Shown piece by piece: positions 1-37,005 of a stretch of 37,005 nucleotides of DNA. Under the pieces are notes generated by a model that did no database searches, was not told where the DNA came from, and saw only the letters and a program-made list of their open reading frames with translations. The stretch comes from Thermoplasmatota archaeon. Its GTDB lineage: Archaea > Thermoplasmatota > E2 > DHVEG-1. Made by a program: the position numbers and the translations under genes. The stretch spans positions 1 through 37,005 of the forward strand of contig JBAZLE010000002.1 in the NCBI GenBank assembly GCA_041650455.1, given 5' to 3'. Position 1 is the stretch's first letter. The number at the start of each line of letters is the position of its first letter.

Positions 1-39
1 GTAGATAATTATTTTTTTTACCAATAATGTAAACTGATT

Positions 40-861
40 TCAATTCTTAAATATTTCCAAAGAAAAATCTTTATTTTTTATGGAATGCGTCAGGTACCCC
101 AGGGAGATGCGGTCAGCAAACGACGCATATTGTTCGATGTTCTCTGCCGTGATCCCTCCTGATACCTCGATGATGATATCTGGATTGATGGCTCGGATCT
201 TCTGGGCGACGTGTTCCCCCATCTCCGGAGGGAAGTTATCCAGCATGATGATTTCGACGTTCATCCGGGCTGCGGAGAGCGCATCTGTTTCGTTTTCCAC
301 CTCGATCTCTATGTGGTGTTTTGGGAGATTCCTGCGTATTATCTGGATAGGCTCTTCGATGGATCGGAATAGTTTGAGATGGTTGTCCTTGATCAGCACG
401 GCATCATACAGCCCGTATCGGTGTGGTTCCCCACCGCCAAGAATGATGGCTTTTTTCTCAAACAGACGGAACCCTGGGGTTGTTTTCCGTGTCGCAGCGA
501 TCCTCACCTTTGGGTTTATCTTCTTGCATTGTTGCACGAGTCGTTTTGTTTCAGTGGCGATCCCACTCATCCTGCCGATGATGTTCAAGGCAAGCCGTTC
601 ACCTTTCAAGATAGCACGAATTGAGCCCTGTATCTCTACAACCCTGTCACCCTTCCGAACGTCCGCCCCATCAGTAGATAGCAGACGGGCCGACGCCCCC
701 ACCCTTTGGTACACCTGTTGTGCCTCATGTAAGCCTGCGACGACGCACGCTTCCTTTACCTGTATACCTGCTCGTGCGGTTTCTGTGGTAAACAACGCTT
801 CAGAGGTGATGTCCCCTTTTTTCCCCAGGTCTTCCCGTAGGAAACGCTCGATGTCATCCAT
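40..861 (-). CDS. nadC: nicotinate-nucleotide pyrophosphorylase (quinolinate phosphoribosyltransferase)
   Basis: 273-aa ORF. The N terminus MDDIERFLREDLG..GDITSEA and the core ATRKTTPGFR...KKAIILGGGEPHRYGLYDAVLIKDNH match conserved QPRTase motifs. It is divergent from nadX. Confidence 0.85.
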   Translation of the reverse strand: MDDIERFLREDLGKKGDITSEALFTTETARAGIQVKEACVVAGLHEAQQVYQRVGASARLLSTDGADVRKGDRVVEIQGSIRAILKGERLALNIIGRMSGIATETKRLVQQCKKINPKVRIAATRKTTPGFRLFEKKAIILGGGEPHRYGLYDAVLIKDNHLKLFRSIEEPIQIIRRNLPKHHIEIEVENETDALSAARMNVEIIMLDNFPPEMGEHVAQKIRAINPDIIIEVSGGITAENIEQYASFADRISLGYLTHSIKNKDFSLEIFKN

Positions 862-911
862 AACAATATTTTTTATAGCTCATACCTGTTTAAAGGTTTT
901 GGGGATCTCTC

Positions 912-1679
912 ATGATCAATCTCGGAATTATCGGGTGTGGTGCGATTGGGACTGATGTCGCAAAAGCAGCGGACGGTATGGACGATATTAAGAAAATCTA
1001 CTTGTTTGACAGTAATCCCGTGGCTGCAAAGAACCTCGGTTCCATCGTGAAAAAAGCAGCGGTACAACCCGTTGCGGTGTTTTTAAAGGACGTCGATGTC
1101 GTCTTCGAAGCAGCATCACAACAAGCGGTGAACCAATATGCGGAGATGGTTCTCAAGGCAGGGAAGGATCTTATTCTCATGAGTATCGGGAGTTTGTTTG
1201 ATGATACCTTACGGAAGAACCTGGAGGATATCGCACGATCACACCATCGGAAGATCTATCTTCCCTCTGGTGCGGTCTGCGGGATCGATGGGGTGATCGC
1301 TGCCAGCATCGAAAAACTCGATAGTGTGACCTTGGTGACGACCAAGCCTCCCGCGTCTCTGGGGAAATCCGTGGAGGAACGTACCGTGATCTTTAAGGGA
1401 AACGCCCGGGATGCGGTCAAGTTGTTCCCCCGGAATATCAATGTCGCCGCGTGTCTGTCGCTTGCTGGGATAGGGTTTGATGAGACAACCGTCGAAATCG
1501 TCGCTGATCCGGTGGAGACACGAATTAATCATAAGATCCTTGCGCATGGCCGCTTCGGTAGGCTGCGTGCTGAGGTGGAGAATATGCCCAATCCCAATAA
1601 CCCTCAGTCCAGCTACATGGCATCACTTTCTGCGATCGCCACCCTACGGAGGGTTCTGGATCCCCTTCAGATCGCTTGA
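912..1679 (+). CDS. nadX: L-aspartate dehydrogenase
   Basis: 255-aa ORF. The N-terminal Rossmann motif GIIGCGAIG, the length and the overall pattern are typical of NadX. It is paired with nadC (de novo NAD pathway). Confidence 0.8.
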   Translation: MINLGIIGCGAIGTDVAKAADGMDDIKKIYLFDSNPVAAKNLGSIVKKAAVQPVAVFLKDVDVVFEAASQQAVNQYAEMVLKAGKDLILMSIGSLFDDTLRKNLEDIARSHHRKIYLPSGAVCGIDGVIAASIEKLDSVTLVTTKPPASLGKSVEERTVIFKGNARDAVKLFPRNINVAACLSLAGIGFDETTVEIVADPVETRINHKILAHGRFGRLRAEVENMPNPNNPQSSYMASLSAIATLRRVLDPLQIA

Positions 1680-1803
1680 GGAAAGACACACCGGTTTTCG
1701 TCAACCGATTTACACACCCACAAGAACAGACAACACCCGACAGAAAGTTTTCTTTTTTCTCTCTTGATGTTTTGAGCTAAAACCTTAAGAGGATGGTTCA
1801 TTT

Positions 1804-3765
1804 ATGATGCTGCAGAAAGCCATGACCTTCGAACTTAAAGAACGAGACGCGGCAGGCCGTCTGTGTCAGTTCACCACAAAACATGGAAACGTCATCACCC
1901 CGAATCTCCTGCCAGTGATCAATCCTAATAAGATGCTGATCACACCAAAGGAGATGAGGCAACGATTCGGTATAGATATTTTGATCACCAACTCGTATAT
2001 CATCTATAAGACCCCTGGTTTGAAAGCGAAAGCCTTAGAATCTGGGGTGCATGCCCTCATCGATTTTCAGGGGTCGATTATGACCGACTCCGGGACGTTT
2101 CAGAGCTATGTCTACGGGGATGTCCACCTTGATCCTGTGGAAATCGTGCAATTTCAACGAGATATCGGTAGTGACATTGGCACCATCCTGGACGTGTTCG
2201 GGACACCAGAACAAACGAAAACCGTCGCAGAACAAGGCGTCAGAGAAACCATCGAACGGGCAAAAAGAAGTTTTCCACACAAGGGAGAAATGCTGCTTGC
2301 CTGTCCCGTCCAAGGCTCTGTTTTTCCTAAGCTTCGTGAACAGTGTGCTCGACACCTCAGTGCACTTTCTGCTGATTTCTTCCCTATCGGAGGGGTTGTT
2401 CCCCTCATGGAGAACCAGCGGTACCAAGACCTAGTCCGTTGTATTCTTGCGGCAAAACATGGTCTTGATCCTTCCAAACCAGTTCACCTGTTCGGTGCGG
2501 GGCACCCCCTGGTTTTTTCCCTGGCGGTCGCTCTTGGGTGTGATTTCTTTGATTCTTCCGCGTACGCAAAATACGCAAACGACGGGCGCATGATTTTTCA
2601 GTGGGGAACAGAGCAGTTCGATGAGCTGACAGAACTGCCTTGTAGTTGTCCGGTGTGTTCGAAATATTCACACGCAGGATTAAAAGAGCTTCCTGGGGAA
2701 GAACGAACCCGGCAGCTCGCCTTGCATAATCTCTACGTGAGTTTCATGGAGCTGAAAATCATCCGGGTCGCATTAACCGAGGGCTGGCTGTGGGATTTAG
2801 TCGAGCAGCGAGCCGCAGCGAACCCGTTTCTCTCTGACGCACTCCGGGTGTTACGGGAACCAGATCATCTCCGATGGCTTGAACAAGTCGAACCTGCAAG
2901 CAAGAAAACCGCGGTCTTCTACACCGGTCCGCAGACCGTGCATCGTCCGATGATATACCGCTATCACACCCGCTTATTCAAGAGATTTGAACCCTTGTTT
3001 CCTACCACGGTTGTGTTCCCGGAAGGCACGAAACCGTATTCCCAGTGGTATGCAAAGGAGATGGCACAGCTTCTCAAGCAGAAAAACGTCAACCTGGTGG
3101 TGCGATCCACGCTTGGTCCCGTTCCCTTTGAACTTGATGAGATGTACCCGCTTGCGCAATCCGTGTTTCCGCTTTCTGTGGATCAAGAAACCATGGAAAA
3201 AGCACAACAAGTGACTGAGAGGTTCCTGAGAACGACCGAGATACTTGAGTGGGAGGAACAGATGACCCTTGCCGTCGAGGAACCGCTGCGTCATCCCATC
3301 GACGTTGATATCCGGCGGATCTCTGCGGTCGCGGATATGCAGTTCGGACGAGGGGCGGCCGAAGCACTTTTCCCTGGGAACATCACCATCATTAAATCAA
3401 AACGAACTGGGAAAATACGAAATGTCTTCTGTGGAAGAACCCATGTGGTTTCTATGCGGGCGGAGGATGGGTTGTTTACCTTGAAACTCCAGGGCGGTCG
3501 TCAGCTTCATGCGAGGTTCAAATATCCGTTGTTGCGGGTGGTGGTGACTGATGATGCTGAACCCTTTGTAAGAGAAGGAAAAAGCGTGTTTGCGAAGTTT
3601 GTCTCCGACTGTGACCCTGACCTGCGACCGTTTGATGAGTGCTTGATTGTTACCATGCAGGATACATTGCTGGGGATTGGTCGAACCTTTCTTACAAGAA
3701 ACGAGATGCTTTCTTTCCGTCAGGGTGTGGCGGTAAAGAACAGGGAGTCCATAAAACAGGGCTGA
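1804..3765 (+). CDS. tgtA: archaeosine tRNA-guanine transglycosylase (ArcTGT) with C-terminal PUA-like region
   Basis: 653 aa. TGT barrel motifs are present (IMTDSGTFQ, HLFGAGHP), as is the zinc site CSCPVCS. The long C-terminal extension (..VVSMRAEDGLFTLKL..VTDDAEPFVREGKSVFAKFV) resembles that of archaeal ArcTGT. Confidence 0.85.
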   Translation: MMLQKAMTFELKERDAAGRLCQFTTKHGNVITPNLLPVINPNKMLITPKEMRQRFGIDILITNSYIIYKTPGLKAKALESGVHALIDFQGSIMTDSGTFQSYVYGDVHLDPVEIVQFQRDIGSDIGTILDVFGTPEQTKTVAEQGVRETIERAKRSFPHKGEMLLACPVQGSVFPKLREQCARHLSALSADFFPIGGVVPLMENQRYQDLVRCILAAKHGLDPSKPVHLFGAGHPLVFSLAVALGCDFFDSSAYAKYANDGRMIFQWGTEQFDELTELPCSCPVCSKYSHAGLKELPGEERTRQLALHNLYVSFMELKIIRVALTEGWLWDLVEQRAAANPFLSDALRVLREPDHLRWLEQVEPASKKTAVFYTGPQTVHRPMIYRYHTRLFKRFEPLFPTTVVFPEGTKPYSQWYAKEMAQLLKQKNVNLVVRSTLGPVPFELDEMYPLAQSVFPLSVDQETMEKAQQVTERFLRTTEILEWEEQMTLAVEEPLRHPIDVDIRRISAVADMQFGRGAAEALFPGNITIIKSKRTGKIRNVFCGRTHVVSMRAEDGLFTLKLQGGRQLHARFKYPLLRVVVTDDAEPFVREGKSVFAKFVSDCDPDLRPFDECLIVTMQDTLLGIGRTFLTRNEMLSFRQGVAVKNRESIKQG

Positions 3766-3838
3766 GTGTTCTTCTCCAAAACTCTTATTATCTCAATCCT
3801 TATTACTACTCGTAGTGCACTCCAAACAGAAAAGAAGG

Positions 3839-4102
3839 ATGATAGAAAGGAATGGGACTATGAATAAGTTACATGAGATTTCAGAACAGATTAAAAGCTT
3901 AAAAACCACCCGTGATTTTTTACAAGAGAAATACGACGCCTCTGAGTTTCATAAAAAGAAAGAAGAATTCCCGCAGTCCGCAGTTCCCCCATCACCGGAA
4001 GATGAGGAAATCTACCGGCTCCTGACTGCGATTCACCAGCTCGATAAGTACATCAAGGAACTCCAAGATATACAGTTAAAAGTGCTGAAACAAGAAGAAT
4101 AA
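3839..4102 (+). CDS. small charged coiled-coil protein, function unknown
   Basis: The ORF-track entry is 3815-4102. In-frame ATG codons lie at 3839 and 3860. The sequence is helical and charged (..EISEQIKSLKTTRDFLQEKY..YIKELQDIQLKVLKQEE). The start is uncertain. Confidence 0.4.
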   Translation: MIERNGTMNKLHEISEQIKSLKTTRDFLQEKYDASEFHKKKEEFPQSAVPPSPEDEEIYRLLTAIHQLDKYIKELQDIQLKVLKQEE

Positions 4103-4129
4103 CCCGTATTGTTTCTCGAGGGTATCTTT

Positions 4130-5026
4130 TTATTTTTTTCTTATTTCCCCAAGTCTTCTGATGATACCTTGTTCCAATTCACTGACGATATCTCTCTTGG
4201 TGAACACATCCGCTTTTATTGCGGTCGAGATTTTTGTCGCATAGAGCCGTGCTATCCGCCCGCGTTCCGCTTTCGGGGCGCAGTTGATTGTTGGATGCTG
4301 GAAGATGACCCCGTGTTTCGGTGGCTTTCCTCCCTCTTTTTTGAAGCGGAACAACGCTTTCTCTGCTCCGAGGATTTGAATGGTGGATGCCGGCATCATC
4401 GCCATCGGTTGCATCCCGCCTGCTAACGCGATGAGTCGTGCGCCGATGAGTGGTCCAATAATGTGACTGGTATTCGGAGCGATCAGGTTCATGTCCTGTT
4501 CGATTTGATCCTGCAAGCGCGCGATCTCCTCATTGACCGCGGAGAGTGTTTTTTCAAAAGGTTTTACTTTCTTCGTTGATGTCGGAAGCAAGGACCAGCA
4601 GCTGAGGCGCTCTGACAACAGATTAGCGGTCTGTACAAGGTCATCGAGTGCGTTGACCATCTGGATGAGTTGTAAATCCTCCCCTTGTAGTTGTTGCTGC
4701 ACGCGCTCGTGTGCCAGGAGCAAAGCGGCATCATGGAAGAGTTCCTGGGAAAACCCGTAGTTCTCCGGGGTAAGTACAATGGTCTTGAAGGCAGGGTCTT
4801 TGGGAGTATACGAACCAAGGGATTGTAAGCGTCTCTCGTTCACGAGCACCGGTGTGTTTCCGACGATTCGTTGTTCCTCTGGAAGGACGTTATTGTGTTG
4901 TATCTCTTGTAACCGCTGCATGATTTCTTTTGCTTGTTTCGGGAAGAGATGTTTCTGCTGCACCGTGGTCTCGTCACAGAGAAATGTTCCAAACCATTTT
5001 GTGAGAAGGTACTGGGTCATCCTCAT
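4130..5026 (-). CDS. nop5: Nop56/58 (Nop5) C/D box sRNP core protein
   Basis: 298 aa. The NOP-domain signature GAEKALFRFKKEGGKPPKHGVIFQHP and the preceding IGPLIGARLIALAGG are diagnostic. Confidence 0.85.
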   Translation of the reverse strand: MRMTQYLLTKWFGTFLCDETTVQQKHLFPKQAKEIMQRLQEIQHNNVLPEEQRIVGNTPVLVNERRLQSLGSYTPKDPAFKTIVLTPENYGFSQELFHDAALLLAHERVQQQLQGEDLQLIQMVNALDDLVQTANLLSERLSCWSLLPTSTKKVKPFEKTLSAVNEEIARLQDQIEQDMNLIAPNTSHIIGPLIGARLIALAGGMQPMAMMPASTIQILGAEKALFRFKKEGGKPPKHGVIFQHPTINCAPKAERGRIARLYATKISTAIKADVFTKRDIVSELEQGIIRRLGEIRKK

Positions 5027-5097
5027 TGGATAAGAAATTCTTTCTAATGTAGTTTACGATTGATTTTTTTTTGTTTTACTCTGGTGGTAAAAGAGAT

Positions 5098-5107
5098 TTT
5101 AAATATA
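5098..5107 (+). promoter_or_regulatory. TATA-like box TTTAAATATA upstream of the 5158 gene
   Basis: An AT-rich box lies about 50 nt upstream of the ATG at 5158, and a G-rich stretch (GGATTGGGGG) sits just before the ATG. Assigned by position only. Confidence 0.3.
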
Positions 5108-5157
5108 GGAACTTGTATTACGTGTGTTAACAAGTATCGAAGGATTGGGGGTTTTTA

Positions 5158-5478
5158 ATGAAACCGGAAAAAAAAGAAAGGATTGTTCTTACCAATGTCA
5201 TCGAGACCGAGCTCGATATTTTGAAAAGGCATGTGCTTGTTCTTCAAACTCTGAAACAAAATGAACCAGCTGGTATTATTAAATTATCTGAGCTGACCAA
5301 GCACCCACAGCATATGGTGCGATATTCGTTACGGATCTTAGAACAAGAAGGACTCATCGAGCCGTCTCCCCAGGGTGCGGTGACCACGGAGTCTGCTATG
5401 AAAGCAACCCCGATGCTCAAACAAAAATTAAAAGACATGCAAGAAACGATTAACGAAATTGTCAAAGAGCTTGGGTAA
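5158..5478 (+). CDS. winged-helix DNA-binding protein (putative transcriptional regulator)
   Basis: 106 aa. The segment ..LQTLKQNEPAGIIKLSELTKHPQHMVRYSLRILEQEGLIEPSPQG.. has a helix-turn-helix plus wing pattern. Confidence 0.5.
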   Translation: MKPEKKERIVLTNVIETELDILKRHVLVLQTLKQNEPAGIIKLSELTKHPQHMVRYSLRILEQEGLIEPSPQGAVTTESAMKATPMLKQKLKDMQETINEIVKELG

Positions 5479-5499
5479 AATCAAGCAAAATCCTTTTTT

Positions 5500-5572
5500 G
5501 CCGCGGTAACTCAGCTGGGAGAGTGCACGGCTGAAGACCGTGATGTCGAGGGTTCGATCCCCTCCTGCGGCA
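5500..5572 (+). tRNA. tRNA-Phe (anticodon GAA), no encoded CCA
   Basis: Hand-folded cloverleaf. The acceptor stem is GCCGCGG/CTGCGGC (one G-U pair). The D stem is ACTC/GAGT. The anticodon stem is CACGG/CCGTG with loop CTGAAGA. The T stem is GAGGG/CCCTC with loop TTCGATC. The discriminator is A. Total length is 73 nt. Confidence 0.95.
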
Positions 5573-5694
5573 TACCTTAAACATATTATAACTAAGAGAC
5601 TAACCGGCGAAAACAAGACTTTTTTTTATGATGAAATCGTTTTTCCTTTCTTTTTTTCTAATTACATGATACTAAAGGAAAACGATGCGATTTC

Positions 5695-7428
5695 TTAGTG
5701 GCCTACGAGCTGTCGGAGGAAAGGAAACGCTGCAGGAAATCGTTCAAACAACCGTTGCAGGAATGGTTGAATGATTCCGTTATATGAACAGGGCATCACC
5801 ACCGGTAAGGGATCTGACCAGCCACTATGATGACCGTACATGTCCATTGCTTTAACCTTGATAGAAAAAGATCCCCTTCTACTCCAACTATGGGATGCGT
5901 TGACCATTTCACCAGAACGATATGGTCCTATCCAACCGCTATTCGTGTTATCCCCCCAGTCAAACAGGTAATAGACATCACCCTCCTGCGGGTCTGTTGT
6001 TCGGGTAGTAAAATTATACTGAACTCCCTTCGCTCCATTGGTCGGTCCCGATGGTTTTTCTGGGTTTCTTGGTTGTTCCGTTACTTTTGCAAGCCCAGAA
6101 TAATATGACGGATACGACTCGATCTTGAAAACGGAATTAAGCAGCGGGGTTGGATAGGGATTGAAATATTCCCATACCGTGTCTTTTTCATGGGTGACTT
6201 CAAAGAAGATTCCCTTTTTTCCATCACAGATCATCGTGTTTCCGTTTGTGAGGCGCTGGGCGCCTGAAATCATATACGCATAAAAGTCAGTGGGATTTTT
6301 TGCGGTGTACATCCAGGTTTGTTCCTCGGGACCGTAGGCTTCATTGGTTCCGGAATAATAGTGTCCATCGTTGTCTATCGGTGGAGCAATTTCGTCGATT
6401 GAGGAATATTTTATCCCAGGTCTTCCATAGCCATTATTGAAAATTAAGATGTTTCCTTCTCCGGGGCATCCTGGGTCGATCCAACGGGCATCATGCTGGC
6501 CAAAGAGTTTCTGGTCCTCCATGGTTCCTTTTCGATATGTGCGAGGATTGCCCCAACGATAAAGCAGATCCCCTCCTTTGCCACTTCTCCCCCCCGTATG
6601 ACTCGCTGCTTCCTCTGTGGTGGTGCTATGGTCGATGACCCATATTTCGTTGAAATTATGAATACTGAGTATTATTTGATCTAATTCTTCGTTATAATCG
6701 ATAGAATTCGTATGTAGCCAGTCTGATCCAATTCCTGTGGCTGGCGCATAGTTAATGTCGATTAATTCAGGGTGGTCTCCTACGACCCCATAGTTAGCCA
6801 TCGATGGGTCATAATCCTGGATGAGATGATCCCAGACGTGCCATTCCCATACAATATCCCCACTTGTCCGACTGCTTGGTTGCACTTCAATGATATGATC
6901 CGGCCATAACCCAAACAAAGGGCTGACTAAATTTGGGTTTCGTCCAGCAGCGACCGCCTCTGAAAAATTCTTTACTTCCCAGGCGATCATTAAGATATTA
7001 CCATTCGGTAAGGAATGAATGTCATGATGTAACGCATAGGTATTACTTGAATAGGTGAAGTCCCAGACAAGGGTATTATTCCAATCGATTTCTTGGATAC
7101 CTCCACCTAATCCTCCTGAGAGAAAAACAGGGTTGAGCAACTCTGCTGTACGAAGAAGATTTCCATTTTCAAGAAGATATGCGGAATGTCCTGGTATGTA
7201 AGTGCTCTCCCAGATATGCACGACTTCTTTGTAGCAGTTTATCAGATAGGTCATCTTTGAGTATTGTGGAGCAAATAATGTATACCATTCTTCTTCGCCG
7301 AAGGTATTTGCATTTGGCTTAGCGGTCATATTTTCAGGTGAGAATGCGCTCGTTACTGGAACAGTTAGTAGGAGTAATATTGGTATAAACGGCCCTATTT
7401 TTTTCACTGATTTCTTCATATTCGTCAT
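5695..7428 (-). CDS. secreted arylsulfotransferase (ASST)-like beta-propeller protein with C-terminal PKD-like unit and LFERFP tail
   Basis: 577 aa. The signal peptide is MKKSVKKIGPFIPILLLLTVPVTSA. ASST-type motifs are present: ALHHDIHSLPNGNILMIAWE, IVWEWHVWDHL, DWLHTNSIDYN and FGQHDARWI..GNILIFNNG. The C terminus carries YYLFDWGDNTNSGWIGPYRSGE..IKVKAMD..WSDPLPVVMP followed by ..LFERFPAAFPFLRQLVGH-stop. Confidence 0.7.
   Translation of the reverse strand: MTNMKKSVKKIGPFIPILLLLTVPVTSAFSPENMTAKPNANTFGEEEWYTLFAPQYSKMTYLINCYKEVVHIWESTYIPGHSAYLLENGNLLRTAELLNPVFLSGGLGGGIQEIDWNNTLVWDFTYSSNTYALHHDIHSLPNGNILMIAWEVKNFSEAVAAGRNPNLVSPLFGLWPDHIIEVQPSSRTSGDIVWEWHVWDHLIQDYDPSMANYGVVGDHPELIDINYAPATGIGSDWLHTNSIDYNEELDQIILSIHNFNEIWVIDHSTTTEEAASHTGGRSGKGGDLLYRWGNPRTYRKGTMEDQKLFGQHDARWIDPGCPGEGNILIFNNGYGRPGIKYSSIDEIAPPIDNDGHYYSGTNEAYGPEEQTWMYTAKNPTDFYAYMISGAQRLTNGNTMICDGKKGIFFEVTHEKDTVWEYFNPYPTPLLNSVFKIESYPSYYSGLAKVTEQPRNPEKPSGPTNGAKGVQYNFTTRTTDPQEGDVYYLFDWGDNTNSGWIGPYRSGEMVNASHSWSRRGSFSIKVKAMDMYGHHSGWSDPLPVVMPCSYNGIIQPFLQRLFERFPAAFPFLRQLVGH
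5698..5763 (-). other. C-terminal tail FLQRLFERFPAAFPFLRQLVGH (candidate sorting/anchoring peptide, copy 1)
   Basis: These are the last 22 codons of the 5695-7428 ORF. The motif is shared with the tails at 9569-9643 and 29075-29149. Confidence 0.6.
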
Positions 7429-7720
7429 GCATCGCCCCTATTTAAATTCGAATCTTAGTATATATTTATGTTGTATATATGGATTGTCGTTTAAATGTTT
7501 TTGTACGAATGAGCGACAATGTGACGGCATTCTGATGCCATGTCCCTTCATTTTGCTCTTACTCTCTTACTTATTCTATCTATATATTTATACTATCTCT
7601 ATATTAGTCCATGAATGATAAAGGACACAAATTCACAATGGAAAACAAAAATCCTTTGAACGATACACTTAAGAACCAACCCACAGATTATATATTCAAC
7701 AATATAGGGGGTAGATATAA

Positions 7721-9646
7721 TTGAAAAATACTAGAAAAACAATCGTAAAAACTAGTCTGCTCGCAAGTGTACTATTTGCCGTAAACTTCTCAACGATGAT
7801 TGCTGCAACCGAACCAACAATGGATGACGATGAGATAGCACAATACATCCTCGAACAACTCGACTATGACGAGGATCAACAACTTCTCTACTATCTATGG
7901 GGGCCAGTTTCACAGGGGGATAGCATACTTACTACAAAAGGAGTCCTTTTCGAAATCCCCTGCCAAGGACACGTGTTGTATATTGATCTTCATCCGCAAG
8001 CAAACATGTTCCACCCGGTGCAGTATGTCTTTCTTGCAGAACGAACACAGGAGCTTATCGTGTTTGATGCAACCATCCCTCCCTTAAACTTTCATGAGTA
8101 TCTTCGGATAGAAACACCCTTCTCAGATTTTTTTTACTCCATAGAAAACAGACGAGCCCCCCTCCCCAGCAAGACAGAGCCAGTCCGGAGCAACACGGGA
8201 CGACAGGATAGTCGCTGGGCGATCTTGATGAACGGTGGGTATGACCAATATAACAATCATGTGCGGTACTGGAATGATTTGTCGAATATCTACATCACCC
8301 TCAACTATGTTTATGAAATACCTGATGAGAACATCATCGTCCTTTGCTCAGATGGAACAAATCCTGCTGTTGATCAATCCAACGGTCAGAATTCCAATCC
8401 TGATCTCGATGGAGACGGTGACCCGGACATCATGTATTCCTGCATCCTTACCAATGTGGATATGGTGTTTGCCAACCTTGCGAATAATTTCACTGGAACA
8501 GAAAAATTGTTTGTGTTCACGACAGACCATGGGAGCAGTGTGAGTGGATGGAATGTCGTTCAAAACCTGTGGAACCATGAGGTCCTGACGGATGCTCATT
8601 TCGCATCATTGTTGTCTGCATTGCCTGCGTCTGAAATCATCTGTACGTTTGAGCCATGTTTTTCTGGGGGGTTTTTAGATGATGTCGTCGTCCCACCAGG
8701 ACCTATCGTGGCATCCTCAGCTTGTCGCCATGATGAATCCTCCTGGGCGATGGACAATCTGATCTATGATGAATACGTGTTTTATTGGACCGCCGCGGTC
8801 AAAGGAGAGGATGCGTTTGGAAACCCAGTGGACGCAGATATCAATCAAGATGGACTGGTAACCATGGATGAAGCGTTCATCTATGCCGAGGCTCATGACA
8901 CGCGATCAGAAAGCCCGCAGTATGGAGAATATCCAGAAGGAACCGGGTCGTATCTATCGCTCTGGGTGACGAGTGATCCACCAGCTCAGCCTACAAGGCC
9001 AGTTGGCCCGACCCTGGGGATTTGGCACGCAGAATACTCGTATACCAGTTCCACTACAGAACCAGATAATGAACAAATCTACTATCGATTCGACTGGGCT
9101 GATGGAAACAACAGCGGATGGCTTGGCCCGTATTCCTCAGGGGAGACGGTGACAGGCTCTCATATCTGGACCGAACTCGGAACATACAATGTCACGGTAA
9201 AAGCGCGGGACGTCTGGGGTGCCGGCAGCGTGCTTTCCGAACCATTAACCGTCGTTATTACGGACAACACGCCACCTGACAAACCAACAATCACCGGTCC
9301 GACCAATATAAAACCGAAGATTGCGTATACGTATTCCCTGAGCGGGACAGATCTGCAAAACCAAGATCTTACGTACTACATTGACTGGGGGGATGGGAAT
9401 GCGGCCACCGGACTAGGACCATATCATGCCGGTGAGACGTTCACTCTCACGCATACATGGAAAACAAAGGGAACCTATCTGATTAAAACCAGGACGACCG
9501 ACACGTGTGGTGCAACCAGCGAATGGTCTAGTATTGAGGTCGTCGCACCGGTTGAATACCAGTTCACTCTCAATGCTTTCTTTGAACGGTTATTCGAGCG
9601 GTTCCCCCGGTTGTTCCCAATATTACGAACCCTTATGGAGTACTAG
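7721..9646 (+). CDS. secreted peptidase C13 (legumain-like, caspase-fold) with two PKD-like units and LFERFP tail
   Basis: 641 aa with a TTG start preceded by GGGGG. The signal peptide is ..SLLASVLFAVNFSTMIAA. The domain begins RWAILMNGGYDQYNNHVRYWNDL. A His-Cys dyad context is present (LFVFTTDHGS and TFEPCFSGGF). Two PKD-like units follow (YYRFDWADGNNSGWLGPYSSGE.. and YYIDWGDGNAATGLGPYHAGE..). The protein ends FFERLFERFPRLFPILRTLMEY-stop. Confidence 0.65.
   Translation: MKNTRKTIVKTSLLASVLFAVNFSTMIAATEPTMDDDEIAQYILEQLDYDEDQQLLYYLWGPVSQGDSILTTKGVLFEIPCQGHVLYIDLHPQANMFHPVQYVFLAERTQELIVFDATIPPLNFHEYLRIETPFSDFFYSIENRRAPLPSKTEPVRSNTGRQDSRWAILMNGGYDQYNNHVRYWNDLSNIYITLNYVYEIPDENIIVLCSDGTNPAVDQSNGQNSNPDLDGDGDPDIMYSCILTNVDMVFANLANNFTGTEKLFVFTTDHGSSVSGWNVVQNLWNHEVLTDAHFASLLSALPASEIICTFEPCFSGGFLDDVVVPPGPIVASSACRHDESSWAMDNLIYDEYVFYWTAAVKGEDAFGNPVDADINQDGLVTMDEAFIYAEAHDTRSESPQYGEYPEGTGSYLSLWVTSDPPAQPTRPVGPTLGIWHAEYSYTSSTTEPDNEQIYYRFDWADGNNSGWLGPYSSGETVTGSHIWTELGTYNVTVKARDVWGAGSVLSEPLTVVITDNTPPDKPTITGPTNIKPKIAYTYSLSGTDLQNQDLTYYIDWGDGNAATGLGPYHAGETFTLTHTWKTKGTYLIKTRTTDTCGATSEWSSIEVVAPVEYQFTLNAFFERLFERFPRLFPILRTLMEY
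9569..9643 (+). other. C-terminal tail LNAFFERLFERFPRLFPILRTLMEY (candidate sorting/anchoring peptide, copy 2)
   Basis: These are the last 25 codons of the 7721-9646 ORF. Confidence 0.6.
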
Positions 9647-9658
9647 GAGACCTGTTCC

Positions 9659-9677
9659 TTTTTTTTATTTTTTTTTT
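9659..9677 (+). terminator. oligo-T tract (T8 A T10), probable archaeal terminator
   Basis: The tract lies immediately downstream of the stop at 9646. Archaeal RNA polymerase terminates at oligo-T. Confidence 0.4.
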
Positions 9678-9777
9678 ATTCTTCTGAAACAAAACGTGCT
9701 AATTTCTTTCCTAATGACCAAAAAAGAAGTCGATATTTTTAAATAAATATTTTTTTATTAAACAAACAGGGAAAAAT

Positions 9778-11778
9778 ATGGGGAAAAGAAAACTTTCTGC
9801 ACTACAAAACAGAGAATGTGTTAGTAGGTACCAAATACTCTTCGTAATCTTGGTTCTCTTCCTGCTGATAATAACACCAGCATCCCATGCAAAAACAATC
9901 GAGAATGTTCCTTCTGTCTTGGAACAGCTTTGCTACGGAAATTGGACTCAGCATGGTAAACTGATGGCGTCAGACCCTGATGTGCTGAGTTTCTTTGGTC
10001 TCGCTCTCTGCATGGATGGAGACTGGGCGGTCATCGGCGCACATGGGAACGATGATAAGGGCATGTTTTCTGGCGCAGCCTATGTGTTCAAAAAAACCGG
10101 GACCACATGGACTGAAGAACAGAAACTTCTCGCTTCTGATGGAGAGGCAGATGATCTGTTCGGTTTATCCGTCTTCCTGGATGGTGAGTATGCAATTATC
10201 GGAAAGCCAGATACGAACAGCCCAGGTGCCGCCTATATTTTTAAAAATACTGATGGCGCATGGGCAGAGGAGCAGATTCTTTCTGCATCAGATGGTGAAA
10301 CATGGGATGAATTTGGCTATGCGGTCTGCGTAGATGGGGACTATGCTCTCGTTGGAGCACAGTATGACGATGATATCGGCTCTGCGTATATCTTCAAACG
10401 AGAAGGAACCATATGGACTGAGGAAGTAAAACTCATTCCATCCGAAGGTGAACTTTATGATAACTTCGGATCATCAGTTGCGCTTCACGATGACTATGCG
10501 GTGGTAGGGGCTTTGAATCATGATAACAGTACTGGTGCGATCTATATCTTCAAACGAGACGGTTCCACTTGGATTGAGGAGGCAATAGTGACAGGTTCAG
10601 ACAGTCAAGTCCAGGATCGGTTCGGTCTTTCGGTTGCAATTCAGGCTGATCGGGTAGTCGCTGGAGCACGCCTGTGTAATAATGATTTCAAGGGAGCTGT
10701 TTATATCTTCAAAAAAGAAGACGGAACCTGGATGGAGGAACAAAAACTCATTCCCTCGGACAGTACAGAAGCCCAATGTTTTGGTCAAGCTGTTGCTATT
10801 GATGGCGACTGCATCTTTGTAGGGGCACCTGGTGACGATGGGAATACCGGCTCTGCCTATGTGTTCGCCTACGAGGAGGATACTTGGAGGGAGGTCCAAA
10901 AATTGAAAGCATCAGACTCAGCAACGATGGATGAATTTGGGTGCGCTATTTCCTTTCAGGGGAATACTGCGATAATCGGAAAATATGCTGAGGATGATTT
11001 TACCGGCTCCGCGTATGTTTTCAGTACCGAGGCCGGAGGAGATGACTTTTCCATCGTCCTCTTTGGGGGGATTGGTTTTACCGCAGTGATCTATAATAAT
11101 GGTACAAGTGATGCAACGGACGTCGCAGTCACGCTCCATGTGGAAGGCGGTATTTTAAAGCGAATCAATAAGACCGTCACCGATACCGTAGACATCCCTG
11201 CTCGTGGAATCGCCAATATTTCAACTGGGTTGTTCCTCGGTCTTGGGCGTGTCACGGTAACAGCCAGTGCAAATGCAACAAAAAAAGTTGTACAAGGGTT
11301 ACAGATTGTTTTTCTCTCAAAGAGTTTTGACAATACAACTTGGACCAGGAGCATAGAAAGGAAATCCGGAGCAGGAGTATCAGCGACCAATTATGATATC
11401 GCACAGGAACACACGGTCTCAACAACCATCATTGAGCCTGAAGAAGACAACATAGGTCCTGCAGGGTTGAAAACCATTTATATGAAAGCGGATTGCCAAA
11501 AATTTATCGTATATCGACCTGTAGTGTGGCTCGTACATATTGGTCCTTTCTGGTTTATGTCCGAATATGCGTATCTCGCTTTGATTATCGATAAACCATT
11601 CACGTTGAAACTTGATGGTGAGGAACAAAATGTTGATGTCCCCGCCATGGTTGTTCCGTACCGGTTCATCGGTTTCGGCCCTTTTATCTGGATCCGAAAC
11701 GTAACCAGGCCTGTAGATGGAAATGTCACCCTCATCGGTTGGTGTGAGGATGTTGTGATTCACCCTTTGGAGTCATAG
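9778..11778 (+). CDS. secreted FG-GAP-like repeat beta-propeller protein with C-terminal CARDB-like domain
   Basis: 666 aa with a signal peptide ending ..TPASHA. There are about 8 tandem units of about 55 aa with the pattern FG.SV...GDYA.(I/V)GA..DD...GSAY(I/V)FK..G..W.EEQKL..SD. A domain IYNNGTSDATDVAVTLHVEGGIL.. and a hydrophobic C-terminal region follow. Confidence 0.6.
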   Translation: MGKRKLSALQNRECVSRYQILFVILVLFLLIITPASHAKTIENVPSVLEQLCYGNWTQHGKLMASDPDVLSFFGLALCMDGDWAVIGAHGNDDKGMFSGAAYVFKKTGTTWTEEQKLLASDGEADDLFGLSVFLDGEYAIIGKPDTNSPGAAYIFKNTDGAWAEEQILSASDGETWDEFGYAVCVDGDYALVGAQYDDDIGSAYIFKREGTIWTEEVKLIPSEGELYDNFGSSVALHDDYAVVGALNHDNSTGAIYIFKRDGSTWIEEAIVTGSDSQVQDRFGLSVAIQADRVVAGARLCNNDFKGAVYIFKKEDGTWMEEQKLIPSDSTEAQCFGQAVAIDGDCIFVGAPGDDGNTGSAYVFAYEEDTWREVQKLKASDSATMDEFGCAISFQGNTAIIGKYAEDDFTGSAYVFSTEAGGDDFSIVLFGGIGFTAVIYNNGTSDATDVAVTLHVEGGILKRINKTVTDTVDIPARGIANISTGLFLGLGRVTVTASANATKKVVQGLQIVFLSKSFDNTTWTRSIERKSGAGVSATNYDIAQEHTVSTTIIEPEEDNIGPAGLKTIYMKADCQKFIVYRPVVWLVHIGPFWFMSEYAYLALIIDKPFTLKLDGEEQNVDVPAMVVPYRFIGFGPFIWIRNVTRPVDGNVTLIGWCEDVVIHPLES

Positions 11779-12142
11779 TACCAATCGAGTAAAAAGGAAA
11801 AAAGGAAATCACGGGAGAGACTGGATATGCAGTACCGTCGAAGATACTTACTTGGATGGAAGAACGATTGATCAGGAGTATGTCGATTTTCTTGTTTTGA
11901 AAGGGTGTCTTGGAAAAACAACGGAGAAAGACAGAGTTCTGTGTACCACGACACCCCGCTGCGAACGGAGAGGAAGCCCGTGTATGAAATTGTATCTTTG
12001 GCTATTTGAGAACAGTCCAGAGTGTAGATTGTGAGTGGAGAGGCGTTTTCTTTCTGTAACCGTGGTCTTATACAGATATTCCATAAATATTATATATTGT
12101 AACAAGATACATCAATTATCCTTTAGTTCAGGATGTGGTAGG

Positions 12143-13153
12143 ATGATGCGAAAAGTTTTTTTACAAAAGGGTATCGGCATGGGTGTCGCCCTGTCGTTCG
12201 TGCTGCTTATCTTCACGGTTTTACTCCCGTCGGCTTCTGCGGTACAGCTTTCTGCAGGAACCCCAGATGATACGTCAGTTGAGGTCGGGACAACAATTAT
12301 ATTTGAAGATGTCAGCCTCACCATACGAAGCGCCGAGGCGATCCCGGTTCAGTACCTTACTTTTATGATTTTTAATAGTACGAATCATCATAAAGTAGCC
12401 AAAGTGCGTTTCTCGCTGGAGGGATCCGAGATTTCCGAGACTCCGAAGAACGCATTCAGCGTGGTGAATGTGACAAATACGTCAAATCTTCCGTTTCAAA
12501 GTCATGGACGCTATTTTGGGTATGATGAGAGGACAGGACATAACGTCACTGGGTTTCATCATGGTGTCGGATATGGATATGGGTATGGATATGGAACGGG
12601 TGATGTAATAATTCAGTACACTCTTACCTATAAAGCGTGCAAACCAGGGACGTTTTATGCGAAGCTCTTTGTAAAAACCAAAAAGTATACCTATGCTTCT
12701 GAGAAAACAACACCGTTTTCCGTGGTACCAAACCCCCCTCTATCGATTTTTGTTGACTTCAAACCTGGGTATTGGCCTAATCAACTCACCCGTCGAGACC
12801 ATGGATGTGTATCCATCGCTGTTTGTGGAACGGACACATTCGATGTCCATACCATACATCCAAAGACCCTGGCCCTTTCACTCAACGGAGGAAAGAATCT
12901 GCTGAAACCTCTTTGTTGGAAATATCAAGATGTGGCGACACCCTGGCGTGGCTCCGATGGTGGCGGTCATGCTCTCAAGGAAGATGGGTACACGGACCTT
13001 GTCCTGAAGTTCCGGGTTGAACAAGTCATCTGTGTGTTAAAACTGTTCAAACATCGTGGGGAAACACTTCGACTGACCCTTACGGGCACCTTGAAAAAAA
13101 CAGAGCATTGCTACCCTGTGAATGGACATGATTATATCCAGATGGCTTCATAG
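12143..13153 (+). CDS. secreted protein of unknown function
   Basis: The ORF track begins at 12035 (GTG). The ATG at 12143 gives MMRKVFLQKGIGMGVALSFVLLIFTVLLPSASA, a good signal peptide. The protein contains a GYGYGYGYG stretch. Confidence 0.5.
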   Translation: MMRKVFLQKGIGMGVALSFVLLIFTVLLPSASAVQLSAGTPDDTSVEVGTTIIFEDVSLTIRSAEAIPVQYLTFMIFNSTNHHKVAKVRFSLEGSEISETPKNAFSVVNVTNTSNLPFQSHGRYFGYDERTGHNVTGFHHGVGYGYGYGYGTGDVIIQYTLTYKACKPGTFYAKLFVKTKKYTYASEKTTPFSVVPNPPLSIFVDFKPGYWPNQLTRRDHGCVSIAVCGTDTFDVHTIHPKTLALSLNGGKNLLKPLCWKYQDVATPWRGSDGGGHALKEDGYTDLVLKFRVEQVICVLKLFKHRGETLRLTLTGTLKKTEHCYPVNGHDYIQMAS

Positions 13154-13357
13154 AAGGAAAACAGAAAAAAGAAGACGCACCACAGGATGTTTTTACGTTT
13201 TGACATTCTCTCAACAAAAATTTATATCAGATTATACAGACAATAAATAATATCATGCTTTTTAGAGCATCGAGGAGGAAAGAGCATTATTATCACTGGG
13301 TATGAGATAACAACTCGGATTATTAACAGGGTCATCGCTGAACAGAAAGAATATCGA

Positions 13358-13732
13358 ATGGTTACCAAACCTGCACCACCTGAAATAAAAGATGGTGTGA
13401 CGATTTATGACACCTACCGAAGGGAACGAATCCCTCTCAAAAAAGAATTGGTGACGTCATTAGAGAAATGTCGGGATTATATTAATAAGAAATATCTAAA
13501 TGTAGAAGTAAAAACGACCCAAGTAGAGGATATTTTTCGGTATCTTTGTTCAGATCTGAACTGGAGGATTTTTATCAATAATAAAGAAGAATCTGATTTA
13601 CTGAATAAAGTAATCATAGAAGTAGTGACACCTATTGAAGAAATAACACATAGCAAGGGTGTCTATAATAAGATTATCGAAGAAATGGACAATCAATCTA
13701 GTTTCCCAAAATTACGTTCTCGTAAACCATAA
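13358..13732 (+). CDS. hypothetical protein (AT-rich island)
   Basis: 124-aa ORF with no recognisable motif. It is followed 12 nt later by the next ORF. Confidence 0.4.
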   Translation: MVTKPAPPEIKDGVTIYDTYRRERIPLKKELVTSLEKCRDYINKKYLNVEVKTTQVEDIFRYLCSDLNWRIFINNKEESDLLNKVIIEVVTPIEEITHSKGVYNKIIEEMDNQSSFPKLRSRKP

Positions 13733-13744
13733 TGGTGTGATTGT

Positions 13745-13960
13745 ATGCAGAAAAAGAAAATAAAAATAAAAAAAGAAACCTTCGACCGGTTAACGAAACA
13801 AGGGAAACTTGGGGATACGATAGACGATATACTCAATAGAATGTTAGATCATAGTAATCGTATCGAAACGAAGAAGATAACGACACGACAGACGACAAAC
13901 ACCACTATGAAACTCAATACCACCAACAAACAAAAATACAACCCCCCTCTTCTCAATTAA
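13745..13960 (+). CDS. small putative ribbon-helix-helix-like DNA-binding protein
   Basis: 71 aa. The N terminus KIKIKKETFDRLTKQGKLGDTIDDILNRMLD has a strand-helix-turn-helix pattern like RHH/CopG proteins. GGTGTGA lies upstream as a possible RBS. The tail is Thr/Asn-rich. Confidence 0.4.
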   Translation: MQKKKIKIKKETFDRLTKQGKLGDTIDDILNRMLDHSNRIETKKITTRQTTNTTMKLNTTNKQKYNPPLLN

Positions 13961-14019
13961 GAGACCTTATATCACAAGGAAGACTTTTTTTTATGAATCA
14001 ACCGAAAAAAAAGAGGGAG

Positions 14020-14128
14020 TTATTCCTCAAGGACTATTTTTGCGCGTCCAATCTCTAGGTGATTCCCAACCATTTTGATATAACAATACTCATCTTTTCC
14101 TACGTTCAGGCCTTCTTCACCAAGATAG
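14020..14128. repeat. direct repeat copy A (109 bp, 104/109 identical to 14587-14695)
   Basis: Aligned by eye with no indels and 5 mismatches. It covers the stop codon plus the last about 35 codons of the gene. Confidence 0.85.
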
Positions 14129-14460
14129 GAGTATATCTTATCAGAAATACTGTCGCTTGGTACGATATCCGTAATCATCTGATGCAGCTGGAGGTGTTCG
14201 TTATCATCTGTTGCACTCTCCGCCATGGTAAGCAATTCAGATTCCGGATTCGATTCTGGTTCACCATCCTGTGGTGAGTCAACTGTGGGTTTTGTTTCTT
14301 TTTCTTTTTTACCCGTCATTGTTTTTTTCTCCACTTGTTGTTTTTTGACAATGTCTGCGCACGCTTGACAATATTTTTTTGTCTCTCCAGTCTCCTCATC
14401 ACGGAAAATAATTAACTTGCTGAGAGCAACTTTTTCTTTACATCGTTCGCAATTTATCAT
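14020..14460 (-). CDS. zinc-ribbon protein with acidic linker and conserved C-terminal domain
   Basis: 146 aa. The N terminus has CERCKEKV...CQAC (CxxC..CxxC). The C-terminal 50 aa are paralogous to the 58-aa ORF at 14587-14763. The promoter-like motif lies 35 nt upstream. Confidence 0.55.
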   Translation of the reverse strand: MINCERCKEKVALSKLIIFRDEETGETKKYCQACADIVKKQQVEKKTMTGKKEKETKPTVDSPQDGEPESNPESELLTMAESATDDNEHLQLHQMITDIVPSDSISDKIYSYLGEEGLNVGKDEYCYIKMVGNHLEIGRAKIVLEE

Positions 14461-14495
14461 AGGACCCCAAGTTATGATTTTGTAACAATTCTTTG

Positions 14496-14510
14496 TTTAA
14501 AAACATATCC
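14496..14510 (-). promoter_or_regulatory. promoter-like motif copy 1, TTTAAAAACATATCC (minus strand GGATATGTTTTTAAA, BRE/TATA-like)
   Basis: A perfect 15-mer that ends 35 nt upstream of the ATG at 14460. Confidence 0.55.
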
Positions 14511-14586
14511 TCACAAACGCAGGTGATGCATGCATGGACATGGTTTTTCTCCTCATAGGTTTTAATGAATCAACCGATAGACTGGG

Positions 14587-14695
14587 TTATTCCTCCAGGA
14601 CTATTTTTGCACGGCCAATCTCCAGGTGATTCCCAACCATTTTGATATAACAATACTCATCTTTTCCTACGTTCAGGCCTTCCTCACCAAGATAG
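14587..14695. repeat. direct repeat copy B (109 bp)
   Basis: See copy A. The + strand shadow ORFs 14059-14277 and 14626-14835 share the same first 19 residues, which reflects this repeat. Confidence 0.85.
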
Positions 14696-14763
14696 AAATT
14701 TATTTTATCAACGATATTATCACTTGGTACGATATCAGTGATTGTTTCTGTTTTCATATTCAT
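14587..14763 (-). CDS. small protein (58 aa), stand-alone paralog of the C-terminal domain of 14020-14460
   Basis: This ORF is not in the ORF track because it is under 60 aa. My translation is MNMKTETITDIVPSDNIVDKINFYLGEEGLNVGKDEYCYIKMVGNHLEIGRAKIVLEE. It has its own copy of the promoter-like motif 33 nt upstream. Confidence 0.55.
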   Translation of the reverse strand: MNMKTETITDIVPSDNIVDKINFYLGEEGLNVGKDEYCYIKMVGNHLEIGRAKIVLEE

Positions 14764-14796
14764 ACCTTCGATTTGCTATTGGCAATTCTTTTCATC

Positions 14797-14811
14797 TTTA
14801 AAAACATATCC
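14797..14811 (-). promoter_or_regulatory. promoter-like motif copy 2, TTTAAAAACATATCC
   Basis: A perfect 15-mer, 33 nt upstream of the ATG at 14763. Confidence 0.55.
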
Positions 14812-14885
14812 CTCAAAAACACAAATCAATGTTGATGATTGTTGTCGTAGGAAGATTGGTTATTACACTAGGAAAGCATTTTCCC

Positions 14886-15356
14886 TTATGATACAGGTCG
14901 ACAGGTGCTTCCTTTTTTTTCGAAATGATTGATATAAAACGCTCGATCTACAAATGTTTTCTTACATTGGTAGCATGTTACGCTGTAGGGATGGTTTTCA
15001 AGCCATTTCTTCGGAGGGTTAGATCCAGGGTAATACCATCTGCTTCCTCCGTCAATTATTGTGATATTTCCTTCGTGTTCCTGTAAGGATACGGGTTCTC
15101 TCTTGACCGTCCTTTTCTTTTTTCTTTTCTTGCGACGGGGCACCTGCACCAGCATTATGTCTTCTAGTTCGGAGAGCGTGACGATTTGATCAATGTCGAT
15201 GTTCTGCAACTTCATCGTAGGTTTTTCGCGGTAAATGGTTATCTTGTCCCTCTGCACGTATTCTAACACACCAATGGCGGAGAGCACTTCCCCTTCGTGT
15301 TGATAGTTCACTTGTATGTATTTTCCTTTGAATCGGTTGATACTTGCGAGTTTCAT
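14886..15356 (-). CDS. hypothetical protein with basic linker and C-terminal C2HC zinc-finger-like motif
   Basis: 156 aa. It contains the basic run RRKKRKKKRTVKR. The C terminus CYQCKKTFVDRAFYINHFEKKGSTC fits a CxxC-x12-H-x7-C pattern. Confidence 0.45.
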   Translation of the reverse strand: MKLASINRFKGKYIQVNYQHEGEVLSAIGVLEYVQRDKITIYREKPTMKLQNIDIDQIVTLSELEDIMLVQVPRRKKRKKKRTVKREPVSLQEHEGNITIIDGGSRWYYPGSNPPKKWLENHPYSVTCYQCKKTFVDRAFYINHFEKKGSTCRPVS

Positions 15357-15453
15357 CTTCCCACCTCTCTTCTGCGTTGCCTATTCAGGCGTCGCTTCCC
15401 TTTTTTTATGAGTTAAAAGAAATGAATGATGAAGCTTCATGGCTTTCTGTGTC

Positions 15454-16197
15454 TTATGTGACGTTGAACGTGCTGTCAGGAATATCTGCAAAGGAGTAAT
15501 TATTGAACACAAAGTCCATCGTCATCGAAATCTCTTCCATGGTCATGTCGATGTGTGCTTTTAACGGGAGTCCTTTTTCATTCCAGATCCAGACTTGCAT
15601 TGTCATGAGGTTCTCCCCTATCACGGGCAGGGTGTATTCAATGACAGTTGCTTTTTTCCCATCAATAATATCTGTTTCAAAATCTGTTATGGATTGGTTG
15701 TTCAGAAGATCTTTAATTGTTTTACTATCTAAGTATTGTAAGGAGGTTGCATAGGAGGAGACCTCTGTTGACAAGACGTATTTCCCTTGTGCGGCATCAT
15801 AGACGTACGTCCCTTCAGGACGTTGAATGATGATGATGGTGTTGGTTATGCCCATCATGGTGCTGATGATTTGTTCTTTGAGATAAGGTTTTTCTTGCCA
15901 GATAGTCATCGTCGCAATCTGTGTCCCATACTGCGGCATGGTGATAGTCAGATCAATATCATACGACAGTGATTCGATGGTTTCTGCTTTTTCAAGGATT
16001 GTTTTTAATGATTCTGCGGTAGGCGGCGTTGTGGTAATCTCTGTTTCATCCACTGATGCGTTTTGTTGTGTATAGGCAATGACTCCAACGATTATCAATA
16101 TCGTTGCTACCAATATTCCAGTACCACAAATGATCATTTTTTGTTTCTCCATTTTTTCTAACTCCTTTGACCCGTTTCTTCTTTTCTTAATAATCAT
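15454..16197 (-). CDS. membrane-anchored LolA-like (lipoprotein-sorting-fold) protein
   Basis: 247 aa with an N-terminal TM anchor (MIICGTGILVATILIIVGVIAY). The body pattern ..TIWQEKPYLKEQ..GTYVYDAAQGKYV..IDGKKATVIEYT..VWIWNEKGLPLKA..FADIPDSTFNV resembles LolA-like / DUF4367-type proteins. Confidence 0.5.
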   Translation of the reverse strand: MIIKKRRNGSKELEKMEKQKMIICGTGILVATILIIVGVIAYTQQNASVDETEITTTPPTAESLKTILEKAETIESLSYDIDLTITMPQYGTQIATMTIWQEKPYLKEQIISTMMGITNTIIIIQRPEGTYVYDAAQGKYVLSTEVSSYATSLQYLDSKTIKDLLNNQSITDFETDIIDGKKATVIEYTLPVIGENLMTMQVWIWNEKGLPLKAHIDMTMEEISMTMDFVFNNYSFADIPDSTFNVT

Positions 16198-16299
16198 TCA
16201 TAAATGTTCTCTGTCGGAATGTCAAAATGAAAAAAAAAACAATACAGAGATGCTCCTCTGTTACTTTCCACCTGTACAACCTACGATCCATGGGTTTTT

Positions 16300-16941
16300 T
16301 TACCAGTAGACCGTAAATGATTCAACAGTATACCCCGGGGCTGCTGCGTAGGGCATCCCCCATGTGGGGATGACACAATCCCTCCAGTAGTTTTTTCCTA
16401 TTTGTAAATTCACTTTTTCATCGGTTTGCGGCTCAAAGAAATTTAATCCTCTATCTGTTGTTTCAAAGGCAATTAATGCATGGGTCTGGTTGCTGTCACT
16501 GAAAGTGACCTTCACATAGGCGCATCGTATCCCTTCTTTTTCAGCGTTGTTGTTTACTTCTTGCGCGTAATATGCAGAGTTAAACGTGGTTTCGTTAAAG
16601 GGTGTTAAATCGGTAGTGTCATTTGTGAGGAAGTCCCGCGCCTCCCAATAGAGCGGATCATGGACGGTATATGTTGTTGCTGATTGTCGTAATGCGAACT
16701 CATCGAGGGTGTTATTGAGCTCCTCTAGGCGTTGTAGGATCTGATCCCGTAGCTGTGTCCATTCCGTGTTTAAGGTGTCCAGGAGGTGCTGTTGTTCCTC
16801 TAACTCTGTTTGTAATGGTGTTGTTTGCTCAGTCAAAATCGAATTCGATTGTAATGTGCTGTAGATAAGATATCCAGTGATGGGTACTACTGCTAGAAGA
16901 ACAATGAAACCCACGATCACAATTTTTTTTTCGTTTCTCAT
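16300..16941 (-). CDS. TM + coiled-coil + conserved extracytoplasmic C-terminal domain protein (paralog of 16950-17843)
   Basis: 213 aa. The TM segment is IVIVGFIVLLAVVPITGYLIY and is followed by a coiled coil. The C-terminal domain (YTVHDPLYWEARDFLTNDT..GIRCAYVKV..FFEPQTDEKV..IG..Y..DCV) aligns with the upstream gene. The gap to that gene is 8 nt. Confidence 0.6.
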   Translation of the reverse strand: MRNEKKIVIVGFIVLLAVVPITGYLIYSTLQSNSILTEQTTPLQTELEEQQHLLDTLNTEWTQLRDQILQRLEELNNTLDEFALRQSATTYTVHDPLYWEARDFLTNDTTDLTPFNETTFNSAYYAQEVNNNAEKEGIRCAYVKVTFSDSNQTHALIAFETTDRGLNFFEPQTDEKVNLQIGKNYWRDCVIPTWGMPYAAAPGYTVESFTVYW

Positions 16942-16949
16942 TCCTCACC

Positions 16950-17843
16950 TTACCAAATCTCGACGATGCTGGTGATGGTATCATCAAACAGGGAGGAGTA
17001 AGGGGTTCCCTGCACACAGTCACTGTATTGATGCCCGATGACAGGGAACACTTGATAGTCGGTCGTTGGTTCAAAATACACCATTCCTTCATCAACGGTA
17101 TTAAATCCTATCAGTTCATATTCACCATTGGATGAGGAGATAATTTGAACGACGACATACGCACATTGCATGCCTTGTTCTTTCGCGTGACGTAATTCTA
17201 ATGTTATATTGACATTGGTATCATTGGCGATGAATTGAACCACGTCACGAAATATTGGGTCATGTAATTGATACATGTCCCCTGGTGTTTCAAGATTCAC
17301 CGAGGAGAGAAGTTCGAGGATCTCCGCATTGATTTGTTCTAAATGTGGACGACTGGTGTTAATGGACGAAGAGACGTTCATGATCTGTGTTTTTGTCATG
17401 GCTATTTCTTGTTCCAATGCGGTTTTCTCAGTAAGAAGCCCAGCATGAGTCTGTTGCACTACAAGGGTAGCACTGACGGATGTGATCATCAATAAAACCA
17501 CAACAACAATTAACGATATCGTGATTCGAAACGAATGTTTTTTACCTGGGGTGCTTTGTTCCTTGGTTGATTCAGAGGGTTTTTTTTCTTCTGGTTTCCG
17601 TATTCGTTCCGCTTGGATGGGCGGTGGAGGATGGTGTGTCTGTGGGTTTGGAGGAGTTGTGTTTATGCGTTGTTTCTCGGTTGGTTTCTCGGAAAAAGCA
17701 GGGCATTGATGATATTCTGGGAAGATATGATCGATACAAAAAATTTCCTTGCAGTGATTGCAGGTATACGCAAGAAAACGCGGTCGTTCTTTTCGGCAAT
17801 AATGACAGTATATCCGTGGTATACTTCCCACTCTCCTATGCAT
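16950..17843 (-). CDS. AN1-type zinc finger / Pro-rich linker / TM / coiled-coil / conserved C-terminal domain protein
   Basis: 297 aa. Residues 13-47, CHYCRKERPRFLAYTCNHCKEIFCIDHIFPEYHQC, fit the AN1 consensus C-x2-C-x11-C-x2-C-x4-C-x2-H-x5-H-x-C exactly (coded at 17703-17807). A PPNPQTHHPPPP linker, the TM segment ISLIVVVVLLMITSVSATLVV and a C-terminal domain paralogous to 16300-16941 follow. Confidence 0.65.
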   Translation of the reverse strand: MHRRVGSIPRIYCHYCRKERPRFLAYTCNHCKEIFCIDHIFPEYHQCPAFSEKPTEKQRINTTPPNPQTHHPPPPIQAERIRKPEEKKPSESTKEQSTPGKKHSFRITISLIVVVVLLMITSVSATLVVQQTHAGLLTEKTALEQEIAMTKTQIMNVSSSINTSRPHLEQINAEILELLSSVNLETPGDMYQLHDPIFRDVVQFIANDTNVNITLELRHAKEQGMQCAYVVVQIISSSNGEYELIGFNTVDEGMVYFEPTTDYQVFPVIGHQYSDCVQGTPYSSLFDDTITSIVEIW

Positions 17844-18058
17844 ATCTCTGTTGGTACTGGTTTATTAACGTTCTTTGGAAAATTGTCAAAGAGGCAATAT
17901 GCTTTCTCAGGAGGACTGCCTCTTGGAATGGTTTTTGAAACCAATTCTTTGAAAGCATTGGCTCTGGAGTCGTGTTGTCATTTGGGTTCGAAGGATCTTT
18001 TGTTCTCCAATCGATTTGTTTATTAAGGAACGGGAAATACCGGAATTCGAGGTTGTCT

Positions 18059-18190
18059 ATGGTGACCTGTCCGTTTTGTGACGCGGTGTATGAGTCTGAG
18101 GAAATAACCGTTGAAGAGATCGGTGATGAGTTTGTCGTGTATTCGTGTCCGAGATGTACGAAGATCTTGAATGTGTCCTATGTTCCTTGA
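18059..18190 (+). CDS. tiny zinc-ribbon protein (43 aa)
   Basis: The ATG at 18059 lies within the ORF-track entry 17972-18190. The product is MVTCPFCDAVYESEEITVEEIGDEFVVYSCPRCTKILNVSYVP (CxxC..CxxC). A TATA-like TTTATTAAGG lies 31-40 nt upstream. Confidence 0.45.
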   Translation: MVTCPFCDAVYESEEITVEEIGDEFVVYSCPRCTKILNVSYVP

Positions 18191-18273
18191 TGGGAACTCC
18201 CTCCTGATTTTTTTCTGCCTGTCTTTGAAAAAGAACAAAATTATAATATGAGAAGCTAGTTACGACTCAGCAT

Positions 18274-18426
18274 ATGACCGAAGGATTATGGCGTTGTTTG
18301 GGGGAATGTAAAAAATATTTCATTGTAAACATACATGTCAAAGAAGGGACCATTATTTGTCCAACGTGTGGGTCTGATAAATTTGAAATAATCCCTATCC
18401 CTGAACGGGCTTGTGACGATAAATAA
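18274..18426 (+). CDS. tiny zinc-ribbon protein (50 aa)
   Basis: Not in the ORF track. The product is MTEGLWRCLGECKKYFIVNIHVKEGTIICPTCGSDKFEIIPIPERACDDK (CxxxC..CxxC). An AATTATAATA box lies about 30 nt upstream. Confidence 0.45.
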   Translation: MTEGLWRCLGECKKYFIVNIHVKEGTIICPTCGSDKFEIIPIPERACDDK

Positions 18427-18697
18427 TCATTTGGTTATTTCGGTAGCATCCTTCTTTTACAAAACAATCCTTGACACTAGATTCTCGTTTTATTTTTTGT
18501 CTAAAATTTCATATCATATATGATATAAAACCAGATAATGTAAAATGAAATCTGAGATGAAGAAATTGGTGCAGAGATTGTTTTTCATCGCCCCGTTCCA
18601 TCTTCCTTTGGTAGGGGATTTGCCACAAAAACGTTCGGACTATTTTGTGCGAGTGACGACCAAATACAAAAGGATATGATCTGTGTAATTTCTTTGT

Positions 18698-18844
18698 TTA
18701 TTTAAGTTGTTCAATCATGTGTCGAGGCACAACCAAATCCGACTGTGGAACGATATGTTCAGGGCAATTAAACACCCACACCCTCTTCTTTTTATCATAG
18801 ACTATATCGGTGGCCTTTCTTCCGCAGACTACACATGACGCCAT
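18698..18844 (-). CDS. tiny zinc-binding protein (48 aa)
   Basis: Not in the ORF track. The product is MASCVVCGRKATDIVYDKKKRVWVFNCPEHIVPQSDLVVPRHMIEQLK (CxxC..CxxH). A perfect promoter-like motif lies 32 nt upstream. Confidence 0.5.
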   Translation of the reverse strand: MASCVVCGRKATDIVYDKKKRVWVFNCPEHIVPQSDLVVPRHMIEQLK

Positions 18845-18876
18845 TTATTCAACCATGCATAATAAACTTTTTTCTG

Positions 18877-18891
18877 TTTAAAAACATATCC
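18877..18891 (-). promoter_or_regulatory. promoter-like motif copy 3, TTTAAAAACATATCC
   Basis: A perfect 15-mer, 32 nt upstream of the ATG at 18844 and just downstream of the stop of 18899-19609. Confidence 0.55.
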
Positions 18892-18898
18892 TTGTTTT

Positions 18899-19609
18899 TC
18901 AGCCGATGGTCCGTGCTTCCAGCTTAAACGAGATAGACTGAACATCATCGAGGAATTCTCCGCGATAGTCGATTCGAAAATCCTTTGTATACCCCGACGG
19001 GATATTATTCCCCGATGTTTTTTCTGATGTTAACCACCCTTCACTCATATTGTAAAAATTAACGGTGATTACTGCGGAAGTCAAAAACGCTTCACCAATG
19101 TTTTTCGCTGAACCAGTGATAAGAATAACAGATACATTATTATCAGTATAAAACTCATCGATACGATACAGTAACCCGTTGGTATGGGTAAAACCAGTAT
19201 AGTTCTCATTCCAAATGACCCAATAATTTGTGGAAAAATACGCATCACAAACGTCTTTCCGTTTTGAAAAATTAACCGTGATATCGCTGATATTTAGTTC
19301 ATAGGGTACTTCTTCTCGAAACACACTGGTGTACTCTGAGTTGTCTGATGTTGAACGAAGTTCTAGGTATTTCTTTTTCACAATTTGATGAGTGACTATT
19401 TGTATCAAATCTGTGTCACCAGTAACTTTTGTGCCATCAGGCAAGGTTATCTCTGGCGGTTCTGAATTATTCACACATCCGCTCAGTCCAGCAGAAAGAA
19501 GAATAATGCTTACTCCGATAAGGATGATTAGTTTTCTAAAGATATGTTTACTCCCCAGTATAGTTAGTTCAAATACGTGCAAGCTTAAAAACATATCTAT
19601 CAACTTCAT
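18899..19609 (-). CDS. putative lipoprotein (lipobox-like LSGC), function unknown
   Basis: 236-aa ORF. The segment KHIFRKLIILIGVSIILLSAGLSGC looks like a lipoprotein signal peptide. The first about 20 codons overlap a near-copy of the promoter-like motif, so the true start is uncertain. Confidence 0.5.
   Translation of the reverse strand: MKLIDMFLSLHVFELTILGSKHIFRKLIILIGVSIILLSAGLSGCVNNSEPPEITLPDGTKVTGDTDLIQIVTHQIVKKKYLELRSTSDNSEYTSVFREEVPYELNISDITVNFSKRKDVCDAYFSTNYWVIWNENYTGFTHTNGLLYRIDEFYTDNNVSVILITGSAKNIGEAFLTSAVITVNFYNMSEGWLTSEKTSGNNIPSGYTKDFRIDYRGEFLDDVQSISFKLEARTIG
19584..19598 (-). promoter_or_regulatory. promoter-like motif near-copy 4, CTTAAAAACATATCT (13/15)
   Basis: This copy lies inside the annotated 5' end of the 18899-19609 ORF. 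The ATG of codon 6 is the ATG embedded in the motif. Confidence 0.3.
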
Positions 19610-19701
19610 ATCAATCTTGAAGTTAAGCTGTTTTTACTCACCGAGTCCTCCCGAAGAATTAATATGAAGAGACGCGATTACAAAAAGTGGTGGTGAGTAG
19701 C

Positions 19702-19968
19702 ATGAACATAGATTCTCTTCTTCCAACCTCTCTGAGTGATGTTTGGGCAATAGTGTTTTGGGTGATGATTATCCTTGTTGTGATTGCTGCGGTTCTTTTT
19801 TATTTATATTATCGAAAAGCGTCTAAAAAAGTAGTAAAGATGCGAGAGGATCTTTCTACGAAGGAAAACACAATCAACCAACTGAAGAAATCCAAAGACG
19901 ACACCTTGAAAGAACTTACGGATCTGAAGGAGAAAGTCGATAAAATCATTGAAAGAGAAAAAAAATAA
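19702..19968 (+). CDS. small single-pass membrane protein with charged coiled-coil tail
   Basis: The ORF track begins at 19687 (GTG). The ATG at 19702 is preceded by GGTGGTGA. The TM segment is VWAIVFWVMIILVVIAAVLFYLYY and a KE-rich helix follows. Confidence 0.5.
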   Translation: MNIDSLLPTSLSDVWAIVFWVMIILVVIAAVLFYLYYRKASKKVVKMREDLSTKENTINQLKKSKDDTLKELTDLKEKVDKIIEREKK

Positions 19969-20146
19969 TCGTCTCCGTACGTATATGGTTTACTTGGTGA
20001 TAGGGATGCCGTGCACCGATTGTAAACTTGAGTTGTATCGTGATGTATTTCCGAACTGATATTTAGGCACCATAGGATTATAAATCAGGAACATGAAATA
20101 AGAACATAGGGATTGTTTCCTAACGGTGGTAAACGGAGAGATATCC

Positions 20147-22087
20147 ATGCGAAAAAGAAAATGTACGGGGCAAGGGATGCACGTTCTGGGTCAGATCAGA
20201 CAGGATACGGCTGTCGCTGAGGTCGTCGGAGAAATTCTCATGTTAACTATGATTGCTTCGATCATCGGTTTTTTATATTTCAACGTGTCATCGATTCCAG
20301 AACCCAGTGTTACGAAAAATGTAACGATTCTTGGTACAGTTGAGGAAAACAATCTGGTTTTACAACATCAAAAAGGAGAGTCCTTAAACTTAGATACGGC
20401 AGTTACCCTAAACATGGTCATTCACAACGAGACGTTTTTAGTGAAAAACTATTTAGACGCAAAGGCCTTGCTGGATGGAGAATGGAGTATCGGGGAGAAC
20501 GTCATATATCCGTTTCCGTTCAATCTCAGTAATATTCAAAGTCATTTCACCGCGTCGCTTCATGTAGCAGATAAGGAAAGCAACTCCCTGGTTTTTATTG
20601 GTGGGTTTGATGTCTATCCAGAAACTGATTTAGGAGTCACCATCACTGCTGATAATCTCGCTCCAGCGATTGGAGACCAGGTGAATTTCACGATTTGCGT
20701 GACAAATTCGAAAGGTGCACCAGCAAAAAACATTGAAATCCTTTGTGTTTTATCCAGGAATTTTTCTTATTTCAGTAATATTTCATCAAGAGGATTCTAT
20801 AACTCGGATACAGGGATTTGGAATGTGAGTTATTTGGAGGTGGGGGAATCTGCTTGTCTTACCATTACCGCGATTGTTATGCTTTCCTCAGAGCCGACCC
20901 AGTTGGCGATGGTTCTTGATGGTTCGGGAAGTATTTCTTCGAGTGATTGGAATATTATGAGGGAGGGTCTTGCGCGATCGATTGAGAATTCAAGTGTCTT
21001 TCCTCATGATGGAAATGTGGAACTGACTGTGGTTCAATTCGGTCAGAGACATGCGCAGCGAGAATTAGGACCAGTTACGGTGACAAAGAGTAATTATCTC
21101 TCCATTGGAGCGCAAATAAGGAGTATCAGTCAACTTGGCGGGTACACACCTATTAGCTGTGGGATTCGGCTGGCTGCAGATCTCTTACGGAACAATGGCA
21201 ATTTCGCTCCAAGTAAAAGGCAGATCATCAATTTAGTCACGGATGGTGTTGCGAACTGCTACTGGACGACTGGATATTCAGGAATCTATCAAGGATACGA
21301 TGGTTGGGGTGAAGGTGAAGATCGGTACCATACCGGGGATTCTTCAGCGAAAGCAAGCTCCAATAGACGGGGGGATATTACCTCCGATGATGTCGATACA
21401 ACTGGAGCGACAAGCATCACGGTTGATTTTTGGTATCGATTAGATGATACCGAGTCAGATGACCTCTACCTGTACTATTATGATGGAAGCTCTTATGATT
21501 ATATCACCGCTCTGGGTGGTGGCGCGGAGGACATCTGGCTTCATTATACGCATACGATTACGCATCCGCAATATTTTAAACCAGACTTCAAAATCCGCCT
21601 GAGAAGCCAACCTGAATTTGGTGAAAATGTCTGGATTGATGATGTGAGAATCAGAACGAATACTAACGAATTGTTCAATGATAGTTTTGAGAGCGAGTAT
21701 TGGGCTGAGCATTGGTGGAACCCTGGACTGAAAAGTGCAGAGGATGCTTCGTTATATTTAAATCAAACACTTCAAATGACCAGCAGTCGAGATGAGTTTG
21801 ATGCCCTTGCGGTTGGTATTGGTGGCATGTATGGTGGACCGGATGTGGATTGGTTAAAGAGTAATGTAGTCTGGCCGCAACCAGGTCGCTTTGCACCACC
21901 GTACATAGCAGGTTGGGTAAGAGCGATTACATCGTGGCAGGAGTTTGAAGAGACGATTCATGAAGTATTTAGCGGTTATTTCGGTATTTCCAATCAGAAC
22001 TTAGTAAAGATTATTACAGTCACACCGTCGACTGACCCTCGCCCTGAAAATAACGAGGTAAGTATCGTCTTAGATACGGGCGGGTAA
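20147..22087 (+). CDS. archaeal type IV pilin-like N-terminal domain protein with DUF11-like repeat and von Willebrand factor A domain
   Basis: The ATG is at 20147. The N terminus ..RQDTAVAEVVGEILMLTMIASIIGFLYF matches the archaeal pilin/DUF1628 pattern (D.AVSEVIG.ILM..). The segment ITADNLAPAIGDQVNFTICVTNSKGAPAKNIEI is a DUF11-like repeat. vWA MIDAS context is present (MVLDGSGSISSSDW ... LVTDGVAN). Confidence 0.6.
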   Translation: MRKRKCTGQGMHVLGQIRQDTAVAEVVGEILMLTMIASIIGFLYFNVSSIPEPSVTKNVTILGTVEENNLVLQHQKGESLNLDTAVTLNMVIHNETFLVKNYLDAKALLDGEWSIGENVIYPFPFNLSNIQSHFTASLHVADKESNSLVFIGGFDVYPETDLGVTITADNLAPAIGDQVNFTICVTNSKGAPAKNIEILCVLSRNFSYFSNISSRGFYNSDTGIWNVSYLEVGESACLTITAIVMLSSEPTQLAMVLDGSGSISSSDWNIMREGLARSIENSSVFPHDGNVELTVVQFGQRHAQRELGPVTVTKSNYLSIGAQIRSISQLGGYTPISCGIRLAADLLRNNGNFAPSKRQIINLVTDGVANCYWTTGYSGIYQGYDGWGEGEDRYHTGDSSAKASSNRRGDITSDDVDTTGATSITVDFWYRLDDTESDDLYLYYYDGSSYDYITALGGGAEDIWLHYTHTITHPQYFKPDFKIRLRSQPEFGENVWIDDVRIRTNTNELFNDSFESEYWAEHWWNPGLKSAEDASLYLNQTLQMTSSRDEFDALAVGIGGMYGGPDVDWLKSNVVWPQPGRFAPPYIAGWVRAITSWQEFEETIHEVFSGYFGISNQNLVKIITVTPSTDPRPENNEVSIVLDTGG

Positions 22088-22303
22088 CCAACGCGTGGCG
22101 TAAACCTTCGTCGCTTCATTTCTAACAGAAAACGTGGTTGATCGTCGAAGCATCAGGAGGAACATCCAACGAATTATTTTTGTGAATCGATCCATGAACA
22201 AACTATGTAAGGGGTATTCCCTTGCAGGTTCAGTTATGTATGTTGGAAAAGAGAACTGGTTATTTCCATAAATTTTTTCTTGAAACATGGTTATCGAACA
22301 CAT
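22070..22303 (-). CDS. possible small ORF translationally close-coupled to 22307-22588
   Basis: 77 aa. Its ATG lies 3 nt after the stop of the upstream gene. It has no recognisable motif, and its end overlaps the convergent vWA gene by 18 nt. Confidence 0.25.
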   Translation of the reverse strand: MCSITMFQEKIYGNNQFSFPTYITEPAREYPLHSLFMDRFTKIIRWMFLLMLRRSTTFSVRNEATKVYATRWLPARI

Positions 22304-22306
22304 ACT

Positions 22307-22588
22307 TCAGGTGATTTCTTTTTTGCATTCGGGGCACACTGCCACGGTAGAACCATCTCTTTTGATTTCTTCTGGTTGAACAAAATTCAGACCACAGTAT
22401 GAACAATGGTATGTGGGGATATAGTTCGGAGGTGGATGGTTGGGTGGCTCTGTTTGCGGGGGGCTACTGGTTTTTGTCGGTGGTGGTTGATTTCTTTGTG
22501 AAGAGCCCCTATTTTTTGTAATCAGAGAAATTATTACGAATACAACAATAAGGAATATGGTTACAATGCAACAGGTTTCTAACACCAT
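22307..22588 (-). CDS. TM / Pro-rich linker / zinc-ribbon small protein
   Basis: 93 aa. The TM segment is CCIVTIFLIVVFVIISLI. The linker is QPPPTKTSSPPQTEPPNHPPPNY. The zinc ribbon is CSYCGLNF..CPECKK. A near-copy of the promoter-like motif lies 44 nt upstream. Confidence 0.55.
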   Translation of the reverse strand: MVLETCCIVTIFLIVVFVIISLITKNRGSSQRNQPPPTKTSSPPQTEPPNHPPPNYIPTYHCSYCGLNFVQPEEIKRDGSTVAVCPECKKEIT

Positions 22589-22631
22589 AAAACTTTCCGC
22601 TCTTGTTCCCTACGCGACTATCGTTCTTCTC

Positions 22632-22646
22632 CTTAAATACATATCC
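22632..22646 (-). promoter_or_regulatory. promoter-like motif near-copy 5, CTTAAATACATATCC (13/15)
   Basis: It lies upstream of the ATG at 22588. On the minus strand it reads GGATATGTATTTAAG. Confidence 0.4.
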
Positions 22647-22783
22647 TCCTGTGATCAAGCAGTGACCCGATCCTAAGATAGAATGAGGTATTTTGTACGA
22701 AAGTTCGAAAACCTTGTCAGAGTAGCGGAGGATCACCATCTTTTCCTTGGGGCTGATTTGATTTCTACAGGTGGAAAAAACGA

Positions 22784-23215
22784 TTATTCTCCTACGAGTT
22801 GCACGATGAGGTTTCTTCTGCGTGGTTGAGTATCAAGTTCGATAAATATGAGTTGTTGCCATGTGCCATGGAGTATTTTCTTGTTCTGAAATGGTACGGT
22901 AAGACTAGCACCCATGAGAGTGGCTTTTACATGACTTCGTCCATTATCATCATGCCATGTTTCATGATGCTCGTACTCTTGATTCTTTGGTGCTATCTTG
23001 TCTAAGGCTCTTGGTACATCTTGCTTTAATCCAGGTTCATATTCCATCGTTGAAAGCGTTCCTGTGGAACCTGGGACAAATACCATGCAGATGCCTTCTT
23101 GTAATCCAGAGTGGGAGACGATGCTCTGAACATCTTCTGTGATATCGATGATATCGTTTTCCCCGGAAGTTTCTATATCAATGCTATCATGATAGACGGC
23201 CATTAAGAGATGCAT
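22784..23215 (-). CDS. YjbQ/UPF0047 family protein (secondary thiamine-phosphate synthase-like)
   Basis: 143 aa. The pattern ..IDITEDVQ..GLQEGICMVFVPGSTGTLSTMEYEPGL..D....HHETWHDDNGRSHVKATLMGASLTVPF..GTWQQLIFIELD is characteristic of UPF0047. Confidence 0.8.
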   Translation of the reverse strand: MHLLMAVYHDSIDIETSGENDIIDITEDVQSIVSHSGLQEGICMVFVPGSTGTLSTMEYEPGLKQDVPRALDKIAPKNQEYEHHETWHDDNGRSHVKATLMGASLTVPFQNKKILHGTWQQLIFIELDTQPRRRNLIVQLVGE

Positions 23216-23453
23216 TTACGACTTTGCTTATAACAATATTGGGGGAGGGGGTCTTCCACATGGTGAAGGCAGAGTAATCCCCGTTTACTTGACCGAGATG
23301 CAGAACCTTACCGATCATTACTCTGAAAGCATGGAGTAGAAAACGCTCGAAATCCTCCGTAACACGACACTCCTTCTATAATTTCTTTGTTCTACTCTTT
23401 GTTCTTTCCATCTATTGAAAAAGTTAAAAATCATCCAAGGTTTTAGGATACGT

Positions 23454-24134
23454 ATGAATGGAAGAAAAACGTACTATTCGTTCGATGAGATTCCCTTCAA
23501 GAGCAAGGAACCCTATGGTTCTTCAATCGAGCCGCCTGGCATTAAATTCAGCAAACAAGAGATTCTTCACATCGTTATTGCGATGGCGGTTCTCACGGTC
23601 GCCTTTACATTCGCCTTTCTCCCGTATCCTCCCTTCAGTCATTTAGATCAGGTTCTCACGTATCTCCCTCTTTCCTTCATCGCGATTGTTACAGCGTTTT
23701 TCTGTCATGAAATGGCTCATAAATATATAGGGCAAAAGTTCGGGTATTGGTCTGAATTTCGAATGTATCCCCAGGGGCTGTTCTTTGCTCTTGTCTTAGG
23801 GATGTTTGCTGGGATTGTCTTTGCTGCCCCGGGTGCTGTTCAAATTTTTGGGTCACCAAACCGAGAGGAAATGGGGAAGATTTCCATGGCGGGTCCTTCC
23901 ACGAACCTTCTCCTCGGGTTGATCTTTTTCGGGATTTGGATGCTCTCCGATGGTATGATGAGTACCATTTCGTATTATGTCTCTTACATCAACGTATTTT
24001 TGTCGCTCTTCAATCTTCTTCCCTTCGGTCCCTTAGATGGATTAAAAATATTCAGGTGGAAAAAAGGGGTATGGGGCGTACTCTTCGGACTTGACCTCGT
24101 CGTCTTGCTTGCGTTATGGGGGGTGTTTTTTTAA
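23454..24134 (+). CDS. site-2 protease family (peptidase M50) membrane metalloprotease
   Basis: It carries HEMAHK (HExxH) within a TM helix and NLLPFGPLDG (the M50 second motif), plus several other TM segments. The ATG is at 23454; the ORF track begins at TTG 23415. Confidence 0.8.
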   Translation: MNGRKTYYSFDEIPFKSKEPYGSSIEPPGIKFSKQEILHIVIAMAVLTVAFTFAFLPYPPFSHLDQVLTYLPLSFIAIVTAFFCHEMAHKYIGQKFGYWSEFRMYPQGLFFALVLGMFAGIVFAAPGAVQIFGSPNREEMGKISMAGPSTNLLLGLIFFGIWMLSDGMMSTISYYVSYINVFLSLFNLLPFGPLDGLKIFRWKKGVWGVLFGLDLVVLLALWGVFF

Positions 24135-24410
24135 AATCACCCGCCCTTAACCTTTTTTTCCTAGTGATATATCATACATAGAAAGTGCATAATAGAATCA
24201 GCAACGTTCTTCTCACTCCTTAACCATTTTTTTAGCAATTATTTATCATCCGATCCTTAAAGTCCCCTGTTCAGTGTGATGTTTTACCTTATAATAGAGC
24301 GCTTTCTAATTCTAACGAAGGACGTGTTCTCAATTGTTTCAAGGAATGGAAGATAATACCCCTCGTACATCGAATCTTATGTTCGTTAGCCTTCTCGTCG
24401 GACTTGGTAT

Positions 24411-25400
24411 CTATCCTGCAGCTATTATCCAAAAAATAATGAGTAAAAAGCCGCTTACCTCAGTTTCTGTCTCTTCTGCATTTAATGCCCAGGTCATTAC
24501 TTTAATAGTAACTGGACCAAAACCACCAAAACCAAAAAGAGGACCGACCATCAGCATGAGACTTTCATTCGCAGATAACTCAGAAGTATTTGTGGAAAAA
24601 GAACTATTTATGTGATGAAGGAATCCACCGGTTATCTGAGCGGATACCTCAACATCATAAGCACTCACACTACCTACGTTTTTTATCCAGAATCTTGGTC
24701 GCAGCAGGCTTGGTTGAAATTCAATGACGAGGTTGGTGGCCTCTATTCCATACGTTCGAAAGACCATGTCCCATGTGGTGTTGTCTTCCTCTTTCGGGTT
24801 TGGATGTTGATGGTGATTCAATTCCAGGTCTACTGAATCATTGGTCCATGTGTCTCCATCATCAGTTGAAATCCATGCACAGCCGTTTGGATACGCCTCA
24901 GAATCATTATTTGCAGCCCACCCATAAAAATTATCCGTACTGTTTTCTGTGTAACATACCATGTAATAGGTTTGTCCAACGGTCACCCAGAGATTAGATA
25001 TATCAAATTCTACCCAGGAGAAATTATCTGTCGGAATATCGTCTGCTGAAACACTCGTGTTTACTAAATCGGGGTGAGTCAATTCATCTCGGATTCCAAG
25101 GGTAAATGGATATGACGCGCTAGCATTTTTTATAATGCTTACTTCGATTCTTGTAAGAATCGCTTTCTGTGGGATAAATGACTGTGCAATTTGAAAGTTT
25201 AAATCAACGATATCTGGAATGGTTAATCGTCCGACTGGAAGAATGATGTCTTCAACTGCGACTTCTTGAGATTGATCAATCTCATCTGTACCTTTTTCAA
25301 TTATCTCTTTGTTAGTAGCCAAAGTTGACCCTGGCAGTATGCATACGAGGGCAACAATGACCACTACCATAGCCTCCCATTGATGCTTTATTTTTTTCAT
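24411..25400 (-). CDS. secreted protein with C-terminal CARDB-like domain and hydrophobic C-terminal anchor
   Basis: 329 aa. The signal peptide is ..VVVIVALVCILPGSTLA. The C-terminal domain FWIKNVGSVSAYDVEVSAQITGGFL..INSS..GPLFGFGGFGPVTIKV.. resembles the domain in 9778-11778. The final segment is GFLLIIFWIIAAG. Confidence 0.5.
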   Translation of the reverse strand: MKKIKHQWEAMVVVIVALVCILPGSTLATNKEIIEKGTDEIDQSQEVAVEDIILPVGRLTIPDIVDLNFQIAQSFIPQKAILTRIEVSIIKNASASYPFTLGIRDELTHPDLVNTSVSADDIPTDNFSWVEFDISNLWVTVGQTYYMVCYTENSTDNFYGWAANNDSEAYPNGCAWISTDDGDTWTNDSVDLELNHHQHPNPKEEDNTTWDMVFRTYGIEATNLVIEFQPSLLRPRFWIKNVGSVSAYDVEVSAQITGGFLHHINSSFSTNTSELSANESLMLMVGPLFGFGGFGPVTIKVMTWALNAEETETEVSGFLLIIFWIIAAG

Positions 25401-25460
25401 ATATCTCTTACCTCTTTTTTTTTCTCAATTCTTTTCTTTTTACGTGGTTTTCTTTTCTAG

Positions 25461-25546
25461 GTGTTAGTATCATTTTTCCTTGTCGGTATTTGAATCCTCA
25501 GGTATTGGGAAAGAGCGATATTGCCTCCCATCATTGATACTAACAC
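25461..25546. repeat. 12-bp perfect inverted repeat GTGTTAGTATCA / TGATACTAACAC with 62-nt spacer
   Basis: The arms are at 25461-25472 and 25535-25546. They lie inside a 520-bp non-coding gap between divergent genes. Confidence 0.7.
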
Positions 25547-25921
25547 ACAGAGCAGGGGAAGATAGGAATTACTTATTCATTTCCTTATTTCTCCTCCCTG
25601 AATATCGCGTTAATGAAATTAATAGAATCATGTGTTATAAAAATTTTTTGGTTATTTATCACGACAAACGTAACAATAATGGTATGAGAAGAACCGGAGG
25701 ATGTATCTGTTAAGTAAACAGACATCGCCGTCATCGTCTAGGAGAAGAAATGTTCGTGTAAACACCGTGTGTGTTTGCTATTTTGCTGTTTCTCTTTATC
25801 CACCTTCCTTTGAACACTGATGTTGGCGATCTTGGTTGATATTATAGTATCGATAATTATATATACGGTGAAAATAATCATATAAAAATAAATTTAAAAT
25901 CAAAAATAAGAGGTAAGAAAT

Positions 25922-26839
25922 ATGTCTATAAAAAAACCTGTAATTTGTGCCATAGGGTTTCTGCTACTATCGACCACGCTGGTTGGAGCATATATCTCTG
26001 TAAACGGAATCAGTATCCCTGACGATAACGTGACCTTAAACGCAGTGGATGGAACCGACAGCTATTTTAACATTACCCTATCAAACGTGCCTGGTGGATA
26101 TGATGTCGAAAACGGTTTGTATCCCGGCTGGTGTGCAGACCGAGCGGTTACCATGATTCGATCCGTCGACCACATTGTGACCTTATACGACAGCTATGAC
26201 CCCAGCCTCCCAACTCAGTTCCAGGGCCAATGGAATAAAATTAACTGGATCCTGAACAACAAAGGTGCTTATTCCATGCAGGTCATACAGGATGCCTGCT
26301 GGTATCTTCTTGGTGATTATACTTGGGCGCAGATATCGACCAGCGCAAAAGAATTAGTGAACCTTGCAAATGGTACTTTCATCCCTGAAGCTGGTGAAAT
26401 ACTTGCGATTGTCGCTGTGCCAACAGCAGCTGGTTGCCAATGCACCTTCATCGAAATCGAAATCCCATGCACCGGAGATGAGGGGTTAACCCCAGGGTAC
26501 TGGAAAAACCATTTATCCAGCTGGCATACGTATGATGACCAAACCGAAATTGGTGACGTCTTTACTCTCCCAAGTAGCCTGAGTGAACTGGATGACGACA
26601 CGTTCCTGGCCGCCCTGAACTACAAGGGAGGCAATAAAGTCATCGGTGCAGCTCGAATCCTGCTGAGAAGCGCGGTTGCAGCTCTTCTTAATGCAGCTCA
26701 CCCGGATATTGATTACCCCTTATCCATCTCAGCTATCATCAGCGATGTCAATGACGCCCTCGCCAGCCTTGATCGAGCAACCATCTTGGACCTTAAAGAC
26801 GTCCTTGACGGCAATAACAACCTCGGCGCAGAGCTCTAA
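25922..26839 (+). CDS. secreted/anchored protein of unknown function with GWCADR and IQDACW motifs
   Basis: 305 aa with an RBS-like AAGAGG upstream. The N-terminal hydrophobic segment is ICAIGFLLLSTTLVGAYI. The motifs YPGWCADR ... WNKINWILNNKG..IQDACWYLLGDY are present. The second half has TPGYWKNH. Confidence 0.5.
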   Translation: MSIKKPVICAIGFLLLSTTLVGAYISVNGISIPDDNVTLNAVDGTDSYFNITLSNVPGGYDVENGLYPGWCADRAVTMIRSVDHIVTLYDSYDPSLPTQFQGQWNKINWILNNKGAYSMQVIQDACWYLLGDYTWAQISTSAKELVNLANGTFIPEAGEILAIVAVPTAAGCQCTFIEIEIPCTGDEGLTPGYWKNHLSSWHTYDDQTEIGDVFTLPSSLSELDDDTFLAALNYKGGNKVIGAARILLRSAVAALLNAAHPDIDYPLSISAIISDVNDALASLDRATILDLKDVLDGNNNLGAEL

Positions 26840-26854
26840 GCCTTCGCCACATCC

Positions 26855-26873
26855 TTTTTTTCTTTTTTTTTTT
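26855..26873 (+). terminator. oligo-T tract (T7 C T11), probable terminator
   Basis: The tract begins 16 nt downstream of the stop at 26839. Confidence 0.4.
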
Positions 26874-26989
26874 AAACCAAGTCCACATCTCTATAGTCTT
26901 GTGTTTTAGTCGTTTCAAAACCTTTAAATCAGCCTTGCTGATGATATTCTTAGTTCCGGTTTTACGGGAGTCAAAAGAGGTTGTTTACA

Positions 26990-29002
26990 ATGAAATCGAG
27001 AGTATATACCGGTGTGGTATCATCATTTATCTTACTTGTCTTGCTGATAGGTGTTTTTTCTGTCGTTGTCCCAGAGACAGTGCGTGCATTTCAGGATGGT
27101 GACTACATCTATGAAACCACTGGCGATCCCTTGGTAGCGACCATAACGGGGTACGCTGGTGAGGGAGGAGCGATTATCATCCCTTCAACAGTAGGTGGAT
27201 ATCCAACAGTACACATTGGTAATGGTGCGTTTGAATCCTGCTCCTCATTAACGTCCGTGACGATCCCCGATACTGTTACCACCATCGGGGACTTTGCCTT
27301 TATCTCCTGCGGTTCGTTAGCCTCTGTCATCATCGGAAGCAGCCTGACTACTATCGGAAGCTATGCCTTTGACGCCTGTAATCACCTTACCTCCATAGCC
27401 ATTCCTGACAGCGTCACCACTATTGGAGCGTATGCATTTTATAAGTGCACCAACCTGACCTCGGTGACTCTAGGAGACGGCGTTGTCACCATCGGAAATT
27501 ACGCGTTTTCTTACTGCACTCAGCTTCCCTCTGTGATGATTCCCAGTAGCGTCACGAACATCGGAACCTACGTGTTCCAATATTGCACCTCACTCACTAC
27601 GATCACTGTTGACGAATCAAACGTACAGTACGCCAGCATCAATGGAGTGCTATATACCAAGGATATCACAACCCTGATCCAGTGCCCCGCTCACAAGACT
27701 GAACCGGTGATCATCCCGGATAGCGTCGACACCATCGGGAAAGCAGCCTTTTTCGCCTGTACCTCCCTGAGCTCCATCAGCATTCCCAGCAGTGTTGACT
27801 CCATCGGAGATTACGCGTTTTCCCACTGTCCTCTGACCACGGTCGACATACCAAACAGTGTCATCACGATCGGGGTCTATACCTTTGCCTTCTGCCCGTT
27901 GATCTCGGTGACCATCGGAAGCAAGGTCAATGCCATCGGCAACTATGCGTTTACCTCCTGTAATTCCCTTACCTCCATAACCTTCTTCGGCCTTGTGGCA
28001 CCGTCCTACGTTGGTACGTACTGGATTCTCAATACACCAAATACCCTCCGAGGTCATGCGTCTGCCGCCTCGACCTTTCCCGAACCAGGGGGTGTGTGGA
28101 ATGGATTGACGATGGGGACCTACCTATCAGAGAACGGAGGATCAAATGGAGGGTCTTCCTCAGATGAAAATCAAAAACCCGTTGCAGACACGTCCGCTGG
28201 CGAACCCTACCAAGGATATGTCAATTCAGAGATTTTTTTTAATGGATCCGCAAGCTATGACCCTGATGGGAACATCACCACCTGGCTTTGGGATTTTGGT
28301 GATAACACCAACGGGACCGGGAAAACCGTGCGGCATTCCTATTCCAAAGCAGATACCTATATAGTAACGCTGACTGTAATTGATAACCAAGGAGCTATAA
28401 CAACCCGTCAGACTACCGCGGTGATCCTGACAGTCAATACCCCGCCGCTCCAGCCGATGATCACGGGTCCATCAGTCGGGCAGAAAAATGTCTTATATAA
28501 TTATTCGGTTACGGCCTACGATGCAGATAACGATACCATTCAATATACTGTTGTATGGGGTGATCAAACCTCGTATGCCAATACAAGTGTATTTTTACCA
28601 AGCGGTACTCCATTTCTGAGCGTTCATTCCTGGACTGTTGCTGGACGGTACAATGTCACAGTAGCAGCTACTGATAATATCTCAGCGTCTTCTTCACATC
28701 TCACCGTGTATATCGATGCGGTACAAACTGGTGAAATCGGGTATCTTATCGATACAGACAGCAATGGGATATACGACATGTTCTGCTCTGATGAATCACA
28801 ACAACTCACAGCAGTGCAACAAACGAATGGCGCGTATACCATTGATACAGACGGGGATGGTTCTTGGGATTACACCTTTGATACGTCGCAGGGGTTGACA
28901 CCCTATGAGGAATCACCACAAACACCAGGGTTTGAACTCATTGTTGTGCTCAGCGCCATTGTTTTCCTCGTGTTGGTACGACGGCTTGATTTCCGTCTTT
29001 AA
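26990..29002 (+). CDS. surface protein: BspA-type leucine-rich repeats + PKD domains + PGF-CTERM anchor
   Basis: The ATG at 26990 is preceded by AAAGAGG. The signal peptide is ..LLIGVFSVVVPETVRA. There are about 11 repeats of the form IP.SVT.IG.YAF..C..LTSV. A PKD unit is present (FNGSASYDPDGNITTWLWDFGDNTNGTG..HSY...TYIVTLTVID). The protein ends PGFELIVVLSAIVFLVLVRRLDFRL. Confidence 0.75.
   Translation: MKSRVYTGVVSSFILLVLLIGVFSVVVPETVRAFQDGDYIYETTGDPLVATITGYAGEGGAIIIPSTVGGYPTVHIGNGAFESCSSLTSVTIPDTVTTIGDFAFISCGSLASVIIGSSLTTIGSYAFDACNHLTSIAIPDSVTTIGAYAFYKCTNLTSVTLGDGVVTIGNYAFSYCTQLPSVMIPSSVTNIGTYVFQYCTSLTTITVDESNVQYASINGVLYTKDITTLIQCPAHKTEPVIIPDSVDTIGKAAFFACTSLSSISIPSSVDSIGDYAFSHCPLTTVDIPNSVITIGVYTFAFCPLISVTIGSKVNAIGNYAFTSCNSLTSITFFGLVAPSYVGTYWILNTPNTLRGHASAASTFPEPGGVWNGLTMGTYLSENGGSNGGSSSDENQKPVADTSAGEPYQGYVNSEIFFNGSASYDPDGNITTWLWDFGDNTNGTGKTVRHSYSKADTYIVTLTVIDNQGAITTRQTTAVILTVNTPPLQPMITGPSVGQKNVLYNYSVTAYDADNDTIQYTVVWGDQTSYANTSVFLPSGTPFLSVHSWTVAGRYNVTVAATDNISASSSHLTVYIDAVQTGEIGYLIDTDSNGIYDMFCSDESQQLTAVQQTNGAYTIDTDGDGSWDYTFDTSQGLTPYEESPQTPGFELIVVLSAIVFLVLVRRLDFRL
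28925..28999 (+). other. PGF-CTERM archaeal sorting signal (PGF + TM helix + basic tail)
   Basis: The peptide PGFELIVVLSAIVFLVLVRRLDFRL sits at the extreme C terminus. This matches the tripartite architecture of archaeosortase A substrates. Confidence 0.7.
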
Positions 29003-29071
29003 AAACAGATACTCTGAACATAACGGTTTTTGTATGCAAGTGTAATGAAAAGAAAAAGAGAGTGGCTCTCT

Positions 29072-32000
29072 TTAGTAACCACACAGGAGTCGGAGAAGTG
29101 GGAACGCGGTGGGGAATCGCTCAAATAACGCCATTAAGAGCTGTCGTATCGGATGCTGATAGGAATACGGCATGGTGACTGGTAAGGGGTCTGACCAGTC
29201 GCTCTCCGCGTCAAACGTATCCTTGGCTTTCACCTTGATGCTGTATGATCCTTTCTTGGCCCAGGTGTGTGTCGTACTAATGGTGGCACCAGAGGTATAC
29301 GGTCCTAGCCACGTGCTTTGAGTCCCATCGCCCCAGTCCCAGAGATAATACACCTGGTCTCCATCCAGGTCGGTGGTGCTGGTTGTGTAGGTGTATATGA
29401 TGTTGATGTTTCCGTTGGTTTCACCCGTTGGCGTCTCGGGTTTGTCTGGTGGGTTATTTTCTTGCTGTTGTGTGGTAAACGTGTACCATGAGCTGGTATA
29501 CTCGCCGCTACCAGAGGGATCTGTGGCGTTCACCCACACGGTATAGGTTGTAGAATATGTCATATCGGAGAGGGCGAGTGTTTTCGTTCCGTTGGCTGCA
29601 CCCGTTCCGCTATTGGTCTGTCCATTGTTACACTGGATGGTCCAAGAGAACTCATCACCATCCGGGTCATAAATCGGAATGTTCCAGAGAAAGCTTAACG
29701 ATTGATTCAGGGAACCGTTGGCTGGGGAGGGCATTCCAAACAAAGGTGGATAATTCGCCCCTGCGAGCCCCGTCGTAAACGTGTACCACCTGCGGGTATA
29801 CAAACCACTGCCTGCGGGATCGGTTGCATTGACCCAGATGGTATAGGTTGTTGAGTACGCAAGACCAGAGAGTGGAAGGGGTTTGGTTCCATTGAGTGAA
29901 CCTGCCCCGCTGCTCGATTCGCCATTGCTACATGAAATCGCCCAGGAAAATGGATCACCCTCGGGGTCATTGATGGGGATGCTCCAGGTGAAACTCAATG
30001 GTTGGTTGGTTGAGCCATTGGCAGGGGTTGGTGTGCCAAATTCTGGGGGGAGGTTTGTTGCTGTGGTGAACTGCCAGGTTGGTCCTGTGGTGGATGTGCC
30101 ATGGTTATCCCAGGCGATGATCCTCCAGTAATAGGCGGTTTGGTAGTTCATCGTCCCAGGGTCGTACAGGCTGGTTGATTGGTTGCTGGTGATTTTCGGT
30201 GGAGGCGATGTCGTGCCGAAATAGACGTCATAGGTGACCGTATCACCTGCGTCAGGGTCGCCTCCTTGCCAGCTGAGGTCTTCAGTGATGCTGACCGCGG
30301 TTGCCAGATCCGGTGGCGATGGGGTGTGTGGCGTATACGGAGCCTGATTGGTTTCAAGGACTTGCGCAGTACTTTCAAAGGGAAGATAGTTCTGTTTTGT
30401 GATGGTGACGTACAGTGTGCCCGTAGAATTTGGTGTGATGCTCAATGTTATTGTTCCAGCGGTGTTCGTCAACCCGCGTTCATAGATTTCCGTGCCTTTC
30501 CAAAGGCAGACGTACGCTTGATTCACAGGGCTGCCGTTGGAGGTAACAGTGACGATGAACGAAGATGTGTTCAGCGGTATTTGACTCGGGTGTGAGGCGG
30601 TAAGGTTCATCGGGTTTTCCTTCCAGATAGGTAGCTCTGGGTCACCCAGTAACGTCAACTCAGTGAAAATATATTTATAATGACCGTAAAAGTCGTATTG
30701 ATACGCATCATTCTTATGATCCGAGAAACATGCTCCAAGCTTGTAGTTGTTTTCCGGGAACAAGGATTTGAAGAAATAGATGTCGTATTTCATAGAAAGC
30801 GTGTTCACATAGCCAGGGTTATACCACCCGTAGCGGGAGTTACCCACAAAGGCGATGCCGCCACCATTGTTGTCCCTGACGAAATGCTCTGCGATGCTGT
30901 TGGAAAAATCATAGGCTGCTGGCCAGCATCCCATGGAGTAAAAAATGCCTTGTTTGTTCCCGTTGGTTAACGCATCCATATCCGCGTTCTCCAACCCGAG
31001 ATCATGATTAACATAGCCGGTACCCATGTAATCATAATTCGAATGATCCGCATGGTTCATGAGGTTCTGGCCTGCGTTGATCGCAGCGATGACGTTGGTC
31101 TTATGGTTCCCGGTGTGGCTGTCGTAGACGGCCGTCAACGTCCAACTGGTGGGGATATACGAATTCGTAATCGTTATCTTGCATTGTTCTGCAGGGGTGC
31201 TGCTGTCAAGGTTAAACCCGTAGAAGCCTGCGCAGGTCGCGTAGTTAGTCAACGGTGGGTTTTTTTCATAGGTGAGTGTTTTGTTGATGAAATTGCCGAT
31301 TTGGCCGACACCTGATCCTGCAGCGGTGACTGATGCGCGACCGACATGCACCTCGCAGACCCAGTCGTTGTCGTAATCCGCGTAGTAGGTATCGTTTGGG
31401 ACGGGGTCTGGGTCGACATTGGAAAACGTTCGAGAGGAATACGGCACGGCATTGGTGTCCCCACCGAGTAGGAAATACATCGTGCCCCAGGTGGTCTGCG
31501 CGTCCTGGACAAACGCCTTGATTTTTTCCACGTTTGTCCCGCTGTATCCTCCGTTGTTATAAATCCATGAGGTGGTGACAATCGTGGCAGGGGTTCCTTT
31601 CTTTGTCTTCCAGTCTCGCAGTGGCTCAAACGCACTCACGAAGCTTTCTTGGGTGATGATGACGTACTCGTAATTCCCTGGTGGTACGCCTTTGCTTAGG
31701 GGATGGGGTGCGCTGCGGAGTGTGACCTGCCGTGGGTTGATGACCATGCGTTGCACCATCTGCTTATACATCTCTTTTCCTTGGTCGGAGATGCTTTTAG
31801 AAAGATAATCGCCGCAGGTATATCCTTCTGTAAGTTCGACGGTGAAGCTGATGGATGTGATCAGGGTCACTTGGTGCTGTGAAGCAAGATAGATGAGGGG
31901 ATAGAACGCGAGATCGACCATCGCTTGACCTGCGAGATCACAGTGACCGGTGATCTGCACGGGTTCTGAGGGATACGGGTGCAAGGAGAAAGAGACGTCC

Positions 32001-32452
32001 GTAGCAAGGGGGAGAAGAGAGACATCATTGCTGATGGAATTTGTTTTCTCTGGTGGCTGTGCCGGGAGCAGGGTGTAGAGACCAGTGAGTGGTTGGGTGG
32101 TGATGTATCGGAGGTGGATTTGTGTTGCTTTCCTGTCTGGGGGGAGTGCGATCCGGAGGGTTTTCACCGGGAGTATCGGCTTTCCTGGCTCCGCAGACAC
32201 ATCATAGTCGTTTATTTCGATGATGTCATAGCCCTGGAACGTATCAAAATGAAGGTCTTCTTCATTGATTTGTAGGCGACAATACAGTGCGTTTTCGGTT
32301 GGTATTACTTCAATGGTGTCAGGGGTATTGTATGGGATGTGTGATGTCTGTGTTTGAGTAATACTGACCTGTACTGCTGAGGTGCTGCTTGTTATAAAAA
32401 ATATCATAAGAACGATTATCGTTATTGTTTTTTTCATTAGTCGTTTTTCCAT
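29072..32452 (-). CDS. secreted peptidase C25 (gingipain-like) with Ig/FN3-like domains, PKD-like unit and LFERFP tail
   Basis: 1126 aa. The signal peptide is ..ITSSTSA. C25 hallmarks are present: YEYVIITQESFVSAFEPLRDWKTKKG, YFLLGGDTNAVPY, a His context NHADHSNYDYMGTG and a Cys context IFYSMGCWPAAYD. Downstream lie Ig-like domains and two tandem 93-aa units. Next comes YYLWDWGDGTQSTWLGPYTSGA..IKVKAKD..WSDPLPVTMP. The protein ends ..LFERFPTAFPLLRLLCGY-stop. Confidence 0.75.
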   Translation of the reverse strand: MEKRLMKKTITIIVLMIFFITSSTSAVQVSITQTQTSHIPYNTPDTIEVIPTENALYCRLQINEEDLHFDTFQGYDIIEINDYDVSAEPGKPILPVKTLRIALPPDRKATQIHLRYITTQPLTGLYTLLPAQPPEKTNSISNDVSLLPLATDVSFSLHPYPSEPVQITGHCDLAGQAMVDLAFYPLIYLASQHQVTLITSISFTVELTEGYTCGDYLSKSISDQGKEMYKQMVQRMVINPRQVTLRSAPHPLSKGVPPGNYEYVIITQESFVSAFEPLRDWKTKKGTPATIVTTSWIYNNGGYSGTNVEKIKAFVQDAQTTWGTMYFLLGGDTNAVPYSSRTFSNVDPDPVPNDTYYADYDNDWVCEVHVGRASVTAAGSGVGQIGNFINKTLTYEKNPPLTNYATCAGFYGFNLDSSTPAEQCKITITNSYIPTSWTLTAVYDSHTGNHKTNVIAAINAGQNLMNHADHSNYDYMGTGYVNHDLGLENADMDALTNGNKQGIFYSMGCWPAAYDFSNSIAEHFVRDNNGGGIAFVGNSRYGWYNPGYVNTLSMKYDIYFFKSLFPENNYKLGACFSDHKNDAYQYDFYGHYKYIFTELTLLGDPELPIWKENPMNLTASHPSQIPLNTSSFIVTVTSNGSPVNQAYVCLWKGTEIYERGLTNTAGTITLSITPNSTGTLYVTITKQNYLPFESTAQVLETNQAPYTPHTPSPPDLATAVSITEDLSWQGGDPDAGDTVTYDVYFGTTSPPPKITSNQSTSLYDPGTMNYQTAYYWRIIAWDNHGTSTTGPTWQFTTATNLPPEFGTPTPANGSTNQPLSFTWSIPINDPEGDPFSWAISCSNGESSSGAGSLNGTKPLPLSGLAYSTTYTIWVNATDPAGSGLYTRRWYTFTTGLAGANYPPLFGMPSPANGSLNQSLSFLWNIPIYDPDGDEFSWTIQCNNGQTNSGTGAANGTKTLALSDMTYSTTYTVWVNATDPSGSGEYTSSWYTFTTQQQENNPPDKPETPTGETNGNINIIYTYTTSTTDLDGDQVYYLWDWGDGTQSTWLGPYTSGATISTTHTWAKKGSYSIKVKAKDTFDAESDWSDPLPVTMPYSYQHPIRQLLMALFERFPTAFPLLRLLCGY
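29075..29149 (-). other. C-terminal tail IRQLLMALFERFPTAFPLLRLLCGY (candidate sorting/anchoring peptide, copy 3)
   Basis: These are the last 25 codons of the 29072-32452 ORF. Confidence 0.6.
29471..30049 (-). repeat. tandem duplication of a 93-aa domain inside the C25 gene (aa 802-894 and 902-994)
   Basis: Unit 1 is PPEFGTPTPANGSTNQPLSFTWSIPINDPEGDPFSWAISC..YTIWVNATDPAGSGLYTRRWYTFTT. Unit 2 is PPLFGMPSPANGSLNQSLSFLWNIPIYDPDGDEFSWTIQC..YTVWVNATDPSGSGEYTSSWYTFTT. Confidence 0.8.
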
Positions 32453-32557
32453 GCTATGGTACCCTCCTTGTCAAGGTAAATTAATACGTAATATGATGTT
32501 ATTTCATTTAAATGTTTGGAAAAGATAAAAATAATATGATAGAAACTTTGACTCGAT

Positions 32558-33088
32558 TTATACGAGTTTCTTCAGCGTCGTTCGTTCAGGATTTAACACA
32601 TACTGTTTTCGTATACATTTCAAGGTTTGTAAAATCTGTGTTTCCTGAATAAGACCAGGATAGCGTTTACTTAATAATTGAGAAAATTTCTTTGCCTGCA
32701 TAAGGTTCTCAGCAGTAAACATGATGACCCAGTCGTAGCACCCATGCGTATAACAACTGGTTTCAATGGTGATATTCATTTCTTTGATAAGGTCATCCCA
32801 CTTTGGTGAAACGATGGTATCGACGATGTTTTGGTTGACATTTTTTGCGTTCCTCTTTATCAGTACCATATAATGCTTTAGTCCAAGTTTCTCTTCATCA
32901 AACACTGCGGTATATCCCCAAATCAACCCTTTTGTTTCCAATTGTTTGATGATTCTCCATGCTTTTTGGGTCGAGAACCCACACTGTTTGGCGATCCTTT
33001 CGAGGTTTTCTTTTGAGTTTTTCACCAGTTCTGAAAGCAATTTTTTTTCATCTTGCTCCATCTGTTCCTTGCTGCTTTTCGCCATCAT
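32558..33088 (-). CDS. Lrp/AsnC family transcriptional regulator
   Basis: The HTH is KLLSELVKNSKENLERIAKQCGFSTQKAWRIIKQLETKGLIWGYTAV and an RAM-like domain follows (..LKHYMVLIKR..). The ATG at 33088 is preceded by GAGGTG. The ORF track extends to 33256. Confidence 0.75.
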   Translation of the reverse strand: MMAKSSKEQMEQDEKKLLSELVKNSKENLERIAKQCGFSTQKAWRIIKQLETKGLIWGYTAVFDEEKLGLKHYMVLIKRNAKNVNQNIVDTIVSPKWDDLIKEMNITIETSCYTHGCYDWVIMFTAENLMQAKKFSQLLSKRYPGLIQETQILQTLKCIRKQYVLNPERTTLKKLV

Positions 33089-33295
33089 TGACACCTCATG
33101 GTTCAGAACCGCAGCAGGTGTTACCGGTTCTGTCTCATAATCGGGTGATAGGATATGAAGAAAAAGGCGTGTAACAAGTCGGGTGATTATAAATCCATTA
33201 TATCTTGTAGGAACATTTTTATATTTGGTATACATAAAATTATTATTGTGATTCAAAAATTATTTAAACATAAATCAAATCAGGATATTGGGTCA

Positions 33296-33940
33296 ATGGA
33301 GCTTAAGGAAAGGACGATAAATAGTTTACTTGTATTACATTTAATTGATGAAACTAATAAGAAAGGAACATTGGAAGATAACTTTAAAGTTCAAAAAATG
33401 GTTTTTTCTATACAAAAACTTTTAACGCAAAGGAGCCGAAAAGCATTTAGTTATAATTTCTTCAGATGGCATAAAGGACCATTCAGTGCTGATTTAAACA
33501 ATGATTTGAATTTATTACAAAAAAATAAAATGGTTGACTGGGGAAAAGACAAAATTGTCCTTACTCGACAAGGAACAGAACTATTGAACGCCTGTCATGA
33601 AATCATTGACAAAAATATTTTTTTCCATGATGCGTTCAATACGATTATTAATGAATATGCAAGATTACCTCCAGGTGAAATTAAAAATAGAATATATCAA
33701 TTAAGAATTTTTGTTCCTGTTTTACGAAAGGTAATGTCAATTAGAGACATTCCTCTTAAACAATTAATTCTTTTTAAGCCTCGTGATGAAAGGATGAAAC
33801 ATGTATTTGATATAGACGAATCATGGGAGGCGACATTGGAGATTCTTTTTGATAAAGATGCCCTTGTCTCTCTTTCTATGGCGTTTAAAGATGCAAAAGA
33901 GGGAAGGCATGGGGAACCCTTTACAGTTCATACCTCTTGA
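33296..33940 (+). CDS. Panacea (DUF4065/SocA-like) domain putative antitoxin
   Basis: The ATG is at 33296. The pattern KVQKMVFSIQKLL...FSYNFFRWHKGPFSADLNNDL resembles the Panacea core (KLQKLLY...W..GP.s..l). The C-terminal WEATLEILFDKDALVSLSMAFKDAKEGR resembles the tails of type II antitoxins. It overlaps the next ORF by 32 nt. Confidence 0.5.
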   Translation: MELKERTINSLLVLHLIDETNKKGTLEDNFKVQKMVFSIQKLLTQRSRKAFSYNFFRWHKGPFSADLNNDLNLLQKNKMVDWGKDKIVLTRQGTELLNACHEIIDKNIFFHDAFNTIINEYARLPPGEIKNRIYQLRIFVPVLRKVMSIRDIPLKQLILFKPRDERMKHVFDIDESWEATLEILFDKDALVSLSMAFKDAKEGRHGEPFTVHTS

Positions 33941-34274
33941 AAGATATGAAAAAAATCTTTCTTCATTTCATCCAAAAGACCAAGAAAAAATTACTAAAGC
34001 GATAAAAGAGCGTTTACCTTTTAATCCAATGCGTTATCCAATGTTACAAGGTGGGATACCAATTTCTGGAGTTGATTTAATAGGATTACGGCACCTAAAA
34101 ACTGGCGTTATGAACGCAAAAGGTGGTGCATATGTCTTGTACCGTTATTGTAAAGAATGCTTAGCAAACAAATATTATGAAAAAAGTAAAGTCCGATGTC
34201 AATTTTGTGATGGAAAGACGGAAGAACAAATAGTTCTTTTTGATGTCAACTTGAGAAGTGCTGACTACAAATGA
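33909..34274 (+). CDS. RelE/ParE-superfamily-like toxin with CxxC..CxxC zinc-ribbon insertion
   Basis: The ATG at 33909 is preceded by GAGGGA. The pattern ..KDQEKITKAIKERLPFNP....L.G....GLRHLKTGV....GAYVLYRY[CKECLANKYYEKSKVRCQFCDGK]TEEQIVLFDVNLRSADY follows the RelE-like layout. The bracketed segment is an insertion. Confidence 0.5.
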   Translation: MGNPLQFIPLERYEKNLSSFHPKDQEKITKAIKERLPFNPMRYPMLQGGIPISGVDLIGLRHLKTGVMNAKGGAYVLYRYCKECLANKYYEKSKVRCQFCDGKTEEQIVLFDVNLRSADYK

Positions 34275-35413
34275 TTTGGTGTTTCGATTACCGATTTTTT
34301 TAATATTTCAAGCCATCGGAAACCTTCAATTTTTGGTAACCCTGCCATTTCACCAGGAGTAACACCAAGGGTCTGATGATTACGAATGAGATTGTAATGG
34401 ACACGAAAACCTTCCATGATATTCTTACAACCATCATCCTTATCAAAACCACGCATAACCTTAATCCGTTCCTTTTCGCTCCCATGAAAACGCTCAATAC
34501 GATTATTGCTTACTCTTGCTTTGATACTTGGAACACGAATATGAGGTGAGAAATACCCAGTACGAGAACCACCACTATGCCCGAACTCTTTGATAATCGC
34601 TTTCGGGTAAGACATCATACCGTCCGTAAGAATCTCCCGGGGTTTATCCTTTGTAACCTGTTTTGCTTTCTTCAACGGTATCCGTGTGTTTTGTATACTA
34701 CGGTTTTCACTCACATGGATAGCAAGGAGATAACGACTTCGACTGTCAAGAATATTCCAAAGCCACCTTTGTTTACCATCTACATTAACCTTGGTTTCAT
34801 CGAAATGCCATCGCTCACTGGTATGTATCTCCTGTTTGTTCATCCATTCAGAAGCAAGTTGGCTATACTGCTCTATCCATCGGTAAACAGTCATATGACT
34901 GATATCTAGGTTATGAACCTGTTGGAAATGCTCTGCTACCTTTCGGATTGAAAGACCACGGTAATAGAGATCAAGAGCAAGTGCTATTTTCTCTGGTTCT
35001 GCTCTTTTCTTCTGGAATCCCTGGTTGTCAGTAAATCGGTGTCCACAGTCTTTACAGAGATAGCGGTTGATGATTCCGCTTTTGTTATTTCGTTTTCCAT
35101 TCATTACGACATTGTAGCTTTTGCAGTAATCGCATGTTGGTTTGTTCTGCATGATGTCTTTATTTGACTGTTGGAGATCAATCCTGAATTTCACAGCAAT
35201 GACATGTATACAGGTTTGTGTCTGTTGGTAGTGTTCGCATGTACATGTGTATCCTTTTCCATGTTTCTGTATCTGATAGATTAATCCTGATTTACTTTGT
35301 GATTTGACAGTAAATGAATGATTATTGTTTGGTGCTATTTGGTCGCCTCTTGCGACTATTGCAAGGGCTGGTGTTTGTTGGTCCTTCCATGTGTTCATTT
35401 TCTCACTTTCCAT
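34265..35413 (-). CDS. IS6 (IS240)-like DDE transposase with N-terminal SWIM-type and zinc-ribbon motifs
   Basis: 382 aa. The DDE context is WHFDETKVNVDGKQRWLWNILD, ILTDGMMSYPKAI and SNNRIERFHGSEKERIKVMRGF. The HTH is LSIRKVAEHFQQVHNLDISHMTVYRWI. The N terminus has YTCTCEHYQQTQTCIH (CxC..CxH) and CDYCKS..CKDCGH. Confidence 0.75.
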   Translation of the reverse strand: MESEKMNTWKDQQTPALAIVARGDQIAPNNNHSFTVKSQSKSGLIYQIQKHGKGYTCTCEHYQQTQTCIHVIAVKFRIDLQQSNKDIMQNKPTCDYCKSYNVVMNGKRNNKSGIINRYLCKDCGHRFTDNQGFQKKRAEPEKIALALDLYYRGLSIRKVAEHFQQVHNLDISHMTVYRWIEQYSQLASEWMNKQEIHTSERWHFDETKVNVDGKQRWLWNILDSRSRYLLAIHVSENRSIQNTRIPLKKAKQVTKDKPREILTDGMMSYPKAIIKEFGHSGGSRTGYFSPHIRVPSIKARVSNNRIERFHGSEKERIKVMRGFDKDDGCKNIMEGFRVHYNLIRNHQTLGVTPGEMAGLPKIEGFRWLEILKKSVIETPNHL

Positions 35414-35424
35414 ATGTAACTATA

Positions 35425-35520
35425 ATGTAGCTACATGTATATAATACTTTCTACTATGTAGCTATTAAATAATGGAAAACATGCATAAAGTATATAAATA
35501 ATAACTATTATGTAGCTACA
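35425..35520. promoter_or_regulatory. three copies of ATGTAGCTA(C/T) (core palindrome GTAGCTAC) in the divergent promoter region
   Basis: The copies are at 35425-35436 (a perfect 12-bp palindrome, ATGTAGCTACAT), 35456-35465 and 35510-35520. A degenerate copy (ATGTAACTAT) lies at 35413-35422. Confidence 0.6.
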
Positions 35521-35751
35521 ATGAAAAAACTAACAAAAAAACCGATTGTGCCTGAAAACCCTATAGCAAGAGAACAACCAGAAAAACCAACCACGCCAGA
35601 AAAAACAATGTGGGTCGAAGTCGAAGGTTTTGAGGCTATAGAAAAAATTGTGCGTTCCTCTGGTAACTCAGGACGGGTCTACGTACCTCCAAATTGGGTA
35701 GCATGTAGAGTAAAGATTATACGATTGGACCCATTACCACAAGTTGTTTAG
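35521..35751 (+). CDS. DUF2080-like transposase-associated small protein (AbrB/SpoVT-like C-terminal half)
   Basis: 76 aa. The segment ..VEVEGFEAIEKIVRSSGNSGRVYVPPNWVACRVKIIRLD resembles the small transposon-encoded proteins found next to archaeal IS transposases. Confidence 0.5.
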   Translation: MKKLTKKPIVPENPIAREQPEKPTTPEKTMWVEVEGFEAIEKIVRSSGNSGRVYVPPNWVACRVKIIRLDPLPQVV

Positions 35752-35816
35752 GGGGTCATCGCGAAAACATGATATTTACTTGCTATCGAAATAACAGATT
35801 AACTAACGGTTTTCCA

Positions 35817-36727
35817 ATGGAAGAAAGGGGGAGGGAGTAATTTACCAGGATAAAACGCTTGAAATAGATAGTATAATTCATGGAGATTGTAAAACACATC
35901 TTAAATCGTTCCCAGATGAATCAATTGATTTCATTATTACATCTCCCCCATATGCGTATAATCGTAAAGGAACTTATGGGGGAGTACCAATTGAAAAATA
36001 TGTTGAATGGTTTTTACCTATATCATACGAATTGAAACGTGTATTGAAAAACGATGGTTCTTTCATTTTAAACATCAAAGAACGGGTAGTAAACGGAGAA
36101 CGACAAACCTATGTCTTAGAACTTATTTTAAAAATGAAGGAGCAAGGTTGGCTCTGGACAGAAGAATATATTTGGCATAAGAAAAACTGTTATCCTGGAA
36201 AATGGCATAACCGATTTCGGGATGCATGGGAACGTTGTTTGCACTTTACAAAACAAAAAAAATTCAGTATGTATCAAGAATCAGTAATGGTACCTGTTGG
36301 AGATTGGGCACAAGTTCGTCTTAATCATCTTAGTGAAACGGATAAGATAAGAGATACATCAAAAGTAGGGAGTGGTTTTGGAAAAAATATTTCACGATGG
36401 ATAGACCGAGAATATGTATATCCTTCCAATGTCCTTTATTTAGCAACAGAATGTGGGAATAAGAATCACAGCGCGGTATTTCCAAAAGAAATTCCAGAAT
36501 GGTTTATTAAATTATTCACAAGAGAAGAAGATGTTGTTCTTGACCCTTTTATTGGCTCTGGGACTACTGCAATAGCATGTATAGAATTGAAAAGACATTT
36601 TATAGGAATTGAGTTGAACGATAAATATTATCAGGTAGCAAAAAATAGAATTAGTGAATTTGAGTTTGAACATGAAACGAAAAGACCATTAAAGATAAAG
36701 AGATTACCAATATTGAATGAACAATGA
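35817..36727 (+). CDS. beta-class DNA methyltransferase (SPPY motif IV before FxGxG motif I; N4-cytosine or N6-adenine), 5' end problematic
   Basis: The in-frame translation from 35807 reads ..VIYQDKTLEIDSIIHGDCKTHLKSFPDESIDFIITSPPYAYNRK.. and continues into the ORF-track protein (VLDPFIGSGTTAIACIELKRHFIGIELN). There is no ATG, GTG or TTG in that frame before TTG 36032. The ATG at 35817 is in a different frame, separated by a G5 run. Confidence 0.8.
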
Positions 36728-37005
36728 CGAATTAGAAAAATTAATCGCAAAATCTCTAAAAGATTTTTATGACCGAAGGATAAATTGTTTAGAAGAATTA
36801 CAATTAGAAAGGTTTCTTAAGAGAAAAAATCCTTATTTGCTCAGAGCAATAGGGATGGAAAGAGCATCAGAGATAGTAGAATCAATTCTAAATGCCCATC
36901 TTAGTGCATCAGATGAAACTATTTTTGGTGATGCTTTTTTTGAGCCTATCGCAACAATCGTATCTGGTGGAAAAGTATCGGATGCTGAGGGGGTGGATTT
37001 TACTA
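36717..37005 (+). CDS. probable type II restriction endonuclease (partial, runs off window)
   Basis: This is an open frame from ATG 36717 to the window end, and it overlaps the methyltransferase stop by 11 nt. My translation is MNNDELEKLIAKSLKDFYDRRINCLEELQLERFLKRKNPYLLRAIGMERASEIVESILNAHLSASDETIFGDAFFEPIATIVSGGKVSDAEGVDFT. From memory, the KNPYL..A and S.SDET.FG..FE motifs occur in some type II REase families, but I cannot assign a family. Confidence 0.45.
   Translation, partial: MNNDELEKLIAKSLKDFYDRRINCLEELQLERFLKRKNPYLLRAIGMERASEIVESILNAHLSASDETIFGDAFFEPIATIVSGGKVSDAEGVDFT

Follow-up and report, generated by a model that had tools for sequence, protein, structure and literature searches.

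An undescribed C-terminal tail without a transmembrane segment on exported proteins of Thermoplasmatota archaea

Three exported proteins with a common C-terminal module

The window (the whole stretch of Thermoplasmatota archaeon DNA analysed, 37,005 nucleotides) contains three open reading frames, at 29,072–32,452 and 5695–7428 on the reverse strand and at 7721–9646 on the forward strand, the translations of which give the C-terminal ends quoted in the original prediction. The first encodes an exported C25 peptidase of 1126 amino acids (Pfam Peptidase_C25, E = 1.8e-49; Peptidase_C25_C, 2e-10; fn3 and PKD), and a gene call for the same protein is present on ENA contig k141_1770234. Its chain is made up of a signal peptide, a weak C25 propeptide-like region, the C25 catalytic domain (residues 263–608; 30,629–31,666, reverse strand), a C25 Ig-like domain, FN3-like repeats, a PKD unit and the tail. 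The predicted peptidase belongs to family C25 by a whole-domain match (PF01364, 169.4 bits against a cutoff of 23, profile positions 1–373 of 374). The PKD unit (residues 1002–1095; 29,168–29,449, reverse strand; Pfam PKD, 2.3e-8) is followed by the linker and tail, residues 1096–1126, YSYQHPIRQLLMALFERFPTAFPLLRLLCGY (29,075–29,167, reverse strand), as seen in the translation, motif scan, alignment and AF2 model. The 18-residue core motif of the tail occupies 29,075–29,128 and the stop codon 29,072–29,074 of the same strand. Directly upstream of this gene lies a winged-helix, Lrp/AsnC-like regulator (32,558–33,256, reverse strand; Pfam HTH_24, 2.5e-6). It belongs to a cluster of 10 members in 10 loci, several of which adjoin C25 genes in other MAGs, and is genomic context, outside the tail system.

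The second protein (5695–7428, reverse strand) is an exported, ASST-like beta-propeller of 577 amino acids (Arylsulfotrans, 2.7e-23; PKD, 1.1e-5), in which a PKD unit at about 5791–6072 precedes the linker and tail CSYNGIIQPFLQRLFERFPAAFPFLRQLVGH (5698–5790, with the core motif at 5698–5751). The third (7721–9646, forward strand) is an exported, C13 (legumain-family)-like protein of 641 amino acids (Peptidase_C13, 3e-8), with two PKD units (PKD_4, 3.4e-11, in two stretches) and the linker and tail VEYQFTLNAFFERLFERFPRLFPILRTLMEY (9551–9643, with the core motif at 9590–9643). The catalytic parts of the three proteins are thus assigned by Pfam to unrelated families, each with a PKD unit after it, and Sec-type amino-termini can be read directly from all three translations. 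Together with the alignment of the ends, this bears out the prediction of three exported proteins with unrelated amino-terminal domains and one end module.

All three carboxy-termini consist of the PKD unit and then LFERFPxxFPxLRxLxG[YH], directly before the stop codon. A six-frame scan finds FE[RK]FP exactly three times in the window, each time 12 residues before the stop of one of these reading frames. When the three modules are aligned, 40 columns are invariant, including L-F-E-R-F-P..F-P.L-R.L, and conservation is higher in the tail than in the folded PKD domain.

Distribution, sequence and predicted structure of the tail

A profile of the tail only (30 amino acids) matches 730 protein clusters at E≤1e-3 among 1.84 billion representatives, so that the tail extends well beyond the three ends in the window. 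In 125 of the 141 top representatives the match reaches the last residue, while six carry one to six extra residues beyond it. Six-frame translation of 714 kb of related MAG DNA contains 65 copies. A stop codon follows immediately in 60 of them and lies within one residue of the end in 64; none of the 65 is internal. The earlier claim that the tail always occupies the extreme carboxy-terminus therefore holds across the family. A signal-peptide-like amino-terminus is present in 73 of 89 full-length representatives. The carriers are Thermoplasmatota MAGs, including MBG-D/Thermoprofundales, and the cargo domains are of extracellular type: NosD/beta-helix, laminin-G, FG-GAP, LRR_5, PQQ propellers, ASST and peptidases of families C1, M28, C25 and C13. 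The fetched loci of one MAG hold at least eight copies. Far from being a quirk of local paralogues, the tail is a widespread module, confined to the carboxy-terminus, of signal-peptide proteins whose cargo is unrelated. Three outcomes that the original prediction had named beforehand as speaking against it, namely a match to a described model, occurrence internally or in cytoplasmic proteins, and confinement to the three window proteins, were all looked for and none was seen.

The family core reads L-F-[EQ]-R-F-P-[NH]-A-F-P-[IL]-L-R-x-L-x-G-Y, with 18 consecutive positions conserved by identity at 3–4.3 bits each. The predicted invariance of F-E-R-F-P and F-P-x-L-R is seen in the alignment of the three window proteins; family-wide, the first motif relaxes to [EQ]-R-F-P. 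The last four residues of the tail are L-[LM]-G-Y, and the arginine at position -6 is the sole conserved basic residue near the end. Position -12, which is N or H in the family, is occupied by other residues in each of the window tails, and the terminal residue follows the genome, being Y in all eight tails of one MAG and L in all three of another. The linker to the PKD unit is semi-conserved (MP-YSYN-KP); those of the three window proteins differ from each other, and the family also has other types of linker, such as MPKNK. Synonymous sites are scrambled, which indicates selection on the peptide and not on the DNA.

The unit preceding the tail is a PKD domain, with matches to Pfam PKD or PKD_4 (PF00801/PF18911) in all three window proteins. 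The top Foldseek matches of the C25 unit are 4XED and 2Y72, the former with an E-value of 6.3e-12 and an r.m.s.d. of 1.1 Å over 95 columns, and hmmsearch relates the unit to 4XED with E=5e-34. PDB entry 4XED is the PKD domain of an M14-like peptidase of Thermoplasmatales archaeon SCGC AB-540-F20, of the same subtype and the same lineage as the tail-linked units. Its crystallised chain ends in LEVTMPK, where a tail would start, so that no structure to date shows the tail. One PKD subtype stands directly before the tail in 122 of 134 representatives (91%). In the other 12 (9%), in which the claim that the tail always follows a PKD-like unit fails, it is borne by other domains, among them a beta-propeller and a beta-sandwich of another kind. 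The same PKD subtype also occurs inside proteins with no tail after it, as in the first of the two units in the C13-like protein. The PKD unit has an ordinary fold that was already solved, and 9% of the carriers do without it.

Structure prediction with AF2 on the 125-residue C25 module gives two short helices (residues 100–111 and 117–123, tail pLDDT 71–77) after a confidently predicted PKD domain (about 96). The predicted tail thus consists of helices of 12 and 7–10 residues, with the FPxxFP kink and its two prolines between them. The best 19-residue Kyte-Doolittle mean is 0.44–1.27 in the window tails, compared with 2.27 in the tail of a neighbouring surface protein, and 0.58 +/- 0.31 over 189 tails (maximum 1.24), in agreement with the earlier statement that a hydrophobic transmembrane span is absent. 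The hydrophobic moment of helix 1 is 0.56, against 0.33 +/- 0.16 for shuffled sequences; with Eisenberg's surface-seeking boundary value used for comparison, moment and mean hydrophobicity lie near the boundary, not clearly above it. Summed over the tail, the Wimley-White interfacial free energy comes to a favourable -2.7 kcal/mol, helix formation not yet counted. The tail is amphipathic and has no transmembrane segment.

Orthologues and paralogues without the canonical motif carry amphipathic ends of 25–35 amino acids after the same PKD ending, with a median hydrophobic moment of 0.59 against 0.48 in control carboxy-termini (p=1.5e-8); one C25 homologue has a hydrophobic run at its end in place of the tail. 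The variants differ strongly in sequence, some being heptad-like (for example LLAQFLHNLLQFLQNLLK). Canonical tails and variants are found side by side in one genome, and among orthologues one class stands in for another. Within a wider, graded family of amphipathic helix-kink-helix ends, the canonical class shows the strongest conservation, and this gradation favours a physicochemical tether over a sortase-like recognition site.

Comparison with known C-terminal signals and anchors

A transmembrane-type C-terminal signal, PGFELIVVLSAIVFLVLVRRLDFRL (28,925–28,999, forward strand), is located on the neighbouring BspA-LRR/PKD surface protein (gene 26,981–29,002). Scanned alone as a positive control, it matches Heimdall-CTERM (NF045529) at 28 bits against a cutoff of 24; PGF-CTERM, the model originally named, is not among its NCBIfam results, while the prediction of an archaeosortase-type signal beside the tail, and so of at least two C-terminal signals in the genome, stands. 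Scanned in the same way at E<=10, the window, consensus and variant tails match none of the NCBIfam 20.0 families, and Pfam yields no model, dockerin included. A literature search found no paper covering the tail. In agreement with the original view that it is not a named family, the tail is covered by no named model of NCBIfam 20.0 or Pfam, whether for sorting signals or for domains, and is undescribed. Like archaeosortase- and exosortase-type signals (PGF-, PEF-, VPXXXP- and Loki-/Heimdall-CTERM), it is short, sits at the extreme carboxy-terminus of many signal-peptide proteins per genome, and often follows PKD or Ig-like spacer domains on unrelated cargo. It differs from them in having no transmembrane helix, no terminal basic cluster and no model match; two amphipathic helices with an FPxxFP kink are predicted instead, and no sortase-like partner is known. 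Among the neighbourhoods of 80 loci, no recurrent partner or processing-enzyme gene was found beside the tail genes.

The parallel drawn earlier with type IX secretion is one of logic. In the Por_Secre_tail of Bacteroidota gingipains, as here, C25 peptidases and other cargo share an end that contains a beta-sandwich; the beta-sandwich in our proteins, however, is an ordinary and dispensable PKD domain, and the conserved element is the helical tail. Homology is not indicated, as Por_Secre_tail/TIGR04183 has no match in the three window proteins (Pfam E<=0.01, NCBIfam E<=1). Identity with a type IX secretion domain was rejected on this ground and because the host is an archaeon, not a member of the Bacteroidota. 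The window encodes an archaeal TgtA (TIGR00432, 523 bits), 73–81% identical to TgtA of Thermoplasmatota MAGs, and a single-membrane archaeal host has no outer membrane to cross, unlike hosts of type IX secretion.

C-terminal amphipathic helices serve as membrane anchors of exported enzymes of the E. coli PBP5/PBP6 type. Both these anchors and the tail are amphipathic termini of Sec-exported enzymes that lack a transmembrane segment and would lie in the outer face of the cytoplasmic membrane, and both tolerate sequence classes with a common physicochemical pattern. An amphipathic predicted helix without a transmembrane segment, at the carboxy-terminus of exported-type proteins, places the tail in this class of anchors, with membrane binding putative. 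There is no homology between them, and the tail has two helices, a conserved proline kink and identity conservation over 18 residues; it is archaeal, and portable on hundreds of unrelated cargo proteins. A literature search found no description of an amphipathic C-terminal membrane anchor in archaea. Dockerins, too, are small C-terminal modules on many secreted enzymes, and the tail could likewise mount its carriers on a common scaffold; it is, however, about 30 instead of about 70 residues long, and has neither duplicated calcium-binding loop-helix repeats nor Asp/Asn-rich loops.

Proposed role of the tail and alternatives

We infer, at a probability of roughly two in three, that the tail tethers exported proteins non-covalently to the cell surface by some means. 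The terminal position, the exported cargo and the many copies per genome argue for this. Support also comes from the AmyA precedent of Sulfolobus solfataricus, an exported hydrolase kept at the membrane by its carboxy-terminus, where lost retention slows growth on polymer (PMC5023256). The bipartite C-terminal motif of AmyA combines an 18-residue hydrophobic, transmembrane-like stretch with charged residues (PMC5023256); the tail resembles it in the proposed physiological rationale and differs in being amphipathic, not of transmembrane grade. A surface tether without a transmembrane segment is the most likely reading, and would be of a kind that has not so far been described for archaea. Of the original prediction of a sorting or anchoring signal, a real, portable and terminal element on exported-type carriers stands, and its role is a matter of interpretation, with neither a processing enzyme nor a partner in the 80 loci.

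The membrane interface is put forward tentatively as the binding target. The predicted helices, the moment of helix 1, the missing transmembrane segment and the favourable interfacial energy point to it, and variant amphipathic ends with coexisting classes fit a lipid target more easily than a single receptor. The tolerance of C-terminal extensions and the absence of a linked partner gene in the 80 loci agree with it. Carriers would be exported by Sec via their signal peptides, and the last 25–30 residues, leaving the translocon last, would fold into an amphipathic helix, the FPxxFP kink and a second helix. This helical hairpin would partition into the outer face of the cytoplasmic membrane, with its Phe/Leu/Tyr stripe inserted and two conserved arginines facing the lipid head groups, while the PKD unit would act as a stalk keeping the catalytic or binding domain off the membrane. 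Against a lipid target, identity conservation at 18 positions suggests recognition by protein, since helices that bind lipid usually keep a pattern and not their exact residues; the genome-specific terminal residue, the moment only near Eisenberg's boundary and the stronger conservation of the window tails relative to the PKD domain also speak against it.

Recognition by protein would suit a docking peptide for non-covalent attachment to some conserved protein of the envelope, for instance of the S-layer or the membrane, with many exoenzymes on one scaffold by a dockerin–cohesin-like logic without homology. Residue identities in the core and the terminal G-Y are maintained on unrelated cargo proteins of many genomes, the register to the carboxy-terminus is nearly fixed, terminal residues cluster by genome, the window tails depart together at -12, and selection acts on the protein. 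Docking is nevertheless unlikely: neither a cohesin-like nor any other receptor was found, the 80 loci hold no recurrent partner gene, C-terminal extensions are tolerated, and divergent classes that coexist and swap in orthologues would call for more than one receptor, or for one of very broad tolerance. A new archaeal surface-display system, independent of transmembrane segments, in which a putative dedicated receptor or processing enzyme recognises the tail, is conceivable but doubtful.

Members of families C25 and C13 include transpeptidases that act on C-terminal signals (PorU and GPI8). As both families are abundant here, an enzyme of this kind might remove the tail and attach the protein covalently to lipid or glycan, possibly within the semi-conserved linker, and the strongly conserved, strictly terminal motif on many signal-peptide proteins per genome is compatible with such processing. 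To our knowledge, however, all described prokaryotic sortase-type signals hold their substrate in the membrane by a transmembrane helix, which the tail lacks. With no sorting-signal model matched, no candidate enzyme linked to the tail genes in the 80 loci, a poorly conserved linker and very different variant tails, a cleaved sorting signal, as the original prediction had it, is less likely than a tether, and quite unlikely in itself.

Association of the tails as helical bundles, giving homo- or hetero-oligomers or multi-enzyme complexes, attached to the cell or not, would make use of a pair of amphipathic helices along which a Phe/Leu stripe is conserved, of one tail on many different enzymes per genome and of the heptad-like variants, but is improbable for helices so short and broken by two prolines. 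Equally improbable is a tail without any targeting role (one that caps the domain before it within the same chain or helps it to fold, or that is an extension specific to the PKD subtype), which would agree with the 91% association and the moderate AF2 confidence in the PKD context, but not with the 12 carriers on other domains, a PKD domain that crystallised well without it, tail-less internal copies of the subtype or the higher conservation of the window tails.

Hundreds of exported proteins of uncultured sediment Thermoplasmatota archaea of the MBG-D type, protein-degrading enzymes included, end in one unnamed tail. If it is a tether, peptidases and other exoproteins would stay at the cell and their hydrolysis products would be captured. 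Were it part of a display system, dozens of Sec-exported hydrolases per cell, among them the C25, C13 and C1 peptidases that MBG-D archaea transcribe at high levels, would form an organised protein-degrading array on the envelope, a counterpart in logic to sortase and cellulosome systems and homologous to neither.

A common ending on three exported proteins

Three genes in the ORF table of the window encode proteins that end in the same way. The first (29072-32452, minus strand) contains a Peptidase_C25 domain with its Ig-like domain, the second (5695-7428, minus strand) an arylsulfotransferase-like (ASST-like) propeller and the third (7721-9646, plus strand) a Peptidase_C13 domain, each followed by a PKD unit and the tail. 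The original prediction of three unrelated amino-terminal parts with one common PKD-plus-tail ending is borne out, as the translations match the ends it quoted and the Pfam domains differ. All three amino-termini, read from the translations, consist of a basic and then a hydrophobic stretch, of the Sec signal peptide type. The aligned 125-amino acid ends share 40 invariant columns, and in the six frames of the window FE[RK]FP occurs only three times, each copy located 12 residues ahead of the stop of one tail ORF.

The PKD unit, a beta-sandwich, matches PDB entry 4XED, with E=5e-34 in sequence and an RMSD of 1.1 Å over 95 columns in fold; 4XED is a PKD domain whose parent, an M14-like peptidase, is encoded in the MBG-D single-cell genome SCGC AB-540-F20. 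The 4XED chain ends at ...LEVTMPK, the exact PKD/tail boundary; because it stops where the tail would begin, no structure contains the tail, although the parent M14-like peptidase may carry it. A PDB search for a solved structure with the tail gave only a weak match (E=0.16), in which L..L.ERFPNAF resembles the first helix (L..L.E.FPNAF) and turn of the RNA chaperone ProQ (PDB entry 6S10, LQVIDWLIENFPNAF), most likely by chance or as a convergent helix-capping motif. The tail is mostly borne on a PKD stalk: it comes immediately after the PKD unit in 122 of 134 representatives and after a propeller or a different beta-sandwich in the other 12. Where this PKD subtype occurs internally it has no tail; the unit is ordinary and separable from it.

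The last 18 residues are the most conserved (L F [EQ] R F P [NH] A F P [IL] L R [HQ] L [LM] G Y), the core reaching 2.5-4.3 bits per position, of which a few are inflated by the loose regular expression that chose the set. With a 35-sequence alignment, AlphaFold2 predicts the PKD sandwich with a pLDDT of about 96 and the tail as a helix (100-111), the FPxxFP segment and a second helix (117-123), with a pLDDT of 71-77. The hydrophobic moment of the first helix is 0.56, against 0.33 +/- 0.16 for shuffled sequences, and the summed Wimley-White interfacial free energy of the tail is mildly favourable before helix formation. A hidden transmembrane segment is ruled out by the Kyte-Doolittle 19-residue maximum, which averages 0.58 for the tails versus 2.27 for the end of the neighbouring BspA-LRR/PKD protein.

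Distribution, position and cargo of the tail

With a profile of the PKD unit and the tail together, 383 proteins were retrieved at E<=1e-3, many of them matching over the entire query; those with a name belong to Thermoplasmata, Thermoplasmatota or Euryarchaeota MAGs. The ends of the retrieved proteins have the consensus ...WSDPLPITMPYSYNKPILQFLELLFQRFPNAFPILRHLLGY-stop. As a consensus peptide the tail reads PILQFLELLFQRFPNAFPILRHLLGY. When 1.84 billion cluster representatives were searched exhaustively with a profile of the 30-residue tail only, 730 clusters were found at E<=1e-3, 29 of them reaching E<=1e-10 (best, 7.6e-18), which rules out chance or local paralogy; the tail is not confined to the three window paralogues, a restriction the earlier reading had allowed for.

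The tail was also predicted to be restricted to the extreme carboxy-terminus, and it is. In 141 new representatives within the top 150 tail-profile matches, the profile ends exactly at the last residue in 125, one residue short of the protein end in 10 and before 1-6 extra residues in 6. A stop-to-stop scan in six frames of 80 loci plus the window (714 kb in total) gave 65 tail matches: 60 end exactly at the stop codon, four lie within one residue of it, one is shortened by a premature stop and none is internal. The sole internal copy among the inspected representatives is in the 693-amino acid metagenomic protein P0121. There the end of a propeller protein, ...FQRFPNAFPILRQLVKY, leads directly into the interior of an FN3/PKD/tail block, whose own tail closes the protein; probably two tail-bearing genes were fused, or their sequences were joined in assembly.

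Residues identical between pairs of window tails also share the codon in 5 of 13, 8 of 12 and 1 of 11 cases, and over all tail pairs the same-codon fraction at identical residues is 0.42, versus a PKD-region baseline of 0.41. Since codons are shared only about as codon bias predicts, selection acts on the tail peptide and not on the DNA. A DNA-level repeat, a regulatory element or recent gene conversion, which would leave codons alike, is thereby ruled out.

A genome scan with a 7-sequence subset alignment gave 80 tail loci in 43 assemblies, every one of them an archaeal MAG. By record labels, 57 of the set are Thermoplasmat- and the remainder only Euryarchaeota, Methanobacteriota or uncultured archaeon; with a taxonomy resting on such labels and on top-ranked matches, a range beyond Thermoplasmatota is possible. 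The recognised MBG-D genomes SM1-50 and M11B2D are among the carriers, and the fetched loci alone place at least eight tails in one MAG. The TgtA encoded in the window has 73-81% identity with its counterparts in Thermoplasmatota MAGs, SM1-50 and M9B2D among them, so the window, which lies on contig k141_1770234 of ENA ERZ27247363, comes from a Thermoprofundales-type archaeon; an Asgard origin, hinted at by a Heimdall-CTERM match in the window, is ruled out by the same similarity.

The cargo is diverse and extracellular in type: 88 full-length representatives contain NosD/beta-helix, laminin-G, FG-GAP and BspA-LRR domains, PQQ and other propellers, ASST, and peptidases C1, M28 and C39-like. 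A simple heuristic finds a signal-peptide-like amino-terminus in 73 of 89 full-length-looking representatives, and the remainder look like starts called inside domains.

Variant ends, other signals and the genomic neighbourhood

In homologous cargo without the canonical motif, the WSDPL..TMP ending is nearly always followed by an extension of 25-35 amino acids. The variant end LLAQFLHNLLQFLQNLLK is present in direct orthologues of canonical-tail proteins, and FVDFFQSLFPHLFQFFERLLTL, FFERLEQRFPIIYLFLHEVFNRFGV, FLENHPHMFPLLRQLLGL and IWHILEIINEWFEQIIGRNILP in members of the homologous-cargo clusters; one C25 homologue has a hydrophobic run at its end instead of an amphipathic extension. Compared with control carboxy-termini of these loci, variant ends carry less charge and are more strongly amphipathic (best hydrophobic moment, median 0.59 for variants and 0.48 for controls, p=1.5e-8; canonical tails 0.65), and canonical and variant classes are found together in one genome. 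Because homologues keep amphipathic ends without the motif, the canonical LF[EQ]RFP..FP.LR tail is one class, the largest and best conserved, in a graded family of helix-kink-helix ends.

Searched at permissive thresholds, Pfam-A (2025) and NCBIfam 20.0 contain no match to the tail, be it in whole proteins, the window, the consensus or the variant tails; as a positive control, the neighbour's end scores 28 bits with Heimdall-CTERM (cutoff 24). Full-text searches with motif strings and relevant topics returned no description of the tail. The Thermoprofundales genome paper describes highly transcribed extracellular C25, C13 and C1A peptidases and reports no shared tail (PMC6461988); nor is one mentioned in a later article about how archaea degrade protein in sediments. 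Against these models and the searchable literature the tail is, as proposed, undescribed: a real, widespread and unnamed carboxy-terminal module of an uncultured lineage that matters ecologically. The suggested parallel with type IX secretion did not fare as well. Archaeosortase signals and type IX carboxy-terminal domains share the many-cargo logic, but the tail lacks the defining features of the homology families tested: it has neither a transmembrane helix nor a basic end, matches none of the models and belongs to a host without outer membrane, which leaves an analogy only.

Transmembrane-type, PGF-like ends and the tail occur together in at least two genomes, never on one ORF. The transmembrane-type end in the window is TPGFELIVVLSAIVFLVLVRRLDFRL (28925-28999, plus strand), on the BspA-LRR/PKD protein (gene 26981-29002). 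The name Heimdall-CTERM may understate the taxonomic range of that model, as this end passes its cutoff in a genome that is Thermoplasmatota by TgtA, and a locus of the MBG-D MAG M11B2D (L019) has a similar end, TPGFEFLILVCAIAFVLCLQLKRKKRK. A second recurrent carboxy-terminal pattern on exported proteins is ..SGL[IF]FGFG...[IV].[IV]..., with a short hydrophobic run about 15-20 residues later at the very end, as in VVMFFFVFFLSGGG and GFLLIIFWIIAAG. It is located at the carboxy-terminus of 24411-25400 (minus strand), inside 9778-11778 (plus strand) and in five other genomic loci (L065 221-2866, L020 8608-10194, L054 2699-4417, L046 464-1873 and L048 856-2274), and may be another unnamed module of these archaea. 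A third kind of surface-display architecture within 37 kb is a 653-amino acid protein (20126-22087, plus strand) in which DUF11 and von Willebrand A domains come after an archaeal type IV pilin amino-terminus.

When 581 ORFs of the 80 loci were clustered, no processing enzyme or receptor recurred beside tail genes; the only recurrent neighbours are a winged-helix regulator by C25 genes and, among close relatives, synteny blocks with an antiporter-like membrane protein and a CBS-domain-like protein. The window M50 peptidase has no recurrent linkage. The regulator (Lrp/AsnC-like, Pfam HTH_24; 32558-33256, minus strand) is present at 10 loci, the window and L009, L016, L028, L032, L033, L041, L068, L070 and L074, and lies next to C25 genes in several MAGs. 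Control of the exported peptidase may therefore be conserved, and perhaps responsive to amino acids. The adjacent genes 16300-16941 and 16950-17843 (both minus strand) encode membrane-anchored proteins with clearly similar carboxy-terminal domains (LHDPLYWEARDFLTNDT.. and LHDPIFRDVVQFIANDT.., with ..FFEPQTDEKV and ..YFEPTTDYQV), for which there is no Pfam family; the second starts with an AN1 zinc finger. The G+C content is 0.48-0.51 over the two large surface-protein genes (26000-32000) versus 0.36-0.38 just downstream (32000-36000), where genes for a DDE transposase (34265-35413) and for a DNA methylase (36032-36727) are found; the difference may reflect amino-acid composition or a mobile-element boundary. 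The remaining genes are housekeeping (NadC, aspartate dehydrogenase, TgtA, Nop5) or encode other surface proteins.

Possible roles of the tail

The analysis shows an amphipathic helix-kink-helix on exported proteins that is portable, strictly terminal and under strong selection. The proposed role as a sorting signal is plausible but unproven. We favour, at a probability of roughly 65%, a surface tether without transmembrane helix, giving non-covalent retention of some kind. Its binding target is tentatively the membrane interface: the carboxy-terminus would leave the translocon last, beside the membrane, where the tail could bind. Consistent with this, physically similar but sequence-divergent end classes coexist and replace each other, extra carboxy-terminal residues are tolerated and no partner gene is linked. 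Amphipathic carboxy-terminal anchors are present in bacterial PBP5/6, which, or alternatively a miniature dockerin, would be the closest likeness in working.

Docking of the tail on an envelope protein is a less likely account, to which the conservation of residue identity and the clustering of the terminal residue by genome lend some weight. A cleaved, sortase-like signal is improbable, as nothing would keep the substrate at the membrane during processing and the linker is poorly conserved. Assembly of tails with each other is more doubtful still; the helices are amphipathic and carry a conserved stripe of Phe and Leu, but they are short and interrupted by prolines. Equally doubtful is a purely structural role, which the one PKD subtype that usually precedes the tail might suggest, but the tail occurs without that subtype too and the PKD domain was crystallised alone.

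To our knowledge, all described archaeal carboxy-terminal surface-attachment signals depend on a transmembrane helix; a tether of the favoured kind, if true, would be a new class among them. The benefit of retaining a hydrolase by its carboxy-terminus has been shown for Sulfolobus AmyA, whose motif, unlike the tail, is hydrophobic (PMC5023256). Carriers are now annotated only as 'PKD domain-containing protein', and a curated tail model is merited: a 30-residue profile marks the set of proteins concerned, and the peptide is open to synthesis and testing. In marine and estuarine sediments MBG-D/Thermoprofundales rank with the most abundant archaea; they are thought to live on detrital protein, which they degrade with exported C25, C13, C11 and C1 peptidases, highly transcribed in situ (PMC6461988). 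Whether such enzymes are released or held by the cell decides who gains from the hydrolysis, and also bears on how sediment enzyme kinetics are read.
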